Shown here one piece after another: positions 1 to 64,000 of a DNA stretch of 64,000 nucleotides. Both the position numbers and the translations under genes were made by a program. The notes under the pieces are model-generated. The model was not told where the DNA came from. It did no database searches and saw only the letters and a program-made list of their open reading frames with translations. The stretch lies in the sequence record NC_041911.1; one strand, written 5' to 3'. Positions within the stretch are counted from its first letter, which is position 1, and the number at the start of each line of letters is the position of its first letter.

Positions 1-99
1 CGGCTTCAGCAACGAAGTCAGGCCTGGAGTGTGCAGGGGATTTTTCTTTTCTTCCGGCATAACGGGAGCTGCACCGGGAGTAGTTTGTTGTTCGCTCAT
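1..99 (-). CDS. 5' end of a gene truncated by the window edge (MSEQQTTPGAAPVMPEEKK...); prohead protease is possible by synteny but unverified
   Basis: ATG at 99-97 overlaps the TGA of the GIY-YIG ORF (ATGA); open frame to base 1. Confidence 0.45.
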   Translation of the reverse strand, partial: MSEQQTTPGAAPVMPEEKKNPLHTPGLTSLLKP

Positions 100-953
100 G
101 ATTGGATATATTTCCAGTCTAGGTTTTTGGTGCTCGCAATTCTTCCTAGAGCACCTTGTTTAGTAATACCGTGGGCTTTCGCAGCAGCAGTCAAAGACGG
201 ATAAACAACCCCGTTAACTTCGACCTGTTTTCGAACTGCAATATTCTCACGACCAATGCGCGCTTGCCGCTGGCGTTCACGATATTCGGGGTCTTGCCAC
301 TTCTCAGAGATCTTCTGACTGTTCTGTGCACAGAACTCCTCGCTACGCTTCTGACCTTTGGTAGAAGATCCTCCATCGCGTTCATAACGGGCACGCTGAC
401 CAACGCTCAAACTTTCTCGATGAGCTGCCCTTGCTTCATCAGACATAGCTGTTTTACCAGCGTTTTGCGCCGTTACAGTTCTCTCACGATATTCCGGATC
501 TTGCCATCTGGCCTTAGCTGCTTGAGACGCTTGTTCTCGTTTGACCGGATCTTGCCATTGGATTGCGGCAGCCTGACGATTCTTTTCGATGGTCTCATCG
601 CTGACTTTGATACCAGTCCGCGGAGCTTCAACGTCCTTTGCAAGATTGAGTAGCAAGGGATTACCCCAGTTTTCATGGATGTCAGTCTGTTCGATTACCA
701 AAGCTGTTTCACGAGCTTCCGCGACGGTATTGCCTTCGACAGGAACAGCTATGAAATCAAAATTCGGATCTCGATTGAAAGCTTGCTGCAGCTTATGGTT
801 CCAGTGTTGATTTCCTTCAAGAAGTCGCGAATGGACTTTGAGACGATCTCCCAAAACACCACTCCCGAAGTAGGTTTCATCGGTGCTTCGATTATGGATC
901 ATGTAAACACCGATTTTCTTTTTATCATCAGGACATAGATTTGATTTCACCAC
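96..953 (-). mobile_element. Free-standing GIY-YIG homing endonuclease with NUMOD3-like linker and C-terminal HTH
   Basis: GVYMIHN...YFGSG GIY-YIG motif; G(I/Q)K(V/R)S(D/E)E NUMOD3-like segments; C-terminal YPSLTAAAKAHGI HTH; GGAG RBS before GTG. Confidence 0.85.
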
Positions 954-1008
954 TGGCTCCTTGTGTAAAATACTTCTCTACACTATGGAGCCAGGTTATT
1001 GGTGAAAT
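944..1008 (-). promoter_or_regulatory. Stem-loop that sequesters the RBS and start codon of the GIY-YIG gene
   Basis: 944-952 pairs with 1000-1008, 953-960 with 987-994, 963-967 with 979-983; the GGAG and GTG lie in the stem. Confidence 0.6.
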
Positions 1009-1017
1009 GCATAAATG

Positions 1018-1692
1018 TCAGATGCCGGAATTCGAAATGTGCATGGCCGTCAGTAGCGTCGAGAGCGACTGGACAGCCTTGACCTTCGTACCGAGAGCGC
1101 CCACTGCGTTGAGTGAGACACCGCCGGTATTAGCGATCATGTTGTTCATGGCGTTGAACCCTTGCAGGTCACCACCGCGGAATTTGAAGAACTCGGCGAT
1201 CGTTTCGTCGAAACCACCCAGTGCTGCCAGAATCTGCAGCTCGGGCCAAGAGATCTTCGAGCCCTTGGACTTACCAGTCGGCTGACCAGTAAAGGTGTCA
1301 ATGGAACGGTTGTCTTCAGGAATCGAGATCTTCTTGATCAGGAACTGCGCTTGTCGCTTGAGCGGCAGATCCACGATCAGGTACTTGTCGTTGGACAGGT
1401 AAGCCGGAGAACCGTTCTGCGGGTCCATCCAGATGGATTCGAAGAAGTTGTGTCCCCACTTCTCAGCCACGTCGAGGTTGCGCTCTACGTCCAGCGTAAT
1501 GGAGCCCAGTTCCGGAACAATCAGCGCCAGCTGGCGCGCACCGGATTCCAGATCCAAGATCCATTGGTCAAACTCTTTGTCAGGCATCCCTTTAAAGATG
1601 TCCTGATAAATCTTGGTGTTTTCACTGCCGGGGAGAATGGCTTCGATACAGCTGATCAGCTCAGTCTCCGCGGCTTTACGGTTGCCGTGCAT
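1018..1692 (-). CDS. rpoB: Virion RNA polymerase beta C-terminal subunit (phiKZ gp176-like)
   Basis: RQAQFLIKKIS...IDTFTGQPTGKSKGSKISWPELQILAALG aligns by eye to the beta C-terminal [24 protein letters not shown] region; 224-aa split subunit typical of phiKZ-like phages. Confidence 0.75.
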   Translation of the reverse strand: MHGNRKAAETELISCIEAILPGSENTKIYQDIFKGMPDKEFDQWILDLESGARQLALIVPELGSITLDVERNLDVAEKWGHNFFESIWMDPQNGSPAYLSNDKYLIVDLPLKRQAQFLIKKISIPEDNRSIDTFTGQPTGKSKGSKISWPELQILAALGGFDETIAEFFKFRGGDLQGFNAMNNMIANTGGVSLNAVGALGTKVKAVQSLSTLLTAMHISNSGI

Positions 1693-1710
1693 GTCTTTTC
1701 CCTAATCGAA

Positions 1711-2220
1711 CTATTGACGAGCCGCGAATTTCTTCTCACGCTTTCGGCGTTGGTAATCGATCCACCACTCGTCTGGTTTAACTGACACAAGAAAGACGTT
1801 GTTAATACCCATCTTTATCGTGTTGTCGATCATCTCCTTGGTGCCTTTGGATTCTCCATCCCAAAACACCAACAAGTGCGTGAGAACATTACGCATCTCA
1901 GCATTGCGGATGTGTCCGGCAGCTTTACCAAGTTCATCCCAGTTAGCCGGGAACTTGAAGCATGGCTCACCGTTCTCTTCCGCCCAATCGACGATCATAC
2001 GATCGGGGCCTCTCCAAGCATCGCCAGAAATAAAGGCATAAGGCTTATCTCGACCGGCCCAAGCAATGTAAGCCCGCACAGCAAGGTCGAACACTATTGG
2101 GTCGTGCCAAGACCTGCTCCCAGCGACACAGATGCGAACCGGATAGTCAGAAAGTTCTTTCATGAGGTTGTCAGGTTCAATTTTTACATATAAAAGACCA
2201 GTACGGTAATTTCCCGACAT
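1711..2220 (-). CDS. SLOG-family (DUF2493/YspA-like) protein
   Basis: VAGSR, ISGDAxGPD, PANW..LGKAAGHIRNAEM, VFWDGESKGTKEMI motifs. Confidence 0.8.
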   Translation of the reverse strand: MSGNYRTGLLYVKIEPDNLMKELSDYPVRICVAGSRSWHDPIVFDLAVRAYIAWAGRDKPYAFISGDAWRGPDRMIVDWAEENGEPCFKFPANWDELGKAAGHIRNAEMRNVLTHLLVFWDGESKGTKEMIDNTIKMGINNVFLVSVKPDEWWIDYQRRKREKKFAARQ

Positions 2221-2224
2221 AAAA

Positions 2225-2254
2225 GAGAGTAGAGGCCAGACGGCCTCTACTCTC
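2225..2254. terminator. Intrinsic terminator-like hairpin (CATAA/TATG-flanked family)
   Basis: 13-bp perfect stem GAGAGTAGAGGCC/GGCCTCTACTCTC between genes. Confidence 0.75.
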
Positions 2255-2271
2255 GCTATGCCGTAACTTGA

Positions 2272-3045
2272 TTAAGCAGCTTTCGCGTACTTGCGACGAT
2301 AGGCCTTAACGACCTCACGCACCAGCGGATCACGGGTGATTTCGCTTTCGTCAAACTCGTGGAACGATGCAACATGCGAGTTTCGGAAAAGCTCTACTGC
2401 CTCATCGAGCCCGTTCTCCTTGTGTTTGGGCAGGTCGGATTGATCCGCGTCACCGTTAATGATTAGACGACTGCCCTGACCAGCCCGAGTCAGGAACATC
2501 TTCATCTGACCAGGCGTGGTGTTCTGCGCTTCATCCAAGATGACGATAGCGTTGCGGAAAGTCGAGCCACGCATTCTCATCAGCGGCTTGGCAACGATCA
2601 AACCACGCTCACGGTACGATTTGACCTTTTGCTTGCCAAGCTTGCCCTCCAGTACCTCGATGAACGGAGAGATCCAGGCTTCAAACTTCTCCTCCTCGGT
2701 GCCAGGCAAGAACCCCATATCTTCATCACAGCCAACCATCGGTCGGGTGATGATAATGCGTTCGATTTCTCCCTTGAGCAGCTGCTCAGCTGCATAGCTG
2801 GTCGGCACAAAGGTTTTGCCAGTGCCGGCTGGGCCAATCAAGAACAGCAGACGAATGGCTTCATTGTCCAGATTGTCAATGATGCGCTGCTGTTTGGGAT
2901 TTCGTGCAGTTAGCGGACCAAAAATCGGTTTGTTCGAACGATATTCTTCTCGTGCCTCAGCATCCAGCTGTGCGTCGTGCAGGAATCGTTGATCAGCGGC
3001 TTGGCGAGCACGCTTGGATTTGGTCTTAACGTTGGTATCACGCAT
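2272..3045 (-). CDS. phoH: PhoH-family ATPase
   Basis: GPAGTGKT Walker A, ITRP, GFLPG, MRGSTF, ILDEAQN, GDxxQxD, RDPLV. Confidence 0.95.
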   Translation of the reverse strand: MRDTNVKTKSKRARQAADQRFLHDAQLDAEAREEYRSNKPIFGPLTARNPKQQRIIDNLDNEAIRLLFLIGPAGTGKTFVPTSYAAEQLLKGEIERIIITRPMVGCDEDMGFLPGTEEEKFEAWISPFIEVLEGKLGKQKVKSYRERGLIVAKPLMRMRGSTFRNAIVILDEAQNTTPGQMKMFLTRAGQGSRLIINGDADQSDLPKHKENGLDEAVELFRNSHVASFHEFDESEITRDPLVREVVKAYRRKYAKAA

Positions 3046-3132
3046 GAGAGAACCCGCTTCTTAGAAGTTAGAAGAAAGTGGCTACTGCCGAGTTGGAATT
3101 ATTCCTTACTCACAAGATGATTGCGGCATAAA

Positions 3133-3154
3133 AGCGAGGGGTTTCCCCCTCGCT
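3133..3154. terminator. Terminator-like hairpin
   Basis: AGCGAGGGG/CCCCTCGCT stem preceded by GGCATAAA. Confidence 0.65.
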
Positions 3155-3189
3155 AATATCCTATTAAAAAGGATTAAACCGAAGTGCTG

Positions 3190-4041
3190 TTAAGCATCCG
3201 GTTCGGTCGAAGAAGGACGGGCGTCCTGCTCTTCTTCCGGAACGAAGTTGTGGTCGTGCTCGGCAACGCCGGGTTCGAACTTCTCCGGTACGGCAGGGAT
3301 ATCGCCCCACAGATCCATCAGCTTGAGCGGGTAGGACACATTGGGTTCGGAGACGAACTGCCATTCGAGGCAGGACGCGCCGTTGCGATGCACTTTCATG
3401 AAAGTGCGCTGGCCGATGGTGATGTCGTTGACAGTGCTATCTTTGGAGAAAGCACGCAGCTGATTCTTCTCGTCTTCCGACAGACTCAGCGTGCCATCGA
3501 ATTCCTTGAGCACCGGGCCGCTGGCCGGGATCGGAGCATCCGGCGGCAGTTCGGCCCATGGCTGAGTACCTTCAGCCGGAGCAAAGCCAGCCGAGCTATC
3601 CGGGCCTTCCGAAGCAACGCGTTTGCCCTTCTTGTCGAACTGGTTCATCAGCCAAGGCACCACGCCTTGGTCGACCAGCGCAGTCCACTGGACGCTGGTG
3701 ATGCCGTCAGCCAGCAGCATGCGCGGCGAGATGTTCTCGCGATCCGGCACTTCAGCCAGATACAGGCGCAGAGCACGGTTGGCGAAGAAGATGCGGTCCT
3801 TCTCGTCTTCAGCCGTTTCGGCGCGCGGGTCGATACCCTTGAGCCAGCCAGTCGGATTGGTGTAGCCGGCGCTGGTCAGTGCGTTGGTCAGGTAGACGAC
3901 GGGGTTGAAGAGTTCCTTGGCTTCTTCCTCGGGCTCTTCAGAACCAGCGGTTGCTTCCGGCAGGGTTTCCTCGCGGAGATGGCCTTCGATGACGAGATCG
4001 CCGAGAATAGCAGGTTGTTCGGTAGGGTTCAGGTTTTCCAT
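3190..4041 (-). CDS. Hypothetical acidic protein
   Basis: 283-aa ORF with phage-like codon usage, same strand as neighbours. Confidence 0.7.
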   Translation of the reverse strand: MENLNPTEQPAILGDLVIEGHLREETLPEATAGSEEPEEEAKELFNPVVYLTNALTSAGYTNPTGWLKGIDPRAETAEDEKDRIFFANRALRLYLAEVPDRENISPRMLLADGITSVQWTALVDQGVVPWLMNQFDKKGKRVASEGPDSSAGFAPAEGTQPWAELPPDAPIPASGPVLKEFDGTLSLSEDEKNQLRAFSKDSTVNDITIGQRTFMKVHRNGASCLEWQFVSEPNVSYPLKLMDLWGDIPAVPEKFEPGVAEHDHNFVPEEEQDARPSSTEPDA

Positions 4042-4110
4042 GATGGTGTTTGAGTCGATGGTTGGTTGAGAGAGACGGGAGAGCCTAAGCCCTCCCGCTG
4101 TGATTACTTC

Positions 4111-5583
4111 TTATACCTTGGTCGGAGGCTTCGGCTGAGCCTTCGACAGGTCGATCTTGGCCTTCTGTTCAGCGGTGAACCAATACGGAATGTACTCGCC
4201 AGTGCGCATGCGCATGAAGTCGAAGGTCGACAGGAACGGAATGTCTTCGTGGATGCCCTCAGGAGCCCACCAGCCGCGAGTTTCCAGCAGCACCTTCCAG
4301 TCGTACCCCATAGCGATCAGATCGTCGTAGAGTTCCTTAGGAGTGCACAGATACTCGGGAGAGATGTCATGCCACAGATAGGTGATCTGCAACATCTCGG
4401 CGGCGAGGTTCAAGCCGCGCTGCAGTTCGGGGTGTGCGTCGATCTTGCGACGTACCGCGGTACGCGAAAGAGCGATGTCCGGACAGAACTCCAGATAGTA
4501 GTTCTGTACGTTGCCACCCAGTCCCCAGCGCTTTTCTTCTTTGATGAAGTGGAACTCGCTCAGCGATGGCAGCACACCTTCTTGCTGCGATACGATCAGG
4601 CGCACTGCCATGCCAGACGGACCAGACTTACTGCGCAGCTGACGCACCGTTACTTCGTTCAGGTCGGTGTCGCCAGTGAGGTCGTCGTCCTTGTCGCGCG
4701 GGTATTCCGGCGCCTTGGTGGTCTGGTTGCGCAGCGGCGCAGCGTTGTAGCAGTGCCAGCAGTTGTTCATCACGAACGTGAACTTCTCGGGTACACCCTT
4801 GAGCTTCACGCCACCCTGCAAGTGCTGCAGCTTCTTCGGTGGTGGATTGCGCGGGTCCATCGAGAATTCGTTACCGATGTGCGCGGTCATCATCACGTAA
4901 GTGTAGGAACCGCCCGACAAAGCCGGCACTTCCATCAGGAAGCGGTTCTTTTGCAGCCCCTGACGCATGGAAACGGTGTTCGCACCGGATTCACCGAGAG
5001 AGTTCTCGTCCTGCATCTTGATCACGTCTTGCGTGACGAATTCCGACATCGAGTCGACTTCGATCAGAGTCGGCTGGATGATCTTCAGTGGATTACCATT
5101 GCGATCAAGGAACGGAGACTGGATGGAATATTTGCTCTTGTCCTTGATCTTCATGTTCATGAAGTCTTTAACGGTGTCGTACCACTGGTCGCCGTGATAC
5201 ACCGTTTTATCAGTGATCTGCCAGCGACCGGATTCGATCACGTCCTCACCCTTGAACAGCGGGTTGGACGTAGCCATCCGTTGCAAGTGCCACTCGTGGA
5301 TGTTGATCTCGGTGTCATACGTCGACATCCCCGACATCGGACCCATGCGCGCCATGGTCGTCAGACCAAAGTAGTGCATCACAGTGGACTTGAAGTTGTT
5401 GCCGATGCCCACAACGCCAGTCAGGAAGCCCAGACCGCCGTTGAGAATCATCTCCCCGTGCTTGCCCTTCAGGTATTTACCCGTCGGAATGTCCATGAGG
5501 GCGCCAATGTTGATCATGACTTTCACATTTGGCGCTTGTGTGAGGCCCGGCATCAGTGGGGCCGAAGTTTGAGGTGTTGTCAT
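4111..5583 (-). CDS. uvsX: UvsX/RecA-like recombinase (phiKZ gp152-like)
   Basis: GFLTGVVGIGNNFKST variant Walker A, YDTE, IEVDSMS Walker B; start reassigned to MTTPQ. Confidence 0.8.
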   Translation of the reverse strand: MTTPQTSAPLMPGLTQAPNVKVMINIGALMDIPTGKYLKGKHGEMILNGGLGFLTGVVGIGNNFKSTVMHYFGLTTMARMGPMSGMSTYDTEINIHEWHLQRMATSNPLFKGEDVIESGRWQITDKTVYHGDQWYDTVKDFMNMKIKDKSKYSIQSPFLDRNGNPLKIIQPTLIEVDSMSEFVTQDVIKMQDENSLGESGANTVSMRQGLQKNRFLMEVPALSGGSYTYVMMTAHIGNEFSMDPRNPPPKKLQHLQGGVKLKGVPEKFTFVMNNCWHCYNAAPLRNQTTKAPEYPRDKDDDLTGDTDLNEVTVRQLRSKSGPSGMAVRLIVSQQEGVLPSLSEFHFIKEEKRWGLGGNVQNYYLEFCPDIALSRTAVRRKIDAHPELQRGLNLAAEMLQITYLWHDISPEYLCTPKELYDDLIAMGYDWKVLLETRGWWAPEGIHEDIPFLSTFDFMRMRTGEYIPYWFTAEQKAKIDLSKAQPKPPTKV

Positions 5584-5771
5584 TTTGATGATGGGAAACC
5601 GTTGGTGAATTCGGATGGGAGAAATTGGGGAAATTTCCCCGGTCATTAGATTTAGACGACAGTATTTTGTGACAAAATCACGCCCCCTGGGCAATATGAT
5701 TTGACACCAAACGTGTGCTTCACGCTTCCTTTGTAGCGAGAGCACCTCTTTCTCTTATTAACAGGAAAATC

Positions 5772-6620
5772 ATGAAAGCACTCCACTTGGAAGAACCCAC
5801 AGGAATGGCGGCGCTGGAAGCGCTGGATTCCACTGCGGCTCTTGAAGCCTTCTCGCTGCGTGCGGTAGCCAACCGTGCAGCTGACATCATCCCCAACCTC
5901 TCCCATGCCTTCAACGAAGTGCTTTCCTCGTACAAGGGCGACAAGTACGACTTGCGCCCGCTGTCGGTGAACAAAGTCGTGCTGGATAAGGCACTGGACG
6001 GTGCCAACTATCTGGAAGTCGGCAAGCTCAATGTGTTCGTGCCGCAAGGCTTCATCGGCAACTTCAAACAGTACCTGGGTGTGCTCGATCAAGCGCTGAA
6101 CTTCACCAACAGCATCCAAGCCCGGATGGTTGAGTTCAATCAGCTGGTTTCGGCTATGATCACCGACAAGAACACCCGTCAATCGACGAAGGATCTGTCG
6201 ACCGCGACTTCCAGCATGGAGCGTCAGCGCGAGGCAGTACGCGAGCAACTCGATGGCTTCCAACTCGGCGGTAGCCGTTCGGATCGCGCCCTGTTGCAAA
6301 ACACCTTCAGCTCGCTCAACGAGATCAAGGAATGCGTGTTCTTGGCTGCCGACCTGCTGAGCCGCGCTAACCAAGTCACGCTGAACGAAGTCGAAGTGAT
6401 GACCCGTGATGCCGCTGAACTGCTCAAGGCCCTGGGTGAACAAGCGATGGAAGGCAAGGTCGAAGGCATGTCACCGGAAGCCTACAAGAACCTGTCGTCT
6501 GCTACGCTGACCATGGCTCGTGACGTGGAATTGCACGCGCTGCTGATGTACGCCGTGTACCAAGTCAAGAAGTCGGTGGAACACACTTCCGACGCGCTGA
6601 TCCAAGCCCTGCGTTACTGA
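5772..6620 (+). CDS. Probable virion head protein with cleavable propeptide
   Basis: AGGA RBS; ALE motifs at aa 14-16 and 23-25 match the phiKZ-type prohead protease site (S/A/G)xE. Confidence 0.55.
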   Translation: MKALHLEEPTGMAALEALDSTAALEAFSLRAVANRAADIIPNLSHAFNEVLSSYKGDKYDLRPLSVNKVVLDKALDGANYLEVGKLNVFVPQGFIGNFKQYLGVLDQALNFTNSIQARMVEFNQLVSAMITDKNTRQSTKDLSTATSSMERQREAVREQLDGFQLGGSRSDRALLQNTFSSLNEIKECVFLAADLLSRANQVTLNEVEVMTRDAAELLKALGEQAMEGKVEGMSPEAYKNLSSATLTMARDVELHALLMYAVYQVKKSVEHTSDALIQALRY

Positions 6621-6641
6621 TCGATAAAACGACAGCATAAG

Positions 6642-6674
6642 ACCCCGTACTGGCCTTGTGAGCCAGTACGGGGT
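6642..6674. terminator. Bidirectional terminator between convergent genes
   Basis: 13-bp stem ACCCCGTACTGGC/GCCAGTACGGGGT flanked by GCATAA and TTATG. Confidence 0.8.
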
Positions 6675-6701
6675 TTATGACGGTGCAGAAGAGGTATCTC
6701 C

Positions 6702-7106
6702 TTACGCCGCCGCCGGATGGTGGATGGCCAGCAGCGTTTTGAAGTCTTTGAGCATGAAGGCATCGGATGCATAGCGCAACCAAGACGGGATGTTGCGCAC
6801 GAATTCGGCAGCGGCTTCGTCTTCCTTCTGCTCACCACGGATCGCCGTTTTCGCCACTGCTGTGCACTCATCAAGATCGTTCGAGATGAATTTGCCAAGC
6901 TTAGCTGGGAGATCCAGAGCGCTGTTATCCTTGCACAGTGCAAAAGCACCATTCAAACGATCGCATTGCTCCTTGGTGAATTGCTGCGCTCCGCACATCT
7001 TGCCGTACAAGGTACTCCAGAGTACCAGACGTTTGGTGTGGGCGGGCAGCACGGTGGAAATTGCCTTCAGCGATTTGGTTACGCTTTGGACAAAAATGGG
7101 TGCCAT
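6702..7106 (-). CDS. Hypothetical protein
   Basis: 134-aa ORF ending at the convergent terminator. Confidence 0.65.
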   Translation of the reverse strand: MAPIFVQSVTKSLKAISTVLPAHTKRLVLWSTLYGKMCGAQQFTKEQCDRLNGAFALCKDNSALDLPAKLGKFISNDLDECTAVAKTAIRGEQKEDEAAAEFVRNIPSWLRYASDAFMLKDFKTLLAIHHPAAA

Positions 7107-7191
7107 GTTTAGTTCACTCCGTTAGGGGCGGCTCATTAGACCGCCCTCTTCTCGGTTTCAAGAATGGAGATAACACAGGCTCTGGTAGGGA

Positions 7192-8793
7192 TTACTTCGC
7201 CTTCGCTTTAGCGGATGGTTTCGCCGTAACGCGAATACTGGAATTCACCCCAGACCAAATCCCGACATCATCTCCGGCCTCAATCACGACCGCGTACATG
7301 AAAGAACCACCGCCCAAGTTGTTGGTCAGCAACCACATCTTGGGATGTTTGTCTTCCAAACGCCGCAACGCATTACGGTCAGGCAGGTCAATGCCGAGTC
7401 GCAGCGTGATATCACACGATTTAACTTCGCCATTGGATTCTTTCCACTGCGCTTGCGTTTTGTGCTTGGCGTAGCCGACGATGATTTCCGGCTTGAGTGA
7501 ACACACCGTTTTGGTACGCGGCTCCTCACCTTTCTTGACCTTTTCCGCGACTTCCTCGTAATTGAAGAACTCGCTAGTGATCTCGGTGGTTTGCAGCGTG
7601 GCCTGATCCGGCTTCTTGTAGTTATCCAAGAAGTCAGAAAGGATGTCCATGTTATCGAATACACGGTCAACCAAGAACGGTGGCATGCATTCGGTGGTAA
7701 CGAGCACCTTGCCGAATGTCTGGAGGTGGCGTTTGTGATCCACCACGCGATGCAGGAAGTCAGTCCCGTACAGGTCAAGGTAACGACCGGCAGCACCATA
7801 GATGTTGTCGAGGTCGAACTTGAACTTGTAGTCGACTTCACGCGGCAAAGACACCTGCTTGGCAATGACGTTTTCGAGGTAACGCTGTGGTTCAATGCGA
7901 ACCACGGAGAAACCATCGTCAGCCGTGCGTTTGCCGTCCAGATCCGAATCCTTACCTTGTGTGCTCATGTAGTATTCGGTCCGCTCGCCTTCGGCAGCAT
8001 CGATACCGAGATAGCCATAGCGCTGGCACATCATCGGATGACGCAGATCCGAGCGCGACGCCCAATAGTCCGTCGCTTCAGAGATACGGAAGCTGGTATC
8101 CAGTTTGGCTACATCTTTCGGATACTTCGACGTGATGCGTGCTGCTGTGGCCAGATCGTCAGCTGAGTTGTTACCGATGCAGGTGCCGTGGCCTTCCACC
8201 CATTCGAAGTGAACTCGGATACCGCGTTCACGAATAGCCTTACCGATACGATCAGCACGTTCCCACAGTTCCTTGTTCTTGACGGTGGTGCCGTCGCGAC
8301 GAACGAAGTTGTTGTTGAGCCAGTTGGCCAGATAGGTGTTGTGGCCGTCAACCACGTACCGGCTGTCCTGACGGATCACGATGATCGCGGTCTGATCAAA
8401 GTCCGGCTCGGTGATGATACGTTCCAGGCAATGGATGGCGCCCAGCAGTTCAGCGGTGTTGTTGGTGCCGCCGTATTCCAGCGGGATATAGCTATCGTAG
8501 TACCGTTCGATCGGTACGCGATGTTCGAAGTTGGGGGCATTGCCCGTGGTGCCGTCCAACCATTCCAGAAACGCTTCACGCGTCATTTCGTTGACTTCGT
8601 TCTTGAAGTCTTTGCTGGCGAACTCGAACGAATCGCCTTTGGAGATGTACCCGCGGAATGTGGCGGAGTGTGTATTGTGGCCGATGCCCTTAGCCGTCAG
8701 ACCGAGATTCCAGCGATAACCGTGCAAGCCAGCACCGCTGTATTCGTTCTGCGGATGACACCCGCCGTCGGGGTAAAAGACGTAACCGAACAT
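7192..8793 (-). CDS. rnhA: Ribonuclease HI with long C-terminal extension (phiKZ gp155-like)
   Basis: FYPDGGC, TNNTAEL, DSRYV, WVEGH..GNNSADDLA catalytic motifs; start at MFGYVF. Confidence 0.9.
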   Translation of the reverse strand: MFGYVFYPDGGCHPQNEYSGAGLHGYRWNLGLTAKGIGHNTHSATFRGYISKGDSFEFASKDFKNEVNEMTREAFLEWLDGTTGNAPNFEHRVPIERYYDSYIPLEYGGTNNTAELLGAIHCLERIITEPDFDQTAIIVIRQDSRYVVDGHNTYLANWLNNNFVRRDGTTVKNKELWERADRIGKAIRERGIRVHFEWVEGHGTCIGNNSADDLATAARITSKYPKDVAKLDTSFRISEATDYWASRSDLRHPMMCQRYGYLGIDAAEGERTEYYMSTQGKDSDLDGKRTADDGFSVVRIEPQRYLENVIAKQVSLPREVDYKFKFDLDNIYGAAGRYLDLYGTDFLHRVVDHKRHLQTFGKVLVTTECMPPFLVDRVFDNMDILSDFLDNYKKPDQATLQTTEITSEFFNYEEVAEKVKKGEEPRTKTVCSLKPEIIVGYAKHKTQAQWKESNGEVKSCDITLRLGIDLPDRNALRRLEDKHPKMWLLTNNLGGGSFMYAVVIEAGDDVGIWSGVNSSIRVTAKPSAKAKAK

Positions 8794-8881
8794 AATTAGT
8801 GTTTTTCTGCGATGTGTGAAAAGTGAGAAGACGATAGGTGGAAAACTCCTACACACTATCGCCTTCCGGGTAAATTCCCCA

Positions 8882-9298
8882 TCACTTAATCACACAACGC
8901 CTTACGTAGTCCGCATAGTGCTTTTTCTGCATGTCTGCGTACTCCTTAAGTTGTTGATGTAGCGCTTGGACATTCCGGAGCGCAATCGCATTGATCTCTT
9001 GAGCCGTAGGTGCTGCCTCCAACTCTTTCAGGTCAATGCGCTTGGGTTCAGGCACCGGCAGCGGAACGTACACACGGCATTCGGGACGAATGTGTGCTTT
9101 AACTTCCGGTTCCGATGGAGCTGTCGCCAATTTCACTTCTTTCTTTTCCTCGACACCCGCAACGCCTAAAAAGACGTCACGGGTGATCGTAGTCCTCGTA
9201 GCAAACCGCGGTTCGTACGTGGACGAATGGTAAGTGTTGACAGTGCATCCGGAAAGAAGGATGCCGAACAGGACCTGGCTGAAAGTGGTGCGAATCAT
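8882..9298 (-). CDS. Predicted lipoprotein (o-spanin-like candidate)
   Basis: Signal peptide with LSGC lipobox; Pro-rich CRVYVPLPVPEP; C-terminal helix with Cys. Confidence 0.55.
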   Translation of the reverse strand: MIRTTFSQVLFGILLSGCTVNTYHSSTYEPRFATRTTITRDVFLGVAGVEEKKEVKLATAPSEPEVKAHIRPECRVYVPLPVPEPKRIDLKELEAAPTAQEINAIALRNVQALHQQLKEYADMQKKHYADYVRRCVIK

Positions 9299-9720
9299 TT
9301 TCGAGGTTCTCCATAAAGGACGTTGAGTTCCCTCACAGTTTGCTCGTAGAGCACATCGCGTTCTGACATGCTCTGGCCAGGGCGGGGAATGGTAGGGAGT
9401 TCGTGCTTCTCAGTGGCTGCTGGCTGATGCGGCGCCTGATGCTCGTCGTGGCGCGGAGCCAGAGCCATCAGTTTCCCGATGACTTTGTAGTTGATGAACA
9501 ACGACAACATGAGGATAACCAGAACCATGAACAAGAAGCGACGAGATTGCTGCATCTTGTCTACGCACCAGCGTGCGACGTCGCTTACGAACTGCATTTT
9601 CTTATCTTGCTGTTTTCCCGAGGCGCCTTCTTTGGTAGCGTCTTGGTCTTTGATTTTATCGCCGACAAACATTTCTTTCAGAAAGGGCCACAGACTAACG
9701 AGTAGCTGGATGAAGGCCAT
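9295..9720 (-). CDS. Membrane protein
   Basis: Hydrophobic FLFMVLVILMLSLFI segment; ATGA overlap with the lipoprotein gene. Confidence 0.6.
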   Translation of the reverse strand: MAFIQLLVSLWPFLKEMFVGDKIKDQDATKEGASGKQQDKKMQFVSDVARWCVDKMQQSRRFLFMVLVILMLSLFINYKVIGKLMALAPRHDEHQAPHQPAATEKHELPTIPRPGQSMSERDVLYEQTVRELNVLYGEPRK

Positions 9721-9795
9721 GAAAGCTCCTTAATTCTGTGTGTATGGTCGGCTATACCGACCGGAGATACTCCCCTGTTAGTTACGTAATGGAGA

Positions 9796-11103
9796 ATGAG
9801 AGATATGTACTCAACAAAAAGCTTTTGCGAAGTATTTGCATTTGCTTCGAATGAGCCGGGCGTAACTAGCCCGATTGGCGAACTCACTACTTTTGCCGAG
9901 ACGTTCACCAAAGAACTCGGCATCTATCACCATAGCTCGCTCGATGGCTATGACCTGATGAATTTCAGCAGCGTACAGGACGGCGTCAAGAAGTCGATGT
10001 CTCCTGTCAACGTCGATCAGGCTGTTGCACTGGTCGACCAAGTCGTCAAAGCTACGCTCAGCACGTCGGGCGAGCTGTTCTACGACGAAGTGTTGCTGGC
10101 ACTCAAGACCAAGGCAGATTCGCTGAATGCGACCTCTGTCAACATGGGTGCAATGGTTAGCGATGGCACTCACTGGGTGCCGGAGTGGATTTCGTGGGTC
10201 GATGCCAATACCGGCGCTGGCGACAATCAGCACAAGGTCTGGCTGGCGCTGGATTCGTTCAAGAACCAGTACACCGACTACGATATCGTCGTCGTGCCGC
10301 CTTTTGACAACCTGGATATCTTCTTCAATCCGGGCTCCATCGTGGAGTCCAACGTCCAGGCTATCACGCCCACTCAAATGATGGAGCGGGCGGACGCCGC
10401 AAAAGCCGGGAATCCCGAGACGGTTCTTCGCACCGATCCCTACGAATACCGTGATCCGGTGAACACTTCGCGTCGTTTCGATGTCTATTGGACTGTGCTG
10501 ATTTATGGCGCCGCCGGCAACGATCCGGACATCATTCGCGATGCGCTGGTGACCTACATCCTGGCTAACAGTACCCATGGACGTGACGAGTGGGCGACGA
10601 TTTTCCCGGACATCTTCAAGCGGACTGAATTCATCTTCGCTCCGTTCTGGCTGTCCTATGCCGCTGAACAGCGAGTCTTCGATTACGGTATCTACAGTCC
10701 GATCGTTGACAATGCCAATCCGGTAGCTTGGCTGACCAACGAAGCCTACGGTTACACCGTTGATCAGATCAAAGCTGTTTCGCAGGTGATGGGTTTCCCC
10801 TATCGCTCGATGCAGATGGCTGTGGTTGGCCACATCGAGAACCGCGATGGCAAGATGAAGATCACGGACTACTATCCGGACTTCATCAACGTCGGCACGG
10901 AATCCACCGACTTCGGTCGCATGTCTTTGCCGACTCAGCAATGGGCTTCGGTCATGATGGATCTGATTAAGACCGCCGAAGCGATGAACGATTCGACCGA
11001 TATGCCGCGCGGGATGTACCGCGTGGTTCGTGGCAACAAGACCTACGTCGGCAAGAGCTACAACCGCCTCCTGCTGCTGGTGCTGGCCAAGTATAGCAGC
11101 TAA
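9796..11103 (+). CDS. Probable virion structural protein (phiKZ gp157-like position; alternative start 9805)
   Basis: 435-aa ORF between RNase H and spike, as in phiKZ-like gene order. Confidence 0.55.
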   Translation: MRDMYSTKSFCEVFAFASNEPGVTSPIGELTTFAETFTKELGIYHHSSLDGYDLMNFSSVQDGVKKSMSPVNVDQAVALVDQVVKATLSTSGELFYDEVLLALKTKADSLNATSVNMGAMVSDGTHWVPEWISWVDANTGAGDNQHKVWLALDSFKNQYTDYDIVVVPPFDNLDIFFNPGSIVESNVQAITPTQMMERADAAKAGNPETVLRTDPYEYRDPVNTSRRFDVYWTVLIYGAAGNDPDIIRDALVTYILANSTHGRDEWATIFPDIFKRTEFIFAPFWLSYAAEQRVFDYGIYSPIVDNANPVAWLTNEAYGYTVDQIKAVSQVMGFPYRSMQMAVVGHIENRDGKMKITDYYPDFINVGTESTDFGRMSLPTQQWASVMMDLIKTAEAMNDSTDMPRGMYRVVRGNKTYVGKSYNRLLLLVLAKYSS

Positions 11104-11117
11104 TGGAGGGCTGAGTT

Positions 11118-11750
11118 ATGGCATTGATCCCACCGGTTGGTACATCCGGCATTTATAAGCTCGATGCTCCGTTCGCGGCGCAGTTGCAGCCCAACATGTC
11201 GTATCGTTGCGACGCCATTCGTCGTCTCTCGGACTTATTGGAACTGGGGATCGATCCCTTCGCTGAGTTCTACGACAAGAATGGGCTGACGAAAGAGAAG
11301 TACGACGCAGACGTGGTAAACCAAGTTTGCATGATTTCTCTGGTGTCGTCAAGCGGTCACTGGTTGTATGTACCGTCGACCTACGTACTGGCCTACCCCG
11401 ATCTCAACGGAGTGCCGTACACGGTGATGGTGCTGGGCTTGGAATTGGGTGCTATTCCCAATTACAAGGACCTGACTGGTCTGAAACAAGCTCTGGCCAA
11501 TCTGACGCGCGATACGATTGGCGTGATGCCGACTGTAAAGGAGGTGGCCGTTTCGGCTGTCTCGAAGCTTTCTCAGGCTGATGCGGATGCCTTGGAAGCT
11601 GCGCGGCAGCAGTTGATCACCAACTCCCAAACGGACCGTGCTAAGTTACTGGCAGTGCAGCAAGCATATGCTTCCCTGCAACAACAGTATGCAGCGCTCG
11701 AAGCATACGTCCAGCAACACGCACTGACCCAAGCACCAACCTCGCCATAA
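11118..11750 (+). CDS. Conserved hypothetical or virion protein with C-terminal coiled coil
   Basis: GGAGG RBS, co-transcribed with the preceding gene. Confidence 0.6.
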   Translation: MALIPPVGTSGIYKLDAPFAAQLQPNMSYRCDAIRRLSDLLELGIDPFAEFYDKNGLTKEKYDADVVNQVCMISLVSSSGHWLYVPSTYVLAYPDLNGVPYTVMVLGLELGAIPNYKDLTGLKQALANLTRDTIGVMPTVKEVAVSAVSKLSQADADALEAARQQLITNSQTDRAKLLAVQQAYASLQQQYAALEAYVQQHALTQAPTSP

Positions 11751-11760
11751 GCAACATAAA

Positions 11761-11793
11761 GCCAGGAGGGGAAACCCTCCTGGCTCTTATGCC
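11761..11793. terminator. Bidirectional terminator, identical to 15351-15383
   Basis: GCCAGGAGGG-GAAA-CCCTCCTGGC stem-loop plus TCTTATGCC. Confidence 0.85.
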
Positions 11794-11801
11794 CTTGAAG
11801 A

Positions 11802-12761
11802 TTAATCGTTGTCGGTTCCATCCAGATGACCGTGGAAGACTGGAGCAGTAACATCACCTTCGAATACGGCATCGCCCGTGGCACGAATCTTACCGTTAAG
11901 TACGATGTCGCCACCGGAACCATCCGCAGCACCGGTCGTCATACCCTGCGCAATCGCCAAGCTACCGCCAACGATAGCGTTGCTACCGGACTGGAAGATC
12001 TCGGTGGTAATCAGCTGCGGCGTCACGAAAGTAGCTTTCGCTGCTTTAGTAGCGTATTCACCTTCTACAATCAAGTTGTACTTCCCTTTCACATTGGTGG
12101 TAAAGTCACCCTCAACGTTGATTAGGAGATCTTTACCATCCAGATTAATGAAGGTGCCGTCGGCATTCTTCAAAAGCATCCGTTTAGCGCCGGAGTCCCA
12201 GTGGAAGACGTTTTCGATCGTATCGAGGAACTGGAGCAGACCGTCTTTGGTGTTGATCGAGATGTCGTAGCCGTAGGGTTCGCCATCAGCTTGCGAGGTA
12301 TGGAACCGTACCTGCTTGGTATGCGTCGAGATTTCCAAGAAGTAGGTATTATCCTCTCCAGGAGTAGCGTTCTCATCCTGCGTGCCGCTGAAGCCGAAGA
12401 TCACTGTTTCCAGCTTACGGAATTTCTCTTCGTACTCACATTCACTCCAGTAATACTTGTCCGCATCTGCAAACTTCCAGATACAGACCTTTTCGCCCCG
12501 GCGTACGTCCGGTGCAGTCTTACGATTCGAGCTGAATGGTAACCACCGCGCTGTCAGCGTAGCGGACTGGTGAACCGTAGTTTCAAATGAGGCACCGTCG
12601 GCATCGGTGCCCTTGTTGTTTGTAGAGGTAAGGTTGTCGGTCAGTTCCCCGTTTGTCATGGGAAGCTGCTCCATCGGTGTTACCTGAATCTCTTTCGACG
12701 ACAGCAGCTTGTTCGCCGCAACAATGCCGTACGAATACATGACAAGCTTGCTTGATTCCAT
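11802..12761 (-). CDS. Baseplate central spike / puncturing protein (phiKZ gp164-like)
   Basis: N-terminal ARWLPFSSNRKTAPDVRRGEKV OB-fold-like region, repetitive beta-helix (VEGDF/VKGKY/VEGEY), C-terminal FHGHLDG HxH apex; start at MESSK. Confidence 0.7.
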   Translation of the reverse strand: MESSKLVMYSYGIVAANKLLSSKEIQVTPMEQLPMTNGELTDNLTSTNNKGTDADGASFETTVHQSATLTARWLPFSSNRKTAPDVRRGEKVCIWKFADADKYYWSECEYEEKFRKLETVIFGFSGTQDENATPGEDNTYFLEISTHTKQVRFHTSQADGEPYGYDISINTKDGLLQFLDTIENVFHWDSGAKRMLLKNADGTFINLDGKDLLINVEGDFTTNVKGKYNLIVEGEYATKAAKATFVTPQLITTEIFQSGSNAIVGGSLAIAQGMTTGAADGSGGDIVLNGKIRATGDAVFEGDVTAPVFHGHLDGTDND

Positions 12762-12854
12762 TGCGTATCCAGAAGAAGGCCAGAGAGTAGGATTTAACAC
12801 TTTCTGGCAATTTATTGTTGGTAGTATGCACCAAAAACTCAAAGAATTGATCCA

Positions 12855-15347
12855 ATGAAAATCCTCGAACTCGAACTCGATCTCTACAAGAGGTTGACGA
12901 AGGTGGCGCACATCCGTCACTTCAAGCTGACATTGAAAGAAATCGTGCAGTTGATCTTGGGGACAAATGGTTCGGGCAAAAGCTCTATTCTCTACGAACT
13001 GTCGCCTCTCCCAGCTAACCACAAGGCTTACCATAAAGGTGGTAAGAAGCGTGTCCTGATTGCTCATCAGAACAAGATGTACGAACTCATCTCTGATTTT
13101 GCAAACGGGCAAGACCACTACTTTTATGTTGATGGTGAAAACCTGAACACAGGTCGCACCGTCACCATTCAAAAGGAACTGGTCAAAGAGCACTTCGGTA
13201 TCACGTTTGAGACTCATGAGCTGCTGCTGGGTTACGAGCAGTTCTCCAAGATGTCTCCGGCACGTCGTCGTGAACTCTTTACGATGCTGTGTGTGGTGGA
13301 TTACACCTATGCCATCAAGCTGTACCAGAAAATCCAAGTTGCGATGCGCGACGATGTCGGTACGCTGAAGAACCTCAAGAAGCGCCTGGTCACGGAAACA
13401 GCGAATGCGCTGAAAGACGAAGAGATCACTGGTCTGCGTGTGCGCCTAGCTGAGCTGAATCGCGAATCGCAAGCAATGTACATGCTGCGTAACGCTAATG
13501 CTCAGACCACCTTCGATGCGCGCACGGTAGCTGAAGCCGCCAAGAAGACTATCGATGACCTGTTGCAGAAGTTTCGCTCGGTGCGCTCGATTCTGCGCGA
13601 TAAGTGTTGGATCACGCCAGACGAATATCAGGAAGACATCGACAGTCTGCGCGCTGAACTGCATGGTATCGAAGGTGTCTATGCTCGTGCGTCGGAAGAG
13701 TTCATCAAGGCTTCTTCCGAGGTTGAGCAGGTTTCTGGGCTCGAAGCAGAAGATGTCACCAAGCTGCAAGACGAAATCATCGCTTCGAACAAAAAAGCAC
13801 AGAGCTTGCTGGAGACGCGTAAACGGCCTCTGGAGGGCTTTAAGCCTTTGGCAGCCTCGCAGTCTATGGAACTGGTCTACGAGTCGTTATACAGCGTTCT
13901 AACCGAGCTGCCGGCCGATCCTGAGGGACAAATGTCGTCCCAAGCATTGAGCGAGGTGTCAGAGCGCTTGCGCTTGGTCGAAATGTCGATCAGTGCCAAC
14001 CGCGAGAAGCTGTCTGGTCTCGAACATCGGGAAAAACATCTGGTCGATCTGGCGAGTTCGGAGGACATCAATTGTCCAAAGTGCGAACACTCATTCAAGA
14101 TGGGTTACTCGGTTGGGGAGCACGAATCGATCAAGACGCGTATCGCGGCAGGGCGCAATCACATCGAAGCACTAGGCAAAGAAGCTGCTGCTTTGAAGGA
14201 ACAGCAAGAGCGGCTTAGCAACTACGCCAGTCTTTATAAGGAATACGTGCGCATCACTCGTAACTCGCCAGAACTGCAACCGTTGTGGGATCTGATCGTC
14301 GAGGAAGACGCTCTGCGTCGTTCGCCTCAGCATGCTCTGACGCTGATCGAACTGGTACGCAGCGATCTGCGTATCGAGATGCAGGTAAATGCGATCTATG
14401 AAAAGATTGCGACCGACGATCACCGACTGAAACTCGCACAGTACGCTCAGTCCGAAGCCATCAAGACCAAGAAGCAACGTTTGGAACAGTTGGAACAGGA
14501 AATCGGTCGTCTGTCGAAGCAGAAGGTCTGGGTACAGGGTCGTCTAAGCGATCTGGTTCGCACTCAGCAGCAGATCAAGCACATGTACGAGGTCGGCGAC
14601 CGGATGGCAAAGGCCAAGGAAGAGTTCACCAAAGCTTCCTACGCAATTATCGATGCTGTCAAGAATGAGATCATCGATGAAGCGCTAGCTGAGACTCATC
14701 GCGAGATTGCTACGCTGTCGACGCGTATCCACTCGATCGACCAACACGAGACACTGATCAATGATCTGAAACAGCAGATCCAAAATCACGAGAAATCAGA
14801 AAAGGCTTACAAGGCCTTGGCTGACGCTCTGTCTCCGACTGATGGTCTGATCGCTGAAGGGATGCTGGGCTTCATTCGCAACTACGTGGCGCGGATGAAC
14901 GCACTAATCGCTAAGGTGTGGACGTACAAAATGGAAGTGCATGACTGCTCGACCGAGGACGATTCCGCGGAACTGAACTACAAGTTCCCAGTGACAATCG
15001 GTAACGATCCAGAACCAGTGCCTGATGTTGCTGATAGCTCATCTGGTCAAGAGGAAATGCTGAACCTAGCATTCCGCGTCGTGGCCGCGCAGTGTCTCGG
15101 TCTGGATAAAGGTCCGCTGCCATTGGATGAGTTTGGTAAGACCTTCGATGAAAGCCATCGCGAAGCTGCGACCAACGTCGTGCGTCAGCTGATTGAACAA
15201 CTGAGCTTCTCGCAGTTGTTTATGATCTCGCACTACGAATCGAGCTACGGAGCATTCTACAATGCTCAGATGTCAGTCATCGATAAGCGCAATATCACTG
15301 TACCAGTTAACCGCCGGTATAACGAGTTCACTGAACTAGCAGCATAA
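12855..15347 (+). CDS. sbcC: SbcC/Rad50-like SMC ATPase (phiKZ gp165-like)
   Basis: GTNGSGKS Walker A, long coiled coils, CPKC zinc hook, SSGQ signature, LDEFGKTFD Walker B. Confidence 0.92.
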   Translation: MKILELELDLYKRLTKVAHIRHFKLTLKEIVQLILGTNGSGKSSILYELSPLPANHKAYHKGGKKRVLIAHQNKMYELISDFANGQDHYFYVDGENLNTGRTVTIQKELVKEHFGITFETHELLLGYEQFSKMSPARRRELFTMLCVVDYTYAIKLYQKIQVAMRDDVGTLKNLKKRLVTETANALKDEEITGLRVRLAELNRESQAMYMLRNANAQTTFDARTVAEAAKKTIDDLLQKFRSVRSILRDKCWITPDEYQEDIDSLRAELHGIEGVYARASEEFIKASSEVEQVSGLEAEDVTKLQDEIIASNKKAQSLLETRKRPLEGFKPLAASQSMELVYESLYSVLTELPADPEGQMSSQALSEVSERLRLVEMSISANREKLSGLEHREKHLVDLASSEDINCPKCEHSFKMGYSVGEHESIKTRIAAGRNHIEALGKEAAALKEQQERLSNYASLYKEYVRITRNSPELQPLWDLIVEEDALRRSPQHALTLIELVRSDLRIEMQVNAIYEKIATDDHRLKLAQYAQSEAIKTKKQRLEQLEQEIGRLSKQKVWVQGRLSDLVRTQQQIKHMYEVGDRMAKAKEEFTKASYAIIDAVKNEIIDEALAETHREIATLSTRIHSIDQHETLINDLKQQIQNHEKSEKAYKALADALSPTDGLIAEGMLGFIRNYVARMNALIAKVWTYKMEVHDCSTEDDSAELNYKFPVTIGNDPEPVPDVADSSSGQEEMLNLAFRVVAAQCLGLDKGPLPLDEFGKTFDESHREAATNVVRQLIEQLSFSQLFMISHYESSYGAFYNAQMSVIDKRNITVPVNRRYNEFTELAA

Positions 15348-15350
15348 AAG

Positions 15351-15383
15351 GCCAGGAGGGGAAACCCTCCTGGCTCTTATGCC
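15351..15383. terminator. Bidirectional terminator, identical to 11761-11793
   Basis: Same 33-nt sequence, between convergent genes. Confidence 0.85.
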
Positions 15384-15388
15384 GTTAT

Positions 15389-15943
15389 TTAGACAGCAGG
15401 TGCTGCGTACTCATTGAAACCATTGATGTCAGGATTGCCAATCAATGGCCCGCCTTCCAACCATTCGGTGTTTGGCTTGAAGGTTGTTCCGTTGATCCAG
15501 AGCAGGGACTCCGGATGGGCTTGCAGCCTGAGACCCTTGTAGACATCGTCCAGCGTCAGGTACTCGTAGTCGATTATGTCATCTGCCGCAATCGGATATG
15601 GCAAGATTCTATTAATCTGCTCCAGAACGTCCGAGATCTTGAACGGCAGGTGCGTTGGCGAGACGTGGTGCAGATCACTGTTGCTGACGTGGTTGAGAAT
15701 GCATCGACGGCGATACAGGAAGCCTGAGCCTTTTACCCAGTAACGATCGTCATATTGCTGATCAACCTGACAAGGGATAAACGTATTGGGGTCGGTATCA
15801 AGATCCTTTCGTGGGTCGACCTCTTGCGGTTTTCCGAACTTGACCTTCTCCAGCGGGATAACTTGCCCTGTCGCCTCAAAGATCAAATACAGTAAAACTT
15901 GTTCACGACTCTTACCGACGTCGTGAGCGTCGATAACTACCAT
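15389..15943 (-). CDS. Hypothetical protein, possibly virion-associated
   Basis: 184-aa ORF with AGGAG RBS. Confidence 0.6.
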   Translation of the reverse strand: MVVIDAHDVGKSREQVLLYLIFEATGQVIPLEKVKFGKPQEVDPRKDLDTDPNTFIPCQVDQQYDDRYWVKGSGFLYRRRCILNHVSNSDLHHVSPTHLPFKISDVLEQINRILPYPIAADDIIDYEYLTLDDVYKGLRLQAHPESLLWINGTTFKPNTEWLEGGPLIGNPDINGFNEYAAPAV

Positions 15944-15963
15944 TTATTTCTCCTGAGCGGGCG

Positions 15964-17220
15964 TTAGGTGTTGGGAGTGATCACAACCTTTTCGGACTGC
16001 ACATCCAGGAAGTGGGCGTAGCTGTACGATTCTCGGTTATACGGGATGCGGTTGTCGGCAGGCATCGTAGCCTGACTTGCCGGTGTAGTGTGGAATAGCC
16101 GGTGATGGTAGATGTTGTCACCTACAGTCACCGAAAAGACGCCATCGTCTTCCTGTACCCAGTACGGCCACAGCAGACCGAAACCACCGACGAGCGGTAG
16201 AGACGGTTCGTCAAAAGCCAGATACTGTTTGGCAATTTGGGTAGGCGCCAGTTGTTGACGCTCAACGACCACTTTGGGGCTATCGATGAGAACCAAGAAA
16301 CTTTGAGACATTGTCAACCAGTTGGTCAACACGGCATCACTGTAGAGCTGATCGCGAGAGATCTGAGCATCGTGAGCACCGTTGTACTCCAATCCCAGAT
16401 TCGACATGTCGATCAGTGCGCGGGATTCGTAGAAACGATCCAACAGTGGCACGGACTGAGTGTCCAGACAGAAAATGTCATCCGCAGTGCGGAAGAAGCT
16501 CAAGCCATCCAGCAAGAACAGATAACCACCCATCACCAACGCCACAGTCTTACCCTGAGCCTCAACTGGACTCTTGATAAAGATCTGATTAGCGAACGGC
16601 TGATCGGAATGAGCGCGGAACAGCATATCGGCAGTAATCGTCACACAGGTCAACTCGCCAATGTCTTGGAAGTTGATGATGCCGACTTCATTACGACGGC
16701 TGAGATAATTGCTCTTACCAGCATCGATTACGTAGATGTACTGGCTGTCAGCATCGACACGGTGGATCAGACCGTTGATCGAGACCAAGCAATTCTTATG
16801 GAAAACCCGGGCATCAACACCGGGCTTCGACATGATGAGACAATCTGCCTCATCAGGCTGGGGAATCGTAGTCGGACTTTGCAGATAACGACCGCGCTCC
16901 AGCTGATAACCTGCCCAGTAGGCGTCAGCATACTTGATGCTGCCTTTAGCGATCGAGGCAATGCCGTTAGTCGACGGCAGCGTGTTATTGCCTTGTGCGG
17001 CAAAGAACTGTGCCAGTGTCTGGTCGCGCTGTACGTAGCCGCTGGTGATCTCACCAAAGCGCATCGTACGATCGCTAGTCCAGAATGGATTGCTGACGCG
17101 CAGGTAAACATCCGAATACGCGCTGTCGATTTGAGACAGCGTCAAAGTGCTCAGATCCACCTCAGCCCAAGCTGTCCCGGCGGCCATGAGTTGTGCAATT
17201 GCAGAGACCAGTTGATACAT
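15964..17220 (-). CDS. Probable virion or baseplate protein
   Basis: 418-aa ORF (start MYQLVS) divergent from the tail-fibre genes; aromatic, beta-rich composition. Confidence 0.55.
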   Translation of the reverse strand: MYQLVSAIAQLMAAGTAWAEVDLSTLTLSQIDSAYSDVYLRVSNPFWTSDRTMRFGEITSGYVQRDQTLAQFFAAQGNNTLPSTNGIASIAKGSIKYADAYWAGYQLERGRYLQSPTTIPQPDEADCLIMSKPGVDARVFHKNCLVSINGLIHRVDADSQYIYVIDAGKSNYLSRRNEVGIINFQDIGELTCVTITADMLFRAHSDQPFANQIFIKSPVEAQGKTVALVMGGYLFLLDGLSFFRTADDIFCLDTQSVPLLDRFYESRALIDMSNLGLEYNGAHDAQISRDQLYSDAVLTNWLTMSQSFLVLIDSPKVVVERQQLAPTQIAKQYLAFDEPSLPLVGGFGLLWPYWVQEDDGVFSVTVGDNIYHHRLFHTTPASQATMPADNRIPYNRESYSYAHFLDVQSEKVVITPNT

Positions 17221-17416
17221 GAGAAAACTCCGTAAGAGTGCGTTTTTCCGCTTTTTATGCGGTTTAAAATGGCTCAAATAATGTGATCTACTATTAGGCT
17301 AAGTAGTATTTTTATACGACCAATGCCCTCCGTTCCCACGGCGGAAGGAGGCGGTGGTCCGCGTGGACGTCTTGGCCGACAAGTATTCCGAGACATCATC
17401 AAAGGACGATTGTTCA

Positions 17417-19021
17417 ATGGCTACCGCTTACCAGTATCCGTTCGATCCCAGCGGCACTTCGTCTGCCAACCGGATCTTGAACGAGCAGCATGTCATCACC
17501 GCTGCAAACTTTCGGGATTACCACTACGTAATCCCGAACTTTGCCCCTTTCTTTGAGGGCGACTTCGACATCAAAATGCAGTTTCCTGATGGCTCGATTC
17601 GTCCTCTGACGCAAGGCGTCGACTTCTACTTCTCGAACCAGTTCTTGGACGCTTCGCGTGCCTGTGCGAAGCCTGTCTATGGTTCGATCTCGTTCCTTGA
17701 CACCGATACCGCCGGTATCCTGTCGATCAACTACAACACTGTTGGTGGCGAGTGGAACATCTCGCCGACAGAAATCTCGCGTATCTTGGCCGAAGAGCTG
17801 CGCAACCCCCGTATTACGACCTGGGAACAAATCACGTATTTACCGGAACGTTTCCCGGTAGTCGATCACGCGTGGGATCTGATCGACATGGTGGGTATGT
17901 CTCCGGTTGTGGCTGCCATCGAAGCACTGCGCGACGCGGTTGTGACGAAGAACGGTGGTAACTTCACCGATCACATCAACAACTACTCGAACCCGCACAA
18001 CACCACGGCGGCGCAAGTAGGGTTGGGCAATCTGTTCAACTATCCGATTGCTACGACGGCTGATGCCCAGGCTGGCACGAGTAACTCGTTCTACATGACA
18101 CCCGCGCGTGTCAAGGACGAAATCATGGCATTCGCTACGCCGCTGTCGCACTTGACGGATTACACCAATCCGCACCAAGTGACAAAGACCCAGGTGGGGC
18201 TGAGCAATGTGGCGAACTTCGCAGTTTCGACCACGGCAGAAGCTCAAGCAGGTGCTGTTGATACGTCTTACATGACGCCGCTGAAGACAGCACAAGCCAT
18301 CACGCAGCAGGCCGGTTCAGCGCTCGCAGCTCATGTTGCGAACCAGCAGAACCCGCACAACGTGACGAAAGATCAGGTTGGCTTGTTCAACGTCCAGAAC
18401 TATCCGATCGCTACGCAACAGCAAGCGATGGCTGGTACGGACAACGCCTCGTACATGACGCCGCTGCGCACAGCACAGCTGGTAGCTCAGATCTCTTCAG
18501 TGGCGCTACAGAACCACTTGAATGACTTTACCAACCCTCACCAAGTGACGGCCGGTCAGGTGGGTCTTGGTAATGTGCAGAACTACGGTATCGCTACTCA
18601 GGCTGATGCACAAGCCGGCGTGAGCAATACGCTGTACATGACGCCGGGTCGTGTCGCTGATGCCATCAATGCACTGGCTACGCCGCATGCTCACTTGCTG
18701 GATATGAACAATCCGCACCAAGTGACCGCGGCTCAAGTCGGCGCATACACGACTACTCAGACGGATACGCTGTTGGGTGGTTACGTGCGGCTGACCGATC
18801 AGTGGGTAGCGGGTGAAACCAAAGCTGCCTTCATTGCAGAAGTGCTGCAGGGTACGGCGAACAATGCTTCGATGGTTTACGGTTTCACGGAAGCCCAACT
18901 GGCCGCCGATCTCGAAACCAATTACTTCGATAACGCTTACGCCACCATTGCTGCATTCAATGCATTGGCCCAGCGCGTGACCGACATCGAAACGGCCCTC
19001 AACAGCATCACCGTTGTGTAA
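17417..19021 (+). CDS. Tail fibre / baseplate-attached fibre protein with about 4.5 NPHxVTxxQVGL repeats
   Basis: N-terminal YQYPFDPSG..NRI..E.H domain as in phiKZ-like fibres; tandem ~60-aa repeats NPH.VT..QVGL.NV.NY.IAT...AQAG...YMTP. Confidence 0.8.
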   Translation: MATAYQYPFDPSGTSSANRILNEQHVITAANFRDYHYVIPNFAPFFEGDFDIKMQFPDGSIRPLTQGVDFYFSNQFLDASRACAKPVYGSISFLDTDTAGILSINYNTVGGEWNISPTEISRILAEELRNPRITTWEQITYLPERFPVVDHAWDLIDMVGMSPVVAAIEALRDAVVTKNGGNFTDHINNYSNPHNTTAAQVGLGNLFNYPIATTADAQAGTSNSFYMTPARVKDEIMAFATPLSHLTDYTNPHQVTKTQVGLSNVANFAVSTTAEAQAGAVDTSYMTPLKTAQAITQQAGSALAAHVANQQNPHNVTKDQVGLFNVQNYPIATQQQAMAGTDNASYMTPLRTAQLVAQISSVALQNHLNDFTNPHQVTAGQVGLGNVQNYGIATQADAQAGVSNTLYMTPGRVADAINALATPHAHLLDMNNPHQVTAAQVGAYTTTQTDTLLGGYVRLTDQWVAGETKAAFIAEVLQGTANNASMVYGFTEAQLAADLETNYFDNAYATIAAFNALAQRVTDIETALNSITVV

Positions 19022-19073
19022 CCAACCCATTTAAGGGCGAGGCGGGAGACCGCCTCGTTTGAGCGAACAAGTC

Positions 19074-20351
19074 ATGACTATTCCGATCTATCGCTATCCC
19101 TTGGATGGCACCGGCACCAGCCCGGATAACCTGGTGGTTGGAGAAGAACACCAGCTCTCCAACCGAGCAATTCGTTGCGTAGCGCCGACCTACGGTGGCT
19201 TCTACGCTGAATCCGCAGTGGTGACGGACTTCAACACTGGCGTACCGCTGGTGCGCGGTGTTGACTACTACTTTGGTGAGCTGTTCGAGTTCCCCACTGG
19301 TCGTTACGGTAAGGAAATCTTCGGCCTGATCGTTATCACCAAGCCGAACGTTGCTGCCGTTTCGATCAATTACCAAGCACTGGGTGGTGATTACTCCTAT
19401 TCCATGGACGCAATCATCGCCATGATCGACAACCTGAATCTGGACACGCGTCCGGTGGAATGGGGTGCGATCATTGGTCGTCCGGCGCTGTTCGATCCGG
19501 CAACGCACTGGCACGATGCTGGTGACATCTACGGCTTCGAATACGTAGTGAGCGCGCTGATCGATCTGCGCAACGCCATCCTGACGGGTGACGTGGCCAG
19601 CCACGATGAGATCTATCGCTACATCGATCGCTGGGCAGCTCAGCAGAGCGCGGCCATCCAAGCAGTTTCCGATGCACTGCACACGCACATCGTCGACTAC
19701 ACCAATCCGCACCAAACCACGAAGGCACAGGTAGGGTTGGGACTGGTGTCGAACTTTGCGACAGCGCTGCAAGCTGACATGAATACTGGTACGGCGAACA
19801 ACCTGTTCGTGACGCCAGATATCGTTGCCGCGTACGTGACTCAGCAGGCAGTGAATCCGCTGCTTGCTCACATTGCCGACAAGGGTAACCCGCACCAGAC
19901 TACCGCAGCACAAGTGGGACTGGGTAATGTCCAGAACTATGGTGTTGCTTCCCAGCCGGACATGAATGCCGGTACGCGTGACGACGTCTATCTGACGCCG
20001 CTGAAGGTCGCGACCTATGTGACAAACGTCGCGGTTAACCCGATGAATGCGCACATTGCCAATACCAACAATCCGCATGCCGTGACACAGGCACAAGTTG
20101 GGTTGGGTAGTGTTGCGAACTATCCGGTCGCTACTCAGGCTGAAGCGCAAGCTGGAACGGCTAACAACCGCTACATGACTCCCTGGCTCGTAAACCAAGA
20201 AGTCATGCAGATGCTCAACAACGGTGCATTCGACGGTCGCTATATGCGGTATGGCACCGCCACTGATGGTTCGACCTGGGTTAGCGCTGGTATCGCCTAC
20301 GTGTTCGTATCGGGAGCATGGCGACAGTTCTGGCCGCCTGTGTGGCAGTAA
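19074..20351 (+). CDS. Tail fibre protein, paralogous to the preceding gene, with 3 NPH-QVGL repeats
   Basis: YRYPLDGTG..NLV..EEH N-terminus; three repeats; C-terminal YVFVSGAWRQFWP. Confidence 0.8.
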   Translation: MTIPIYRYPLDGTGTSPDNLVVGEEHQLSNRAIRCVAPTYGGFYAESAVVTDFNTGVPLVRGVDYYFGELFEFPTGRYGKEIFGLIVITKPNVAAVSINYQALGGDYSYSMDAIIAMIDNLNLDTRPVEWGAIIGRPALFDPATHWHDAGDIYGFEYVVSALIDLRNAILTGDVASHDEIYRYIDRWAAQQSAAIQAVSDALHTHIVDYTNPHQTTKAQVGLGLVSNFATALQADMNTGTANNLFVTPDIVAAYVTQQAVNPLLAHIADKGNPHQTTAAQVGLGNVQNYGVASQPDMNAGTRDDVYLTPLKVATYVTNVAVNPMNAHIANTNNPHAVTQAQVGLGSVANYPVATQAEAQAGTANNRYMTPWLVNQEVMQMLNNGAFDGRYMRYGTATDGSTWVSAGIAYVFVSGAWRQFWPPVWQ

Positions 20352-20359
20352 GAGATGTG

Positions 20360-20392
20360 AAAACCACTCCGCCCAAAAGGTGGAGTGGTTTT
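20360..20392 (+). terminator. Terminator after the fibre genes
   Basis: AAAACCACTCCGCC/GGTGGAGTGGTTTT stem followed by TATG. Confidence 0.75.
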
Positions 20393-20426
20393 TATGTCTG
20401 GTGTTATTTGCTAAAAGGAATTTATC

Positions 20427-20804
20427 GTGGCCACCACCTCCTCTACAACCACTGATGTGCAAGGGTATGACATCAATACTCTCCGCAACACAATTAACAG
20501 TGTGCGGGCTCGTATTGCTGCTGGTCAACCCATCAGTGCCAACCAAATCGCTGACCTTGCTTGGGTGTACAACACTTGGATTCAGCATACCCACAACTAC
20601 TACGACTATTACTGGATCGCTTACGGTAATACGTCTCCCTATGGCACCACTGCTGTATGGAAAACTTCTGGCAACGTTGGTGTAGGGTATTTCTCACCAC
20701 CTGGGGCTGGACAAACTGTTCAAGCTGCTCATGTGAATGGCTTAGCGGGTCTGGTCAATGCGATCCGATCCCATACCCACTATTCGCCGGACGGCAGTTA
20801 CTAA
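20427..20804 (+). CDS. Small protein with two GQ-x19-HTH modules (fibre-tip-like)
   Basis: AAAGGA RBS, GTG start; GQ...HTH at aa 33-56 and 95-118. Confidence 0.7.
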   Translation: MATTSSTTTDVQGYDINTLRNTINSVRARIAAGQPISANQIADLAWVYNTWIQHTHNYYDYYWIAYGNTSPYGTTAVWKTSGNVGVGYFSPPGAGQTVQAAHVNGLAGLVNAIRSHTHYSPDGSY

Positions 20805-20887
20805 ACATTCCGTTAGGTAAAAAAGCAAGTGCGTTTTTACCTATCATTCGATTTTTATAGTAATCCATTTCGAGGACGAATCCACCA

Positions 20888-21085
20888 ATGTCCAATTATC
20901 TCTCCACTGTAACAACGGCTGCGGCGCCAGCTAACACTGTGGGGCAAGGCCAAGCGGTACAACCAGCCACGATGAACCAAATGGCTGCTGTACTGGATTC
21001 ATTGCTGAGCCACACGCACGTCTTTTATGACAACTACGGCAGCAACTGCAATTGTAACTGCGCCTGCACCCGAGGATCTCTGTAA
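20888..21085 (+). CDS. 65-aa protein with a GQ-x19-HTH module and NCNCNCAC tail; candidate radical SAM substrate or precursor
   Basis: GAGG RBS; stop overlaps the next start (TAATG); Cys at 54, 56, 58, 60. Confidence 0.75.
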   Translation: MSNYLSTVTTAAAPANTVGQGQAVQPATMNQMAAVLDSLLSHTHVFYDNYGSNCNCNCACTRGSL

Positions 21086-21972
21086 TGAAAACTGTCTTTA
21101 TCAAAAGCGGCGGCTACTACGAAACGCCAGGTGTCGCTGTCTCCGGCGCTATCAACGACGCCTTCGACTTCAACGTGAGTCAGCATTGCCGTTCGAATGC
21201 GCTGTTCATGCTCGACTATGTCAGTCGCGAATACCGCCTCAGCCTTACCGTTGCCTCTGGTGACATGAAAGATGCGTTCGCGCGTCTCGACATGGATCTG
21301 ATCACCAAGGCCGCGGAAGAGCATGGCTTCTCTTATGTCGGCCTGGTGGCTGACGAAAAGGCGATGATGGCTCGCCCGGATGAATTCCTGCGCGACTTGT
21401 CCGTCGTGACCGTCTGCAAGGAAACCGGCAAGTTCCTCGATGCCAAGTCCGGCACCGCTCTGACCGGCAACAACATCACACCGGTGATCTACTGCGTGAA
21501 GATGGCTGACAGCACGTACGCCATGATCCTGAGCCAGATGGCCAACGTGATGCCGAGCATGGTCGACAATCCGAAGGTGGGTCGTGACGACATGAACGTC
21601 ATCGTGGTCAATGACGGCGATGCCATGCGTAGTCAGTTCGTGGACGTCAGCTTCCACGGCGCTACCAAGCATTTCCGCAACAACGACCTCGTTACTGGTT
21701 TCGCAGTGTTTGCTTGGCCGAATGCTCTGATTGAAGTTAATATCTTCAAGGACACGCCGCTCGCCGCTGAGTTCAAGAAGAACTTCGAACTGGAAGTCGA
21801 CAGCAGCTTTGATGCCAAGATCGTCGACGGCAAGGTCGTTATCCAGATGCCGCCTTCGTGTCGCACTGGCTATCTGTCGATCAAGCTGAAGACCACACCG
21901 CTGTACGAAGACGTCTCGTCGCGCGAGATCAAGGAAATGCTTTCGTTCGACTTCATCGTGACGGTTGTTTAA
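21085..21972 (+). CDS. Unknown protein translationally coupled to the Cys-rich peptide
   Basis: 295 aa, strong C-ending codon bias, TAATG overlap. Confidence 0.8.
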   Translation: MKTVFIKSGGYYETPGVAVSGAINDAFDFNVSQHCRSNALFMLDYVSREYRLSLTVASGDMKDAFARLDMDLITKAAEEHGFSYVGLVADEKAMMARPDEFLRDLSVVTVCKETGKFLDAKSGTALTGNNITPVIYCVKMADSTYAMILSQMANVMPSMVDNPKVGRDDMNVIVVNDGDAMRSQFVDVSFHGATKHFRNNDLVTGFAVFAWPNALIEVNIFKDTPLAAEFKKNFELEVDSSFDAKIVDGKVVIQMPPSCRTGYLSIKLKTTPLYEDVSSREIKEMLSFDFIVTVV

Positions 21973-21988
21973 CCACTCCTATTCGAAG

Positions 21989-22015
21989 CCGACAGATGAC
22001 TTGTTCATCTGTCGG
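21989..22015 (+). terminator. Terminator-like hairpin before the radical SAM genes
   Basis: 11-bp stem CCGACAGATGA/TCATCTGTCGG followed by TTTTATGC. Confidence 0.7.
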
Positions 22016-22041
22016 TTTTATGCTCCCATCAGGACACCATC

Positions 22042-23655
22042 ATGCAAGAACAAGTTATCAAAATCCATCGCAAGAAAGAACCCATCGACTTCAAGAAACC
22101 CGGGGAGCGTATCAAAACCATCGCCGAGGTCAAGGACATTCTGTTCGCTGAACTGAAAGTCCTGAACGTGATCCTGACCAACGCCTGCAATCTCTCGTGT
22201 AGCTACTGCTTCGAACAGCACAAACAGGACTACGGCAAGTTCACCCAAGAACAACTGAAGCAAGTGTATGACTTCCTGCTGAACGCCAACACTCAGCCGC
22301 ATCGCCACTTCCAGTTCTTTGGTGGTGAGCCGTTGGCGCAGAAGAAGAAGATCCTCGACTTCTGTCGCGACCACAAGGACGAACTCTCGGCCAACAAGGA
22401 GCAGGTGCGTGTGTCGATCGTGACCAACGCGCTGCTCCTGACACCGGAATTCATCGAGGAATACTGCAGCTACGATTTTACGTCGCTGGTCATTTCTTTG
22501 GACACGGATGATGCCGAGTCGAACCGTCGCGAACTGACGCAAGAGAACATCGACTACATCTTCGAGATGATCAAGCTGTTGCCTGACTCGATGATGCGCG
22601 ATGCTCACCACGTCTCGATTCGTTGCACCATCAACGAAGAGAGCGTACCGCACCTCGATCGCTTCATGGAGCGTCTGTATGCGTCCGGCGTGCGCAATTT
22701 CGTGATCCATCCGCTGATCCTCGCTAAGGATCAAGGCGCCATTGAATGGCAGCCGGGTATGTGGGAGCGGATGTACCATTCACTGCATCAAGCCATGCAT
22801 CGCTGGGACGACTTCAAGATCACCTGGGCCGAAGGCGTGGGTGTGAAAGGCGAGTCCAACTGCATGGTCGGTTCGGACATGATTGCGATGGACGCCTCGG
22901 GTGACTTCAGCGGTTGCTACTTCCTGACCAACCTGAAAGAAACCTACGGCAACACGATGCTCGGCAATCTGTTCCGCGACGAGATCTACATCGATCGTTA
23001 CGTCGAGTTCCAGCAAGCCTATGCCAAGTCGCTGGAACACGAACAGTGCCAGTCGTGCCACCTCAAGAACTTCTGCTACCAGTGCCCGGCTGGTAATGCA
23101 GCTACTGGTGGTTCGCTGTTCCGTCCGGACTCGATGTGCAAGCGCATTGTGGAACTGTTCCTCACTCTGCGTCAGGACTTCAACCGTAAGGCTTTGCTCC
23201 AACAGTTCAAGGAGCTGGAAGAAGCTGTTGTCCAGCAAGGTCCGATTGCTCAGTCTCGTGCAGTGCTGCATTGCATCTACCGCGAGTTCACTGGTGAGAT
23301 TCAGGACAACGCCATCATTGACGCTTATGAAGAACTGCCGGCACCGCACACGCTGCTCTTCATGTTCAAGCAAATGCTGGAAGGCGGTTTGACTAGCATT
23401 CCGCCGCTCGACGTGTGGGTGTCTGGACTACTGCGCCGCAACCCTCGTCCGGAGGAAAGCATCGATCCGTACGAGTTCTACCTGTTCTTGTGCAAGCTAC
23501 GTGGTATCCCGATCGATTTCAAATACACTCCGAATGGTTCTGTTCAAGAGCAGAACTACTTTATCACCCTGACTCACTTGCTGATTTTCGATGAAAGTCG
23601 TTATCTCAGCAAATACGATCCGGAACACAGCCGGTCTCGTATTCTCGACCTGTAA
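22042..23655 (+). CDS. Radical SAM/SPASM enzyme 1 with ~170-aa C-terminal extension
   Basis: CNLSCSYC, FFGGEP, IVTNA; SPASM: NCMVG..GDFSGCYF..LGNL..CQSC.....CYQCP..C. Confidence 0.93.
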   Translation: MQEQVIKIHRKKEPIDFKKPGERIKTIAEVKDILFAELKVLNVILTNACNLSCSYCFEQHKQDYGKFTQEQLKQVYDFLLNANTQPHRHFQFFGGEPLAQKKKILDFCRDHKDELSANKEQVRVSIVTNALLLTPEFIEEYCSYDFTSLVISLDTDDAESNRRELTQENIDYIFEMIKLLPDSMMRDAHHVSIRCTINEESVPHLDRFMERLYASGVRNFVIHPLILAKDQGAIEWQPGMWERMYHSLHQAMHRWDDFKITWAEGVGVKGESNCMVGSDMIAMDASGDFSGCYFLTNLKETYGNTMLGNLFRDEIYIDRYVEFQQAYAKSLEHEQCQSCHLKNFCYQCPAGNAATGGSLFRPDSMCKRIVELFLTLRQDFNRKALLQQFKELEEAVVQQGPIAQSRAVLHCIYREFTGEIQDNAIIDAYEELPAPHTLLFMFKQMLEGGLTSIPPLDVWVSGLLRRNPRPEESIDPYEFYLFLCKLRGIPIDFKYTPNGSVQEQNYFITLTHLLIFDESRYLSKYDPEHSRSRILDL

Positions 23656-23668
23656 GGTAACTTAACCC

Positions 23669-24751
23669 ATGAACTACGATAACATCCAGGACGTCTCGAT
23701 CTATGTGGGTCCTGCGTGCAACTTCAACTGCACGTATTGTGATCGCGCCTACGTAAACAACGTAGGTGTGGATTCTGCTGAATGCGATCCGGCCTTGGTC
23801 GACTTCGTAGTTGATGTGGTGCTGCACTCCGAGCGTCCGATGGTTTCCTTCCACGGTGGGGAACCATTTGTTTACATCAAGACCATGGAGAAGATCATCG
23901 AGGCCGTGCTCGAACGCGTACCAGATTTCAAGGAACGCGGCGCGATCTTCTTCATCCAGACCAATGGCTCGCTGATTACCCGTCAGCGAGCTTTCTTCGA
24001 GAAATACAAAGAGGTGCTCTACGTGAGCATCTCTTACGACTTCAAGTACCAGGGCGATAACCGCACTGCGTACGACATTGACTCAACCCTGCAACTCTTG
24101 AATGATCTGGGGATTGGGACGAACCTGCAATACGTGATTCCGACCTACGACAAGAACGCTTGCGATCACGCAGCGTACTCGGAAGTCATGCGGTTGTTCT
24201 CCAAGTTTAAGCTGGGGCAACTGAACCTGATCCTGTTGCGTCACATTCGGCAGGAAGATAAATTCGAAACAGTGATCGCGGATGAGAGCATCGACCTAAA
24301 GGGATTCTTCCTCGGCTTCATGCGCTTCGTCCAGTTGCTGTACGTCTCAGGTATCAATGTCCACATCGACGGTCATGCCAACAAGATCGATAAGAACTAT
24401 TACAACAACCATAAGCAAATGGTGCTCGCTCCAAATGGCCTGATCGTACCGGAGTACCAGTTCATCGAGTATGATGATTACGATTTCGCTATCGGTCGCT
24501 GGAAGCCTTACGTGGAGATCTCTCGTGATCAGATGCCGGAGAAGGCCGCCAAGAAGATTCGCAAAGAGTGCCAGACTTGTCCGATGGCGGACATCTGTGG
24601 TTTGCGTTATCACTACGCAATGTTCGATATGGACCCGCCAACTCCGCAACGGTGCAAGGAGTTCTACTCTCTGAACCTGATCGCGATCAAGCACCTGTAC
24701 AAACTGAAAGAGCAACCCACCCTTCTCCACCATCTGGGAGTTCAGCAATGA
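23669..24751 (+). CDS. Radical SAM enzyme 2 with partial SPASM domain
   Basis: CNFNCTYC, FHGGEP, IQTNG, ISYD; C-terminal CQTCPMADIC..C. Confidence 0.92.
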   Translation: MNYDNIQDVSIYVGPACNFNCTYCDRAYVNNVGVDSAECDPALVDFVVDVVLHSERPMVSFHGGEPFVYIKTMEKIIEAVLERVPDFKERGAIFFIQTNGSLITRQRAFFEKYKEVLYVSISYDFKYQGDNRTAYDIDSTLQLLNDLGIGTNLQYVIPTYDKNACDHAAYSEVMRLFSKFKLGQLNLILLRHIRQEDKFETVIADESIDLKGFFLGFMRFVQLLYVSGINVHIDGHANKIDKNYYNNHKQMVLAPNGLIVPEYQFIEYDDYDFAIGRWKPYVEISRDQMPEKAAKKIRKECQTCPMADICGLRYHYAMFDMDPPTPQRCKEFYSLNLIAIKHLYKLKEQPTLLHHLGVQQ

Positions 24752-25896
24752 GTCGCGCTATCACGATCGAGAATCCGAAAGAGCACTTCATCCGTTACGA
24801 CGGACTGCTCAACGTCCAGTATGACGTGACGTTTTCGATCTTCAAGAAGTACACCTGTCAAGCCGGGTGCAAGATCTGTTATATCAAGGATGACTTCCTG
24901 CCTAACGAGCAGTTCAAGAAGTATGTCCCGATAGCATCACACGTCAACACGCAGAGCTACGGCGACCGCCTGCTAGAATTCCTGTCATACTTTCAGATGG
25001 CAGCAATCATCGACGACCTGTACTTTGTGCGGGAAGAACATCCGGAGCTGTACAAGTTCTATCAGGAGTATAGCGAGGCCTTCTGGCTGAGTTCCATGAC
25101 GGACAACGCAGTGTTCCGTCACCTGCCGATTATTGAGGATGACCTTCGTGTCGTCGGTCTACGGGAGATCTCGCTCTCCGAGGAATTCTTGTATAAAGTC
25201 AACCAAACGAAGTTCTTTAACGCACTGGATAAAATTCAGAGGCGCGCTAAGATATTGAAAATAAAGGTAATACTGTCGGGTCTCCCTGGCATCGCGATTC
25301 GTGGCAACGATTTGATGCTCTGGTGTCAGAACAATCAAGTGCTCCTAGAGAAGCAATACGAGCACGGTGTTGAGCCGAATGGCCGCAGCTTCCTGTCTCA
25401 GTTGCCGAACACGCGTTACAGCGATCGCAGCCAGGAAACGCACTTCACTGAAGAGATCACCTACAGTGAGAATTCTGGTGAGATGCTGTACCCAATTCAC
25501 TCTGAGTCGATCTTCTTGCAGTACGATGACTTCTACTCGGAGCTGAAGTCTGCCACGCGTGAAGACCGCAGTGCGCCGTTTGCCAAGCTGGATGATTTTG
25601 TCCAGAGTCCGCAAGGCTTCTTGGCTAAGGTGCTGGAAGGTAAGCTGACGGATTACCGCAAGTATGCTTCGTGGATGCAGAACAAAGATCACGACTACTT
25701 CCGTTACTTTGACTATGTGGCGAATAACGTGGTAGTCAATCATGACTTCAACTTCATCCCGCGTATCGCTCTGCGGCCAGATAGCGTGTACTATCACAAG
25801 CTGATGGAACACACGAAGCTGGTGGATACCCAATACGGGCTCGTGGATTCTGCCGCGAGCAAGGTCGTTCCAATTTACTCTTTCAGAGAACAATGA
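24748..25896 (+). CDS. Divergent radical SAM-like protein 3 (no GGEP, no SPASM)
   Basis: CQAGCKIC motif near the N-terminus; ATGA overlaps at both ends; start reassigned to MSRAIT. Confidence 0.7.
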   Translation: MSRAITIENPKEHFIRYDGLLNVQYDVTFSIFKKYTCQAGCKICYIKDDFLPNEQFKKYVPIASHVNTQSYGDRLLEFLSYFQMAAIIDDLYFVREEHPELYKFYQEYSEAFWLSSMTDNAVFRHLPIIEDDLRVVGLREISLSEEFLYKVNQTKFFNALDKIQRRAKILKIKVILSGLPGIAIRGNDLMLWCQNNQVLLEKQYEHGVEPNGRSFLSQLPNTRYSDRSQETHFTEEITYSENSGEMLYPIHSESIFLQYDDFYSELKSATREDRSAPFAKLDDFVQSPQGFLAKVLEGKLTDYRKYASWMQNKDHDYFRYFDYVANNVVVNHDFNFIPRIALRPDSVYYHKLMEHTKLVDTQYGLVDSAASKVVPIYSFREQ

Positions 25897-27152
25897 GCAT
25901 AAGCACATTCCGAATCGAGAAGTCGGGTGAAGTGTTTGGTTACGACAACACACTGAACTCGATCCTCGATGCAAACAACCAGCCTGTGGGTCGAGCTTCG
26001 TCTCTCCTGGCTCAGGCTCCGTCGTTCGAGAAATCGAATACTCCTACCACCATCAAGGTACTGCTCGGGCACGCCTGTAACTACAGCTGCAGCTACTGCG
26101 TACAGAAGGACATCGGTAATCCGGCTGAACGTCCGAAGAACATCATGACCAAGGAGTTGATCAAGAAGATGCGCGCGCATCTCGATCTCTCCAACGTCAC
26201 GCGGATTGAACTGTGGGGCGGCGAGACGCTGCTCTACTGGCCGGATATCGTTGAGATCATCTCAGCACTGGATCGGGAAGGCATTACGTGGTACATCCCG
26301 ACCAACGGTACGATCCTGCGGATGAAGCACGCTGAGTTCTTCCGCCAGATGAAAGGCGAGATGACCATCGGCATCAGTCACGACGGTCCGGGTCACGTAT
26401 CGCTGCGTGGTCCGGAGTTCCTGCATCGCAAGATCGATGAGTTGGGTGCGCTGCAAGACGCCAAGGTACGGTTCAGCTTCAACGCTGTGATCAGTACCAC
26501 GAACTACGATCTGTTTGCCATCGATGACTACTTCCGCTTCTTCCTGCTCAAGGCAGACCTCGATCACGTAGGGCTGGGCTTCGAGCTGGGGCGGACGTAT
26601 GAGACGGGTGCTTGCGCTACCGAGTCGCACGTGATCACACTGGAGCAGATCCCGCACTATCGGTCGATTCTGAAAGCGTATCTCAAGCACCATCTCGATG
26701 CGTTCAAGAAAGGTCAAGCGCCGGAAGACATCGATGCCGATACTCGACTGTTCAACAGCCTGTTCCATTTCAGCAATGGTGTGATTCCGTACGCGAAGTC
26801 GCTAGTTCAGCAAAGCCCCATTCGCTATTACAGCAACTGCGGCACTGATGATCCGAACCTGATCACGCTGGACATGAATGGCGCTATCCGCGTTTGTCAG
26901 AACACGGACGAGAGCTACATCTACGGCAACGTTGCTAATATCGGCGCTGCTAAGATGCAGAAGGTCGATTACAGCAAGAACGACTTCTGCAAGGACTGCT
27001 CGGTTTTGCGGCTGTGCAATCGTAGCTGCCCGATCGAACTGCCATACGAAACCTTTTTGACCAACCACCATATCGAGAACGCTCACTACAGCGAGATACA
27101 ACTCTCGGCGTTTGAGTTGTTGTTCGATAGCCCTATCACCAAAGTGAACTGA
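25893..27152 (+). CDS. Radical SAM/SPASM enzyme 4
   Basis: CNYSCSYC, LWGGET, PTNG, ISHDG; SPASM: NCGT..GAIRVCQ..YGNV..CKDC.....CNRSCP. Confidence 0.93.
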   Translation: MSISTFRIEKSGEVFGYDNTLNSILDANNQPVGRASSLLAQAPSFEKSNTPTTIKVLLGHACNYSCSYCVQKDIGNPAERPKNIMTKELIKKMRAHLDLSNVTRIELWGGETLLYWPDIVEIISALDREGITWYIPTNGTILRMKHAEFFRQMKGEMTIGISHDGPGHVSLRGPEFLHRKIDELGALQDAKVRFSFNAVISTTNYDLFAIDDYFRFFLLKADLDHVGLGFELGRTYETGACATESHVITLEQIPHYRSILKAYLKHHLDAFKKGQAPEDIDADTRLFNSLFHFSNGVIPYAKSLVQQSPIRYYSNCGTDDPNLITLDMNGAIRVCQNTDESYIYGNVANIGAAKMQKVDYSKNDFCKDCSVLRLCNRSCPIELPYETFLTNHHIENAHYSEIQLSAFELLFDSPITKVN

Positions 27153-27160
27153 GAAAACTC

Positions 27161-27997
27161 ATGTCCGACATTCTTGACCGTTTTGTCCTGCCCGAAACTG
27201 CAGCCCAAGTTACCGAGCTGCGCGCCCAGCTGGACGCGATGAAGAACCATCGTGTCTTCGGTATGGTGAAAACCATCGACGACCTGCAAACCTTCATGTC
27301 GCTCCACGTCTACGCCGTGTGGGACTTCATGACGCTGGCCAAGCGCCTGCAGTGCGAGTACACCGGCATCAAGTTCCCGTGGGTGCCGCCGCGCCTCCCC
27401 AAGGTCGCCCGTCTGATCAACGAGATCATCCTGGCCGAAGAGTCCGACGACAACGGTGAGGGCGGTACTTGCAGCCACTTCGAACTGTACGCCATGGCCA
27501 TGCAAGAAATCGGTGACATCGACATGGAGTCGCTCGAAGCATTCGTAACGAACCTTCGTTACGGTATCCCGCCGGTGGAATCTGCTAACCGTGCACTGAT
27601 CAAGGCCGATCCGGAGTTCCGTGCGACTGTCACCAACTACATCGGCGATACTACTGCCGTGGCTCGCACTGGCCTGCCGGAAGAAGTGCTGGCCTACTTC
27701 GTCTTTGGTCGTGAAGATTCGATCCCGGCGATGTTCAGCAACCTGCTTGAGCAGATGGGTGATCTGGCTGCCAAAGCGACGACCTTCACGTACTACTTGA
27801 AGCGCCATATCCAACTCGACGGTGAAGACCACAGTGTCAAAGCTGCTGAGATGCTGTCGCTCGAACTGGAAGGCAATCCGATTCGCACGCGCACCGCACT
27901 GATCGCTGGTATCAATGCCGCCAAGTCCCGCATTGCTTTGTGGGATGCGATTGCTGCGAAGCTGGAAGCAACTCAAGCAGCGACGGCAACTGCCTAA
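27161..27997 (+). CDS. DUF3050 / heme-oxygenase-like diiron (HDO superfamily) protein
   Basis: FMSLHVYAVWDFM.L.K.LQ, RLINEIILAEESD, SHFELY..AM, FGREDSIP.MF, YYLKRHIQLDGEDH: DUF3050 signature with E/H diiron ligands. Confidence 0.85.
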   Translation: MSDILDRFVLPETAAQVTELRAQLDAMKNHRVFGMVKTIDDLQTFMSLHVYAVWDFMTLAKRLQCEYTGIKFPWVPPRLPKVARLINEIILAEESDDNGEGGTCSHFELYAMAMQEIGDIDMESLEAFVTNLRYGIPPVESANRALIKADPEFRATVTNYIGDTTAVARTGLPEEVLAYFVFGREDSIPAMFSNLLEQMGDLAAKATTFTYYLKRHIQLDGEDHSVKAAEMLSLELEGNPIRTRTALIAGINAAKSRIALWDAIAAKLEATQAATATA

Positions 27998-28018
27998 TCG
28001 ACTCACGACGGCATAAAG

Positions 28019-28047
28019 GAGAGTAGAGGCCAGACGGCCTCTACTCT
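28019..28047. terminator. Bidirectional terminator closing the radical SAM cluster; same 29 nt as 2225-2253
   Basis: GAGAGTAGAGGCCAGACGGCCTCTACTCT flanked by GGCATAAA and TTATGT. Confidence 0.85.
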
Positions 28048-28695
28048 TTATGTCGCTATTTTGTCATACTCCGCTAGGTCGATACGGAAGCCATCTTCCA
28101 ATGCGCCATAAGCAACGCGCATGAACAATTGGAAAGTGATGTGATCGAGCACTTCCACTTTGAACAACGGCTCGACTATCTTCTTGATGCGTTCCGGTAA
28201 GCGATAATCCATAACGTCTTCGAAAGCTGAGTTCAGAATGCGCCGGCGCACCGGATCAGCAAACTTCCGATAGCCATCAATCACCTTACAATAGCGGATG
28301 AAGGGCTGTACTACAGAAGGAGCCACCCGTCGGAAGAGATGTGTATTGTAGATCTCTTCAAAGTAGGAAAGTTCATTCTCCGTAAATAGCTGCCGGGGGA
28401 AGGTGATACGGCGCCAATACAGTAGGCACTTGTTGTGTCCCATGACATGGAAGTAGTGCGGCAGAATATCGTACGGGTCCCGGATGATCTGCTCAAAAGC
28501 TTCTTGCGGGATAATCGTGCAGAGTTCTGGAACGTCGTAGCTCTCCAACTCTGCTTCCGGTACAGCGATCAGCTTGTATCCATCCAAGCCAGAGAGAAAG
28601 AAGTCATGGTCATCAATCAAGACTGCTTCCACGAGTTCAGGGAGCTGCTTGAGATACTCCACAGCGATGGCGTTCAATTCTTCGATAGTTTTCAT
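28048..28695 (-). CDS. Hypothetical protein
   Basis: 215-aa ORF from MKTIEE; visibly more AT-rich than core genes. Confidence 0.6.
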   Translation of the reverse strand: MKTIEELNAIAVEYLKQLPELVEAVLIDDHDFFLSGLDGYKLIAVPEAELESYDVPELCTIIPQEAFEQIIRDPYDILPHYFHVMGHNKCLLYWRRITFPRQLFTENELSYFEEIYNTHLFRRVAPSVVQPFIRYCKVIDGYRKFADPVRRRILNSAFEDVMDYRLPERIKKIVEPLFKVEVLDHITFQLFMRVAYGALEDGFRIDLAEYDKIAT

Positions 28696-28794
28696 CTCAG
28701 TTCCCAATAATTCGACACAACAATCCATACAGTGGTGAAAAATAACCGTATAACCCCCATAGGAGCCCTTTAGAGGCCCTACAGCAGCATAACA

Positions 28795-28828
28795 CGAGTA
28801 AAGACAGGACTTTGCCTGTCTTTACTCG
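28795..28828. terminator. Terminator hairpin
   Basis: 14-bp stem CGAGTAAAGACAGG/CCTGTCTTTACTCG, followed by TTATGT. Confidence 0.75.
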
Positions 28829-28859
28829 CTTATGTCGTCTAAGAGCGTTTATGGCCGTT

Positions 28860-29474
28860 CTAGAACTTGTTGCAGAAAACAGTCGCGTACAGCTCATCGA
28901 GCTTGGCGCGCTGTTCCGGCGTGTAGACATCGTTGCCACCGAAGATGGTGTCGGCCAGAGTGATCGGCAGGGGAGGCCACTCGGTGATCGTTTCCGGTAC
29001 TTCCAGATCGATCTTGACCCAGTCCTTCGGATTGCCTTGGGCATCGATGAAGACATCCACTTCCCACTTCAGGTCAGTGCCTTCGATCGGGAAGGTGTAA
29101 CGGATCTTATCCATCGACTCGCCAGTGATCAGGCGGAAGACTTCGTGCAGATCCTTGGAGACGGGCACGGATACTTCATCGCACTCCCCGCGACCAGTGT
29201 AGGCCTTGCCAGTCAGGGTGTAACGTACCTGGCCCATGCCGTTAGTTTCACGGACACGGATCGTACCGCCCTTGCCTTTGAGCGAGGATTGCTTCTGGGT
29301 TTCTTGGGAGACCGCTTTCTGCAGCTCTTCCGGATTGGTCAGACGACCGTACCAGACGTACTCTTTTTCTTTGGCTTTCTCGCCGTTTTCGAGATCTTCC
29401 AGCGCAACGTTCAGCAGACCGAAAGACAGAGATGCCAGTCCGAGCGGGGACTGAGTCAGGATGTTGGTTTTCAT
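28860..29474 (-). CDS. CYTH-like (triphosphate tunnel metalloenzyme) protein
   Basis: EKEY (ExE), IRVR, YTLTGK, DEV, KIRY, WEVDVF, IDLEV pattern. Confidence 0.7.
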   Translation of the reverse strand: MKTNILTQSPLGLASLSFGLLNVALEDLENGEKAKEKEYVWYGRLTNPEELQKAVSQETQKQSSLKGKGGTIRVRETNGMGQVRYTLTGKAYTGRGECDEVSVPVSKDLHEVFRLITGESMDKIRYTFPIEGTDLKWEVDVFIDAQGNPKDWVKIDLEVPETITEWPPLPITLADTIFGGNDVYTPEQRAKLDELYATVFCNKF

Positions 29475-29576
29475 AGTGAGGAATAGGTGCATGGAGTAAG
29501 ACATAAAAATAGGCACCGGCATAAAAAGCCTACTAAGGCACCCGAAAGCACCCTAGTAGGCGTTCACGTCTACCCA

Positions 29577-29858
29577 TTACGAACTCAGCACAAACCGCAT
29601 GAAGTCGAAGGTGGCTTTGAGCATTTCACCGACGAAGGTGGTGTTCAAATCCTTTTCCTTGACAACGGCAGCGTAAATCAGTGCCATGACGCTCGATCCG
29701 AAGACGAAGATGAAGGTCAAGGTAAATGCCTTAACCAGCCAAGTCTTCAGACTACGAGCTTCACGGCGTTCTTCGAGTGCTTCTTCAACAGCGGCTTCCG
29801 CAGCCGTAGTGGCGTGGGTTACCGGCAGGACGTCGGGCTTGTTTTCTTCAGCAGACAT
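29577..29858 (-). CDS. Small membrane protein, holin candidate
   Basis: 93 aa with a hydrophobic segment, immediately downstream of the spanin-like pair. Confidence 0.45.
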   Translation of the reverse strand: MSAEENKPDVLPVTHATTAAEAAVEEALEERREARSLKTWLVKAFTLTFIFVFGSSVMALIYAAVVKEKDLNTTFVGEMLKATFDFMRFVLSS

Positions 29859-29908
29859 ACGCTTTCCCTCTCAGAAATCCTACACAAAATAGAGCGTAGG
29901 GCTAAGAG

Positions 29909-30247
29909 TTAGTTCGTGGGGGCTGTTGCTGCCGGCGCCGAGGCAGCCGGATCGTAGATCTTGGCTTGCTTGCCGGACCAATCACGAATCCCGAGCAGGC
30001 GGGTATTGGCCACGCCCAGTTCGGAAGTCCGTGCCTGGATCACGTCCATCAGAGCAGTTTCCTTCTGATCGCAGGTGTATTTGCTGTACGTGTCAGGATC
30101 AGGCGGTGCAGACAGACTTACGCGTTCAGTCAGTTCCATCGGAACAGGAATGAACTTGTAGAGGATCACCGGTTGTTGGTCTTGCGGGGTGGTAGCGCAG
30201 CCCGCCAGACCGAGGGCCAGCGCGAGCGCGATGATTATTGTTTTCAT
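29909..30247 (-). CDS. Outer-membrane lipoprotein, o-spanin (Rz1-like)
   Basis: MKTIIIALALALGLAGC lipobox; Pro-rich segment; follows the i-spanin-like gene. Confidence 0.7.
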   Translation of the reverse strand: MKTIIIALALALGLAGCATTPQDQQPVILYKFIPVPMELTERVSLSAPPDPDTYSKYTCDQKETALMDVIQARTSELGVANTRLLGIRDWSGKQAKIYDPAASAPAATAPTN

Positions 30248-30262
30248 GATGGTCCACCTTCG

Positions 30263-30727
30263 TTATTTGGCGCAAGCCGTGACCTGCGGCTCCTGCAGGC
30301 AGTAGGTCAACCACAAACCTTTCGCACGTTCGAGAGAAATCTCGGTTGCCTTGCGTTGGTCATTGGCCGTAGTGTGTGGCAACGCATCGTACTTTTTGTT
30401 GATGGCGCCGAGTTTGCCTTCGACATACTGCTGCGCCTTGGTCTTGGCTTCGACAGGTTTGGCTTCAGCAGCCTTGGTAACGGTCTTCACCGACTCGGTA
30501 ACGCCGTCGCTCTTGACCTTGTCGACAGCGTCTTTCTTCAGCTGCTTGATCTGGCCGTCTTTGTCCTTGATCTGGTCATCCTTTTGTTGGATGGTGGCGA
30601 TCTGTTCATCGATGCGCTTGTTCTTGGCGTCGATGATCTTGAAGTTGGCGTAGACCGCACCTACGCAGGCAAGCGCGAGCAAACCGCGAAGCAGCCAGCG
30701 AGTGGCGAATTCGGAGAGTCCGAACAT
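30263..30727 (-). CDS. Inner-membrane spanin (Rz-like)
   Basis: N-terminal TM helix, coiled coil (IQQKDDQIKDKDGQIKQL), two C-terminal Cys; start MFGLSE. Confidence 0.7.
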   Translation of the reverse strand: MFGLSEFATRWLLRGLLALACVGAVYANFKIIDAKNKRIDEQIATIQQKDDQIKDKDGQIKQLKKDAVDKVKSDGVTESVKTVTKAAEAKPVEAKTKAQQYVEGKLGAINKKYDALPHTTANDQRKATEISLERAKGLWLTYCLQEPQVTACAK

Positions 30728-30801
30728 GATGGAATTCCTTGCAAAAAAAAAATAAAGAAGGGATGGGATGGAGCCCAGTCTAGCTGGGCCCCATAGATTA
30801 C

Positions 30802-31395
30802 TTACTCTTCGCAGAGCTTCTTCCACTTGTAATAAGCGATAGCGCCACTGTCAGTCGAGTGTTCATCGAGTTCTGCGAATTCTGCTGCAGAATGAGCTGC
30901 ATCGAACTTGGGTAGGATGAGTTTCTTGAGACACTCATGGACTTTCGTCTTACTCTTCATGTCCTCCTTACCCACAATACCTACAGCCTTCTTAGCCGTA
31001 GGCGGATCGACAAGGTCGAGTTGCATGGTGGGATCGTACTTACGTACAGCCATGCGAATGCCGAATACCACCTCCGTGAGCACCGCAAACGCCTGCGGAA
31101 ACCTCCGCTTGAGAAAGGGCGACTCGGAGATGATGAAGTTCGGACGAACGTTCAGGAACACGTTGTACAGTGCCTCCGACAGTTCAATGATGCGTGCGTA
31201 ACGCTCACTGTGGTTAAGCACGGTCAAATCATCCAACCGCATCTTATCGGCATTGAACGTATACGCACACAGACGCAGGATTTCCATCGTACGCACGTCG
31301 TATTCGAGCAACGTGCAACCCAGGGTCGTAGACCCCGGGTCGATCCCAACAATGCGACCGATATGGTCATCGGGTTCGCAGTTATTGGTGAACAT
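30802..31395 (-). CDS. ruvC: RuvC-like Holliday junction resolvase
   Basis: IVGIDPG, ISESPF, PPTAKKAVG..K, EHSTDSGAIA. Confidence 0.9.
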   Translation of the reverse strand: MFTNNCEPDDHIGRIVGIDPGSTTLGCTLLEYDVRTMEILRLCAYTFNADKMRLDDLTVLNHSERYARIIELSEALYNVFLNVRPNFIISESPFLKRRFPQAFAVLTEVVFGIRMAVRKYDPTMQLDLVDPPTAKKAVGIVGKEDMKSKTKVHECLKKLILPKFDAAHSAAEFAELDEHSTDSGAIAYYKWKKLCEE

Positions 31396-31403
31396 ACGAA
31401 TCC

Positions 31404-32288
31404 TTACGGCGTGGTCAGGCCATTGGTGATGCTGCCATCAACCGCCGACAGAGCGTACAGCGGTTCATTGACACCAACGTCCATCTCGATCGATACACCG
31501 GTGTTGGTTTGCAGCAGCGGGTTGTAGACGGCCACGTGAGCAGCAATCTGGCAACCAATCACTTCTGCGAACTGGAACGAACCACCACCATAAGCCGGTG
31601 CGTTGATCATCTTGTCAACGCCAGTGCACAGACCCAGTTCCGATACGATCGCATAGCGCTCGTCGTCGTAGATCACCTTGGCCACGTTCAGCATTTCAGC
31701 CACGTCCTGTTCGGTCATGGCGATCTGCATACGAGCACGGGCCGACACGTAGTCAGCATTGATCACGTTGGTCGCAGTGTTGGAAAGTTGCTGCGGCGTC
31801 GGCGTCAGGTTAGCCTGCGTCGGCACGAAGTTGGTGACGGTAGCGATACCGTCTTGCACCTGGGTGTAGTACATGCCCACCGACAGGTTGCTCTTGTCCA
31901 GACGACGACCGTAGTAAGCGTAGTACACCACGCCATTGCGGGTTTCTTGACGACGCAGAACATACTTGGCGCGATCAATGGCGGTCAGGTCTTGGTTGAC
32001 TTCGCGCAGCACGAAAGGCAGCTGACCAAACAGGCCGGCGTCGGTAGCGCGGTGTTGTACCACTTCGTTGAGCGCGATACCGTCGGTGCCTACGATCATC
32101 GAGTGACCACGGTTACCCCAGACGTAGTAGCCCAGACTCGGGCGATCGTCCACAGCCGGCAGAGTGTCCTTCTGAACACTCAGGTATTCGTTCAGTGTCG
32201 TGTACTGCGGATAGGTCTGCGGCAGGCCCAGCAGCAGGCTGGTCATGACATCGGCGCCGTAAACGGTACGGGTTACGTTATTGTCCAC
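31404..32288 (-). CDS. Virion structural protein (baseplate region)
   Basis: 294 aa, next to the large structural gene and portal, as in phiKZ gp127-129 order. Confidence 0.6.
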   Translation of the reverse strand: MDNNVTRTVYGADVMTSLLLGLPQTYPQYTTLNEYLSVQKDTLPAVDDRPSLGYYVWGNRGHSMIVGTDGIALNEVVQHRATDAGLFGQLPFVLREVNQDLTAIDRAKYVLRRQETRNGVVYYAYYGRRLDKSNLSVGMYYTQVQDGIATVTNFVPTQANLTPTPQQLSNTATNVINADYVSARARMQIAMTEQDVAEMLNVAKVIYDDERYAIVSELGLCTGVDKMINAPAYGGGSFQFAEVIGCQIAAHVAVYNPLLQTNTGVSIEMDVGVNEPLYALSAVDGSITNGLTTP

Positions 32289-32366
32289 TTGAAATCCTCA
32301 AATCTTAAATAGGAAGGAGGTTGGCCGGCGCTATGTCCGGCCACTACACAATAAAAGGGCGTGTAA

Positions 32367-34613
32367 TTACTGACTTGACACTGCCCAAGTATCGACGTAA
32401 CTGGCCAGTTGGGTATCCAGCGGCAGTGCTAGGAACTTCTCCATACCAGGAACAATGGTGAGGTTACGCGGGTTGCTCACACCAGTCATGTCAACCAAAC
32501 AGTCGTAGGTGTTTTCGACTTCTAAGCGACGACCGATACGCATAAACGGAATAGGATTCCCGTTGTCATCTTTTCTAGCACGACCAAACTCCGCGTTCGG
32601 TAGATTAACCGGCATGCTCCGTGAAGTATCGCGACGATTGACATACATCACCGGAAACTTATTGATGTCCAGCAACCGTTCAGCAAAACCTTGCGTCGAG
32701 ATATCAGACGGCTCGACAAACGGAGTGTCCATGTAAATCCGCTGACTCGTATTGAGATCGAGATCATCCAGACGAACCTGGGTAAAGCCCGCATTCAGCA
32801 CCGGTCCCGTGTTGATGTTCAGGCCGATTTGGATACTGTAGCTCGACAGATCAGTCAGAATACCAGCCATAGCGCGCTGGATATCCTTGAGCGTAATCGT
32901 TGCGTTCAGATTCGCACCGGTGGCTTCCGCTAGGATGATGTTGGCGACCTCCAACAGCTGAGTGTTGTTCAGATCCTTGATCACAATGTTGCGGGAAGCG
33001 AACCACTCCGCGTAATTCTGATTCGGATGATCACCAATCGTGAACTTCTCATCACCCCAGAGCCGTGCTACCGCAGCTTCTTTCTGACCGCGAGCCGTCA
33101 TGCCCTCTTCCAGTGCTGTCAGGCCGTACTGCTCGTTTGCAGCGTTGAAGAGATTCACGCAGTGGCGACGGAAAGACTCCACCGAGATCATCGGCGTAAC
33201 TGGCGGCATCGTAGCACGAGCCGCAGCCAGCCAACCATCCGGTACAAACTTCGGCTGACACACTTGACGCATGGAGTCCAGCGAAGCCAGCGGGATTCGC
33301 ATCACACGGTTCGCATATACCGTCGGCAGGTTATCGATCTCGAAACCCAGACCCTTCATGAACGCATAAGCGTAGAAAGCAAAAGCATCGATTGGCGACA
33401 ATGACAGCCGGACACCAGTCGACGGAATCGTGAAGTTGATGTAGGCTTGGTAGTAACCTTTATAAGCCAGCCACAACCAGTGTTGTAGAACGATATCGGC
33501 CATCCGATACTTCTCGGAGTCCGTGTAGTCCACCACGGTCGATTGCAACAGCTTGGTCGGGACATGCGGCAGCAATGTGTAAGTCGCGGTCTCTTCAATC
33601 TTCGGCTGTTCGTCGTCACGGTAATCGTGGTTGATCGGATTGATCAGGTCCTCGATATCCAGCACCTCGTTCAGACTGTAATGGTCTTTGTTGTCGATGT
33701 TGGCCGAAGTATTGAGCGGCTTCTTCTCGAATACCACCAGCGGCAACAGACTTTCAGTCGGCATCAGTTCAGACGAATGCAGCAACGAGAAATGCCCCAT
33801 CGGCAAACGACGCTCCGTGAACGTGCGCTGTAGCAGCTCATCGAAGATTTCCTGACGACCGTTGTTGTTCTCGATAAAGGCCAGATTGTGATAGAAGAAC
33901 ATCGCCTGGCTGCGAGACATATATGGCAGGTACTTATCGAGCTTGGAGTGGCTGGCCAGATACTGCTGCACGTGGTAGCTGTGCACCTCATGCGTAAACG
34001 TCATGCTGGCTCGGATGTTCTCGATGGCACCGGGTAACGATGCATACAGCACCGCCAACATCCCGGTCAGGTACAGGTTGTCGGTGTTCTGGTATTGGAT
34101 GTTGTTCCAACGACGATAGAAGCCATTGATCCAATCTTGCAGCGCCGGAATCAGACTCGGTTCGTTGTCTTCTACCAGACTAGCCGGGTAAGCGAGGATC
34201 TGGCCGTCGTATGCAGCAATAGCCGTCGCCATATCAGCTGGATACAGAATCCCTCGAATCAGGTTTTCCTGATCGGGGTACTTCTCGACCAATTCTTTGT
34301 AGTATGTTGTGCCAAAGGCATAAGCCTTCTTTGTGGCGCGGTGAAATTCCAGATTTTCCTTGGAAAAGATGATCTCCTCCAAGCTATCGAGCGAGGTAAT
34401 GGACATTACTTCGTCGCTTGCAAAATACTGACCAGTAATGTTCAGGTAGTATTTCCAAGTGCTGGGGTCGAGTTCGTCATAACTCGCATTCGTGTACGTC
34501 AACACCCATTGGTTAATCGACTTCGCCGCGTCCTCGCATTTCAACACGATGCTGGAAGCCAAATCGAAAATGTCATTGACGTAGATTTGGTAGTATTTGT
34601 TTTCCACTTCCAT
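32367..34613 (-). CDS. Virion structural / baseplate protein (phiKZ gp128-like)
   Basis: 748 aa, WKYYLNITGQY motif, divergent from the portal gene. Confidence 0.65.
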   Translation of the reverse strand: MEVENKYYQIYVNDIFDLASSIVLKCEDAAKSINQWVLTYTNASYDELDPSTWKYYLNITGQYFASDEVMSITSLDSLEEIIFSKENLEFHRATKKAYAFGTTYYKELVEKYPDQENLIRGILYPADMATAIAAYDGQILAYPASLVEDNEPSLIPALQDWINGFYRRWNNIQYQNTDNLYLTGMLAVLYASLPGAIENIRASMTFTHEVHSYHVQQYLASHSKLDKYLPYMSRSQAMFFYHNLAFIENNNGRQEIFDELLQRTFTERRLPMGHFSLLHSSELMPTESLLPLVVFEKKPLNTSANIDNKDHYSLNEVLDIEDLINPINHDYRDDEQPKIEETATYTLLPHVPTKLLQSTVVDYTDSEKYRMADIVLQHWLWLAYKGYYQAYINFTIPSTGVRLSLSPIDAFAFYAYAFMKGLGFEIDNLPTVYANRVMRIPLASLDSMRQVCQPKFVPDGWLAAARATMPPVTPMISVESFRRHCVNLFNAANEQYGLTALEEGMTARGQKEAAVARLWGDEKFTIGDHPNQNYAEWFASRNIVIKDLNNTQLLEVANIILAEATGANLNATITLKDIQRAMAGILTDLSSYSIQIGLNINTGPVLNAGFTQVRLDDLDLNTSQRIYMDTPFVEPSDISTQGFAERLLDINKFPVMYVNRRDTSRSMPVNLPNAEFGRARKDDNGNPIPFMRIGRRLEVENTYDCLVDMTGVSNPRNLTIVPGMEKFLALPLDTQLASYVDTWAVSSQ

Positions 34614-34641
34614 CCACCTATTCAGTTCGCAGGATTCTTAA

Positions 34642-37506
34642 ATGTCTAAAGGTAACGAAAATTTCGCCCATGTCGTGAGTCTTCACGAAAGCAGGAAACG
34701 AGTGCCTGTCTTGCAGCTGGTACGAGACAAACCGCTGTCGGCACTGCTGTCGAAAGCTGTTGACCCCACGATCCCGGTCCAGCATACGGCCAACGGAACT
34801 CGTAAAGTCGAAGCACCCAGCTTGGGTGCGTTGCACAACATTGCGTCCCGTACGGCTAATAACATCTCGCACGCCGACACCGTGATGCAGATGCTGCCGG
34901 ACATGCAGCTCGGCGCACAAATTCTGGTCAGCTCGGTGATGGCACCGAAGGACATGATGACGTTGGAGCTGTCGTACTCGACGACTCCCGGCATACTGCC
35001 TCCGACGGTCCTGGCTACGGTCACCCAGGCCGTGCGCGATCATTTCGATAGCGTCTATAAAATTAAGAACAAGATTCCTCGTGTTCTGCACGAGATTCTG
35101 TTCGAGAAGGGTTCGCACGTTGTCGCTGTGATTCCTGAGAACTCCATCGACGAGATGATCAACCGCAGCAACGCGATCTCGATGGAAGCCTTCCAAGAAG
35201 CCCTCGGTGTTCCGCGCGGCACACCGCTGTCGGCTAAAGATGCACTCGGCGCAGGCCTGGGCTTCCTCGGCGCTGGTTCCGGTGGCTATAAGGAAGGCAC
35301 CAAGACCAAGACTCGTCCTGGTTTGGAATCCATGACCTTCGGCGTTGGCATCGAGAGTCTGGAAAGCACATACCAGTCGTACTCGGTCAACCAGCACGAA
35401 TTCTCGCAGGCAGTGCATTACGAGTCTTCTGACGGTAAGTTCTCGGCTCTGGAAGGTCTGTACGTGACGGATAACCCGAACGTGCTGCGTATTCCGAAGA
35501 TCGAGGAGAAGCTGCGTCGTGACACGATCAATGCCAAGATGCGCTTCAACAACACCTCGCTGGCATTGGAAGCGTTGGGTGCTAGTCAGATCAAGCTCGA
35601 TGACCGCAGCCTGAAGAACTTGATCTACAAGCCACGTAAGCGTGGTGTAGAGCCACTGCAAGCTTTCAAGACCGAAAATCAGCTGAACCGTCGTTCGGTG
35701 GGTCATCCGCTGGTGATGGAGTTGCCTCCGGAGTCTGTGATTCCGGTATGTACACCAGGTCAGGAAGATCGCCACGTTGGCTACTTCGTGTTGCTGGATC
35801 AAACTGGTAACCCGGTCAAGGCCATGAACGAGAAAGACTCGTTCGGTGAGATGTCGGCTAAGCTGATGAAGGCGTCGAATCAGACGACCAACATTGTCAA
35901 CCGGTTGCGTCAACTGACGGAAGGCCTGCAGTGTTCGGAACAGGAATACACGGACGTGATGGTGCGTGTGTATGCTGATATGGTGGAGCAAGACCTGCTC
36001 GCCCGGCTGCGTAACGGCGTCTATGCGAACTCGGTGTCGCTGGCCAAGAACACAGACTACTACCGCGTGATGTTGTCGCGTGTATTGGCTCAACAGAGCA
36101 CCACGATCCTGTTCATGCCGGCAGATATGGTGACTTACTTCGCCCGTAAGTACAACCAATACGGCATCGGTGTCTCCATTCTCGATGAGATGAAGATCCT
36201 GAGCAACATGCGTGCAATCGCGATGATGGGTAACACCATCCTCGGCATCAAGAACTCGATTCCGCGTACTCAGGTAAGTCTGCAGATCGACGAGACCGAT
36301 CCTGATCCGTACAAGACGTCGGAAGTGGTGCTGAACGAAATCGCTCGCATCAACCAGACTGCTGTGCCGTTCGGTGCTTCGGCTCCGGTGGACATTGCCG
36401 ACTACTTCCAGCGCGCACAGTACCAAGTGCGCGTAACCGGTCACCCTGCCATTCCGGAAACGAACATCGAGTACGAGGAGAAAAGCTCCAACTACCAGAA
36501 GGTCGATACGGATCTGGAAAAGAGCCTGCAGGAGCGTGCGCTGATGGCGATGGGCCTGAATGCCGACCACATCAACAACGGCTTCAATCAGGAGACCGCA
36601 ACTTCGGTTGTGGCCAACAACCTGATGCTCTCGCGCCGCGTGATGACCATTCAGGATCAGGTCAATCCGCACATCACGGACTACCATCGCAAGATCATCC
36701 GTGCAGATGAAATCCTTCAGGAAGAACTGCGTGAGATTCTGTTCAACGCTTACGACGAACTCGAAGTTGATGAGGAAGAAATCGCTAAGGCGCTGGGTGA
36801 AGAGCATAAAGCAAACATCAAGCAACTCGTGATTCACCACATCATCAACGATTTCGTGGAAGGTCTGGAAGTGACCCTGCCGCGCCCGAATACGGCGACG
36901 GTTGACAACCAGATGACTGCGCTGAATAACTACACCGATCTGCTCGACAAAGCAATCGAAGCCTACCTGTCGGAAGACTTCTTCACTGATGAACTCGGCG
37001 GCGAACTCAGCCGTAACGTCGATAGCATCAAGAAGATGATCCGCGCACACTTCATCCGTCAGTTCATGGCGGAGAATGCAATCCTGCCTGAATTGGCAGC
37101 GATGGTGACTCTGAACGAGCAGGACGAGCCGGAAATCAACCTGTGGGAAACTCAGGCTGAGCTGATGAAGAAACTGATGTTGACCTTGTCTGGTTTCATG
37201 AAGAAGATTCAGAAGACTAAGCAAGACACCAACGAAGTGATGGATCGTCTGAATCAGACGTCTGGCGATCCTGATGGTGGTAGTGGCGGTGGAAGCGATT
37301 GGGGCGGTGGAGGCAGTAGCGAAACCGAGCCCGATGGTGGCGCGGCAGGTTCCGATCCGCTCGGCGGTGATGGTATGGACTTCCCGGGTCTGGACGATCC
37401 TACCTTGACTGATGGTGCCGATGCTGGCGCTGGTGCTGGTGCTGGTGGTGAACCGGAAGCTCCTAAAGGTCCGGAAGCTCCTGAGTCTGAGGAACCGACG
37501 CTATGA
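34642..37506 (+). CDS. Portal protein (phiKZ gp129-like)
   Basis: 954 aa, QMLPDMQLG..ILVSSVMAP, cluster of protease sites, Gly/acidic low-complexity tail, synteny. Confidence 0.7.
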   Translation: MSKGNENFAHVVSLHESRKRVPVLQLVRDKPLSALLSKAVDPTIPVQHTANGTRKVEAPSLGALHNIASRTANNISHADTVMQMLPDMQLGAQILVSSVMAPKDMMTLELSYSTTPGILPPTVLATVTQAVRDHFDSVYKIKNKIPRVLHEILFEKGSHVVAVIPENSIDEMINRSNAISMEAFQEALGVPRGTPLSAKDALGAGLGFLGAGSGGYKEGTKTKTRPGLESMTFGVGIESLESTYQSYSVNQHEFSQAVHYESSDGKFSALEGLYVTDNPNVLRIPKIEEKLRRDTINAKMRFNNTSLALEALGASQIKLDDRSLKNLIYKPRKRGVEPLQAFKTENQLNRRSVGHPLVMELPPESVIPVCTPGQEDRHVGYFVLLDQTGNPVKAMNEKDSFGEMSAKLMKASNQTTNIVNRLRQLTEGLQCSEQEYTDVMVRVYADMVEQDLLARLRNGVYANSVSLAKNTDYYRVMLSRVLAQQSTTILFMPADMVTYFARKYNQYGIGVSILDEMKILSNMRAIAMMGNTILGIKNSIPRTQVSLQIDETDPDPYKTSEVVLNEIARINQTAVPFGASAPVDIADYFQRAQYQVRVTGHPAIPETNIEYEEKSSNYQKVDTDLEKSLQERALMAMGLNADHINNGFNQETATSVVANNLMLSRRVMTIQDQVNPHITDYHRKIIRADEILQEELREILFNAYDELEVDEEEIAKALGEEHKANIKQLVIHHIINDFVEGLEVTLPRPNTATVDNQMTALNNYTDLLDKAIEAYLSEDFFTDELGGELSRNVDSIKKMIRAHFIRQFMAENAILPELAAMVTLNEQDEPEINLWETQAELMKKLMLTLSGFMKKIQKTKQDTNEVMDRLNQTSGDPDGGSGGGSDWGGGGSSETEPDGGAAGSDPLGGDGMDFPGLDDPTLTDGADAGAGAGAGGEPEAPKGPEAPESEEPTL

Positions 37507-37727
37507 GTGCGGTCGCCCTTCTTCTAGGATCGATCTTCCTGTTCCTAGGTATCCGTATTTCCATGGATGCGAAGGTACTCCACATGTTGGGGTTCCGGCG
37601 TGAAGGGAAATGGATGGCCCATGCAGCTTTGGCAATGGCTGTGTTGGGATTCGTGTTTTGGAATGCTGGATCGCCCAAACCGAGTATCGTCACTGCTTCT
37701 GCGTCTGAAACCTATTTGCTTAGGTGA
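37503..37727 (+). CDS. Small membrane protein
   Basis: ATGA overlap with portal; two hydrophobic segments. Confidence 0.5.
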   Translation: MSAVALLLGSIFLFLGIRISMDAKVLHMLGFRREGKWMAHAALAMAVLGFVFWNAGSPKPSIVTASASETYLLR

Positions 37728-37754
37728 AGGCAAAAAAAAAGATGACGACATAAG

Positions 37755-37784
37755 AGCGAGAGGACCCATCAGGGTCCTCTCGCT
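37755..37784. terminator. Bidirectional terminator
   Basis: 13-bp stem AGCGAGAGGACCC/GGGTCCTCTCGCT flanked by ACATAAG and TTTTATGCC. Confidence 0.8.
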
Positions 37785-37945
37785 TTTTATGCCGCCACTC
37801 AAAGATTGGCTTTTCCCCTAAAGGGATTGGGTGGAAGAGTACAACTGGATGGTGGTGGAACTCCTAATGGGTTAGGGCTAGCGTAAATCCATCCGGAACT
37901 AAGGCAGGCTCCTACACCCGTCATCCTACCTTAGTTCTCTTTTAT

Positions 37946-40066
37946 TTACGCAGCTTTCGCTTCCTTGGACAGGAGGAAGCAGTCTTTGTTCAGCATGCCT
38001 TGGTGCAGGCGATAGCGAACGTTGTCCTTGGTGATGAGGAATTGCTCCGAGTTGGGTTGATTGCCGATGGCTTTCTCGAACGTGCTGCGAGCGATCTGAT
38101 GCAGAGCACCCAGCGAGTCAGCCTGGATCACGGCAGCGCCTTTGGTCGGTACGCCGATGGCTAGTTCATTGTCCGTGTAGTTCACCCACACGGCGCAGAT
38201 GTTGCGCTGCAAGAACAGCACGCGAGCGAGCACTGCATCGCTCAGTTCTTCGTTGCCCTCTGAGATCAGCACGGCTTGTGCATGATGCACGGCAGTCGGG
38301 TCGGTAGCCGGCACGACATGCACGTTGTTTTGCAGGATTGCAGTTTGCGTTGCACGCAGCTTTTCGGCAAACAGGGCGCCGTAGTGCTGTTCGACCGCAG
38401 CCACGATTGCCGGACCGTCTTCGGAGAAGTCCGAGATACGGATGCCGACACCCATTTCGCAGTCAGTTGCACGGTTGACGGCCTGGGTGAGCAGGTCATT
38501 CACCAGCTTGCGTGCCAGCGGATCGCGGATCTTGCCGATGTAGCTGGCTGCTTCCGCGAAGTCCTTGCTGCTGGAGATTGCCTTGATCACGATAGCATCT
38601 TCGGCAGCATCGTCAGCCGATGCGTAGACCACTGCCGAATTCACTTGCGAGCGACGAGCGTAGGCATCCGGCACCGATTCGCTCATCTCGGCCGTGAGGC
38701 GAGTCGTGCGGATCGAGCTGTCCACGTCTTCTTCAGCGCAGAACTTGTCTGCGATGATGACGTTGACGGTCACTTTGTCTGCCGGCGCATACAGCACCTT
38801 GGCCTTTTCACTTACCGGGCGTTGCGGTACAGCCGGGTCCGGTTGGCCCTTGGTCGGGTCGATCGCGTGTGCTTCATAATTCATGGCAATTTCCTTTTGC
38901 TCCTGGGTCAGTTCTTGCAGAACAGCAATGATCAGACTGTCCTGCTTGGTTTCAAAATAACGCACGGTGTGGGTACGTTTGCACCATGCCGGATGGAAGC
39001 GCTGCAGGCGACTCGGCTTCCATGCTTCCGCACCGTCTTTGCGCTCACGGATAACATCCACCACTTCATCGCCCATCTGGACGCTGAACAACGGCTTCTG
39101 CTCGACCGGAGCCGGCGCTTCAGTAACGGTGGTTTCCAGCGGCTTGCTGAAATCCGTTACGTCGCTGTCGAACTTCGCTGCGGCGCTACGTGCAGCTTCG
39201 TCCACCGGCGGCTGGCTAGCCGTCGGGTTCGGACGGCGCATACGTGCTTGGTAACTCGACATCGCATGAGTCGGTTCACCCTCCGTATTCACCAGACCGC
39301 TTTCTTTCAATGCATCTTGCATTGCTCCTTCCACCTTGCCGAAAATCTTCTCGGCTCGGCGACCGTAACGACCATGGCGCTGGCCAGCGTCGTTGTTGTA
39401 ACGACTCTGAGTCACGCCGTATTCGCTACCAGTGCTTTCCACAAACGCACCAGCACCCTGACCGCGCAGCGCGCGAGCATCGCGCAGAGCTTCCTGCGTC
39501 GAGCCACTCACCGTACCGAAACCACCGCCGCCACTGCCAGTACCCATCTGGCTGAACGGCACGTACGCGACTTGGTTCTGAGCCAGCGCGATCAGGTAGT
39601 TCCAGATCTCAGCGTTCTCACGAACAGCCGCTTGTTCTTGCGGCGGCAGCGAAGCCATGAACTGCGGATCTTCAGCGGCCATGGCCGAACCGCAGCACTT
39701 CACAGCACGAGCGATCGTGGTGTTGGCTGCAATGTCCAGGTTGCGCCATTCACCGGCTTGGACACCATAACCCATACGCATGATGATGGTGTAGACCAGG
39801 TCTTCGAAGCTCTTGTTGTTGAACGCGTTGTCCGAGATCACCTCGAACATGCCGACGCGCAGCGGGTGACCGCGCAGCGCTTGCTGCTGGATCTCGTTGA
39901 TGGTCATCAGTGCGATCTGCGGCGTAGCCTGGTCGTACGGTTGCCCGATCTGGAAGTTCCAGTTCTGGAACTGGACGCCGATCTGGTTGACGTCGTAGAT
40001 TTCAACTTGGGGAGCCTGTTGCTGTTGACCGCGGGTGAACATCCCGGTTTGGTGCGAATGTTGCAT
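37946..40066 (-). CDS. Large hypothetical protein downstream of the nvRNAP subunit
   Basis: 706-aa ORF with core-gene codon bias. Confidence 0.75.
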   Translation of the reverse strand: MQHSHQTGMFTRGQQQQAPQVEIYDVNQIGVQFQNWNFQIGQPYDQATPQIALMTINEIQQQALRGHPLRVGMFEVISDNAFNNKSFEDLVYTIIMRMGYGVQAGEWRNLDIAANTTIARAVKCCGSAMAAEDPQFMASLPPQEQAAVRENAEIWNYLIALAQNQVAYVPFSQMGTGSGGGGFGTVSGSTQEALRDARALRGQGAGAFVESTGSEYGVTQSRYNNDAGQRHGRYGRRAEKIFGKVEGAMQDALKESGLVNTEGEPTHAMSSYQARMRRPNPTASQPPVDEAARSAAAKFDSDVTDFSKPLETTVTEAPAPVEQKPLFSVQMGDEVVDVIRERKDGAEAWKPSRLQRFHPAWCKRTHTVRYFETKQDSLIIAVLQELTQEQKEIAMNYEAHAIDPTKGQPDPAVPQRPVSEKAKVLYAPADKVTVNVIIADKFCAEEDVDSSIRTTRLTAEMSESVPDAYARRSQVNSAVVYASADDAAEDAIVIKAISSSKDFAEAASYIGKIRDPLARKLVNDLLTQAVNRATDCEMGVGIRISDFSEDGPAIVAAVEQHYGALFAEKLRATQTAILQNNVHVVPATDPTAVHHAQAVLISEGNEELSDAVLARVLFLQRNICAVWVNYTDNELAIGVPTKGAAVIQADSLGALHQIARSTFEKAIGNQPNSEQFLITKDNVRYRLHQGMLNKDCFLLSKEAKAA

Positions 40067-40144
40067 GATGTTTTCCTTTAAAGTGTTTATTCAGTAACTG
40101 TGGTGAATGTTTCGGCACAAGGCGCGGGTTTCCCCGCGCCTGCT

Positions 40145-41821
40145 TTACTGTTGCAGCACGGCGCGTGTGGTCAACTCGAACTGAGCGATCATATCCAGCA
40201 GATTCTCGAACTTCGGATTCCGCATGATACCAGTGCGCGTGTCATCGAGCAGCATGTAGTGGTTGATCTTGCTGCGGCCGTCCGGATCGGACTTCGGCAT
40301 GCAGCTGATCGCCGCCACTTCTGCAATCGATGGGTGAAGACGACGCGACGGATCATTAGCAGTACCACGATCACCTGCCTTCTTGACCATTTTGGATGTT
40401 GCGGTCTGAGGAGTCAGGGTCGAGGTGGCTTTGAACGCCATGTTATCGCCGGAGTAGCTGATCGATGCCACTTCGCCATGCGACTTGCCAAGCTGGTAAC
40501 ACATACCCGGCTTCAGGTTTTCCTTCATGTGCTTTTCGATGTCACGTTCGGTCAACTCCTTGCGGGAATTGGCCTTCAGTGCAAAGAACAGATTGAAGAT
40601 CGCCTTCGTAACGTCAAACAACACGAAGTACAGCACGCTCAACTCTTTGTTGTACATGCTGTTGACCTTGTCCTGATTGTTCGACACCCAGAGGGAGAAC
40701 TTATCCGCGATGATCGCGAAGAAGTCGTAGATGTCGTTGATCTGGAGCCCAATCTCTGCCATGTTGTCGATCACCATCGAGTCAGCGTAGTCATCCAGAG
40801 ACGACAAGTGCTTGCGCACTGCTTCTTCGATTTTGCCTCGGTTATTGTTTTCCGAGAACAACATGTAGCCCATGGGGGCAATCCAACCGTCTGGCGAATT
40901 CACCAGGTTCGGCGTGATTTGCCGCGGGAAGTAGTCGGCCACGTAGAACAGTGCAGCGATGTACGGCAGAACAGCCGGACTATCGTCGCTCTTCTTAATA
41001 GCCACCTGAATCTCTGGCGCGCGCCAGTCGATGTACTTCTTACGCCGCGTCATCCCCTTCGGCGGAATGCCTTGGGTGGTGTAGATGTCCCATTCATTCG
41101 GGTCCAGCTCTTGGTCGAGGTGGTTGCCTACCATAGGCGTGATGCCCAGGTATTTCTCCAGCGTACCAGCAAAGCCGTACTTGCAGAACAGGTAATGCGG
41201 CATCGACGTGAAGGCGTTGTTCGTCGCTTGCTTGTCTTTGTCCTTCCGTTGGTGATAGATCCGGCTATGCACCAGATCCGTACGAGTCACCTGGCCATTC
41301 TTCTTAAACCAAGCACCCAAACGAGAGAACGTCAGGCGGTCGCGCAACAGACGTACGAAGATTTGCTCAGTACCCACCGAGATCACGCGATCAGCCAGCA
41401 CTGGCGAGATAAACCACTTCGTGCCGCTGATATAAATCGAACCACCTTGCCCAACGAAGGGCAGATAGATCGGGCGCTTCTGAAGCGGCTTTCCTTGGAA
41501 GGAGAAGCTCAGCTCCATGAGGAAGAAGTCGGTACGCGAGGTGTCGTACGTTTTGCTGCCGGTGTTTTTCTGTCCCGGCGGTGTTTTCACCTTTCGCTTT
41601 TTGTTTCGAGGCTTGAGCGAGGCCCGGTATTCCTCGAACGGATCGCAGATACGATAGGTATCGTAGGTCAATCCATCAGGGAAACCGTGGGCGGCAGAAC
41701 GAAGCACTTCGTCGACGTAAGCGCAGACGTGCTTCATGTGCACCCGTGCCAAACCACCCGCCAAGTCCATGTTGATCTTGGGAGATCGATCTTCAATGAA
41801 CTTAACAAGATCAGGATGCAT
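40145..41821 (-). CDS. rpoB: Non-virion RNA polymerase beta N-terminal subunit (phiKZ gp123-like)
   Basis: IYLPF..GSIYISGTKWFISPVL and RLHPSIAEV..MPKSDPDGRSKIN, matching RpoB conserved regions; next to the capsid locus. Confidence 0.8.
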   Translation of the reverse strand: MHPDLVKFIEDRSPKINMDLAGGLARVHMKHVCAYVDEVLRSAAHGFPDGLTYDTYRICDPFEEYRASLKPRNKKRKVKTPPGQKNTGSKTYDTSRTDFFLMELSFSFQGKPLQKRPIYLPFVGQGGSIYISGTKWFISPVLADRVISVGTEQIFVRLLRDRLTFSRLGAWFKKNGQVTRTDLVHSRIYHQRKDKDKQATNNAFTSMPHYLFCKYGFAGTLEKYLGITPMVGNHLDQELDPNEWDIYTTQGIPPKGMTRRKKYIDWRAPEIQVAIKKSDDSPAVLPYIAALFYVADYFPRQITPNLVNSPDGWIAPMGYMLFSENNNRGKIEEAVRKHLSSLDDYADSMVIDNMAEIGLQINDIYDFFAIIADKFSLWVSNNQDKVNSMYNKELSVLYFVLFDVTKAIFNLFFALKANSRKELTERDIEKHMKENLKPGMCYQLGKSHGEVASISYSGDNMAFKATSTLTPQTATSKMVKKAGDRGTANDPSRRLHPSIAEVAAISCMPKSDPDGRSKINHYMLLDDTRTGIMRNPKFENLLDMIAQFELTTRAVLQQ

Positions 41822-41873
41822 AGTGACGCTCCAATGAGAGATGGGTTAGTAATCGATGCGTGTTGAGTGTTGG

Positions 41874-43028
41874 TTATTTCTTCTTGAACAGGGCGATGGT
41901 TGCCGCCACTGCTGATAACACTACAGGCACACACTTAATGAGTTCCATTGTATTTTTTCTACTGACACTGAGCAGCTCCCCAACTTGCTTCTGCATGTAC
42001 AGATCGTGTTCCTGAATCAACTTAGCGCGCTCGCGCTGTAGTTTCTCCAAGTCCTGACCATGCCGCACCTCGCGCAATTGAGCGTCACGCTCCATGTTAT
42101 CGCGCTCTTGCCTAGCTTTGAGTAAGCCGTTCTCTGCAGCCGTAGCCTTGGATTCCAATTCCTGAATGCGGACATTGGCCTCCTCGATCTGAACGCTGCG
42201 ACGATTCAGCAAAGCCTCTTGCTGACTCCCATACAACTTGTACGGAAGTTTTTTGTCGCTCTCATGCAGATCGAAACGATCAGTCATCAGCTTTTGCGGA
42301 CCTGTGCCGTTGAGTAAGTTTTTGCTGTACGTGATGTAGATGCCATCCGTTACACGTTCGTCCTTACAAGCCACAATGCAGAATGGCTCATCCTCAACTA
42401 AGATCCAGCGCGACCCATACGCATCATTGTTATCCACGATGCGGATGTTGATCGTAAAGTCTCCCTTACGTAAGAACTCATTGTCTTCGCTGATATGCTG
42501 GAAAGAGTTGTACGTGTAACCTGCTTTTGAATATGGATGATGAATCCGCTCCATATCCTGTTGGCTCAATCCGTACATAACCACGATATCGTGCTCCTCA
42601 AGGTACACAACACCGTCGTTCTCCATCAGTTGCATTAGACTTAACCCACTCATTACCTCTACCGAGTACCGCTCGACTGTGGGTGGCTCGCCCGACCAGT
42701 TACTCAGTATCGCTCGATGTTGCGCGTGTCGCATCGAGTTCGGAGTGCTTCTGGCTTGGCGGATGTATTCCGATTTGGTTTCTGGTGTGCATTGTACTTG
42801 CTCGCAGATGAATAAGAAGTCCGGATCAAATACTCGCGATTCATTGCGTGGATTGATCGGAGTGAGAAAGCCTGATCGATCCCGAATGTAAACCACATCC
42901 GGGAACCGATTGACGAAGAATTTGGTCCGTTCGCAGTCCACTTTTCTTCGCCGCTCATTCAGCTGATCATAAGTCAGCTGTTTGACGTGGTCGAGGTAAA
43001 GTCTCTTCATTTGTTCGCCGGGGTTCAT
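41874..43028 (-). CDS. Conserved hypothetical protein (phiKZ gp122-like) with C-terminal coiled coil and hydrophobic end
   Basis: 384 aa, between MCP and the nvRNAP subunit. Confidence 0.7.
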   Translation of the reverse strand: MNPGEQMKRLYLDHVKQLTYDQLNERRRKVDCERTKFFVNRFPDVVYIRDRSGFLTPINPRNESRVFDPDFLFICEQVQCTPETKSEYIRQARSTPNSMRHAQHRAILSNWSGEPPTVERYSVEVMSGLSLMQLMENDGVVYLEEHDIVVMYGLSQQDMERIHHPYSKAGYTYNSFQHISEDNEFLRKGDFTINIRIVDNNDAYGSRWILVEDEPFCIVACKDERVTDGIYITYSKNLLNGTGPQKLMTDRFDLHESDKKLPYKLYGSQQEALLNRRSVQIEEANVRIQELESKATAAENGLLKARQERDNMERDAQLREVRHGQDLEKLQRERAKLIQEHDLYMQKQVGELLSVSRKNTMELIKCVPVVLSAVAATIALFKKK

Positions 43029-43131
43029 GATCTATGGTTTCCTATCTGTAGCACGTCATCTTCAGATACGAGAAGACCATAGACCTTCTCGTTGGTCTAT
43101 TTGGCAGCCTTTGATAGCTGTCACTCACATT

Positions 43132-43142
43132 GGTAATATGTG
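43132..43142 (-). promoter_or_regulatory. Early-promoter-like motif CACATATTACC
   Basis: Recurs at 50388 and 61572; resembles the phiKZ early consensus TATATTAC; upstream of the nvRNAP operon. Confidence 0.6.
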
Positions 43143-43199
43143 TCCATTATAGATTTCATTCTAACGAGAAATTTCACGACGGCATAAATAGCAAAATAA

Positions 43200-43229
43200 A
43201 AAGAGAGGAGGCCGAAGCCTCCTCTCTTT
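43200..43229 (-). terminator. Terminator downstream of the major capsid gene
   Basis: AAAGAGAGGAGGC/GCCTCCTCTCTTT stem with U-tract on the minus strand. Confidence 0.8.
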
Positions 43230-43310
43230 GTGCTGTGCCTCTCGGCCGGAACCCCTTAACCATTAGGCTCCGAACTCATTGAAGCCATCAGGGCTAGTGT
43301 TCCCGATCCT

Positions 43311-45470
43311 TCACGGAGTCGTGGTGGTGTTCAGCGAACCAGTAACCACAACCGGCACGCGGCTGTCGACGGTCGACGGAATACCAGTCACGGTGATCTC
43401 CAGCAGGATCGGCAGGTTGGTGATGTGGCGGAACGCCGGCTGAACGGTCAGTTCCTTGCTGTTCGCACCGTTACGGTGGATCGGCAGTACCACGGTCACT
43501 TCCGGCTTCCATGCCATGTTACCGAAGTGCAGCGGGTGCGGAATGCCGTCGGCAGCGCCCTTCACACCGAAGGTGATGAAGATCTTGCCGTGCATGCGCT
43601 CGTTCTGCGTGTCCACGATCATGACGTCTTCGAAGCCGCCACCGATGGTACGCAGATCGCCAGCAACCTGCAGGTAACGAGCCAGGGTCTGGTCGGTGCC
43701 GATGATCACGACCGGCTTGGCGCTTTCGCCACCAGCCAGCATGTCAGCCGCAGCCTTGTAGCCCGAGAGCTGGTAGGCACGGAAGACCATGTCACGGATC
43801 ACGTTGATCAGGGTAGCCTGGATGTTGGCAGCCAGTTCAGCGCTGTTGCGGGTCTGCACGGTCGAGTCGACCTTGATTTCCTGCTCTTCGTAGAAGGCAG
43901 TGATCAGGTGGCGAGCGATACCCAGCACCATCAGGTTGTCGCCCAGCGGACGACGGCCTTCTTGCACCAGAGCCTTCAGGGTGTCGGCAGCATCGAACAG
44001 CTCGTCCACGGCCTTGCCCGATGCCATCGCACGGGTCAGGGTCACCAGGGAAGCCAGATCGCTGGCATCGGTCGTGTCGTTCAGGCCTTGCGGGCGCTTC
44101 ACGGTGAACGGCGACAGCAGCGGCACGGCGTAAGCCTGCACGTCCTGACGAGTTTCCAGCATCTGGCCGATCGAGCGACGGTTCAGGTTGGTACGACGAG
44201 CGTCCAGGCGATAGCCGATCACTTGCGCGTCGTTGAACAGAGCCACGATGGCGGCGTAAGCCGGCGAGGACGGCAGAGCAACGTCGCCGTTCTGGTCGAT
44301 GATCTTGTCGATGCGCACAGCGGAAGCGTTCAGCTCGGTGTCACCCTTGTCGCGAACGACGGAGCCGGTAACGGTGGTCTTGATGTACACGACCAGGTTG
44401 CCGTCAACCACGGGCTTCAGGGTATCCAGAGCAGCGCCAGCCACGTTCAGAGTGGTCGGACCCACGCTCAGAGCAGCGGTTTCCAGACGCACGTCCATGC
44501 GCTGCTGGTCACCCTGAACCGGGTAGTGGAACTGAGCACCCGGCAGGTGGGTCGTCGGGAATTCCAGCACGTCGTTGCCGACCTTGATCACGACGGACTT
44601 CAACAGGATGTCCGTGTCGATCGAATCGGTTTCGTCCATGTGACCCTGGTCCAGCTGCAGATCGGTCTGCGACAGGTCGATCAGGTCGAACACCTTGCCG
44701 ATGGCCAGCGGTGCGGTCTGCACTTGTTCGCCGTTCACGTCGGTCGTGATCGGAGCGACCAGAGCGGTGTCAACGAAGAACTGCTTGTAGCCGTCGCGGT
44801 ACACCGGAGCGATCTTGGTCGAGGTGCTGTTGATCAGGCCCGGATTACGGATCACGTTGACGATGTTGTGGCGGTTCCAGTTGTCCAGTTCGCCGGTGGC
44901 CTTACGGCGCACGCCGTTGATCAGGTTCACCAGGTTCAGGTGGATGTGGTAGCCTTGCTGGTCGGGAGCCACGACCACGGTCGGGTAGAAGGCTTCGCCG
45001 AACGCGTCTTGGCGAGCAGCTTGCAGGTTGTACGCCACGGTGTACACGGCAGCGGCGCGGTTTTCCTTCTCGTCGTACGATTCCAGCGCCGGAGCGATAC
45101 GATCGATACCACCGGTAGCGGCCATCGCACCCGGGACGTTGGACATGTTGCTGTTGCGCAGGAACGCACCGATATCGCCGGTGATGGCGCCAGCCATCAC
45201 AGCAGCTTCGCGTTGAGCCGAGGTCAGGTCGGCTTCGAGGCCGGCGACGACGTTGGTCAGGCTGTCGATGGACATTTGCAGATCGGAAGCGGCGACGGCA
45301 TCGTCAGCGAACGATTCCAGGCCCAGAGCCAGGCCAGCGCCCTTGGCGGAAACCAGGGAGTCACGGCCGGACAGACGCATGTTGGAGGCAACGGCCTCGA
45401 TGGTAGCTTCCAGTTGGGTCGATGCACCGCTGCCATTCTTGGCAGCAAACAGCTTTTTGAGTTGAGACAT
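43311..45470 (-). CDS. Major capsid protein (phiKZ gp120-like)
   Basis: 719 aa; ALESYDEK..YNLQAARQDAFGEAFYPTVVV; propeptide with GLE/ALE sites; extreme codon bias. Confidence 0.9.
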   Translation of the reverse strand: MSQLKKLFAAKNGSGASTQLEATIEAVASNMRLSGRDSLVSAKGAGLALGLESFADDAVAASDLQMSIDSLTNVVAGLEADLTSAQREAAVMAGAITGDIGAFLRNSNMSNVPGAMAATGGIDRIAPALESYDEKENRAAAVYTVAYNLQAARQDAFGEAFYPTVVVAPDQQGYHIHLNLVNLINGVRRKATGELDNWNRHNIVNVIRNPGLINSTSTKIAPVYRDGYKQFFVDTALVAPITTDVNGEQVQTAPLAIGKVFDLIDLSQTDLQLDQGHMDETDSIDTDILLKSVVIKVGNDVLEFPTTHLPGAQFHYPVQGDQQRMDVRLETAALSVGPTTLNVAGAALDTLKPVVDGNLVVYIKTTVTGSVVRDKGDTELNASAVRIDKIIDQNGDVALPSSPAYAAIVALFNDAQVIGYRLDARRTNLNRRSIGQMLETRQDVQAYAVPLLSPFTVKRPQGLNDTTDASDLASLVTLTRAMASGKAVDELFDAADTLKALVQEGRRPLGDNLMVLGIARHLITAFYEEQEIKVDSTVQTRNSAELAANIQATLINVIRDMVFRAYQLSGYKAAADMLAGGESAKPVVIIGTDQTLARYLQVAGDLRTIGGGFEDVMIVDTQNERMHGKIFITFGVKGAADGIPHPLHFGNMAWKPEVTVVLPIHRNGANSKELTVQPAFRHITNLPILLEITVTGIPSTVDSRVPVVVTGSLNTTTTP

Positions 45471-45519
45471 TTCTCGGTTTTCCTAGGAAAAAAGGGTGAT
45501 GTAATTACAGGATCGATCG

Positions 45520-46083
45520 TTAATGCATTAACGACTCAATGTAGGCCTGGCCCACGGGACGAGACACCAACTCGTGGTAATCTTCATACACATAGAGCTG
45601 TTTAGCCATACACCGAAGCAAGTTGATCGAATTCTTCACGTGCTCTGCCAGAGTAAACCCCTGCTTCAGCACGACAGCGATCGCGAGATCACCCATCAGA
45701 GATACTTCAAAAGTCTCTGCAGGCGGCACGTAACCGGCCGATACCGAAACAGCTGAAGACGGTTCAACCACCAAACGACGCAAGGTCTCTTCTTGCGTGA
45801 GTTCAGAAGCAGCGAGGGCAGCGATGTCCGTAATGGCTTGTTGAACACGCGCATCGCTTGCCGAAGCAAGCCAACGAGCGGTCCACGAGATCGTATCAGA
45901 TCCTACGCCATTGCCGGCAAAAAGTTGGGCTTGGTAGCCCAGTGCTGCAAGACTCGTGAGGTCTTCAGTGGAAAAGAACGGGCGAATCCTTTCAAATGAT
46001 AGGAGATCTTCCGTCTTGAGGCTGTTGCGCTTCAAAACAGGGATGATCCACCACGGAATGAAAGCGAATTGTTTCTCTTGCAT
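45520..46083 (-). CDS. Conserved hypothetical or virion protein (phiKZ gp119 position)
   Basis: 187 aa, between DnaB and MCP. Confidence 0.6.
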   Translation of the reverse strand: MQEKQFAFIPWWIIPVLKRNSLKTEDLLSFERIRPFFSTEDLTSLAALGYQAQLFAGNGVGSDTISWTARWLASASDARVQQAITDIAALAASELTQEETLRRLVVEPSSAVSVSAGYVPPAETFEVSLMGDLAIAVVLKQGFTLAEHVKNSINLLRCMAKQLYVYEDYHELVSRPVGQAYIESLMH

Positions 46084-46307
46084 ATTAATGGTGTCTTTTT
46101 TACCGGATTAAATCCGCAAAATAAAAGGGAGTCGTCACAGCGAACGTACCGCGACGACTCGACGGTAGTGTTTTAGGCTGCTCAAATAATTACCGCACTT
46201 ACGTACGCTAGTTAGAAAAAACTCCTCTTGCCTTTTTGTATGTAGGCAGAGCTAAGAGTCTGCCAGCCGTTTACCATCATTCACCATAAGAACAGTCGTC
46301 AGCCATC

Positions 46308-47843
46308 ATGAAAGATATTCTGCTCCTCATTCGTGCGATCACCTTGTTGTTCCGCGAAAGTCAGCTGGACATCGGTGCGACCAGCTCGCCCGAGATTGTT
46401 AAAGAAGTAGCGGAGACCGTCAAGCCGCCTGAGATGGCTGTCGGGTCTAGCGATAATGATCGTGACATGGTCATGGGACTCCGTTCCATTGCCGTTGGCA
46501 TGGCCACCAACCCGGAAGGCACAAAATACGTTGCAGACGACCTCCTGCAACGCGTACGTCTGCTGACTCGCCATGACGAGTCGCTGTACGACTCGCTGAA
46601 GGAAGGCATCGTCGGCGAGATGTCGGAAGAGTCGCTGAAACTCATCACTGGCAATATCCGTCAAGAACTCAATGTGTATCTGCGCGAGGTACAGGCTCTC
46701 AACATCATTAAAGAGAACTCGCGCAAAGCTTCGTTCGATCGCGACAGCATTGGTAACCTGCCAGAATTCATCGCAAACTTCCGTGCAGCGCTGGAACAGT
46801 ACGAAACGAACGTCAAAGAGAAAGATCCTGCCATCGTTGGTGAAGTCAAGGTCAGTGACGGTGACCGTGTTGAAGCCGTGTTCCAGCAAGCCAAAGAGCT
46901 GAACAACGAAGACGGCATTATGAAAACCGGTTGGCAAGCGCTCAACCGTATGTTGCAAGGTGGTTTCCGGCGTGGCGAAGAGTGTGTGATCGGTGCACTC
47001 CAGCACAACTTCAAGACAGGCTTCACGCTGTCTCTCTTCAAACAGATCGCTCTGTACAACGTACCGTACATGATCGATAAGAAGAAGAAGCCATTGCTGT
47101 TGCGCATTACCTTCGAAGATCCGCTGAGCCTGAACTTCCCGTTCCTCTTCCGCAACATTAAAGAGAACGAGACTGGTGAACACGCCAATGTGGTAAATAC
47201 ACCAGTGGAAGAGATGGCAGCTTTCGTACAAGAGAAGCTGACCGTCAACGGCTACGAGATCATGATGGTGCACGTGAACCCGTCGATGTGGGGTTACCGT
47301 GATATCCAGAACTATGTTCTGTCCCTAGAAGCCGAAGGTTACGAGATTCACATGCTGATGCTGGACTACCTGAACATGGTAGACAAGCGTGGTCTCGATA
47401 ATACTGGTCCGACTGGTTCGAACATCCGTGATCTCTTCCGTCGTATGCGGAACTTCTGTGCGCCGCGCAAGATCACTCTGATCACGCCGCACCAGCTGTC
47501 GACCGAAGCGAAGATGTTGATTCGCCAAGGCAACGAAGAGTCGTTCGTGAAGGACATTGCGAACAAGGGCTACTACGACAGTTGCCGCACACTGGATCAA
47601 GAGGTAGATCTTGAGATCTATATTCACATTGTGAAAGCGGACGGCAAATCGTGGCTCACGATACAACGCGGAAAACACAGGCTAATTCAACAGACTAAAG
47701 AGGAATACAAGTTCTGTGTCTTGCCTTTCGAGGACATCGGGGATATCAGAGACGACGTGAATGGTAAGGACACGTCGAGGAAGAAACCCGCTGGCCCAAT
47801 GGATGGTGAAAAGCCTGGCTTCTGGGACTTTGATCCGCTGTAA
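46308..47843 (+). CDS. dnaB: DnaB-like replicative helicase (phiKZ gp118-like)
   Basis: KTGWQALNRMLQGGFRRGE..IGALQHNFKTG, LMLDYL, ITPHQL, QEVD. Confidence 0.88.
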   Translation: MKDILLLIRAITLLFRESQLDIGATSSPEIVKEVAETVKPPEMAVGSSDNDRDMVMGLRSIAVGMATNPEGTKYVADDLLQRVRLLTRHDESLYDSLKEGIVGEMSEESLKLITGNIRQELNVYLREVQALNIIKENSRKASFDRDSIGNLPEFIANFRAALEQYETNVKEKDPAIVGEVKVSDGDRVEAVFQQAKELNNEDGIMKTGWQALNRMLQGGFRRGEECVIGALQHNFKTGFTLSLFKQIALYNVPYMIDKKKKPLLLRITFEDPLSLNFPFLFRNIKENETGEHANVVNTPVEEMAAFVQEKLTVNGYEIMMVHVNPSMWGYRDIQNYVLSLEAEGYEIHMLMLDYLNMVDKRGLDNTGPTGSNIRDLFRRMRNFCAPRKITLITPHQLSTEAKMLIRQGNEESFVKDIANKGYYDSCRTLDQEVDLEIYIHIVKADGKSWLTIQRGKHRLIQQTKEEYKFCVLPFEDIGDIRDDVNGKDTSRKKPAGPMDGEKPGFWDFDPL

Positions 47844-47870
47844 GAGGCAAAAAAAAATAGTGGCATAAAG

Positions 47871-47894
47871 AGCGAGGGCCGTAAGGCCCTCGCT
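47871..47894. terminator. Bidirectional terminator
   Basis: AGCGAGGGCC-GTAA-GGCCCTCGCT flanked by GGCATAAAG and TATGC. Confidence 0.8.
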
Positions 47895-47902
47895 TATGCT
47901 GC

Positions 47903-48694
47903 TTATTTAGCAGCGATATCTTTGAAAGACTCGCCTCGAAAGACTCTCAGATAAGTTCTACCTTTATCTAAGCCGAGCAAGCCGCACCACCACTCCAACG
48001 GATGAGTCTGCTCGTCTTCCTTCAATCCAGACGTAGAGAAAGTTATTTCTCTTTCAGCCATAGCTTTAGAAACAACCTTCTCGAAAGACCAACCGAGCTT
48101 ATGAATACGTTGCCAGATAGTGCTATGCGATAAGCCAAGCGCCCGACACCAATCGGGTAGTGTCATTTTCCAGCCATGAAATTCGTAGTAGATGCTGCTA
48201 CGTCTATTATTGGCTTGTTCGGTGCGAGTTGCCCACTTGCAATTGGATTTACGGTACGGGCCATTATTGTCTTCTCGCTCGATGGAATACTCGGACGAAG
48301 GGCGCGGACCCATATCGTGCAAGAAAGTTTCGAAGCTTTCCTTCCATTCATCCGACATCGTGATTCCGCGAGCCCCGTAGTCTTTATAAGACGGCGACTT
48401 TGGATCGTAGCAGCGAAGCTTGATAGTGTTCCATACCTTGTATTCTGGATACGCACAGTAGCCGTGTTTGGTGTTGGTATCTTTCGTTACTTCAATTGCG
48501 AGACAACCACAGCTATTTGTGTAACCAGCGTTCAAATGAGAAGTTTGCGGTTTGATGGTATTTCCGCATCCTCCTAGTTCTGGATCACACAGGCATTCCC
48601 AGAGGATCTTTCCATGCTCATTCCTTTCAGGAAGTTTACGGAGGACTCTGAGCCTCCCAAAGGTTTTGTTGCTGAGATCGATGGCTGCTGGCAT
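47903..48694 (-). mobile_element. Free-standing HNH homing endonuclease
   Basis: FGRL.V..WECLCD..CGN..SCGC; RCY.P....Y..YGARGI..W..FETF..DMG.RP...SIEREDNNGPY..NCKWAT..EQANNRR. Confidence 0.85.
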
Positions 48695-48790
48695 GATAAG
48701 TTCGCATAAGCTGGCGGAGGTAACTCCGAAACGATAGATTAAGCATGAGAGTAAATACTCTCTAGAAAAAATAAGTGCAGTAGCAGCATA

Positions 48791-48820
48791 AGCGAGAGAG
48801 GCCACCCGGCCTCTCTCGCT
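48791..48820. terminator. Terminator hairpin
   Basis: 13-bp stem AGCGAGAGAGGCC/GGCCTCTCTCGCT flanked by GCATA and TTTTATGT. Confidence 0.8.
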
Positions 48821-48833
48821 TTTATGTCGCTGA

Positions 48834-49409
48834 TTACTTCTTCAACGATGCATTGAGTTCGTCAACGACCTTACGGACTTTGTCTTCATCCATGTAGTCG
48901 TAACCGCTCAGCTTGTCGACGTGGATGCTGATGCTGTAACCGAACTCACCATGGCCGAACGTCTTGCGTTCGAGTGAGAAGCTCGTGATCTTCGCCGGAG
49001 CTTCCTCGATAGAACGTGTGTCGTTCAAAGCGTCAGCGTATGCCTTTAACCCAGCCACTGGCATATCTCCGACTACGCTCTTAGGTGGAAGGTAATCCGC
49101 ATCTTCGAGCACGATGTACGGCGTTGCATCGTTGGACGTACTCGGGGACTCGTTGGTCAGGCGATCAGCGGCTTCGAGGATCTCTGGGCATGCCGACCTG
49201 TCGCCGTTCATAGCTGCATTGAACATTGCCGCCGACTCAAGTAGCGATACCGAACCCGGCAGAATATCCAGCATTTCCGGAGCGGTCTCCAGCCAGAGCA
49301 TGACGGGTTCGCCGGCAGCGTCAGTGTCAGGCCAGCTCTTAATCAGTTCCTTGAGGTCTTTTACCGAGATGCCTTCAGGGAATACTTGCGGGAATTGTTC
49401 GACGGTCAT
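48834..49409 (-). CDS. Hypothetical protein
   Basis: 191 aa, AGGAG RBS. Confidence 0.65.
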   Translation of the reverse strand: MTVEQFPQVFPEGISVKDLKELIKSWPDTDAAGEPVMLWLETAPEMLDILPGSVSLLESAAMFNAAMNGDRSACPEILEAADRLTNESPSTSNDATPYIVLEDADYLPPKSVVGDMPVAGLKAYADALNDTRSIEEAPAKITSFSLERKTFGHGEFGYSISIHVDKLSGYDYMDEDKVRKVVDELNASLKK

Positions 49410-49499
49410 GACTCTCTCCTAACTATGGTTTATGTTTACTGCTCTGATAATGAAGAACGGCTTAGAGAGGGTAGGCCCTCTCTACGCAATTCTCACGCA

Positions 49500-49847
49500 T
49501 TACATCGGGGTGAGGTTGTACTTGACCATGTAGCGTTCGATCTCCATGTTGCGGTCGCTGAGGTTGTCGTAGAAGCAAACGCTGTCATTGCCGCATTGTT
49601 TCTCGACCTCCTTGAGCCACTTTTTGTGGAACTTAGGGATGACGTCCTTCTCGTTCTGCGGGACGTTGCTGGACGACATGATGCGGCTGTAGTTGCCCTT
49701 CATGCGAGTCATGCCACCGTTGATGGCCAGGTTGTAGCAGTTGTCATACTCGCGCTGGTCTTGCTTGGCTTCGCACATCGAGTTGCGCATGGCGAAGGAC
49801 TGGGTGCTGATTGCTGCAAGGATGAGGACTGCGAAAAGCTTTTTCAT
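49500..49847 (-). CDS. Secreted four-Cys helical protein, LprI/DUF1311-like
   Basis: Signal peptide ending SFA; C-x11-C-x47-C-x5-C; KKW..E..KQC..C..L..R. Confidence 0.6.
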   Translation of the reverse strand: MKKLFAVLILAAISTQSFAMRNSMCEAKQDQREYDNCYNLAINGGMTRMKGNYSRIMSSSNVPQNEKDVIPKFHKKWLKEVEKQCGNDSVCFYDNLSDRNMEIERYMVKYNLTPM

Positions 49848-49925
49848 GATGAATCTCCTAGATGACAAAAAAGAAAGCAGAGAGGACATCCTCTCTGCTC
49901 TATGCTGCGATTGCGATGGTGCGGG

Positions 49926-50351
49926 TTAAGCGGCGAGACGCTCGCGCAGCTTAGCCATGTCTTGTTGATCGAGAGCAAGCTTCTCGACGTGTTCCGGCGG
50001 CCGCTGGATGTTTTCCTTTTGGATCAGGATCTCAGCCGCCGAGTAGCAGCAGACACCATTTACCACGACGTACTTCTTGTCGGGACTGATGCCACGATGC
50101 AGGGCGTAATCACCATAGGCGATGTATTCGCCCATAATCGTGGTGCGAACTTCAGCGCCTTCATAGCGGCAGAGCTTGCGCTTGATCTGATCGTAGAGTT
50201 CTTCCGAGATGTCCAGATCCAGGTCTTCGGTTTCTTTGCGCAGACCGATCATCAGCAGAGCACCACCGGCTGACAGGACCAGTTCCTTGATGGTCAGGCG
50301 ATGTTGTTTGCGAAAACGCTCGTAAGCTACGATGAGTTCGGATTTGTTCAT
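49926..50351 (-). CDS. Minimal nucleotidyltransferase (Pol-beta superfamily)
   Basis: LVLSAGGALLMIGLRKETEDLDL: GG.A...G.R.T.DxD motif. Confidence 0.7.
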   Translation of the reverse strand: MNKSELIVAYERFRKQHRLTIKELVLSAGGALLMIGLRKETEDLDLDISEELYDQIKRKLCRYEGAEVRTTIMGEYIAYGDYALHRGISPDKKYVVVNGVCCYSAAEILIQKENIQRPPEHVEKLALDQQDMAKLRERLAA

Positions 50352-50387
50352 GAGTGTCTTTCAGATCCTAGTGGTTTAACACAAGTT

Positions 50388-50398
50388 GGTAATATGTA
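50388..50398 (-). promoter_or_regulatory. Early-promoter-like motif TACATATTACC
   Basis: 36 nt upstream of the nucleotidyltransferase start. Confidence 0.55.
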
Positions 50399-50409
50399 GC
50401 TGACTTTGT

Positions 50410-50610
50410 TTAGGATTTATGGCTCTTAACCGGAACCACGGAATTGCCAGTCCGGATACCGGTAACGGTGATACCTTTGCGCTTTGCCATCTTGACTTCA
50501 TTAGCAATGATGGTCTGACGCTCGGACGCGGGAACATTCTTCCAGCCTTCCGGAGTAACAAGTTCGCCAAGCGCATTGAGGATGAGTTTCTTGTCTTTGG
50601 GAGACGCCAT
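50410..50610 (-). CDS. Small basic hypothetical protein
   Basis: 66 aa, AGGA RBS. Confidence 0.55.
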   Translation of the reverse strand: MASPKDKKLILNALGELVTPEGWKNVPASERQTIIANEVKMAKRKGITVTGIRTGNSVVPVKSHKS

Positions 50611-50719
50611 GTTCCTTACTCCTCAGATGCAGGCCGGGAAGTCCCAGCTCTCGATTTCCAGCAGGAGATCAGTCATGCTGATCCAGACGACGTTCGAATT
50701 CATTGCGAGACCTTTCTGA

Positions 50720-51088
50720 TCAGTTGAGGCGTTGGTCAGGAACTCCAAACTTATATGTTTCCTGGTAAGTAAAGTCCTTGAACTTCTGGATCTGCTCGAT
50801 GTAGCAGGCGTCGTCTGGATAGCCCAGCTCACCTTTCTTGCAGACGCGGTTGGCTTCAGCCGAGATAGCTTGGCGCTTGGCTTCGACTTTTTGCTTCACA
50901 ACTGCAGGAACCTCCTTTGACTCCTGCACTGCGAAGTTGTACTCGTCAGCCTCTTGCAGGTAGCTGCCGACTAGATTCGACCAGCAATTGGTGCGTTCTG
51001 CCTTAGTCGGCAGGGTATCGCAGGTATTGACAGCGAAGGCGCTGGAGGCCGTCAGAGCGATTACAATCGCTAGGATATAGTTGCGCAT
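50720..51088 (-). CDS. Secreted four-Cys helical protein, paralog of 49500-49847
   Basis: Signal peptide ending AFA; C-x11-C-x47-C-x11-C. Confidence 0.6.
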   Translation of the reverse strand: MRNYILAIVIALTASSAFAVNTCDTLPTKAERTNCWSNLVGSYLQEADEYNFAVQESKEVPAVVKQKVEAKRQAISAEANRVCKKGELGYPDDACYIEQIQKFKDFTYQETYKFGVPDQRLN

Positions 51089-51159
51089 GTTGTTCACCTT
51101 TTAATCGGCATAGAGAGCAGCCTAGGCTGCTCCTACGGGGTTTTGGAGTGGATTTATGT

Positions 51160-51957
51160 CTAGGCTGCGGTTTCGAACTTCAAACCGACAGCGCTGACAG
51201 ACGACAGCAACTCGATATGGTCCGGCATGAGCAGGAGATGGAAGTCGGAGTCGCGAGGATCAGCGCTTACTCCTACGCGGATCAAATCACTGGTGTCGCG
51301 ATTTACATCGACCTGCTGCGGGAACAATACGTACGGATGATGCTGATTGAGCCGAGATACGTAGTCCATCAGCGAGATATCGGCGACGAGATCCTTCGAC
51401 GAATCGAGAACGATACTGGCCATCACAGCTTTCAGGCCCGGAACTCTCTGTTCTTGGAAGAACGGATCAGCATCACGATTTGCCGTCATGCGGTGGTAAG
51501 CGGTTTGTGTTAGCAGCGCTTCGCGCAAAGCACGCACCAGCAATACGGCCTTCTCGATTGCTTCGTTGGTTTCGGTGATCTCGTCATCATTCCACGAAGC
51601 ATAGAGCTGGCTGATATAGCCGGAGAAGAAGCGCTCAGTAGCGATGATGAACAACTTGTGTTCCGGGGACTCGGTCATCATAGTCGGGACCACACCCGCT
51701 GCCGCTGGCATGAAGCCGAAGCCAGCGTGAGCACCTGCAATGACGCGCCGCCGCGCTCCAAAGCGACCGGCGACTGGAGCGTCGCCATGATGTTGGATTG
51801 CTTGTTCTTCCGAACCCAAATGCGTTCGGCCGTTGAGGTCTTCCTTGGGAGTATCTGCGCCACCGGCGATTTCAACCACAGGCGGCAAGCCGGATTCAGC
51901 TTGGCCGTCTTTCTTGGTTTCGAAGGTGGTGCCGGTTGCGGTATCGGTAATAGCCAT
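51160..51957 (-). CDS. Hypothetical protein
   Basis: Start MAITDT with AAGGA RBS. Confidence 0.65.
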   Translation of the reverse strand: MAITDTATGTTFETKKDGQAESGLPPVVEIAGGADTPKEDLNGRTHLGSEEQAIQHHGDAPVAGRFGARRRVIAGAHAGFGFMPAAAGVVPTMMTESPEHKLFIIATERFFSGYISQLYASWNDDEITETNEAIEKAVLLVRALREALLTQTAYHRMTANRDADPFFQEQRVPGLKAVMASIVLDSSKDLVADISLMDYVSRLNQHHPYVLFPQQVDVNRDTSDLIRVGVSADPRDSDFHLLLMPDHIELLSSVSAVGLKFETAA

Positions 51958-52018
51958 GGTCTTTCCTTTAAGAACAGAGTGGTGAAGTTGGGCCAGTGGT
52001 GATGGCCCGGGTAGTGGA

Positions 52019-53017
52019 TCAAGAATTCTTGCGATCGATTTCCTCAATGATCAGAGTTTCATGGAGGATGAGGCCAAGAGTAACGTGCGCAAGTGTTTGT
52101 TGCTGGCGCCGTAGCTCTATGGTTCCGCTCTGATTAATCAGACTCTTGATTTCCTCGAAATACGCGTAGACCGCCTGAACATGTGGGAGCTTCAGAGTCG
52201 TCTTGCGAGGGCGATATAAGCGATGAGCGTGAAGTTCTTTCGAGTTGGTAAACGTCGTGATATGCATCAGGACGGATTGATCTCGTGCAATATGCGCCAT
52301 AAAGCGTAGCGTAATGCGGCGCTCTGCATAACCTTCAAAGCCAAAATACAGGCACAACGAAATTAGTTCATCGTCATCGCGAGAGTATTCATCAGCGTAG
52401 ACCATCTTCTCAATCTTCGACAGATTGATAAGATCGACGACATAATCCATTCTCCGTTGTTTCTGGTAACTGGGTTGCGTCTTGAGGTCGATCGCGATCG
52501 CCATCTGGCCGCTGCAGTAATCCAGATCAGCGATATTCGGAATATCATATTCGGAGATATTAGCCGCATCAATTGCAGTCTCGATTGCAGCTTTAGTGGC
52601 TGTGTAATTCCCTGCAATGCGATCAATGCGAGCTTGATGGGTCTCACCAGGCCGCGCTGCATAAATCGCAGCTACGTCCATTACTGGCGCAGGAATCAGG
52701 TAATCTTCAATCAACGCAATATGCGTTAGGCCTAATTCTTTCCCGTGTTCAAATACTTCGCCAACGACATAGCAGCACAGGTTAAACACTGTGCTTGCTT
52801 TTTCCCCTACGCGTAGCATGCGCTGAATGTAGGGATGGTCGGCCCTATCAGTTTTTCCAGCGAGGACGATATACGCGAGTTCGAGGCAGGTAGAACGAAG
52901 ATTCAGCAGATACTGTTCGGTATCTTGGTGCTCGTGCCGATACTGATGCACTTTTTCTTTCAGTGCTAGTAACTGTTGCCTTTTCTTATCAATAGACGCG
53001 CAGACTAGGTTATGCAT
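52019..53017 (-). CDS. Hypothetical protein (AT-richer than core genes)
   Basis: Start MHNLVC with AGGAG RBS. Confidence 0.65.
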   Translation of the reverse strand: MHNLVCASIDKKRQQLLALKEKVHQYRHEHQDTEQYLLNLRSTCLELAYIVLAGKTDRADHPYIQRMLRVGEKASTVFNLCCYVVGEVFEHGKELGLTHIALIEDYLIPAPVMDVAAIYAARPGETHQARIDRIAGNYTATKAAIETAIDAANISEYDIPNIADLDYCSGQMAIAIDLKTQPSYQKQRRMDYVVDLINLSKIEKMVYADEYSRDDDELISLCLYFGFEGYAERRITLRFMAHIARDQSVLMHITTFTNSKELHAHRLYRPRKTTLKLPHVQAVYAYFEEIKSLINQSGTIELRRQQQTLAHVTLGLILHETLIIEEIDRKNS

Positions 53018-53208
53018 TGTTACTTTCTCCTTCAGGTAGTGCAAATGAGGTTAGGTGTTACACTTGACTAGCTACCGTGGCTGAGATTTCACCATTCTTC
53101 TTAATTACAGGTTTATCCTCAGACCATACATCAGGGGTCGTAGTAAAAATGTCAGAAACTGCATAAAACCCGAGAGCGCTTGCCCTCGGGGTTTCGCGTT
53201 TTATGCCG

Positions 53209-54135
53209 TTATTGCTCGGCCGCCGCCAGCGCCTTATTCAGCGCAAGGTAGGCGTTGATTTCTGCACGAGCGACCTCTACTGCGGCAGAGAGGATCTGCC
53301 GCTGGATCTGGGACATCGATTCCCACGGAATAACAAACCGCAGTTGCTGGTGTTGGCTTGCCGCTGCATTGTAGGCCTCACGATTTGCCTGCACGGAGTC
53401 GTAATACATCCGGTAGACTTGCTCGGCAGAGATGTCGGGCTGATGAACCACGAGATGCATCGCCGCACGCGAGATGTCGTTATACGGAAGTGGCTTGAAG
53501 ATTTCACCGTTAGAGCCAAAGTTGCTCAGGAAAGTCGACAACGACTTAACTACCAATTCGGTTTGGTCAACTGTGATCAGTCTCGCCACACCTTCCACCA
53601 CCTTCGGGATACAGAACTCGACATAAGCACTGTCATTCTGGTCGTACAGCGCCACACGAATCACCACGTCCCAGTTCGGCTGATCAGGCACACGACGCAG
53701 CGTAAAAGAGCTAAGCACCTCCAGCTGCGGTGCCTGTGGATTGAGTTCTGCATAATAACCAACGAAACGCCGCACCGATTCGGAGAAGGCGCGGACATTG
53801 ACTGCATGCGGTGCCAGCTTGTCCTGCATGATGAGGCCGTGCTTGGCCAGTTCGCGTTTGATGAAACTCTCAACACGAGTCAGCGGGTCCGTAAGCACGT
53901 TATAAAGAACGGTGCTAGGTTCTTCCAGAAGGTGGAGTTTTGCCCACTGGTTGCGATCAACCGTGTTGAGGGTGGCACGCAGCATGCCGCGCAATTTGGA
54001 ATAGTGGCCGATCTTCTTAGCACCATCGAAGATCGATGCCAGAGTTTCGACCTCAACCGGCTTACCGAGTTGCAGGTCGCGTTCCAGGAAATCGCGCAGA
54101 GTGACAGCGCATACGGCAGGGGTATCCATTTGCAT
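53209..54135 (-). CDS. Hypothetical protein
   Basis: 308 aa, AAAGG RBS, followed by a family terminator. Confidence 0.65.
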   Translation of the reverse strand: MQMDTPAVCAVTLRDFLERDLQLGKPVEVETLASIFDGAKKIGHYSKLRGMLRATLNTVDRNQWAKLHLLEEPSTVLYNVLTDPLTRVESFIKRELAKHGLIMQDKLAPHAVNVRAFSESVRRFVGYYAELNPQAPQLEVLSSFTLRRVPDQPNWDVVIRVALYDQNDSAYVEFCIPKVVEGVARLITVDQTELVVKSLSTFLSNFGSNGEIFKPLPYNDISRAAMHLVVHQPDISAEQVYRMYYDSVQANREAYNAAASQHQQLRFVIPWESMSQIQRQILSAAVEVARAEINAYLALNKALAAAEQ

Positions 54136-54225
54136 CCTTTGGTTGTTATTCAGGCGGTGATTACTTTCCTATCAACACTATCTAGGTGTGGATACAAAAA
54201 TAATCAGCGGCATAAGAGGCACATT

Positions 54226-54800
54226 GCCCCAGCTCAAGCCATCTGGCCGCACCCCTACGCTCAGTAAGGGATTTAGGTTGATGGTCGTGGCTGGGGCGTA
54301 TGCTTTTCATTGAGTGGCGCCAATCGTTCAACAAAGTGATAGCTAAGGGAAGTCTTGGAGAGCATCAGTCTACCAAGAGCGACACGAAACTAGCATCGGT
54401 GTCTATTACGTTATTGCCGAGTCCCACACAGGAACTATTACTCGAAGGGGAGTGTATCTGGAGCGAGAATCTCACTCAGTTAGGGCATGGTCATTTACCC
54501 TCAGATATACGCGAGCGCATCGCTGACGTACGCAAGTATGTCTGCAATCAACGAGGCGCCGCTGGGACCGTGAGCGACTGCATGTAAGTCTGAGTGAGAT
54601 ATGCTAGCGTACCTACTTCTCACTGTGCCGAACAGCCCTCTCGCTGGCGCAGTCACCTGCCAGCGTCGATATCGCACGCGGCTGCTCAGGCCGCGGTTGA
54701 AGAGGGCTTTGCATCCAGGACACAGGGTACGAGCCAGCCCGAAATACGGAGCTGGCCAATGAGAAGTAGGAGTTACGCCAGAAGCCCCAGCTCAGATAGC
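54226..54800. ncRNA. Candidate large structured non-coding RNA of unknown class
   Basis: No convincing ORF; perfect helices 54469-79/54590-600 and 54612-22/54760-70 (11 bp each), 54634-41/54701-08, plus nested hairpins; terminal GCCCCAGCTCA repeat. Confidence 0.55.
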
Positions 54801-54887
54801 TGAAGAATCCGAAGATGTTTGTTCTCCTTGTTCTTTGTTGAGTGTTGTGCACTCGTGGTCAAATAATTAGCCACCCCATGTAATTTC

Positions 54888-55139
54888 TTACAGGGATGCT
54901 GTTTTACAGAGATATTCATCAAGCGCTTGTGCAGTGCGATCGATTCTCCATTGATTCAGTAACACGTTTGCCGAGGCAATTGCAACGGCGGGAGGATCTG
55001 GTTCTTCAGTGATCACTCCTGCCGCTAGCTCAGCATCATGTTTAGCCTTAGCACGATGATACGCGAGATGCTTATCAAACGTAGCGCGAGCTGTCAACTT
55101 CGACGGTGTAGCTGATGCTACGCGCCAGTTGGTCGGCAT
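54888..55139 (-). CDS. Hypothetical protein (true start uncertain)
   Basis: 83-aa ORF overlapping the 3' end of the upstream gene. Confidence 0.35.
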   Translation of the reverse strand: MPTNWRVASATPSKLTARATFDKHLAYHRAKAKHDAELAAGVITEEPDPPAVAIASANVLLNQWRIDRTAQALDEYLCKTASL

Positions 55140-55503
55140 GGTCGAAAATCTCCAGCGTGTAGCGCCAGTTCTTATCGCTCTTCGAGCGGGTCAGCTTGGC
55201 GGTTTCCAGACCTTGCTTGAACGCTTGTTTGAAAGCGACAGCATAGTCGATGTAGTAAGCCAGGTCGCGCTCTTGCTTCCACGACAGACCGATGCTGCTG
55301 CGCAGGAAGCCCTGCACGCGGCGCAGTTCCTTGTCCAGAGCAGCGATGTGGACGGTCAGGTTCGTATAATACTCAACGCTCTTGACTTCGAAGATTTCTT
55401 CCTTCACCGGTGCAACCACTTTCGGTGCCGGAGCTTCTTCAGCCATGTTGAAGAAAGCCAGGATAGCGTGGGAGATACGGTCGATTTTGTTCAGTGCATT
55501 CAT
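55075..55503 (-). CDS. Hypothetical protein
   Basis: 142 aa, GGAG RBS, core-like codon bias. Confidence 0.65.
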   Translation of the reverse strand: MNALNKIDRISHAILAFFNMAEEAPAPKVVAPVKEEIFEVKSVEYYTNLTVHIAALDKELRRVQGFLRSSIGLSWKQERDLAYYIDYAVAFKQAFKQGLETAKLTRSKSDKNWRYTLEIFDHADQLARSISYTVEVDSSRYV

Positions 55504-55543
55504 GATAGACTCCAGTACAGTTGTTAGGTTTTGATCGAAATGA

Positions 55544-55879
55544 TCAGATTGCGCTCAAGCAGGTATAAGCAGCCTTGTCCCAGCCAGACCACGTTTGGAT
55601 AGAAACTTCCACACGGGTGCAGCCAGTGCTGCCAACGGGTGTGCGCGTAATCTTCAACTGACTGAAGTCGCGCTCAGAAAAGCTGGTTACTGCATTGTGA
55701 AACGCCATGATGTCTGCCATAGCTTCGGCTTGCAAACCGAAACGACGGGCATAAAAGAGAGCCTGGAGGCCCTCTATGTGCGCAGCCACACGGCCTTCTT
55801 TTACATTAGAGAAAATCTCTTCGCGCGGCAGCTGTTCGATAGCTTCGCGTTCTTCACGATAGAGTACAGACACATCCAT
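55544..55879 (-). CDS. Hypothetical protein
   Basis: 111 aa, AGGAG RBS. Confidence 0.6.
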   Translation of the reverse strand: MDVSVLYREEREAIEQLPREEIFSNVKEGRVAAHIEGLQALFYARRFGLQAEAMADIMAFHNAVTSFSERDFSQLKITRTPVGSTGCTRVEVSIQTWSGWDKAAYTCLSAI

Positions 55880-56033
55880 CTCCTAGGAGCATAAGGTGAT
55901 TAAGCACCGCCACCCAAGAGATGGGCGCGGTGCTACGTTTGTTGCTGCTGCATGTATTGCCTTCCTACGAACTATCCTTGTTCAGAAGCTGGGCGCTAAT
56001 TAGGCGCCATAGCAAAGCAACTGCATAAAAGAC

Positions 56034-56384
56034 TTACCAACCGTTCCCTTGGAAACGGAAGGCTTCACGTTCTGTGTAGGTCATCATCGCTTCCGAGCGA
56101 CGTTGTGCGTGTTGTGTAGCATCGGCCTTCAGGTTAGCAACCTTGTGACGGATGCTGTACTCGCTACGGCCCTTGCCGAGCCAGTAAGTAGCAGCGTCGT
56201 CGACAACCTTGAAGACATCCTGCTTACGCTTCTCCCAGCGCGCTGCTTCAGCAGCTTCTGCAGAGTGAGCACGGTCTTGCTTGGCCATGTCGCAGGCTGC
56301 GTTAAGAGCGATACCCAGCAGTCCGCCAATTGCGCGACCAATCAGTTCGCTACCCGAAGCGGATTTTTTGGTGATGGAGTTCAT
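56034..56384 (-). CDS. Hypothetical protein with N-terminal glycine-zipper-like segment
   Basis: GRAIGGLLGIAL; AAGGA RBS. Confidence 0.6.
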   Translation of the reverse strand: MNSITKKSASGSELIGRAIGGLLGIALNAACDMAKQDRAHSAEAAEAARWEKRKQDVFKVVDDAATYWLGKGRSEYSIRHKVANLKADATQHAQRRSEAMMTYTEREAFRFQGNGW

Positions 56385-56446
56385 GGTGTTTTCCTTTAAT
56401 CTAGAGTTATGGTGATGTAAATACGTCGTAGGTCGCACCCTACGGT

Positions 56447-56707
56447 TTAAAGGCCTGTCGCAACAAAGTTGTCGATCAGGAATTCAGCAAAACACAAATC
56501 CGTGAGACAGCGCTTCTTACCAGCTGCTTCAACCATGCTGCGAAGATTATTCTCGCGACAGTTCTTCTTCCACTGCTCGGTGAAGTCGCTGTGGTCGAGA
56601 TTCATCGCCGTTTTCAGTTTACTGAGCGCACGTTTGTACAAACGGTCAAACTTGAAGACGTCCGTGTGTCCGAACTGTTCCGGATTAATTGGCATGGCCA
56701 TGTACAT
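56447..56707 (-). CDS. Hypothetical protein
   Basis: 86 aa, AGGAG RBS. Confidence 0.55.
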   Translation of the reverse strand: MYMAMPINPEQFGHTDVFKFDRLYKRALSKLKTAMNLDHSDFTEQWKKNCRENNLRSMVEAAGKKRCLTDLCFAEFLIDNFVATGL

Positions 56708-56800
56708 TACAACTACTCCTTTTCCTTAATCTATTATTTTGTTTTGATGCAGCTGCATCGCGGAGGACTACCCGAAGGCAGTCCTTGACGATGAATCCGC

Positions 56801-57127
56801 TTACCACCACCGCGCTACGCAGAATGCCACGAAGCATTCGAGCGAGTCGAACAACTCCGGATCAGCTTCTCTCGTCGGACCGTAGAACAGCTCGCCCCAG
56901 ATCGGGAAGGCATGCAACGCACACGGTCGCAGTTCAATCACGATCTTGCAACCGTACACGTCAGCCATCAGCGTGTCTTCGGTGCGGTACTCCCACTTCA
57001 AGGTCTTCATGAACTTCTCGATGATTCGCTCACCATCGGTGTTGTTCTCGGGACGCTGGTGCAGGTAGATCACTGCAGCCTGATGATCGCGGGAAAAGTC
57101 ATCAGCGCATTTGAATACTTGGGACAT
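56801..57127 (-). CDS. Hypothetical protein
   Basis: 108 aa, GAGGA RBS. Confidence 0.6.
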   Translation of the reverse strand: MSQVFKCADDFSRDHQAAVIYLHQRPENNTDGERIIEKFMKTLKWEYRTEDTLMADVYGCKIVIELRPCALHAFPIWGELFYGPTREADPELFDSLECFVAFCVARWW

Positions 57128-57142
57128 GGGGTCGTTCCTCTT

Positions 57143-57283
57143 TTAGTAGAGAGATTTGCCACAATTGCACGGGCCAGAGTAACCATGACGCTCAGCGCCA
57201 CTGCCGCGACTGAGCAAGCAGTTAGTCTGACTACCATTGATGGTGAAGTACACCCAGCCCTTAGGAGCGCGAGTAGTTTTCAT
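57143..57283 (-). CDS. 46-aa small protein not in the ORF track (MKTTRAPKGWVYFTINGSQTNCLLSRGSGAERHGYSGPCNCGKSLY)
   Basis: AAGGA RBS, ATG to TAA, fills the gap between two same-strand genes. Confidence 0.5.
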   Translation of the reverse strand: MKTTRAPKGWVYFTINGSQTNCLLSRGSGAERHGYSGPCNCGKSLY

Positions 57284-57299
57284 TTCTCTTTCCTTCTAA

Positions 57300-57632
57300 T
57301 TAAAGACCAGTCCAGATAAAGTGATCGATCAGGGTGTGCATGTAAATTGCAGCTTGTAGAAACACTTGATCGATCGGATGACCGTCATCCTTATCGAAGA
57401 GTTGTTTGGCATGTTCACTCAACTCTTCTGCGCGACGATCGATATCGAGATGCTGGAAGCGTTGTCGGTTGTTATTCAGAGCTGCTGCGATTTTACTGAG
57501 AGCAGCGTAGCGCAGCTTTTCTTTTAACTCTTTCGGATCAAAGCCGCTAACATCCAAGCGACGAACATTCTCAAGTTCGTCGCTATGGATCATCGCTGCG
57601 TAGGCGCCACCGCCATCAAGATTGAGAAACAT
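57300..57632 (-). CDS. Hypothetical protein
   Basis: 110 aa, AAGGAG RBS. Confidence 0.6.
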   Translation of the reverse strand: MFLNLDGGGAYAAMIHSDELENVRRLDVSGFDPKELKEKLRYAALSKIAAALNNNRQRFQHLDIDRRAEELSEHAKQLFDKDDGHPIDQVFLQAAIYMHTLIDHFIWTGL

Positions 57633-57642
57633 GCTTTTCTCC

Positions 57643-58020
57643 TTAATCGTTCTTCAGGCCTGCGAAACGGAAGTGGAGCTGACGATTACCATTCTTCTCA
57701 GCGAAGTAGAAGACGAAGATATTGGACTTCTCGGGATGATCACGATACCAGACCTTGCATTCCCACTGTTCGCTGAATGTCGGAAAGTCGTTGTAGGCCA
57801 GTTCGATCGCATCTGCCATAGCGTAGCGCATGATCGCTGATTCCATTGCGACTTCGCTAGTGTTAGTAGCGTCGATACGTTTCTGCAGCTCGGTGAGGAT
57901 AGAGTGCAAGACTTCCTTACCGTGACTTGCACCGTCGAGATAGACGCATTTGTTGGTCAGGTACTTGGCAACTTGTTGCTTAGCAGCTTCTGCGGCGAGA
58001 CTGATAACATTGCTGATCAT
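57643..58020 (-). CDS. Hypothetical protein
   Basis: Start MISNVI with GGAG RBS. Confidence 0.6.
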   Translation of the reverse strand: MISNVISLAAEAAKQQVAKYLTNKCVYLDGASHGKEVLHSILTELQKRIDATNTSEVAMESAIMRYAMADAIELAYNDFPTFSEQWECKVWYRDHPEKSNIFVFYFAEKNGNRQLHFRFAGLKND

Positions 58021-58095
58021 GATAGACTCCAAAGTTTTTAGTGTTTGTGAAATGCTTAATAGAAGGGCCACTCAAGTAAGAAGTGACCAATCTAT

Positions 58096-58527
58096 TTAGC
58101 ACTCGGAACGAATTACGTATGCTGCTTTTGTTACCTTTGTACCTTTGCTGCAATACTGCAGCTCGAAATGATCCGTCGATTGGACGTCATTGTCGAAGAA
58201 CAACCACGCATCGAAATCATCATCGCCAGCAGTGGCGATTGCATGATTTAGGATGCTCAGGAAGCGCGCGTCTTCCCGTACTACTCGTTGTACTGCTTCC
58301 TCGGCTGTGCCGAGTTGTTGGAGTTTGTTGATGCGCAGGTTGCACCAGAACAGCAACACCTTGGTCAAACCGTCATGCTCTTTGGTGAGCTTGACGCACT
58401 GCATGTTGCGGACTTTGGGAGCAACTGGGCGAACGCTGTGGCCCGACGCCAATACTAAGCCGCGGAGCATGTGAAACCCCACGAACTTAGCGGTACTACC
58501 GGACAACACGTTAGACAGGATACCCAT
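58096..58527 (-). CDS. Hypothetical protein
   Basis: 143 aa, AAAGGAG RBS. Confidence 0.6.
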   Translation of the reverse strand: MGILSNVLSGSTAKFVGFHMLRGLVLASGHSVRPVAPKVRNMQCVKLTKEHDGLTKVLLFWCNLRINKLQQLGTAEEAVQRVVREDARFLSILNHAIATAGDDDFDAWLFFDNDVQSTDHFELQYCSKGTKVTKAAYVIRSEC

Positions 58528-58716
58528 GGTAACTCCTTTGCGAAAAAGAAAACAACGAAAAAGGCAGGGGGAAGAGCTTACGCCCCTCCCCCTTTTTAAG
58601 TGCTGGGTTCCGAATGGAACCAGCTAAAGGAAAAGGAACCACTAGCACATTGCTAGTATTGTTCAAGGTTAGAATATGTGGTTGAAAATTATTTCATTTG
58701 ATCTTAACGGCATAAA

Positions 58717-58744
58717 AGCGAGAGGGGCAAGCGCCCCTCTCGCT
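58717..58744. terminator. Terminator hairpin
   Basis: AGCGAGAGGGGC/GCCCCTCTCGCT flanked by GGCATAAA and TATGCC. Confidence 0.75.
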
Positions 58745-59546
58745 ATGCCTGCGGCGTAGTGGTGTGAGTTGTGCGATGGAAGAAAACCGCGTGATTAGAG
58801 CCGACTGGAATACGGTCCTTTATCGCCGTTGCAAGCCTGACCATGATCTGTGGCAGAGCATTCAGATTCTTACCGGCGTTAACGGTAGCATCTGCCTGCA
58901 GTGTTACAGATACATGGACGGTGCCTGTCGTATTACGCTTCTTACAGTTATCAATCACAAAGCGCTCACCATTGCCAGTGCTAGTCACCGCATAGGTTTT
59001 GAGCTGTTCTGCTGCATCAACAATACAAGCCCAGCCGTCTTGCGCCATCGCCTCGATCATTTCATCAACTAGAATCGGGATGGAGTCTACCCCAATTTCC
59101 AAATCACGCAGTTTGTGCCAGCGGTCCTTGTGATAAGCACTAATCGAGCTAGTTACGTGGTCACTAATCTTTCCAGTGGCATCGTACTTACCGATAACGC
59201 TAACCGTTAGTCGCACCGGGCGTTGTTTCTGCTTAGAAATGACGTTGAGCTGATTACAGATATCGATGCAGGCACTCTTCTGATCACTGGGTTCAGATAG
59301 AGCCGCTGCATAAGACGCTAAGTCCGTGAACGGAACGAGCTTGTCATCTGTCTTGTTTTTCGGAGCAGGGGGCTCTTCCGGCAATGCAACTTCCGGCTCG
59401 CCGGAAGAGTCCCTTGGTGCTTCCTGTTCACTATCTTCCCGCATCTCTTTGGTTATCTCTTTGGGAAGAATGACGGCACCGATAGCAACCAAAGCATACC
59501 CCACCACGGCGCGGATGCTCAGCAGAAGGCGTGTGAGTAGTTTCAT
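58743..59546 (-). CDS. Hypothetical protein with N-terminal membrane anchor
   Basis: Hydrophobic AVVGYALVAIGAVILP, then a Pro/Glu linker; ATGA overlap with the upstream gene. Confidence 0.6.
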   Translation of the reverse strand: MKLLTRLLLSIRAVVGYALVAIGAVILPKEITKEMREDSEQEAPRDSSGEPEVALPEEPPAPKNKTDDKLVPFTDLASYAAALSEPSDQKSACIDICNQLNVISKQKQRPVRLTVSVIGKYDATGKISDHVTSSISAYHKDRWHKLRDLEIGVDSIPILVDEMIEAMAQDGWACIVDAAEQLKTYAVTSTGNGERFVIDNCKKRNTTGTVHVSVTLQADATVNAGKNLNALPQIMVRLATAIKDRIPVGSNHAVFFHRTTHTTTPQA

Positions 59547-60556
59547 TTTCCTCCTTTGAGGAGCATAGCAACGAAGGTCTCGTTGATCTTGTTGATGAGT
59601 GCGTACTTGATCGTTTCACCCCGGTCGACCAAATAAGTCGGCGGGTTTACGATCTCGCGCTCTTTGATCACCGGGATCAGGCGATCAATCACAGCAGCGA
59701 TTACGCCAGCATACTGATTGAATACCGCCGACCAATCACCCGAAGCGATCAGTGGAATGATCTTCCGCAGTTGGCGAACTTCAGGGTCTTCGCCCATCAC
59801 TTCCAGATAATGATCAAACAGCTCGCCCAAAGTGAGCGTGCGGTTAAGACCAAGCCACGGAATCATCCGGCTAGTGGTAGCTGCCCAACCCATCAGCAGT
59901 CGATACAGGCCATCCGTAACTTCTGAACGCCGTACTTCTTCCCAGCACTTGATGATCTCCACAGCTTTGGCGGCACGACCGTAACCAGTGTGCTTGTACT
60001 TGTTCGGATCGTACGAAACCATTGCGAAGTGATGCAACTGGGTTACCACTTCCAGAGCATTCCAGGACAGCTGAATATTGTCCAAAGCGATGCGGAAATC
60101 CAGATTACAGCGGCTGATCTCCTGCACGAAGAAGTCGAAGCTCACGAAGTTCAGCTGGATACGAGTCTCTCTGACATCGCACCGACCCATCGGCGCCATT
60201 CCGCCTGGTGTTATGCTAATGGCTTCGATACTGAGATTGTGGAGCTGCTTAAGCGTGAACGAGATCTGCGGCGGCAGGATGTCTTCTTCCTTGAACTGCC
60301 GGGTGTCAAAGTTGATGGCCTTGACATACTGGATCAGCGGACCGTGATACACGACGTAGAAGTCGTAATCCGAGTCCGGGCCAGCGTAACCTTTTGCCTG
60401 CGAGCCAAACAGGCCAGCAAACAAGAGCGTGATGTTGTATTGCTTGGCGATTTCTTCCAAGCGTTCTTTGACATGCGGCAGATACCATTGCTTAGCTGCT
60501 TTGTGTGCTGCACGCTGTTGTTCGAGTGCTACCGTTGTCATCCTTATTCCCGCCAT
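59543..60556 (-). CDS. Pol-beta-family nucleotidyltransferase (PF10127/YcgL/RlaP-like)
   Basis: LFAGLFGSQAKGYAGPDSDYDFYVVY: GS.A.G....DSD.D. Confidence 0.78.
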   Translation of the reverse strand: MAGIRMTTVALEQQRAAHKAAKQWYLPHVKERLEEIAKQYNITLLFAGLFGSQAKGYAGPDSDYDFYVVYHGPLIQYVKAINFDTRQFKEEDILPPQISFTLKQLHNLSIEAISITPGGMAPMGRCDVRETRIQLNFVSFDFFVQEISRCNLDFRIALDNIQLSWNALEVVTQLHHFAMVSYDPNKYKHTGYGRAAKAVEIIKCWEEVRRSEVTDGLYRLLMGWAATTSRMIPWLGLNRTLTLGELFDHYLEVMGEDPEVRQLRKIIPLIASGDWSAVFNQYAGVIAAVIDRLIPVIKEREIVNPPTYLVDRGETIKYALINKINETFVAMLLKGGK

Positions 60557-60619
60557 TCAGTAGTTCATTAGTGACTAGGCCGTGCTTAGTTTCAAACACG
60601 GCCTAGCCCTGAAGATGGA

Positions 60620-61525
60620 TCACACGGTGATCTCTTCACTTTCTTGATCTTCACCATTGAGAAGTTCTTGATACAGGTCAATCATCTCGCGTGTTTCCTC
60701 AGCTCGGGTCGGGACGCGACGCGGATGCTTGCGAACGTAGTCGGTAGCCTCTTGCAGAACCTTGTCGGTAAAGATCTGCAACAACCCCATGGCTTCCTCG
60801 CTCACACCTTGCGGGGCTACGAAAGGGCTGCGCTCAACGCGAGCACGAATCACACCAAGCACCGGCCGCTGGAAGCCTTCCGAGAATGCCCCGCCCCACT
60901 GATCGATGTTGAGCGTGATCAGTTCATCGACGGTACGGCAATGCTGCTTATCGCCGCCAATGTAGGCCAGTACACGATGCGCCGACCAGAGGATGCCCAA
61001 GTAGGTGCGTTCCTGTTTGAACTCCAGCCCGCTACCCTGAATCTGCGAGAGCGTGTGCATCGACTTGGTGATGTGTTCTGCGCAACGGAACACAAGGTTC
61101 TCAACGCAAAAGTAGTCTTCCGCCACCGGGTCGAACAGAAACTTGATCCGTTCGTTCTCCTTAGCGAAACTTTCGTACGCCATCAGCGAGAACGTGCTGC
61201 AGTTCATGATGCCGCGCAACAGCGAGCGCATGTCCAGTATCGAGACCATAATCGGCCAACCCAGCTCGTGTGTCAGCTTGGTCGACAGATCTGCCAGTCG
61301 CTTGCGACGCTCTTCAAGCGTGCCCTCGAAGAAAGGCACGTTCGTCATGTTGATGTAATCCGACACCGGACGATTGAGCAAAAAGCACATGTCGATGTCG
61401 GAGTTCGGGTCATTGAAGCCGCGCAGCATGGAGCCATGAATGGCCGAAGCTACCACTTCCAGTCCCAGATGGCGGGATACGAGCACGCTCGCCTCAGCGA
61501 GTTTTTCCTTGTTGTTGTCCAGCAT
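60620..61525 (-). CDS. Pol-beta-family nucleotidyltransferase, tandem paralog
   Basis: ASAIHGSMLRGFNDPNSDIDMCFLL..P..DY. Confidence 0.78.
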   Translation of the reverse strand: MLDNNKEKLAEASVLVSRHLGLEVVASAIHGSMLRGFNDPNSDIDMCFLLNRPVSDYINMTNVPFFEGTLEERRKRLADLSTKLTHELGWPIMVSILDMRSLLRGIMNCSTFSLMAYESFAKENERIKFLFDPVAEDYFCVENLVFRCAEHITKSMHTLSQIQGSGLEFKQERTYLGILWSAHRVLAYIGGDKQHCRTVDELITLNIDQWGGAFSEGFQRPVLGVIRARVERSPFVAPQGVSEEAMGLLQIFTDKVLQEATDYVRKHPRRVPTRAEETREMIDLYQELLNGEDQESEEITV

Positions 61526-61571
61526 GATTAGGTCCTCGTCTATGTTAAGGTACTACTGTCTTTACTCCAAT

Positions 61572-61582
61572 GGTAATATGTG
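61572..61582 (-). promoter_or_regulatory. Early-promoter-like motif CACATATTACC
   Basis: Identical to 43132-43142; 46 nt upstream of the NTase pair. Confidence 0.6.
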
Positions 61583-61646
61583 CATGAAAACCACACCATT
61601 AGAGTTACCCCTTCGTCATAGAAGGACAACCAGCTGTAAAAAGTGA

Positions 61647-62054
61647 TTAGAAGTAAACCTGGATACAGTGATGGTCCATCTCGTTCTGGCGGGCATCTTG
61701 GTTAAAGATGCGAGCACAGATTACACCGTGACAGCCTTTAGCATTCTCCTTAGCCCACTGGCTGGTCAGTTTCTCGAAACCGATATAGCTACAGAACCAC
61801 AGACGATCATCGTTATTACCGACAGTTTTGGTATAGCCTTCTTCGTAGAACTGTGGTGCAGTAACGACGTCAAAGATATGACTCTTGACACCGCCGAGGT
61901 CTGGATTGGATTCATACCAGTCAACTAGCAGGATAGCCAGAATGACGCGCAAGTTAGCGCGCAGTTCTGCATCAGAGTCAGCACGACCGACGCCATGCAA
62001 CATCGTTCTGGTGTAAACACGGTTATTGGGATTGACAATGTGGAGATAGGCCAT
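61647..62054 (-). CDS. Hypothetical protein
   Basis: 135-aa ORF. Confidence 0.5.
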   Translation of the reverse strand: MAYLHIVNPNNRVYTRTMLHGVGRADSDAELRANLRVILAILLVDWYESNPDLGGVKSHIFDVVTAPQFYEEGYTKTVGNNDDRLWFCSYIGFEKLTSQWAKENAKGCHGVICARIFNQDARQNEMDHHCIQVYF

Positions 62055-62125
62055 GGTAGTCTGGGTTAGTAAGTAGGTAACATGAAATGTGTAACTGGGT
62101 AACTTTTACCCACGTAAACAAAAAA

Positions 62126-62154
62126 ATAAAGACCGGGACGAACCCGGTCTTTAT
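62126..62154. terminator. Terminator hairpin
   Basis: ATAAAGACCGGG/CCCGGTCTTTAT, followed by GCC. Confidence 0.7.
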
Positions 62155-62170
62155 GCCGGCCTAAAGCCGA

Positions 62171-62833
62171 TTAGTGCAGCGCCCCCAGCAACACGACCAG
62201 CATATGGTACTGGTCGTTCGCGGAGCCGTTCAGCAGCTGGTGCTTCGGATCGCTGAGGTCGAGTTCTTTGGTGAAATCGATCTCGGTAACGTTGGCGCCG
62301 GCGACTGCGGCTTTCAGGTGTTCCGAGAACGGAGCGTGGGTGCATTTCAACCACTGGCAGAGTTCAAACAGCCAGTAGCATTCGCCCAGCGTGTGTTTCG
62401 GAGTATCATCGATCGCGGCGATCATGCTTGCCAGATCTTGGATGGATGGGGCGCTGGTGTGCTGCAGATTCTTATTCACCAGGTTGCGTTCGAACTCTTC
62501 AGCGATGTTCTGACGCTCCGGGCTAGCTTCATCGGAGATGATCACGCGCAGAACCGTGTTGCGTCCGAAGAACTGATGGTTGGCCAGCAGCCACGGCACA
62601 CACAACAGGTAGGACGGGCTGCGGACATTGCGATCGAAATACTGGAAGCAGTTGTTGATCGCTGCTTGGAAGCGATAGCGGATGAGCCCGCGACGTTCTT
62701 CCAGACCTGCAGGCGCAGCACGCAGGTGATGCATGGCGCGCGCAGCATTTTCATGTTCTTTCTCGATGGCTTGGAGGAAAGCCTCCACCGAGACGATGTC
62801 CGGATTCGTATTAGCGTCGGGATGCGTATTCAT
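62171..62833 (-). CDS. Hypothetical protein
   Basis: Start MNTHPD with AGGAG RBS. Confidence 0.65.
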   Translation of the reverse strand: MNTHPDANTNPDIVSVEAFLQAIEKEHENAARAMHHLRAAPAGLEERRGLIRYRFQAAINNCFQYFDRNVRSPSYLLCVPWLLANHQFFGRNTVLRVIISDEASPERQNIAEEFERNLVNKNLQHTSAPSIQDLASMIAAIDDTPKHTLGECYWLFELCQWLKCTHAPFSEHLKAAVAGANVTEIDFTKELDLSDPKHQLLNGSANDQYHMLVVLLGALH

Positions 62834-62887
62834 AGCGAAACTCCTAAAGAGGGTACAGCAGTTGAGTGGATAAAACTTCGGCATAAG

Positions 62888-62909
62888 CCCAGAGGCCGTA
62901 GCCTCTGGG
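62888..62909. terminator. Terminator hairpin
   Basis: CCCAGAGGC/GCCTCTGGG preceded by GGCATAA. Confidence 0.65.
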
Positions 62910-62935
62910 TCATTATAGAGCAAATGACTTGCGAG

Positions 62936-63292
62936 TTACCAGTACCAATACCCAGCACCGTCAGGACGAACCTTCGCCATCACCTCGTAATCTGGATTCC
63001 GCGTATAGCGATGCAGCTCACGAGCAGTATGATGGCGATGCTCTTTTTCGTACTCGCGGCGATACCACTTTGGGATACCGGCGCGACGATATTCCTTGGT
63101 AAAACAGTCACCGAGCTTCTTACGAAGATCGGCGTAATCTGTCTTGCTGAGTTGGCGCTTGGCTTCTCGCCAACCACCGGCAGTCAGAGGAATCCAGTAC
63201 ATCTCATCGAAATACCAATCACCGTAGTCATAACGAACATCAATGCGGTAATCAAGAGGTTGGCTGGGGTTCTGGCGGTAAGTGCGTGACAT
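62936..63292 (-). CDS. Basic, aromatic-rich hypothetical protein
   Basis: 118 aa, GGAG RBS. Confidence 0.6.
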   Translation of the reverse strand: MSRTYRQNPSQPLDYRIDVRYDYGDWYFDEMYWIPLTAGGWREAKRQLSKTDYADLRKKLGDCFTKEYRRAGIPKWYRREYEKEHRHHTARELHRYTRNPDYEVMAKVRPDGAGYWYW

Positions 63293-63366
63293 GTTGAGGT
63301 TCTCCGATTAAGTTGCACAATCGGGTACTCGTATGCCATCGCATGGCGATGTAATGTTCGGTCACG

Positions 63367-63756
63367 TTACACGTAGGCCAGCAGGGTATGGACTGCGTTG
63401 TTCGGTTCCACCAGTGTGATCACGACTTCGCGACAGGCCTCGGGATAGTGCTCACTAACCCAAGGGCTGGTGATTTCGCGCACGCCGATGCGGCCGAGCT
63501 TGACCTTCGGGTCATCGGACAGGAGGGCGATCTGGTCGGGCACTGCCGATTCACCGGCAGTGTAGCGGTCGCTGATCTCGTCGAGCACGATCCGGACAAC
63601 AGGTTTGGCATCGCCATTGGAATCGTACACGATGAGCGCGTCAGCCATCTCTTCCGTGTAGTCCTTCAGGCGATAAGAAGTGGGGTCGCTAGCCTTGGTG
63701 TTGGCCGCATTACGGACAACGACGTGTTTGGTCAGATCAACAATTACAACACTCAT
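63367..63756 (-). CDS. Hypothetical protein
   Basis: 129 aa, AGGAGG RBS. Confidence 0.6.
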   Translation of the reverse strand: MSVVIVDLTKHVVVRNAANTKASDPTSYRLKDYTEEMADALIVYDSNGDAKPVVRIVLDEISDRYTAGESAVPDQIALLSDDPKVKLGRIGVREITSPWVSEHYPEACREVVITLVEPNNAVHTLLAYV

Positions 63757-63783
63757 TGAAGCCTCCTAAGAAGTAAAGATAAG

Positions 63784-63996
63784 TCAAACAGTGGTGGTAT
63801 CGGCTTTAGCCTTGAAAATCTCATCAGCGGCAGCGGGCGCTGTTACCGCTTTAACGAAGCCTTGCGGATTGCCCTCATTCGCCATGTAGTACGCACTGGC
63901 ATCACAACCGCGCAGAGCACGTTCGATCGGGGTATGTTCGGGCCATTGCTCGTCATAGAGCTGCTCGTAATACTCTTTGATGCTGCGCGGAGACAT
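63784..63996 (-). CDS. Small hypothetical protein (start may lie beyond the window)
   Basis: 70-aa ORF on the same strand as the array. Confidence 0.45.
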   Translation of the reverse strand: MSPRSIKEYYEQLYDEQWPEHTPIERALRGCDASAYYMANEGNPQGFVKAVTAPAAADEIFKAKADTTTV

Positions 63997-64000
63997 GCGT

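Follow-up and report, generated by a model that had tools for sequence, protein, structure and literature searches.

The analyzed window, a 64,000-nucleotide stretch of record NC_041911.1, is 100% identical to the Ralstonia jumbo phage RP12 (window position 20427 corresponds to record position 82427). Behind its tail-fibre genes lies a conserved and uncharacterised set of genes, all on the + strand, with the following features in window coordinates:

17354-19021 (+), fibre-like gene 1 (ORF072; the record starts it at window 17417)
19059-20351 (+), fibre-like gene 2 (ORF073; the record starts it at window 19074), ending in a G-x-W-R-Q-x-W-P-x-x-W motif
20353-20399 (+), strong terminator-like hairpin followed by a T-run, between fibre-like gene 2 and the module (dG -32.8, z -8.5)
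20427-20804 (+), p125 (ORF074), a 125-aa protein with two helix plus HxHxxxD modules
20888-21085 (+), p65, a 65-aa protein missing from the GenBank record, with one helix plus HxHxxxD module and a C-terminal tail of alternating Cys; the likely substrate
21085-21972 (+), p295 (ORF075), a 295-aa partner protein with an alpha/beta domain plus an Ig-like sandwich and no known fold relative
22042-23655 (+), rs1 (ORF076), a radical SAM enzyme with a full SPASM Cys pattern, CteB/PapB-like
23669-24751 (+), rs2 (ORF077), a radical SAM enzyme with four conserved C-terminal Cys (twitch-like)
24748-25896 (+), rs3x (ORF078), a protein with an invariant CX3CX2C but no detectable radical SAM homology beyond that loop
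25893-27152 (+), rs4 (ORF079), a radical SAM enzyme with a SPASM-type CX2CX5CX3C plus two further conserved Cys
27161-27997 (+), a DUF3050/HamA-type haem-oxygenase-like protein (ORF080), an accessory member
28018-28049, a 14-bp hairpin between convergent genes at the end of the module (dG -25, z -5.8)

The gene run described in the first-pass annotation is real, including the ATGA overlaps at 24748-24751 and 25893-25896, but some details needed correction. The 65-aa protein does not end in NCNCNCAC, as five more residues (TRGSL) follow. Of the four CxxxCxxC proteins, all of which had been taken for radical SAM enzymes, only three reach the Pfam threshold, and the second hairpin, listed as a terminator, has only a weak T-run.

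The two fibre-like genes hit PHROG 2163 at E values of the order of 1e-145 (3e-145 and 7e-145, respectively) in addition to many tail-fibre PHROGs. Fibre-like gene 1 is an orthologue of RSL2 ORF064, and fibre-like gene 2 has homologues in 439 phage records. Its C-terminal motif recurs next to the module in 8 of 14 loci but is also found in phages without the module and is therefore not specific to it.

The p125 and p65 proteins are homologous (hhalign E 8e-6 between p65 and the p125 module), which had been missed previously, and share the helix plus HxHxxxD module in two copies and one copy, respectively. In p125, H54, H56, D60, G67, H118, and D122 are invariant over 50 sequences, and the second module is followed by only 3-5 residues. 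The p125 family comprises 267 representatives at 50% identity, and its AF2 model (pLDDT 83.4) gave no PDB fold match. Some p125 relatives carry adhesin-type additions, namely a Gly_rich_2 insertion (49.7 bits), beta-sandwich-like extensions (weak hits only), and an auto-processing Hint domain. The p65 protein belongs to a family of at least 304 unnamed clusters, and the 120 listed hits all carry HxHxxxD plus an invariant tail with 5 or 6 alternating Cys, usually C-N-C-N-C-N-C-x-C followed by [TSG]-R-G, whereas the N-terminus is variable. The X in CXC is N 356 times, A 78 times, and D 26 times.

The ATG of p295 overlaps the TAA of p65 by one base in RP12. Among 16 uninterrupted loci, an overlap of 1 or 4 nt occurs in 9 and a gap of at most 34 nt in the rest, but a GIY-YIG homing-endonuclease gene splits p65 from p295 in two loci, so tight coupling is not obligatory. 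p295 is fast-evolving and apparently non-enzymatic, with 13-20% identity among distant orthologues and about 5 invariant residues.

The CX3CX2C motif near the N-terminus is invariant in all four proteins over 14 orthologues each. rs1, rs2, and rs4 exceed the Pfam Radical_SAM (PF04055) gathering score (71.8, 43.1, and 41.9 bits against 29.5), and hhalign connects rs2 to rs1 and rs4 at E 4e-13 and 3e-16. Over the same orthologues, rs1 has 8 extra conserved Cys (full SPASM pattern), rs4 has 6 (CX2CX5CX3C plus two), rs2 has 4 (CX2CX5C..C), and rs3x has none. The assignment to the SPASM/twitch subfamily rests on this conserved pattern, as the Pfam SPASM hit for rs1 is below threshold (16.6 against 21.5 bits). 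rs3x returned no Pfam, NCBIfam, or PDB hit, its hhalign matches to rs1, rs2, and rs4 cover only 14-30 columns at a probability of 2-15%, and a conserved DD stands where the others have the GGE SAM-binding motif; it cannot be shown to be a radical SAM enzyme.

rs1 is closest to the thioether-forming maturases PapB (NCBIfam E 4e-36, model positions 2-327 of 330) and CteB (PDB 5wgg residues 96-419, E 2.5e-18), in both cases through the radical SAM and SPASM regions. All enzyme scores are, however, far below the equivalog cut-offs (PapB 125 against 340, SCIFF maturase 69.9 against 425), the alignment of rs1 begins after the RiPP recognition element (RRE) of CteB, and no PqqD-type hit was obtained for any protein of the module. 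The DUF3050 protein matches PF11251 over residues 27-264 (230.8 against 22.2 bits, E 2e-68) and PDB 9vwb (E 3e-50). It had been presented as part of the pathway, which is overstated, as it is present in only 6 of 18 loci and in varying positions.

The order p125, p65, p295, rs1, rs2, rs3x, rs4 never changes in 18 distinct loci, with rs1 identity down to about 42%, an arrangement far beyond chance. Loss of the Cys-rich ORF from orthologous enzyme clusters had been named beforehand as grounds for rejection, but all 18 clusters that could be read retain it. Many environmental jumbo phages share the module, and fibre or baseplate genes flank it where flanks were examined, across unrelated jumbo-phage contigs with very different fibres. 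In one contig, it lies inside a baseplate-fibre operon; in locus L040, it follows Phage_base_V, PAAR, gp25, a 1090-aa fibre, and a DUF4376 (Tfa-like) gene. The exception is locus L023, a MAG scaffold binned as Bdellovibrio, which has the whole module with bacterial-looking flanks and no fibre gene. No peptidase, transporter, or immunity gene was found in the conserved set or in the annotated flanks of five loci (L022, L024, L038, L039, and L040).

The closest phiKZ-like relatives, the RSL2 group and the Pseudomonas jumbo phage pPa_SNUABM_DT01, were not considered in the first-pass annotation. They keep the orthologous fibre pair but carry a different radical SAM cluster in the same slot (RSL2 ORF066-072; PA10_00059-67), itself uncharacterised. 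It contains SPASM-type enzymes and a protein whose C-terminus is a Cys repeat followed by R-G, but the components are not orthologous (best pair 23% identity, E 3e-7), the Cys spacing is CxxxC with His, a cupin is added, and both the HxHxxxD module and p295 are missing.

Virion LC-MS/MS of RP31 identified 32 proteins, among which ORF68-76, covering the fibre-like proteins, p125, p295, and the enzymes, were absent (PMC5468394, Table S3), although this gel-band survey was shallow and p65 was not in its database. There is nothing to show that the product is a virion fibre-tip subunit, as had been proposed, and the invariant core speaks against a role as a specificity determinant. The interpretation in the first-pass annotation is only partly supported: a multi-enzyme post-translational pathway centred on the Cys-rich mini-protein and a conserved link to fibre genes are supported, while the chemistry and the virion location are unproven.

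We favor, with moderate confidence, an essentially phage-specific maturation module built around two homologous small proteins. What the sequences establish is the shared HxHxxxD module, the invariant Cys tail of p65, the close spacing of p65 and p295 where no homing-endonuclease gene intervenes, and the fixed order of the four CX3CX2C proteins. The chemistry is inferred from sequence alone: rs1, rs2, rs4, and perhaps rs3x would install several cross-links on the Cys tail, most likely thioethers from Cys sulfur to a carbon of the neighboring Asn/Asp, as CteB, PapB, NxxcB, and QhpD do. Likewise inferred is that p295 and/or the shared HxHxxxD module probably presents the substrate, since none of the enzymes has an RRE, and that DUF3050 is an optional tailoring oxidase. 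The three HxHxxxD strands, two from p125 and one from p65, may come together around a metal ion, an idea that rests on sequence register alone. In this view, the product stays protein-bound as a rigid, cross-linked part of a tail-fibre or adhesin-associated complex and is not released as a diffusible peptide, and phages may use peptide natural-product chemistry to mature a tail-associated protein.

In the ranthipeptide/SCIFF systems (PapB with PapA, CteB with CteA), the substrate likewise has a C-terminal Cys-rich core, as does p65 with Asn/Asp next to each Cys, but here four CX3CX2C proteins replace the single maturase, the core is invariant with Cys at every second position, no RRE, protease, or exporter is present, and the system is phage-borne and linked to fibre genes. 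Cross-linking of proteins rather than short peptides has precedents. In Methanococcus voltae, the SPASM enzyme CrpC installs ranthionine cross-links on the Cys-rich protein CrpA encoded beside it (PMC13692751), which is the logic proposed here, although that system is archaeal, uses a single enzyme with an RRE and a different substrate family, and has no virus or fibre context. QhpC, the small Cys- and Asp-rich gamma subunit of quinohaemoprotein amine dehydrogenase, receives several intramolecular thioethers from QhpD and remains a subunit of a protein complex. rs1 hits the QhpD model at E 1e-20 over the N-terminal half only (73.8 against 453 bits), and the neighbors are fibre and phage genes, with no dehydrogenase subunit, QhpG-type flavoprotein, or periplasmic export genes. 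The enzyme NxxcB is named in PMC11851443. Asn is the acceptor partner of Cys in NxxC motifs, which makes the C-N-C repeats plausible thioether sites, but Asn is adjacent to Cys in p65 rather than at i-3, and no NxxcB model was among the listed hits. HxH metal sites occur in trimeric phage fibres and spikes (T4 gp37 and gp12, P2 gpV), and p125 and p65 resemble these in having HxH on a beta-strand directly after a helix in a fibre gene neighborhood, but no sequence or fold match to any fibre structure was found. In those sites, six His from three strands surround a metal on the fibre axis, whereas here only the motif and its 2 + 1 copy number are seen.

A conventional diffusible RiPP is an unlikely alternative, in which p65, and perhaps p125, would be precursors with the helix plus HxHxxxD region as a leader recognized by the maturases or by p295, and the cross-linked C-terminal peptide would be cut off and released during infection, for example as a bacteriocin, a signal, or a superinfection-exclusion factor, with fibre adjacency reflecting only a cargo hot spot. 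The layout is precursor-like, with a small ORF with a C-terminal Cys-rich core upstream of SPASM enzymes, the motif shared by two putative precursors resembles a leader, L023 lacks fibre genes, and no component was seen in RP31 virions. Against this, the leader-removal, export, and immunity functions are missing from the conserved set and the annotated flanks, the nearly invariant core and variable N-terminus are the reverse of antibiotic RiPPs, nothing is left to modify after the second p125 module, and the fibre or baseplate context holds in the loci examined.

It is more doubtful that p65 is a metal- or iron-sulfur-binding protein, or the precursor of a redox cofactor in the way PqqA and MftA are, with the in-register His, Asp, Tyr, and Cys side chains binding metal or being converted to a cofactor, DUF3050 as the oxidase, and a product serving the chemistry of the phage rather than the tail structure. 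The invariant core is typical of cofactor precursors, CXC repeats and HxH are classic metal ligands, all on one face in an i, i+2 register as read from the sequence, and a recurrently linked haem-oxygenase-like oxidase recalls PqqC. However, DUF3050 is absent from 12 of 18 loci, no dehydrogenase or other cofactor-using enzyme is conserved beside the module, four maturases are more than PQQ- or mycofactocin-type pathways use, and the fibre context is left unexplained.

Least likely is that the enzymes act on the fibre proteins, p125, a sugar or lipid of the host envelope, or nucleotides, with p65 as an accessory, such as a cluster-donating or regulatory protein: although rs3x and p295 have no assignable function, the RSL2-type cluster adds a cupin, and the radical SAM cores also resemble viperin, MoaA, and anSME at the domain level, the viperin and MoaA matches cover only the generic N-terminal half (viperin model positions 1-112 of 257; NCBIfam 63.6 against 180), the SPASM and twitch domains and the best full-length matches point to peptide maturases, the Cys-tailed ORF is never lost in the 18 loci, and an analogous Cys-repeat tail appears in the non-orthologous RSL2-type cluster.

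The sequence is 100% identical to Ralstonia phage RP12, a phiKZ-related jumbo phage of Ralstonia solanacearum, with window base 20427 corresponding to record base 82427, and is also 100% identical to RP31 over the region searched. The run of open reading frames described in the first-pass annotation is present on the + strand, and the observation therefore holds, whereas the accompanying interpretation of a multi-enzyme post-translational modification pathway acting on a possible fibre-tip subunit is only partly supported. The features are as follows.

17354-19021 (+), fibre-like gene 1
19059-20351 (+), fibre-like gene 2
20353-20399, hairpin (z -8.5)
20427-20804 (+), p125, a 125-aa protein
20888-21085 (+), p65, a 65-aa protein
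21085-21972 (+), p295, a 295-aa protein whose ATG overlaps the TAA of the p65 gene by one base
22042-23655 (+), rs1, a CxxxCxxC protein
23669-24751 (+), rs2, a CxxxCxxC protein linked to rs3x by an ATGA overlap
24748-25896 (+), rs3x, a CxxxCxxC protein linked to rs4 by an ATGA overlap
25893-27152 (+), rs4, a CxxxCxxC protein
27161-27997 (+), DUF3050 protein
28018-28049, hairpin (z -5.8)

Both bounding hairpins are real and far stronger than shuffled controls. A weaker AT-rich hairpin followed by a T-rich stretch lies between p125 and p65 at 20814-20843 (fold of 20800-20890: dG -16.3, z -2.5) and may attenuate transcription. The conserved p65 gene is missing from the GenBank and RefSeq annotation of RP12 and RP31, where the record leaves a 280-nt gap between ORF074 and ORF075. 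The longest ORFs of the two fibre-like genes start at 17354 (GTG) and 19059 (TTG), upstream of the ATG starts used in the record (17417 and 19074). No tRNA genes were found in the window.

Three of the four CxxxCxxC proteins, rs1, rs2 and rs4, pass the Pfam Radical_SAM threshold, are paralogues by hhalign (E 4e-13 to 5e-7), and match PHROG 1802. Through its SPASM region, rs1 aligns to the PapB model (E 4e-36) and to the solved SCIFF maturase CteB (5wgg, E 2.5e-18), although both scores are far below the equivalog cut-offs and the CteB alignment starts only after the N-terminal recognition domain of CteB. Fourteen orthologues of each enzyme were compared for conserved Cys beyond the CX3CX2C motif, of which rs1 keeps eight, rs4 six (including CX2CX5CX3C), rs2 four, and rs3x none. 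The fourth protein, rs3x, has no Pfam, NCBIfam or PDB relative, a profile search against PDB sequences gave nothing significant, and it matches its neighbours only over the cluster loop, so that a divergent paralogy with rs1, rs2 or rs4 is not demonstrable. The first-pass annotation counted it as a fourth radical SAM enzyme, which remains an inference from the motif and from a conserved DD placed where the others have GGE. Membership in a defense or viperin family was considered and rejected. The DUF3050 assignment is unambiguous (PF11251, E 2e-68; PDB 9vwb, E 3e-50). The fibre-like genes match PHROG 2163 and many tail-fibre PHROGs and have homologues in 439 phage records.

The two small proteins are related. 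BLAST and profile-profile comparison (hhalign E 8e-6) show that p65 carries one copy and p125 two copies of a module of about 35 residues, consisting of an amphipathic helix followed by HxHxxxD. Among 50 p125 relatives, the only invariant residues are these His and Asp positions plus one Gly. The AF2 model of p125 (pLDDT 83.4) places the HxH segments on beta-strands after helices, and searches with this model gave no PDB or BFVD match better than E 1e-4. Profile searches of p65 and p125 against PDB sequences likewise gave nothing significant. In p65, the strand continues into the Cys tail, and, as read directly from the sequence, the two His, the Asp, a Tyr and all the Cys fall in the same i, i+2 register, which is one face of an extended strand.

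A search with the peptide found 16 IMG/VR loci, and further loci came from Logan, ENA and JGI assemblies and one from a scaffold binned as Bdellovibrio, giving 18 distinct loci after removal of duplicates. Scans of genome contigs and metagenome contigs with the peptide profile were swamped by low-complexity CNCN pattern matches and returned only one and three true loci, respectively. All 18 loci keep p125-like, p65-like, p295-like (one or two copies), rs1, rs2, rs3x and rs4 genes in this order, with rs1 identity falling to about 42% and p295 identity to 13-20%. DUF3050 as a core enzyme was rejected, as it is present in only 6 of the 18 loci, at varying positions and orientations. In contig L003 it occurs twice, as two tandem copies (15118-15924 and 15851-16732) following rs4. 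No peptidase, transporter or PqqD-like protein is present in the module or in the annotated flanks.

The p65 family comprises at least 304 clusters at 90% identity in a collection of 5.8 billion proteins, many of them on contigs of 150-380 kb, and none of the 120 listed carries a functional name. All 120 listed hits have HxHxxxD followed by five Cys (111 cases) or six (9 cases). The residue between Cys is Asn 356 times, Ala 78 times and Asp 26 times, and the last Cys is followed by [TSG]-R-G and two more residues. The RP12 peptide is two residues shorter and has four Cys. The N-terminal half of p65 is variable, whereas the C-terminal half is nearly invariant. The p125 family has 267 representatives at 50% identity.

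The AF2 model of p295 is confident (pLDDT 86.8, pTM 0.85) and predicts an alpha/beta domain plus a C-terminal Ig-like sandwich. Fold searches of PDB and BFVD with this model gave no match better than E 1e-4 apart from RP12's own entry, with only a generic Ig-like C-terminal domain showing up. The family is very divergent, with about five invariant residues, which fits a binding or scaffold protein better than an enzyme. In 9 of 16 uninterrupted loci, the p295 start overlaps the p65 stop by 1 or 4 nt, and the gap is at most 34 nt in the rest. In two related contigs, a GIY-YIG homing-endonuclease-like gene on the other strand is inserted between the two genes and breaks their overlap (L003, 7890-8951, minus strand; L022, 8957-9913, minus strand).

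Fibre or baseplate genes flank the module in the loci whose flanks were examined, with one exception. RP12, L003 and L022 have YomR-like fibre pairs, other loci have unrelated fibre families that hit tail-fibre PHROGs, and in locus L040 the module follows Phage_base_V, PAAR, gp25, a 1090-aa fibre and a DUF4376 (Tfa-like) gene. The exception is L023 (NCGL01000045.1, the MAG scaffold binned as Bdellovibrio), where the whole module at 1971-9326, including DUF3050 on the opposite strand, is flanked by ORFs that look like bacterial lipoproteins and secreted proteins and no fibre gene is present, so that either the scaffold is misbinned or this is a cellular copy. Some p125 relatives carry additions that are usual in adhesins and self-processing fibre proteins. 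The L003 orthologue (6412-7572) has an insertion of about 230 aa between its two modules that matches Pfam Gly_rich_2 (PF21722, 49.7 bits), others have beta-sandwich-like extensions (weak hits only), and some (P0356, P0267; locus L006, 8620-9978; locus L039, 8312-9979) are fused to a C-terminal Hint (intein-like) domain directly after the second HxHxxxD module, which suggests self-cleavage that would leave an activated C-terminus.

The slot behind the fibre pair is variable among relatives. FLC4-3B, which has the closest fibre 2 (62% identity), has no radical SAM cluster there, and Xanthomonas RTH11 has a tail assembly chaperone there. In RSL2 (NC_028950.1, 8180-14714) and Pseudomonas phage pPa_SNUABM_DT01 (MW735835.1, 8611-15422), as well as in RSF1, FLC6 and FLC8, a different cluster occupies the slot, in RSL2 and pPa_SNUABM_DT01 behind orthologues of the RP12 fibre pair. 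It comprises a cupin, SPASM-type radical SAM enzymes, and a 178-186-aa protein ending in a C-H-x-S-C-H-x-S-C-H repeat plus R-G-R-R, and the same tail protein occurs in RSF1, FLC6, FLC8, FLC4-4C and RsoM3USA. Two non-orthologous pairings of radical SAM enzymes with a Cys-repeat tail in the same slot is the strongest indirect argument that this chemistry serves the fibre apparatus. Against a structural role, the published RP31 virion proteome (32 proteins, from gel bands) contains none of ORF68-76 (PMC5468394 Table S3).

The analysis itself establishes the gene set and its conservation, the enzyme classes (for rs3x by motif only), the homology of p65 and p125, the near-invariant Cys tail, and the lack of an RRE, protease and exporter in the module and annotated flanks. 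From these we infer that the SPASM and twitch enzymes cross-link the tail, with Cys-to-Asn/Asp thioethers the most likely product by analogy with CteB, PapB, NxxcB and QhpD, and that p295 and/or the shared module present the substrate. The three HxHxxxD strands may form one metal site, as in trimeric fibres, and the product would remain protein-bound in a fibre-associated complex. We consider radical SAM modification of p65 likely, whereas the whole statement, including the protein-bound, tail-associated fate, is only somewhat more probable than not. Of the alternatives, a diffusible RiPP is unlikely but survives best, and a metal-binding or cofactor-type product is less likely still. That the enzymes act on another substrate is the least likely.

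A more far-reaching and tentative possibility is that jumbo phages use RiPP-type radical chemistry to mature a virion protein. In this view, a small subunit with several radical-SAM-installed cross-links, and a His/Cys metal site shared with p125, would form a rigid knot in a tail-fibre or adhesin complex, and at least two non-orthologous versions (RP12-type and RSL2-type) would have been recruited to the same slot behind the fibre genes. This would be the first enzymatically cross-linked structural peptide described in any virus particle, and there is a realistic chance that p65 is the first radical-SAM-matured virion component.

Radical SAM/SPASM maturases are known from bacterial and archaeal peptide natural products and from a few protein substrates. 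As inferred here, the system would work like ranthipeptide or QhpC-type maturation and like the recently described protein cross-linking by CrpC (PMC13692751), but it does not belong to any of those families, because it fails the score cut-offs and lacks the RRE and the partner genes. What differs is that this enzyme kind appears as a fixed set of three confirmed enzymes plus a fourth CX3CX2C protein, with an unusual, near-invariant putative substrate that has Cys at every second residue, on phage or phage-like contigs in all cases but the Bdellovibrio-binned scaffold, and tied to tail-fibre and baseplate genes. The set is also widespread, as the at least 304 peptide clusters show. Literature searches found only annotation-level mentions of these genes, and none found the system described. 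If the product is part of the tail, this opens a new chapter in how phage adsorption organelles are stabilised, and if it is released, it is a new phage-borne RiPP class. Either way, the module defines several new protein families (p65, p125, p295 and rs3x) and new substrates for enzymology.

The C-terminal motif of fibre 2 (G-x-W-R-Q-x-W-P; 20319-20351) was initially taken as a marker of the module, but this was rejected because it also occurs in Klebsiella FBKp24 and Serratia Totoro, which lack any radical SAM cluster, and this too speaks against the structural reading. In these two phages, the motif, in the form G-x-W-R-x-x-W-P, recurs as tandem copies at the start of a separate 176-aa protein (L033, 9348-9878; L034, 9351-9881), and it also occurs as a 90-aa mini-protein in loci L012, L016 and L040.

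Follow-up and report, generated by a model that had tools for sequence, protein, structure and literature searches.

A gene encoding a 125-residue protein (here TWO; 20427-20804) and an unannotated 65-codon gene (here PEP; 20888-21085) of Ralstonia jumbo phage RP12 share a homologous helix-His-x-His-x3-Asp module, and mark a widespread and apparently undescribed phage gene cassette. In every locus with enough flanking sequence the two genes occur together with three radical-SAM genes and an ORF078-like gene that possibly encodes a fourth, divergent radical-SAM-like protein, and a tail-fibre-like gene usually lies upstream. TWO is predicted to have a novel fold, and PEP carries a ladder of alternating cysteines. 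A sequence-only reading of the same DNA had noted a GQ-x19-HTH motif present twice in TWO and once in PEP, and that observation held. Its interpretation, that the motif is a fibre-type trimerisation and metal-binding module that displays a modified peptide on the virion with TWO as a possible unmodified assembly partner, was only partly supported: the shared module and the partnership were confirmed and a fibre link is plausible, but nothing supported a fibre-type trimerisation unit.

Results

The module shared by TWO and PEP

The window analysed was a 64,000-nucleotide stretch of the RP12 record (NC_041911/AP017924), in which window coordinate plus 62000 gives the record coordinate; positions 19000-25000 are 100% identical to RP12 and to phage RP31. 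All features described below lie on the plus strand. TWO starts with GTG and is annotated as ORF074, whereas PEP starts with ATG and is unannotated in both the RP12 and the RP31 records. GQ-x19-HTH was found at residues 33-56 and 95-118 of TWO and at residues 21-44 of PEP, with 19 residues between GQ and HTH in all three cases. The full modules span residues 33-60 (module 1, 20523-20606) and 95-122 (module 2, 20709-20792) of TWO, and residues 21-48 of PEP (20948-21031).

The similarity is far beyond chance. BLASTP of PEP against TWO gave E values of 6e-7 for module 2 and 2e-6 for module 1, and hhalign of a profile of six peptides against a profile of 83 TWO relatives aligned 39 columns, matching module 2 with a probability of 96% and E 4e-9. 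Module 1 against module 2 gave a probability of 98.6% and E 1e-15, while reversed-sequence controls reached 19% at most. We also asked whether the N-terminal helix of TWO (residues 16-29) could be a degenerate third copy, which would make TWO a single-chain pseudo-trimer. This was rejected, as hhalign was not significant (18-33%, the higher value coming from overlapping columns) and the Asn positions of this helix are not conserved.

We next examined which residues of the module are conserved. TWO has few close relatives by word-based search, but a full HMMER scan of 1.84 billion representative proteins (clusters at 50% identity) found 107 at E<=1e-3, most of them 120-140 residues long with two matched stretches; one of the 107, P0052, is a repetitive sequence that looks like a spurious hit. 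In an alignment of 83 short members, H54, H56, H116, H118 and D122 were invariant, and N49, D60 and G67 were at least 90% conserved. The Asp four residues after the second His was present in 79/83 (module 1, D60) and 83/83 (module 2, D122). In contrast, the G of GQ was present in 64/83 (module 1) and 53/83 (module 2), and the Q in only 10/83 in each module, so that the conserved core is helix-HxH-x3-D and not GQ. The distance from that G to the first His was free of indels in 79/83 and 70/83. The module is therefore G-x2-[IV]-x-A-x-D-h-N-x-[LI]-x3-h-N-x-h-x2-H-x-H-x-h-x-D (h, hydrophobic), in which the middle residue of HxH varies freely (T, Y, S, N, R and others). The peptides carry the same unit, with H42, H44 and D48 invariant.

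The peptide family

Homologues of PEP were recovered by word search and pattern scans from Logan, ENA, IMG/VR and JGI assemblies, and their last 45 residues fall into at least 34 distinct versions. The N-terminal 20-50 residues are variable and of low complexity. From the helix onward the sequence is strongly conserved: HxH is followed by a nearly invariant F/Y-Y-D-D-Y stretch and then by a strictly alternating ladder of 3-6 Cys separated by N, Q, E, D or A, ending in a conserved [TGS]-R-G-x-x tail. In RP12 the ladder has four Cys (C-x-C-x-C-x-C) and, with its T-R-G-S-L tail, occupies 21044-21082. Between RP12 and its metagenomic relatives synonymous sites are saturated while dN is only 0.3-0.5, and the unannotated ORF is therefore a gene under purifying selection.

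Predicted fold of TWO

AlphaFold2 was uninformative with a nine-sequence alignment (pLDDT 49.9), but with 83 sequences it gave a confident compact alpha/beta monomer (pLDDT 93.6, pTM 0.82), although such a monomer model can absorb coevolution that really comes from homo-oligomer contacts. The model has helices at residues 16-29, 38-51 and 100-112 and a hairpin at 57-63/75-80. Each HxH lies in an extended segment directly after the second or third helix, so the amphipathic helical pattern noted from the sequence is real, and both modules sit in one chain. Foldseek found no neighbour in the PDB (best TM 0.24, E>2), and in BFVD it found only the independent model of the same protein (TM 0.89). 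Three profiles of the two families searched against PDB sequences returned nothing at E<=10 except a His-tag artefact, and neither TWO nor PEP had a Pfam or NCBIfam hit. The resemblance to the HxH sites of trimeric fibre tips is therefore limited to the three-letter motif, with the reservation that these searches bear on the T4 gp37 tip, P2 gpV and phi92 gp138 only if their structures are present in the PDB copy used, which is assumed rather than established.

Organization and conservation of the cassette

In RP12 the cassette follows two genes for fibre-like virion proteins, ORF072 (17417-19021; PHROG 2163/13857 and many tail-fibre PHROGs) and ORF073 (19074-20351). A terminator-like hairpin with a 20-bp stem followed by a T-run (20354-20398) separates ORF073 from TWO, and a second hairpin followed by a T-run (20814-20843; RNA fold z-score -3.1, with 0 of 200 shuffles folding as well) separates TWO from PEP. 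A scan for sigma-70 promoters was at background level. The stop codon of PEP overlaps the start of ORF075 (TAATG), which suggested translational coupling. ORF075 (21085-21972), annotated as hypothetical, encodes a 295-residue protein of unknown function without a Pfam or PDB hit. It is followed by three genes for radical-SAM enzymes, ORF076 (22042-23655), ORF077 (23669-24751) and ORF079 (25893-27152), and by ORF078 (24748-25896; PHROG 36229), which is annotated as hypothetical. The ORF078 product has an N-terminal CX3CX2C motif that Pfam does not recognise but that is also present in its homologue from one other locus (L043). ORF080 (27161-27997) is annotated as hypothetical in the record and listed as MgoB-like in the RP12/RP31 genome paper; Pfam assigned it to DUF3050 (2.2e-68), a HamA heme-oxygenase-like protein.

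To test whether TWO and PEP are true partners, we translated all ORFs of the fetched loci and searched them with profiles of TWO and PEP and with the RP12 neighbours. All 40 IMG/VR loci found through PEP also hold TWO, as do 20 of 22 further loci; in the two exceptions PEP lies within about 120 bp of the contig end. Wherever the flank allows, the locus also has homologues of ORF076, ORF077, ORF078 and ORF079, whereas DUF3050 is frequent but not universal. An ORF of 300-340 residues always lies directly beside PEP, downstream or upstream. It matches ORF075 only in the RP12-like loci and is treated as ORF075-like by size and position in the other layouts. Three gene orders occur: TWO, PEP, ORF075-like and enzymes; TWO, one or two extra genes, ORF075-like, PEP and enzymes; and PEP, two radical-SAM genes, ORF078, TWO, a third radical-SAM gene and DUF3050. 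Since TWO sits inside the enzyme block in the last of these, it belongs to the enzyme/peptide unit and is not simply a fibre-module gene. Other versions of the cassette add genes for a rubrerythrin-like diiron protein, an aminotransferase and a B12-radical-SAM protein.

The cassette is almost confined to phage contigs and almost exclusive to large phages. A scan of 185,579 bacterial species genomes gave at least one hit, on a 25.6-kb MAG contig, and absence from bacteria is not fully proven. Searches (tblastn) with TWO, PEP and ORF075 against 50,697 GenBank phage records found only RP12 and RP31, and literature searches found no description of the cassette.

The enzymes

ORF076 matched Pfam Radical_SAM (1e-19, 71.8 bits) and, weakly, SPASM (0.0095; 16.6 bits against a cutoff of 21.5). 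Its best NCBIfam models were the PapB (125 bits against a cutoff of 340), nif11-type, QhpD (73.8 against 453) and SCIFF (69.9 against 425) maturases, and its closest solved structure was the thioether-forming CteB (PDB 5WGG, E 2.5e-18). The alignment begins only at CteB residue 96, and those to PapB-type models at ORF076 residue 38, indicating that ORF076 lacks an N-terminal leader-binding RRE; it has a C-terminal extension of about 175 residues. No RRE was recognised in ORF075 or ORF078. Matches of ORF076 and ORF077 to the cyclophane-type YhhB, XyeB and GrrM and the His-Xaa-Ser HxsB maturase models reached at best 43-61 bits against cutoffs of 310-450. No peptidase, exporter or immunity gene was recognised in the conserved core of the cassette.

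Association with tail fibres

In a 379-kb phage, in T4-like contigs and in several others, the gene upstream of TWO or of the cassette matches tail-fibre PHROGs, which held for 7 of 10 upstream proteins in one test and for three further loci (L020, L021 and L023). Ralstonia phage FLC4-3B is syntenic on both sides but lacks the whole cassette, and its second fibre (gp75) ends in a Peptidase_S74 intramolecular chaperone domain that ORF073 lacks. ORF073 ends instead in a short C-terminal segment shared only with cassette-bearing relatives, as seen in an alignment with five other loci (L002, L007, L010, L012 and L017) and FLC4-3B gp75. While TWO is modular, with Gly_rich_2 or other beta-rich inserts between the modules, C-terminal add-on domains (once with a Hint domain) and tandem paralogues, PEP stays nearly constant. 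We read this pattern as resembling a variable, receptor-binding-like component paired with a constant partner. The fibre synteny, seen in very different large phages, gives indirect support for a fibre or virion link, although it could partly reflect shared ancestry of large myophages.

The sequence-only reading had named virion proteomics as a check on its proposal. The only proteome, a band-excision LC-MS/MS survey of RP31 virions (PMC5468394, Table S3), listed 32 proteins, among which the TWO orthologue (RP31 ORF70) is absent. However, both neighbouring fibre-like proteins are also absent from this list and the unannotated peptide could not have been matched, so this is a weak negative from an insensitive survey.

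Discussion

Our analysis established the homology of the modules, their conservation, the predicted monomer fold of TWO, the strict co-occurrence of the cassette genes and the fibre synteny, whereas metal binding, thioether chemistry, docking between TWO and PEP and location in the virion are inferred. On present evidence we tentatively favour a model in which TWO and PEP are two products of one phage-specific cassette that share a module of about 28 residues which arose by duplication. In this view both copies fold within the single compact monomer of TWO, the loop between them or the C-terminus serves as a site where different phages carry extra domains, and the four invariant His and two Asp would most likely form a metal site. 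PEP would consist of a probably disordered N-terminus, one copy of the module, the nearly invariant F-Y-D-D-Y stretch and the Cys ladder, which the CteB/PapB-like enzyme and its companions probably cross-link or otherwise modify. This chemistry is inferred from homology and is only a guess, since the SPASM and family-specific radical-SAM models all score below their curated cutoffs. The module of PEP would probably be the handle by which the peptide docks onto TWO, the enzymes, or both, and from the conserved gene order we infer that the matured pair probably acts with the fibre encoded just upstream, as a tip or assembly component, although there is no direct evidence that either product is in the virion.

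The main alternative, which we consider less likely, is a conventional released RiPP. Here the module of PEP would be a leader read by the maturases, the modified Cys-rich core would be freed by host or unidentified proteases and released at lysis as a bioactive peptide, TWO would be a leader-like paralogue acting as a second substrate, chaperone or regulator, and the position beside fibre genes would be incidental. Consistent with this are the small Cys-rich peptide beside a CteB/PapB-like enzyme and further redox enzymes, the typical tailoring genes in other versions of the cassette, the existence of leaders derived from whole protein families (NHLP/Nif11 type) and the absence of TWO from the listed virion proteins. 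However, no protease, exporter or immunity gene was recognised in the conserved core, ORF076 lacks the RRE that normally reads leaders, the link to fibre genes is persistent, TWO varies like a binding protein and PEP is translationally coupled to ORF075. In addition, the region from HxH to the C-terminus is the most conserved part of the peptide and the N-terminus the least, which we read as the reverse of many leader/core pairs.

It is improbable, though not excluded, that the invariant His and Asp are modification sites rather than metal ligands, with one or more radical-SAM enzymes cross-linking residues within H-x-H-x3-D of both TWO and PEP by cyclophane-type or similar chemistry. Three to four radical-SAM proteins for one short Cys ladder, the weak maturase matches of ORF076 and ORF077 and the conservation of the motif in the Cys-free TWO would fit this reading, but the matches are far below cutoff, the motif lies in a well-packed predicted fold rather than a free peptide, and the variable middle residue and extended geometry fit metal ligation equally well. 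Least likely is the fibre-type trimer of the sequence-only reading, in which three helices form a coiled coil and three HxH pairs hold a metal on the three-fold axis: although the invariant HxH with its variable middle residue and extended conformation, the conserved Asn residues seven apart on each helix in register with the second His, the fibre neighbourhood and the inferred need of a lone amphipathic helix in PEP for partners are compatible with it, the searches found no similarity to solved structures, two modules in one predicted compact monomer are not compatible with a simple three-fold arrangement, no third module was detected in TWO, and the module profile hit only TWO and PEP, and no fibre protein, among all ORFs of the window and of 60 loci.

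Radical-SAM peptide maturation is known from bacterial natural products and a few enzyme cofactors, not from phage structural biology. Should the products be on the fibre, this would be a new way of building or hardening a host-recognition organelle; should they be released, it would be a new phage-encoded RiPP class with an unusual obligate partner that mimics the leader. RP12 and RP31, which carry the cassette, are both cultured phages. An unlikely but not excluded extension is that the cross-linked peptide and its partner form a physical, probably metal-bearing component of the fibre tip, with the insert site of TWO as a swappable receptor-binding position. This would be the first RiPP-type maturation pathway dedicated to building a virion adsorption structure.

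Relation to known systems

The SCIFF/CteA-CteB and PapA-PapB thioether (sacti-/ranthipeptide) systems likewise have a short peptide with a C-terminal Cys-rich stretch beside a radical-SAM/SPASM enzyme, and PEP lies 957 bp upstream of ORF076; the arrangement of a short Cys-rich peptide beside the maturase is conserved in all loci. The present cassette differs in its below-cutoff family matches, the lack of an RRE in ORF076, its three or four radical-SAM proteins, the strict alternation of the Cys residues, an obligate partner sharing the N-terminal module of the peptide, the absence of a recognised protease or exporter, and its phage-encoded, fibre-linked context. In quinohemoprotein amine dehydrogenase, the small Cys-containing gamma subunit (QhpC) is cross-linked by the radical-SAM enzyme QhpD and stays in a protein complex rather than being released, as we propose for PEP, but the QhpD match of ORF076 is far below cutoff, there are no dehydrogenase subunits and the context is phage tail fibres.

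The HxH metal sites of trimeric fibre tips and spikes (T4 gp37 tip, P2 gpV, phi92 gp138) share with the module an H-x-H in an extended segment, invariant in 83/83 for both modules and in all aligned peptides, and a fibre gene neighbourhood. They lie within an intertwined trimeric beta structure of the fibre or spike chain, however, whereas the module is helix-led and sits in small stand-alone proteins. The T2/S16-type gp38 adhesins and fibre assembly factors are encoded just after the distal fibre gene, and like them TWO is a small, modular and variable gene product, with glycine-rich inserts in some family members; there is no detectable homology, and gp38 needs no radical-SAM enzymes or partner peptide. 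With the protein-derived RiPP leaders of the NHLP and Nif11 types, PEP shares, without any match to those families, only the principle that its N-terminal part is homologous to a stand-alone protein family, and here the related protein is always encoded in the same cassette.

Peptide gene, flanking hairpins and ORF078

The gene for the 65-aa Cys-ladder peptide (window 20888-21085) is not annotated in either the RP12 or the RP31 GenBank/RefSeq records, and it was also left uncalled on several of the metagenomic contigs that carry the cassette (e.g. the loci L002 and L017). The adjacent gene for the two-module protein (TWO) was flanked on both sides by terminator-like hairpins (window 20354-20398 and 20814-20843), suggesting that TWO is expressed at a different level from the peptide and enzyme genes. 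Within the enzyme block, ORF078 (window 24748-25896; PHROG 36229, no Pfam hit) was found to contain a CX3CX2C motif near its N-terminus, and the same was true of its homologue in the locus L043. ORF078 may be a fourth, highly divergent radical-SAM-like protein. Two unknown proteins are encoded close to the cassette, RP12 ORF066 (window 11118-11750) and RP12 ORF082 (window about 28860-29504, minus strand). The RP31 orthologues of these two proteins (RP31 ORF62 and ORF78, respectively) were detected in the virion by LC-MS/MS and they are therefore structural or packaged proteins.

Variation of the cassette among related loci

The TWO gene varied in length and copy number among the loci. Long variants were present in L033 (5620-6978) and L059 (5994-6878), in which the second module was followed by an extra beta-rich domain of about 160 aa and, in L033, additionally by a C-terminal Hint (intein-like) domain. 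In L007 (8563-9936), two tandem TWO paralogues of 230 and 222 aa, each with a beta-rich insert of about 100 aa, preceded a single peptide gene. In one pair of near-identical contigs (L031 and L070) the TWO gene was split into two ORFs by one frameshift, whereas it was intact in the sister contigs (L032 and L071). The otherwise tight cassette was also found to be interrupted in L017 (8600-9661; also L019 and L042), where a GIY-YIG homing-endonuclease gene was located on the opposite strand between the peptide gene and the ORF075-like gene. Other versions of the cassette carried extra genes (L049 5293-6081, L016 1203-1994, L028 4780-6048, L043 3291-5342), namely a rubrerythrin-like diiron protein of about 262 aa, a class-III aminotransferase, and a B12-binding radical-SAM enzyme.

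The only hit in the bacterial species genomes was a 25.6-kb contig (L063; NCGL01000045.1) binned as a Bdellovibrio MAG. This contig carried the complete cassette and is possibly either a mis-binned phage contig or a prophage. The entire cassette was absent from the syntenic relative, Ralstonia phage FLC4-3B (L064 8428-12857, compared with window 17417-27997). The second fibre of FLC4-3B (gp75) carries a Peptidase_S74 intramolecular chaperone domain, which RP12 ORF073 lacks, and is followed by a 185-aa gene.

Follow-up and report, generated by a model that had tools for sequence, protein, structure and literature searches.

A conserved cysteine-ladder peptide travels with radical-SAM enzymes beside the tail-fibre genes of large phages

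Radical-SAM enzymes with a SPASM domain mature short Cys-rich peptides encoded in their vicinity, as found in the ranthipeptide and sactipeptide systems PapB-PapA, NxxcB-NxxcA and CteB-SCIFF. In these systems, cysteines are linked by thioether bonds to carbon atoms of acceptor residues, with NxxcB using the Asn C-beta (PMC11851443) and PapB using Asp and Glu at positions from i+1 to i+7 (PMC12373016). Whereas this chemistry is known from bacterial natural-product clusters, it has a precedent in one enzyme subunit, the gamma subunit of quinohaemoprotein amine dehydrogenase (QhpC), where QhpD staples a small Cys-rich polypeptide by Cys-to-Asp/Glu thioethers and where the polypeptide then serves as a permanent part of a protein complex instead of a secreted product. 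On the side of the phages, the trimeric fibres and spikes of the T4 gp37 needle and of the P2 gpV and phi92 gp138 apex contain HxH metal sites, T-even phages encode the small tail-fibre-tip adhesin gp38 just after the distal fibre gene, and the lambda tail-tip protein gpL contains an Fe-S cluster. Full-text literature searches for a link between radical-SAM peptide maturation and phage structural modules revealed no paper describing it, and a search for the motif string also found nothing. In light of these systems, we became interested in an unannotated gene in a 64,000-nucleotide stretch of the jumbo Ralstonia phage RP12 (NC_041911.1, hereafter the window).

The gene encodes a peptide of 65 residues, whose last 16 residues are YGSNCNCNCACTRGSL followed by a stop codon. 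The observation of an earlier note, that Cys54, Cys56, Cys58 and Cys60 alternate with Asn53, Asn55 and Asn57 at the C-terminus, is confirmed by our translation, with Ala59 occupying the last of the interleaved positions, although the start given for this stretch (21034) is one base early since Tyr50 begins at 21035. The DNA pattern encoding C-N-C-N-C occurs once in the window on either strand, compared to 0.01 occurrences expected from shuffled sequences, and the motif is more than chance. The features of the locus are summarized in the table.

Features of the RP12 locus, with positions referring to the window
Position	Strand	Feature	Description
17417..19021	+	ORF072	Tail-fibre-like protein with repeated NPH...QVGLGN-type units; annotated 'virion structural protein' in NC_041911.1; PHROG hits to phrog_2163 and several tail-fibre and tail-collar-fibre families
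19074..20351	+	ORF073	Second tail-fibre-like protein, immediately upstream of the cassette
20354..20398	+	Terminator-like hairpin	Strong (20 pairs, T-rich tail), between ORF073 and ORF074; from a consensus scan only, function inferred
20427..20804	+	ORF074 (125 aa)	Paralogue of the peptide with two helix+HxHxxxD modules (H54/H56/D60 and H116/H118/D122) around a variable middle
20888..21085	+	Cys-ladder peptide (65 aa)	Unannotated in the RP12 and RP31 records; variable N-terminal part; helix to about 21010; HxHxxxD at 21011-21031; nine-residue spacer; Cys ladder C54-C60 at 21047-21067; T-R-G-S-L at 21068-21082; stop at 21083-21085; GAGGA 11 nt before the ATG; stop TAA overlaps the ATG of ORF075 (TAATG)
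21027..21263	+	Overlapping ORF in another frame	Disregarded, because conservation follows the 20888 frame
21034..21672	-	Overlapping ORF	Disregarded for the same reason
21085..21972	+	ORF075 (295 aa)	Conserved protein, predicted to be beta-rich, whose start is coupled to the stop of the peptide
22042..23655	+	ORF076 (537 aa)	Radical-SAM enzyme (Pfam Radical_SAM 1e-19) with a full seven-Cys SPASM-type C-terminal half and a roughly 160-aa C-terminal extension; C49/53/56 and C274/292/336/339/345/348/366 invariant in 16 sequences
23669..24751	+	ORF077 (360 aa)	Radical-SAM enzyme with four conserved C-terminal Cys (one auxiliary cluster likely)
24748..25896	+	ORF078 (382 aa)	Divergent radical-SAM-like protein; invariant CX3CX2C (C37/41/44), no auxiliary Cys, no recognisable GGE motif
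25893..27152	+	ORF079 (419 aa)	Radical-SAM enzyme with six conserved SPASM-like Cys
27161..27997	+	ORF080 (278 aa)	Haem-oxygenase-like DUF3050 / HamA_HO-like protein (Pfam PF11251, 2.2e-68); accessory, present in the RP12-like loci and in loci L014, L018, L022 and L024, absent in the others

To investigate whether the peptide is a genuine gene product, we have collected its homologues. In an alignment of 16 sequences, C54, C60, H42, T43, H44, D48, R62 and G63 are invariant, whereas C56, C58, Y47 and Y50 are kept in at least 90%. The Cys and Asn codons are mixed (TGC 40 / TGT 28, AAC 27 / AAT 18), which excludes a DNA repeat, and two homologues differ at 13 synonymous and no non-synonymous codons among the last 24. 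In a library of 1.8 billion proteins, the family comprises 68 clusters at 50% identity and is widespread in uncultured large phages. Among 72 family members, the ladder contains 3, 4, 5 or 6 Cys in 14, 18, 29 and 11 cases, respectively, the residues between the cysteines are N, Q, D or E in 222 of 253 positions (88%), the spacing between HxH and the first Cys is nine residues in 71 members, and the last Cys is followed by xRG in 56. The possibility that the sequence is a chance ORF in the 280-nt gap between ORF074 and ORF075, as implied by its lacking annotation in AP017924, AP017925 and NC_041911 and by the absence of any Pfam, NCBIfam or PHROG hit, is refuted by these homologues, which occur at the same position in more than 20 loci and combine invariant residues with mostly synonymous change, and by a ribosome-binding site and the stop-start overlap with the next gene. 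In 11 of 15 homologues, the stop codon of the peptide overlaps or directly abuts the ATG of the following gene.

The peptide is part of a conserved cassette, where it is syntenic with radical-SAM enzymes in every locus read, over protein identities from about 27% to 83% and over several phage backbones. The four enzyme families share an invariant CX3CX2C motif. Of the four radical-SAM enzymes counted in the earlier note, three (ORF076, ORF077 and ORF079) are Pfam Radical_SAM hits, and the count is thus nearly right. The fourth, ORF078, has no Pfam, NCBIfam or PDB hit, but its motif is invariant in 15 sequences and a profile-profile alignment with hhalign matches it to the ORF077 family in register at the cluster motif (probability 47%, E 2e-4). 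For ORF076, the best curated family is PapB with 125 bits, far below the cut-off of 340, QhpD (TIGR03906; 73.8 against 453 bits) and SCIFF (69.9 against 425 bits) are likewise far below their cut-offs, as are all curated maturase families, and the best match in the PDB is CteB (5wgg, 2.5e-18). Despite its seven invariant Cys, the Pfam SPASM hit of this protein is below threshold (16.6 against 21.5 bits). No RRE or PqqD-type leader-binding domain was detected in any cassette protein, and alignments to RRE-bearing maturases start after their RRE, with profile position about 85-95 aligned to residue 27-40 of ORF076. Similarly, no peptidase, exporter or immunity gene is recognisable among the conserved genes, and a search with PADLOC returned only weak viperin-like radical-SAM hits, so that this is not a known defence system. 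ORF075 follows the peptide in most loci read and precedes it in L018, while none was found in L009, L026 or L027. Its AlphaFold2 model (pLDDT 86, pTM 0.84) is beta-rich and unlike a peptidase or the winged helix of an RRE. In Foldseek searches, it showed only generic beta-sandwich matches with a TM of at most 0.24 in the PDB and at most 0.33 in BFVD apart from itself, and it has no family or PDB sequence hit.

The upstream ORF074, which together with the shared HxHxxxD module and the tail-fibre context had escaped the earlier note, was identified as a paralogue, since a jackhmmer search seeded with ORF074 recovers the Cys peptides at E-values of 1e-10 to 1e-16. As a word-based search with ORF074 found only two proteins, its family was collected from the loci instead. 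In these orthologues, the stretch between the two modules ranges from 62 to 323 aa. In locus L014 it is a Pfam Gly_rich_2 domain (49.7 bits, cut-off 24.3), and locus L002 contains tandem paralogues with different inserts. ORF074-type protein and peptide together supply three helix+HxH modules in 19 of the 20 loci read, in a distribution of 2+1, 1+2 or three in a single chain, while the remaining locus has an extra two-module paralogue. The prediction of a natural single-chain protein with three modules (P0044) was of low confidence (pLDDT 55, pTM 0.38) and only a helix followed by a strand at HxH can be read for each module. Searches of the PDB with the sequences and profiles of the peptide, ORF074, ORF075 and ORF078 families gave no credible hit.

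In about twenty loci on several different phage backbones, and in one Ewingella prophage that also contains sheath-initiator and Baseplate_J genes, the cassette lies beside tail-fibre or baseplate genes. The relative FLC1-1B has the same backbone but lacks the entire cassette, and the fibre corresponding to ORF073 is longer, with its C-terminal third matching long-tail-fibre distal-subunit families. In one homologue (P0061), the ladder is located mid-protein and followed by a proline linker and a 180-aa domain. Finally, a probable intein sits inside the ladder of one homologue and a Hint domain in an ORF074-type protein.

Together, these results partly support the interpretation of the earlier note, which had proposed thioethers stapling a trimer, Cys oxidation or epimerisation, or alternatively the ligation of a metal or Fe-S cluster as in gpL. 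The peptide is very probably the substrate of the adjacent enzymes, as inferred from synteny, from the enzyme class and from interleaved residues that correspond to the acceptors of known Cys-to-side-chain thioether enzymes. Conversely, a pairing of four Cys with four enzymes is not supported, since the number of cysteines varies and the enzyme set varies independently, with either all four, ORF076 and ORF077 only, or ORF079 only. Neither is Asn supported as the defining partner, as it is replaceable by Q, D, E or A, nor a homotrimer, since the distribution of HxH modules points to a hetero-assembly with pseudo-threefold symmetry. A likeness to gpL is not supported either, nor is the proposed near-miss to the anaerobic sulfatase-maturase (anSME) motif. 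Although C-x-C-x-R is conserved, the one locus that has only the ORF079-type enzyme has a core without the R-G end, while loci without ORF079 keep it.

In our preferred, though still tentative, reading, the peptide is the dedicated substrate of the radical-SAM cassette and probably stays a protein subunit. Each family member has a variable N-terminus and an amphipathic helix running into the HxHxxxD motif, followed by the ladder, which is usually closed by x-R-G-x-L. In the proposed mechanism, the three modules would pack around a pseudo-threefold axis with the three HxH pairs forming a metal site like those of homotrimeric phage fibres. ORF076 together with ORF077 would then link ladder cysteines by thioether bonds to side-chain or backbone carbons of the interleaved residues, giving a rigid, protease-resistant stalk, and ORF078, ORF079 and ORF080 would add lineage-specific modifications. 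The finished complex would sit at the distal end of the ORF072/ORF073 fibre, with the variable insert of ORF074 as the host-contacting surface. A structural instead of a secreted role is suggested by the neighbourhood of the cassette, its absence from FLC1-1B, the hypervariable ORF074 insert, the module count including a natural single-chain version, the mid-protein ladder, the intein and Hint insertions, and the lack of recognisable peptidase, exporter and immunity genes. While the reality of the gene, the conservation of the family, the paralogy, the cassette synteny, the enzyme motifs and the proximity to tail-fibre genes are established by our analysis, the substrate relation, the type of bond, the metal site and the location in the virion are inferred, in absence of chemical evidence for any modification. 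The published virion proteome of RP31, comprising 32 proteins from excised gel bands, lists none of the RP31 counterparts of ORF072-ORF080 (PMC5468394, Table S3). This is weak evidence against our reading, because the peptide was not in the search database and small or cross-linked peptides are easily missed, but even the fibre proteins were not listed. Moreover, tail-fibre regions are common landing sites for accessory genes and synteny alone does not prove a structural role, and a terminator-like hairpin separates ORF073 from the cassette. Also against our reading stand the lack of a detected RRE or PqqD-type leader-binding domain, the scores of all curated maturase families far below their cut-offs, and the low confidence of the single-chain three-module model.

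Among the alternatives, a conventional diffusible RiPP appears unlikely but remains the strongest. In this view, the N-terminal two thirds would be a leader with helix+HxH as recognition sequence, the cross-linked core would be cut off and released at lysis as bacteriocin, signal or anti-competitor molecule, and ORF074 would be a second precursor. The layout is that of a radical-SAM RiPP cluster, with a short precursor directly upstream of several maturases, the conserved helix lies in the position of a leader, the nearest enzyme families are all RiPP maturases, and the virion proteome did not list any cassette product. However, besides the missing protease, transporter and immunity genes, the core is more conserved than the N-terminus of the presumed leader, the ladder can lie in the middle of a 256-aa protein, the module count is nearly constant, ORF074 has the architecture of a receptor-binding protein, the cassette is constantly adjacent to fibre genes on unrelated backbones, and intein or Hint insertions are present.

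Somewhat less likely still is a tail that simply ligates Fe, Zn, Cu or an Fe-S cluster in a fibre-tip assembly without covalent Cys chemistry, the enzymes modifying aromatic residues near the HxH motifs, ORF074 or the fibre. HxH pairs and C-x-C ladders are classic metal ligands, the HxHxxxD module occurs without a ladder in ORF074, and some three-module proteins (P0080 and the possibly incomplete P0088) lack the ladder, so that the enzymes might target the conserved D, aromatic and [ST] residues after each HxH. Yet, the variable number of 3-6 Cys fits a fixed cluster site poorly, the selection for N/Q/D/E between cysteines is hard to explain by thiolate ligation alone, and the SPASM enzymes nearest to PapB and CteB act on Cys-containing peptides. 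Equally unlikely is a different radical-SAM chemistry, such as conversion of Cys to formylglycine at the C-x-C-x-R end, epimerisation of ladder residues or three-residue cyclophanes at the conserved aromatic-x-[S/T] just before the ladder. The C-x-C-x-R-G end is kept in most members, the second-best family of ORF079 is anaerobic sulfatase maturase (TIGR03942; 49.4 against 349 bits) and that of ORF077 the cyclophane enzyme YhhB, and up to four different enzymes imply more than one reaction type. However, these family scores are all 40-60 bits against cut-offs of 350-450, the sulfatase motif C/S-x-P/A-x-R requires Pro or Ala at its third position where this family has Cys, and the co-occurrence described above argues against a link between ORF079 and the R-G end.

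If the product is a stapled fibre-tip subunit, it would add a new chemical principle to phage host recognition and particle stability. In its furthest form, which we consider possible but less likely than not, large tailed phages would use RiPP-type radical-SAM chemistry to build part of the virion, with a two-chain or single-chain pseudo-trimer containing a central His6 metal site and a thioether-stapled ladder as the distal, host-recognising tip of a fibre. This would be the first radical-SAM-cross-linked structural protein of a virus and a new class of receptor-binding module. If the product is instead a released peptide, it would be a new phage-encoded RiPP class with an unprecedented one-residue-spaced Cys ladder. 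In either case, the family was missed by annotation because its key gene is only 65 codons long, and RP12/RP31 and the Ewingella americana E4 prophage are cultured sources in which the product can be described directly.

Compared to the ranthipeptide and sactipeptide systems, the locus shares a short Cys-rich peptide, encoded about 1 kb upstream of ORF076 in RP12 and at the same place in the homologous loci, next to a CX3CX2C enzyme with a seven-Cys SPASM-type domain, and cysteines interleaved with the acceptor residues used by those enzymes. It differs in the low scores, the absence of a detectable RRE, protease or exporter, the presence of up to four paralogous enzymes, the one-residue spacing of the ladder, and in being phage-borne, embedded in tail-fibre modules and paired with a hypervariable paralogue, with a product that probably keeps its leader. 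To QhpC and QhpD the homology is only generic, there is no quinone cofactor context and no dehydrogenase partner, and the setting is viral. With lambda gpL, the peptide shares cysteines in a protein associated with the tail tip, which in the case of the peptide is inferred, but no search of Pfam, NCBIfam, PHROGs or the PDB returned gpL or any tail-tip or Fe-S protein, the Cys count is variable, which fits a fixed four-Cys cluster site poorly, and only two Cys are invariant. As in T-even gp38, a small separate protein with conserved ends, a hypervariable middle and, in some members, glycine-rich inserts is encoded after the fibre gene, although there is no GP38 family hit, the only support is the Gly_rich_2 domain in one orthologue, and gp38 has neither a Cys-ladder partner nor radical-SAM maturation. 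Finally, as in the HxH sites of trimeric fibres and spikes, an HxH motif would be placed at the end of an axial element in a tail-fibre-associated protein and three pairs per assembly would provide six His ligands, but no sequence or fold relative was returned in our searches, an invariant Asp follows at +3, and the three pairs come from two different chains or from one chain instead of a homotrimer.

Within Ralstonia phage RP12, a 279,845-bp phiKZ-related jumbo phage to which the window is identical and whose record positions correspond to the window positions used here plus 62,000, translation of the open reading frame located in the 280-nt gap between the annotated ORF074 and ORF075 yields a 65-residue peptide ending in YGSNCNCNCACTRGSL, which is followed by a stop codon. 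The ladder of alternating cysteine and asparagine residues described in the earlier note is thus confirmed, with correct residue numbers, although the start assigned to it is one base early. The reading frame is not annotated in any of the three database records. A GAGGA is found 11 nt ahead of its ATG and its TAA shares a base with the ATG of ORF075. The DNA pattern encoding C-N-C-N-C occurs once in the window, compared to an expected number of 0.01. A search with ARAGORN did not identify any tRNA or tmRNA genes in the window. The positions of the features described in the following are compiled in the table.

Positions of the features of the cassette in RP12 and of related features at other loci (loci carrying the cassette are designated with L)
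Sequence	Position	Strand	Feature
RP12 window	19074-20351		ORF073, second tail-fibre-like gene; own HxH-containing motif at about residue 150
RP12 window	20354-20398		Terminator-like hairpin between ORF073 and ORF074
RP12 window	20427-20804		ORF074 (125 aa)
RP12 window	about 20812-20845		Weaker AT-rich hairpin between ORF074 and the peptide gene
RP12 window	20888-21085	+	65-residue peptide
RP12 window	24748-25896		ORF078
L002	8563-9255 and 9268-9936		Two ORF074-type genes in tandem
L009	7950-8570		Peptide homologue with insert
L009	8136-8525		Insert within the ladder (130 aa)
L010 (identical L011)	6620-7975		ORF074-type protein (452 aa)
L014	6807-7964		ORF074-type protein with glycine-rich insert
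L025 (Ewingella americana E4, NZ_RCZD01000008.1)	213114-233182		Cassette on bacterial scaffold
L026	4239-5009		Ladder protein P0061

To investigate whether the peptide belongs to a family, we searched several sequence collections. A word-based search of 5.8 billion proteins identified four homologues of 65-70 residues, a scan of IMG/VR 15 loci, a scan of 185,579 species genomes two loci and a profile search of 1.84 billion representatives 68 clusters at 50% identity, 32 of which with E-values below 1e-10. In an alignment of 16 sequences, M32, L36, L39, H42, T43, H44, D48, C54, C60, R62 and G63 are invariant, whereas Y47, D49, Y50, C56 and C58 are retained in at least 90%. The codons for Cys and Asn are mixed and two homologues differ by 13 synonymous and 0 non-synonymous codons in the last 24, indicating that selection acts on the protein. 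Among 72 distinct members, the alternating run contains 3, 4, 5 or 6 cysteines in 14, 18, 29 and 11 cases, respectively, and the residue between cysteines is N in 142, Q in 56, A in 20, D in 18, E in 6 and another residue in 11 positions. The distance between the HxH motif and the first cysteine of the ladder is nine residues in 71 of 72 members and x-R-G follows the last cysteine in 56 of 72. Hence, the cysteines, their spacing and the amide or carboxylate character of the interleaved residues are conserved, whereas neither asparagine as such nor the number of four cysteines is. The interpretation offered in the earlier note, which had set four cysteines against four radical-SAM enzymes and emphasized asparagine as partner, is therefore only partly supported.

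A relationship was also found to the upstream ORF074, which contains two copies of the unit preceding the ladder in the peptide, consisting of an amphipathic helix that runs into an HxHxxxD motif. A jackhmmer search seeded with ORF074 collects the Cys peptides with E-values of 1e-10 to 1e-16. We have counted these modules in every locus where the genomic context was accessible. In 17 loci, an ORF074-type protein with two modules is accompanied by a peptide with one. In the Ewingella locus, an 85-residue protein contains a single module whereas a second one is fused in front of the ladder peptide, resulting in a 122-residue ladder protein with two modules. In L027, three modules and the ladder are combined in a single chain of 230 residues (P0044) and a separate ORF074-type gene is absent, while L002 contains a second two-module paralogue in tandem. 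The stretch between both modules of ORF074-type proteins is hypervariable, ranging from 62 to 323 residues. In the tandem paralogues of L002, the ends are conserved but the middle regions of roughly 150 residues are unrelated, as expected for alternative receptor-binding proteins. In L014, the insert is a Pfam Gly_rich_2 domain that scores above threshold (49.7 bits), with a weak match also found in the family member P0088, which is reminiscent of the glycine-rich fibre-tip adhesins of T-even phages. In L010 and the identical L011, the two modules are followed by a C-terminal extension with a Hint-type domain (Pfam Hom_end_hint, E 9e-7, just below threshold), which might be either an intein or an autoprocessing domain. 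A low-confidence AlphaFold2 model of the single-chain member P0044 shows each module as a helix followed by a strand at the HxH, but does not provide reliable information on their packing.

Downstream of the peptide follow six genes. The first of these, ORF075, is conserved at this position in most of the loci read and coupled to the peptide by a stop-start overlap in most of them. It is confidently predicted as a beta-rich multi-domain protein (pLDDT 86, pTM 0.84), for which no informative structural relative was identified and which shows no resemblance to a peptidase or a leader-binding domain. ORF076 is a radical-SAM enzyme with seven invariant SPASM cysteines, whose best curated family is PapB (125 bits, at a cut-off of 340) and whose best solved structure is CteB (E 2.5e-18). 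ORF077 contains a CX3CX2C motif and four conserved cysteines and ORF079 the same motif and six conserved cysteines. ORF078 matches no family or structure, but it retains an invariant CX3CX2C motif and aligns in register with the ORF077 family (hhalign probability 47%, E 2e-4). Since it lacks the GGE motif and any auxiliary cysteine, it may be a radical-SAM-derived protein with altered or lost SAM chemistry. Finally, ORF080 is a DUF3050/HamA haem-oxygenase-like protein that is present in only some cassettes. The enzyme complement is variable. Whereas most loci encode all four enzyme types, L009 (as a fusion) and L027 contain only the ORF077 and ORF076 types and L026 only the ORF079 type, within the 13 kb of this locus that were analyzed. 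In the ladder protein of L026 (P0061), the R-G end is replaced by a poly-proline linker and a 180-residue Cys/Trp-rich C-terminal domain, and fibre-like genes are found on both sides. In the Ewingella locus, the ORF076-type enzyme carries an N-terminal extension (696 residues). The peptide homologue of L009 contains an insert within its Cys ladder, which starts with Cys, includes a T-x-x-H block and ends in Asn followed by Cys. The piece preceding this insert ends in a partial ladder, whereas the piece following it begins with the rest of a ladder and the R-G end. Although Pfam Intein_splicing matches only weakly (E 0.021), this is a probable mini-intein in a gene of about 75 codons.

In RP12, the cassette follows two tail-fibre-like genes. 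The second, ORF073, and its orthologues in L002, L005, L007 and L014 carry a conserved H-x-H-D-x-G-D motif of their own, which is not preceded by the helix found in the cassette and may constitute a separate metal site in the fibre shaft. The hairpin between this gene and ORF074 has a 20-bp stem and a T-rich tail, and the hairpin between ORF074 and the peptide gene is weaker (z -2.5). The related jumbo phage FLC1-1B shares the same backbone on both sides but lacks the cassette. Its second fibre protein is longer, matches long-tail-fibre distal-subunit families in its C-terminal third and is followed by a 187-residue protein. In more distant viral contigs of 27-257 kb, the gene next to the ORF074-type gene again matches tail-fibre families, a T7 tail-fibre N-terminus, a tail-collar fibre or a fibre with an S74 chaperone. 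In Ewingella americana E4, a cultured enterobacterium, the cassette is located on a 253-kb scaffold behind sheath-initiator and Baseplate_J genes and thus in a contractile-tail prophage or tailocin. Among 50,697 deposited phage genomes, only RP12 and RP31 carry the cassette.

While the existence of the gene and its family, the relationship to ORF074, the composition of the cassette and its location are established by our sequence comparisons, the following considerations on chemistry, metal coordination and placement in the virion are inferred. The formation of thioether bonds between cysteine and carbon as at least one of the reactions appears somewhat more likely than not. It is suggested by the presence of a SPASM enzyme that is closest to PapB and CteB, by a ladder whose non-Cys positions are the acceptor residues of NxxcB (Asn C-beta) and PapB (Asp/Glu, accepted from i+1 to i+7) and by the rigidly fixed distance from a conserved, presumed docking element. 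In RP12, the ladder contains three overlapping N-x-x-C units (N53-C56, N55-C58 and N57-C60), which on sequence alone fits an NxxcB-like register that would leave C54 free, without defining the register.

In principle, the product could either be released as a RiPP or remain a permanent subunit at the tip of the fibre, and we consider the latter more likely. This view is based on the absence of a recognisable protease or exporter in the conserved cassette, the adhesin-like variability of ORF074, the count of three modules that is altered only by the additional paralogue in L002, the location of the ladder in the middle of a larger protein in one homologue, the presence of probable intein or Hint insertions, the persistent neighbourhood of fibre genes (in Ewingella of sheath-initiator and Baseplate_J genes) and the cassette-for-distal-fibre replacement observed in the comparison of RP12 with FLC1-1B. 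By analogy with the HxH sites of homotrimeric fibres, three HxH pairs would form one octahedral metal site, which would here be built from two chains. The virion proteome of RP31 did not list any product of the cassette, nor the two fibre proteins, but it covered only 32 proteins from excised bands and could not have matched the unannotated peptide. As for the likeness to the tail-tip protein gpL of lambda raised in the earlier note, no relationship to this protein, to gp38 or to any solved fibre was returned in our searches, and PADLOC revealed only a generic viperin-like radical-SAM similarity. Our literature searches did not find any description of this system.

In its proposed mechanism, the system would work like the maturation of ranthipeptides and sactipeptides and, in concept, like QhpC/QhpD. 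Nevertheless, it does not fulfil the criteria of any curated family and it lacks a recognisable RRE, protease and exporter. It is possible, although less likely than not, that it represents a categorically new use of radical-SAM chemistry, for a part of the virion. Compared to these known systems, whose general principle it would share, we regard the precursor and the enzyme family as new and as being placed in a new biological setting.

Follow-up and report, generated by a model that had tools for sequence, protein, structure and literature searches.

A phage gene for a heme-oxygenase-like iron protein stands at the end of a run of radical-SAM genes, raising the question of what a presumably O2-dependent enzyme does beside O2-sensitive ones. 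The window, the whole stretch of 64,000 nucleotides that was analysed, is 100% identical to positions 62001–126000 of the RP12 record (record position = window position + 62000), and its region 20000–29000 is 100% identical to the Ralstonia solanacearum jumbo phage RP12 (AP017924 / NC_041911) and its sister RP31. The gene in question, ORF080 (27161–27997, plus strand), is an intact reading frame of 278 aa with an ATG start according to the ORF finder, and corresponds to YP_009598773, labelled 'hypothetical protein' in RefSeq. A preliminary description of this DNA had read ORF080 as a phage-encoded, heme-oxygenase-like iron protein that closes a radical-SAM operon. Profile, structural model and operon position agree with this reading.

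ORF080 matches the Pfam family PF11251 (DUF3050) from end to end (profile positions 1–233 of 233; E = 2.2e-68; 230.8 bits, cut-off 22.2). No other Pfam family and no NCBIfam model matches it. Among solved structures, the sole sequence match is HamA (9VWB, E = 2.7e-50), and the closest named relatives are MgoB and PvfA of Pseudomonas and Burkholderia, at approximately 40–45% identity. The AlphaFold2 model, computed from an alignment of 57 relatives, is an all-helical bundle with a pLDDT of 95.9. HamA is also its top match in the PDB (Foldseek E = 2.4e-15, TM 0.82/0.92, rmsd 2.0 Å), followed by UndA, CADD, TenA, HrmI, PqqC, PolF and FlcD. A comparison with CADD and SznF had been proposed earlier; in the model the ligands are placed on the expected helices, and CADD is among the matches, the best of which is HamA. 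A structure search of BFVD with ORF080 returned nothing at E ≤ 0.001. Taken together, sequence and model identify ORF080 as a predicted non-heme iron protein of the HamA/PvfA/MgoB family, heme-oxygenase-like in fold and encoded by the phage. The PADLOC defence and counter-defence profiles leave ORF080 unmatched and give only generic viperin-core matches to the radical-SAM genes of the cassette. Two other assignments were considered. A degraded or chance reading frame is ruled out, since the profile matches over its full length and synteny is conserved. ORF080 is also not a PqqC homologue: it does not match the PqqC/TENA-THI4 profile, and PqqC ranks 14th among the fold matches (TM 0.58, 13% identity).

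The family is not 'uncharacterised', as had been thought, because MgoB, PvfA and HamA belong to it (PMC3298696, PMC12522199) and the RP12 genome paper of 2017 had already named ORF80 an MgoB homologue. The same paper listed ORF76, 77 and 79 as radical-SAM-type proteins and gave no interpretation (PMC5468394). Pfam now calls PF11251 HamA_HO-like. MgoB, from the mangotoxin operon, was recognised as a DUF3050 protein in 2012, and toxin output is reduced, not abolished, in an mgoB mutant (PMC3298696). PvfA and HamA, members of MgoB's family, are reported to be non-essential for hydroxylamine intermediates (PMC11659414). HamA belongs to the fragin/valdiazen ham cluster of Burkholderia cenocepacia. 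Its crystal structure (9VWB) contains a single iron; 2-oxoglutarate binding is reported, and the enzyme is described as 2-oxoglutarate-dependent, using O2 to oxidise carrier-domain-bound N-hydroxy-valine (+16 Da; PMC12522199). The family is thus already characterised and the bare annotation of ORF080 is not new; taken alone, the protein is an ordinary, clear member of it. The novelty lies in the genomic context, DUF3050 beside radical-SAM enzymes in many phages, a pairing undescribed before. If this is correct, the HamA/PvfA/MgoB family has a second genomic setting, one independent of NRPS.

The complete DUF3050-type signature with conserved Glu and His ligands, noted earlier, is present. The candidate metal ligands of ORF080 are E93, H106, E185, H216, D220 and H224, located in model helices 80–94, 106–117, 173–185 and 207–236. 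All six are invariant or nearly so, both in the 57-sequence family alignment and among 100 sequences drawn from NRPS-linked, stand-alone and viral contexts. In a HMMER alignment with 9VWB, E93, H106 and H216 occupy the positions of the iron ligands in the HamA crystal (Glu84, His96 and His199). H49, R184 and R257, likewise invariant or nearly so in both sets, align with the residues proposed to contact 2-oxoglutarate (His40, Arg167 and Arg240). The fourth HamA ligand given in the paper, 'Glu184', is not a Glu by residue count of the deposited sequence. E185, D220 and H224 complete the three-carboxylate/three-histidine set typical of heme-oxygenase-like diiron oxidases.

The label 'diiron' in the preliminary description is unproven, as the one iron of HamA, the solved member, and its reported 2-oxoglutarate dependence illustrate. 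The diferric absorption band is absent from HamA, and the study ascribes the vacant second metal site to Glu206 (PMC12522199). Among the 100 sequences, the position of Glu206 is variable and the adjacent His is invariant. With the second-site residues strictly conserved, a purely mononuclear model leaves that conservation unexplained. [quoted passage not shown] The chemistry of the family is disputed on three points: one versus two irons, the role of 2-oxoglutarate, and the true reaction. Across the NRPS, stand-alone and viral contexts (57- and 100-sequence sets), approximately 20 residues surrounding the active site are invariant, a constancy easier to explain by a single small ligand shared by all than by large substrates that differ.

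ORF080 closes, as the last gene, an accessory cassette of a peptide, a beta-sandwich protein and four radical-SAM enzymes. From ORF074 to ORF080 the genes, all on the plus strand, are tightly packed, with gaps of 8 to 69 nt or overlaps of 1 to 4 nt, and a strong hairpin lies on either side. Just upstream are ORF072 and ORF073, both tail-fibre-repeat proteins. A terminator-like hairpin with a 20-bp stem (20354–20398, plus strand) follows the tail-fibre gene ORF073 and is likely the upstream boundary of the transcription unit. ORF074 (20427–20804, 125 aa) has no Pfam family and contains two H-x-H motifs; the peptide HMM identifies it as a paralogue of the peptide's central segment (E = 1.6e-10), and its homologues sit upstream of the cassette in related loci. 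The putative precursor peptide itself is a 65-aa reading frame (20888–21085), called by the ORF finder and absent from the NC_041911 annotation. ORF075 (21085–21972, 295 aa) is modelled as a multi-domain, Ig-like beta-sandwich. The fold prediction is confident, with no specific family match and no informative structural match (TM at most 0.24), and remote counterparts of ORF075 lie directly upstream of the peptide in distant cassettes.

The four enzymes upstream of ORF080 all contain a CxxxCxxC motif: ORF076, radical SAM/SPASM-type enzyme 1 (22042–23655, residues 49–56); ORF077, radical SAM enzyme 2 (23669–24751, residues 17–24); ORF078, radical-SAM-like protein 3 (24748–25896, residues 37–44), which overlaps both neighbours by 4 nt; and ORF079, radical SAM enzyme 4 (25893–27152, residues 62–69), which also has a C-terminal Cys cluster. 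Three of them reach the Pfam Radical_SAM family; ORF078 does not, and matches nothing in Pfam or NCBIfam. Among named families, ORF076 most resembles the PapB-type peptide maturases, with a score under the cut-off of that family. The ATG of ORF080 (27161–27997), the PF11251 iron protein identified by profile, structure match and ligand residues, lies 8 nt past the end of ORF079, exactly as first described. The terminator said to follow it is also there. A strong hairpin at 28009–28055, between the convergent ORF080 (plus) and ORF081 (minus), is likely a two-way terminator: its perfect 13-bp inner stem (28019–28048) is followed by a U-rich tract, its energy is -33.9 kcal/mol (z = -7.0), and none of 200 shuffles was as stable. 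A simple terminator scan omitted it because of the scan's T-run rule. No Pfam hit to an RRE element, protease or exporter was found within the cassette, and neither an AurF-like N-oxygenase (PvfB/HamC) nor an NRPS (PvfC/HamD) is encoded in the cassette or its flanks.

How general is this arrangement? When 50,697 phage records were searched by tblastn, the ORF080 protein was found in RP12 and RP31 only, and a search of isolated phages with ORF076 gave only distant, generic radical-SAM matches. The nearest homologues of ORF080 (47–61% identity) all have the same synteny and are on metagenomic contigs of RP12-like phages; cassette and DUF3050 are syntenic in the divergent RP12-like contigs L002, L003, L005, L059, L143 and L147. 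ORF079 by itself has 437 relatives at E ≤ 1e-10. To survey the cassette, viral contigs (IMG/VR) were scanned with the ORF076 alignment and then scored by local profiles. The scan yielded 44 distinct cassettes: 29 contain DUF3050, 12 lack it (an 'absent' call requires at least 1.2 kb of downstream sequence), and three are not scorable. The preliminary description would have been contradicted had DUF3050 been missing from most orthologous clusters; 29 of the 41 scorable cassettes carry it. The cassette occurs widely among large phages, jumbo phages included, and the literature searched contains no description of it.

Presence and absence of DUF3050 are patchy on the tree of the fourth radical-SAM protein. 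In several loci its start or stop codon overlaps that of the neighbouring radical-SAM gene. In two contigs, L195 and L199, it lies between radical-SAM genes 1 and 2, indicating that a change of gene order leaves it within the cassette. Among RP12-like phages, DUF3050 is the least conserved enzyme of the cassette, at 47–61% identity versus 54–83% for the four radical-SAM proteins. All ten key residues are kept in 30 of 31 cassette copies, the exception being the L005 lineage, in which an identical DUF3050 protein occurs on three contigs from three samples. That reading frame has no stops or frameshifts, and seven of its ten key positions are substituted, including five of the six candidate metal ligands. 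It is the only copy on the available sequence, and the four radical-SAM genes beside it are conserved as in relatives. In L147, DUF3050 is in tandem. The copy at the orthologous position is substituted at seven of the ten key positions, including four of the six ligands; the next copy is intact and shares approximately 42% identity with that of RP12. A degenerate orthologous copy with an intact, divergent neighbour suggests selection for catalysis within the cassette. A further protein, P0259, is a fused DUF3050-DUF3050 tandem. Natural controls are thus available: some cassettes carry the gene, some lack it, and others have it in degenerate or tandem form.

The closest isolate examined, FLC1-1B, has the same flanking synteny as RP12 and the entire island is missing, which indicates that the island is accessory; neither FLC1-1B nor FLC4-3B matches the DUF3050 or ORF076 queries. 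Within the cassette, the role of DUF3050 is also accessory and not obligatory, because 12 cassettes are without the gene, two lineages have degenerate copies, and the tail of the peptide is unaltered.

The 65-aa peptide sequence consists of a variable N-terminus, an H-x-H motif, a stretch rich in aromatic residues and Asp, four alternating x-Cys units, and a C-terminal Arg-Gly-Ser-Leu; the C-terminal part in RP12 reads HTHVFYDNYGSNCNCNCACTRGSL. A peptide reading frame is found in 40 of the 41 scorable cassettes, and the remaining contig, L178, starts inside the first radical-SAM gene. We compared these 40 peptides (32 distinct tails), from phages of 36–53% GC. H-x-H, an Asp after the aromatic pair, and Arg-Gly within the final five residues are present in all 40, and a second Asp follows in 38. 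The number of Cys varies from 3 to 6, mostly in alternating x-Cys units. Among the tail columns, the last ~26 residues, none tracks the presence of DUF3050 across the 40 peptides: the final 26 residues of L155, which lacks DUF3050, match those of L195, which has it, at every position. Were phages to produce such a conserved and post-translationally modified peptide, this would represent a new kind of phage accessory function.

What, then, might ORF080 contribute? We tentatively favour, with a little less than even confidence, an accessory O2-dependent oxidation of a peptide-derived intermediate. ORF080 would be a catalytically competent oxygenase of the HamA/PvfA/MgoB type, presumably co-transcribed as the last gene of the cassette, and would optionally oxidise either the peptide itself or whatever the radical-SAM enzymes have turned it into. 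The step could be a hydroxylation, an N-oxygenation or an oxidative cleavage, and the oxidation by HamA of an amino acid tethered to a carrier protein would be a parallel. Such tailoring is favoured by operon integration, by the persistence of the gene in the cassette when the order changes, and by the intact second copy beside a degenerate one. The idea of an O2-dependent step coupled to radical-SAM chemistry is strengthened by the recurrent co-occurrence in cassettes, in an accessory capacity only, given the 12 that lack DUF3050. The three roles first suggested for that step, tailoring the peptide, supplying a precursor and scavenging oxygen, cannot be separated by sequence alone. Counted against tailoring are the patchy absence from 12 of 41 cassettes, the unchanged peptide tails, and the L005 lineage with only a degenerate copy. 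Also counted against it are the low conservation of DUF3050 relative to the other enzymes, its invariant pocket, and its pairing with two other radical-SAM types.

The data fit about equally well if DUF3050 is a generic partner of radical-SAM enzymes, catalysing one common small-ligand reaction or assisting in matters of iron or oxygen (by donating iron, repairing clusters or handling a shared by-product, for example), to the benefit of any radical-SAM enzyme in an aerobic host regardless of substrate. We rank tailoring first because it needs no unprecedented biochemistry and regard this general function as possible and less probable; if true, it would be the more novel result. The breadth of the association argues for it. 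In 34 viral loci of low GC, DUF3050 lies directly beside a B12-binding radical-SAM enzyme of ~487 aa, often with overlapping start and stop codons, as a two-gene cassette with T4-like neighbours (gp32-like, RecA/UvsX-like and primase genes) in a wider neighbourhood that varies. These B12-type partners, which match the ApyD model weakly, are unrelated to the SPASM-type set of the peptide cassette, and no peptide homologue was found near the B12-type pairs or in bacterial DUF3050 loci. A third, again unrelated, B12-binding radical-SAM protein is naturally fused to DUF3050 in P0382, a 762-aa protein on a bacterial-looking contig (B12-binding, Radical_SAM, DUF4070 and DUF3050 domains). The pocket of ~20 residues that is invariant in every context, and the dispensability of DUF3050 in 12 of 41 cassettes with no change in the peptide tail, point the same way. 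Stand-alone bacterial homologues are common, so a host copy could substitute for a missing phage DUF3050. Marine T4-like phages are known to combine numerous radical-SAM genes with genes for Fe-S support (PMC5332604).

The bacterial loci, however, do not show this partnership: in none of 75 is a CxxxCxxC protein encoded within three genes of DUF3050. The best-known bacterial context consists of an NRPS and a diiron N-oxygenase, with no radical-SAM enzyme. In 24 of the 75 loci a protein of ~1158 aa is found at position +2 or +3, which from its size and position we take to be the pvf/mgo/ham-type NRPS; the remaining loci have no common neighbour. HamA is moreover reported to oxygenate a specific carrier-bound substrate (PMC12522199). 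By neighbour-joining, the low-GC viral copies of DUF3050 form one clade (198 of 200 bootstraps), so that part of the viral association could reflect shared ancestry and not repeated recruitment. We know of no heme-oxygenase-like protein in such a helper role. In the same trees, the cassette copies of RP12-type and low-GC phages were joined in 0 of 200 bootstraps. Between these two types of cassette, DUF3050 has diverged (36–37%) as much as the radical-SAM genes (29–43%), and the tree therefore cannot separate vertical descent from replacement.

A different fate of the peptide is compatible with either tailoring or a generic service. What the cassette matures might be structural or cofactor-like, for example a tail-fibre tip that binds metal or a peptide-derived cofactor made in the manner of PQQ, with DUF3050 as the final oxidative step and no diffusible RiPP. 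This would account for the unusual conservation of the tail in 40 peptides from phages of 36–53% GC. It is also consistent with the location of the cassette beside fibre-type genes (the tail-fibre-repeat genes ORF072/073 in RP12, collagen-repeat genes in L149 and L154), although that adjacency may merely reflect a hot-spot for accessory genes. The H-x-H motif common to ORF074 and the peptide, the Ig-like beta-sandwich of ORF075, which is not an enzyme-like fold, a weak, sub-threshold match to the autoproteolytic Peptidase_G2 domain in L030 (E = 0.005), and the appearance of the related fold of PqqC among the structural matches of ORF080 point in the same direction. ORF080 nevertheless fails PqqC membership, the RP31 data searched, which were annotation tables only, hold no virion-proteomics trace of cassette proteins, and FLC1-1B, with the same synteny and no island, shows that the element is not needed for this virion type. 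We therefore consider it improbable. Only slightly less so, and still unlikely, is the combined proposal that HamA-type DUF3050 proteins are dedicated radical-SAM partners, as the three unrelated classes and the natural fusion would suggest, and that the pair helps to make the peptide a cofactor-like or metal-binding element, possibly of the tail fibre, and not a variable antimicrobial. The least probable alternative, which we regard as very unlikely, is that ORF080 is a stand-alone auxiliary gene, interfering with or supplying PvfA/HamA-type signalling of the host, or acting as a self-sacrificing, CADD-like synthase. Its closest named relatives are indeed MgoB and PvfA, and a conserved Tyr lies close to the metal site, a feature noted for CADD (PMC4520260). 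A stand-alone role is difficult to reconcile with the repeated linkage to radical-SAM genes in phages of very different composition, the L195 copy inside the cassette, the lack of an NRPS or N-oxygenase partner in the cassette region, and the coupling of ORF080 to an operon between two hairpins.

If our favoured reading of accessory tailoring is correct, phages of aerobic hosts have repeatedly placed an O2-dependent iron enzyme next to radical-SAM enzymes that are O2-sensitive, a pairing that bears on how such enzymes function during infection. Comparison with known systems gives partial precedents. HamA, PvfA and MgoB share PF11251, approximately 36–44% identity and the same fold with ORF080, and the crystal iron ligands and proposed 2-oxoglutarate residues are conserved. 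As mgoB, pvfA and hamA are dispensable for part of the pathway output (PMC3298696, PMC11659414), the phage gene likewise looks accessory. In the bacterial pvf/mgo/ham clusters the neighbours are an AurF-like N-oxygenase and an NRPS, and the substrate is a carrier-tethered valine or leucine; the phage gene, in contrast, is grouped with genes for a ribosomal peptide and four radical-SAM enzymes, and neither an NRPS nor an N-oxygenase is encoded nearby. The diiron oxidases UndA, CADD, SznF, BesC, HrmI, PolF and FlcD have in common with ORF080 the helical bundle and the three-carboxylate/three-histidine pattern of the core helices, but only 10–17% identity (TM 0.5–0.64), and HamA, the nearest solved structure, had one iron. 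The substrates of these oxidases are free small molecules or their own residues, and to our knowledge none has come from a radical-SAM peptide cassette. MbnB, TglH and ApyH are O2-dependent iron enzymes that act on Cys-rich ribosomal peptides and are sometimes clustered with radical-SAM enzymes, for example the B12-type ApyD. Their fold is a TIM barrel (DUF692), unrelated to ORF080, and no search revealed homology.

PQQ synthesis, in which PqqC works with PqqE, is a precedent for an O2-dependent enzyme coupled to a radical-SAM step. Like the phage cassette, the PQQ system (PqqA, PqqE, PqqC) combines a conserved small peptide, a radical-SAM/SPASM enzyme (in PQQ synthesis a cross-linking one), and an O2-dependent relative in the broad sense of the fold that acts last. 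PqqC differs in containing no metal and in belonging to a separate Pfam family, which ORF080 does not match, and the phage cassette differs in having four radical-SAM enzymes, no PqqB- or PqqD-like gene, and an oxidase that is dispensable in ~30% of cassettes. The PQQ system nonetheless demonstrates that a single peptide pathway can accommodate both O2-dependent and O2-sensitive steps.

A Cys-rich ORF of 65 residues, not annotated in the RP12 record, lies on the plus strand at 20888–21085. This peptide ORF is kept 5' of the radical SAM genes in about 40 viral cassettes, across which the C-terminal ~26 residues of the peptide are nearly constant. In one contig, L059, a gene of the GIY-YIG homing endonuclease type (2886–3842, minus strand) is found between the peptide ORF and the homologue of ORF075. 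The preceding plus-strand gene in RP12, ORF074 (20427–20804), encodes a small protein that is a paralogue of the middle of the peptide and carries two H-x-H motifs. Its homologues are present in contigs L002, L003 (two copies), L005, L059 and L030. In some phage fibre tips, iron is bound by H-x-H motifs.

DUF3050 also occurs with a different radical SAM partner. It forms a two-gene cassette with a B12-binding radical SAM enzyme of ~487 residues at 34 viral loci that are T4-like and low in GC, as seen among IMG/VR contigs L009–L058 (for example, L035 9902–12117 and L022 8406–10723). The neighborhoods of this pair are varied: at some loci it sits between gp32-like and RecA-like genes, at others it adjoins a predicted primase gene, and at further loci it neighbors small ORFs that by eye are bS21-, Hsp20- and ClpS-like. 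Natural fusions are found as well. P0382 (L209 7306–9594, on a bacterial-looking contig) joins B12-binding, Radical_SAM, DUF4070 and DUF3050 domains in one protein, P0346 joins DUF4202 to DUF3050, and several more long proteins carry a C-terminal DUF3050 after 280–390 residues with no Pfam match. In low-GC cassettes, a small cupin/JmjC-like ORF is placed immediately 3' of DUF3050 (L025 10714–11184; L027 3554–4048, the latter with a match at E=2.3e-5), resembling the ham cluster, in which the cupin HamB adjoins HamA.

Not every DUF3050 copy retains the active site. A full-length ORF in L005 (10001–10828), recovered with the same protein sequence from three samples (L005, L006 and L007), is substituted at seven of the ten key active-site positions; the four adjoining radical SAM genes show normal conservation. 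In L147, two tandem DUF3050 genes lie 3' of the fourth radical SAM gene (11488–13102, equivalent to L194 14103–15729). Most of the invariant active-site residues are lost from the first gene; the second, which has a different ancestry, is intact. A tandem in fused form is also known, P0259 (L210–L212). Regarding ligand assignment in HamA, the residue described as the ligand Glu184 (PMC12522199) is not a glutamate by residue count of the deposited 9VWB chain, and the remaining residues cited match by the same count. The Glu in the Gly-Arg-Glu motif (HamA residue 168), invariant in the family, is not treated as a ligand in that paper.

Fibre-type genes adjoin the cassette repeatedly. Collagen-triple-helix-repeat genes follow the fourth radical SAM gene in L149 (14009–14806) and L154 (14034–15401), two cassettes that have no DUF3050. 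In RP12, the tail-fibre-repeat proteins ORF072 and ORF073 (17417–20351) contain several repeats of a fibre-type motif, and within this repeat they show weak matches to CIS13, a contractile-injection-system family. The closest isolate examined, Ralstonia phage FLC1-1B (L142; LC819005 73511–98095), has the same flanking synteny as RP12 and lacks the island ORF074–ORF081. Its fibre gene gp74 appears, by eye, to end in a C-terminal chaperone-type domain that is absent from RP12 ORF073.
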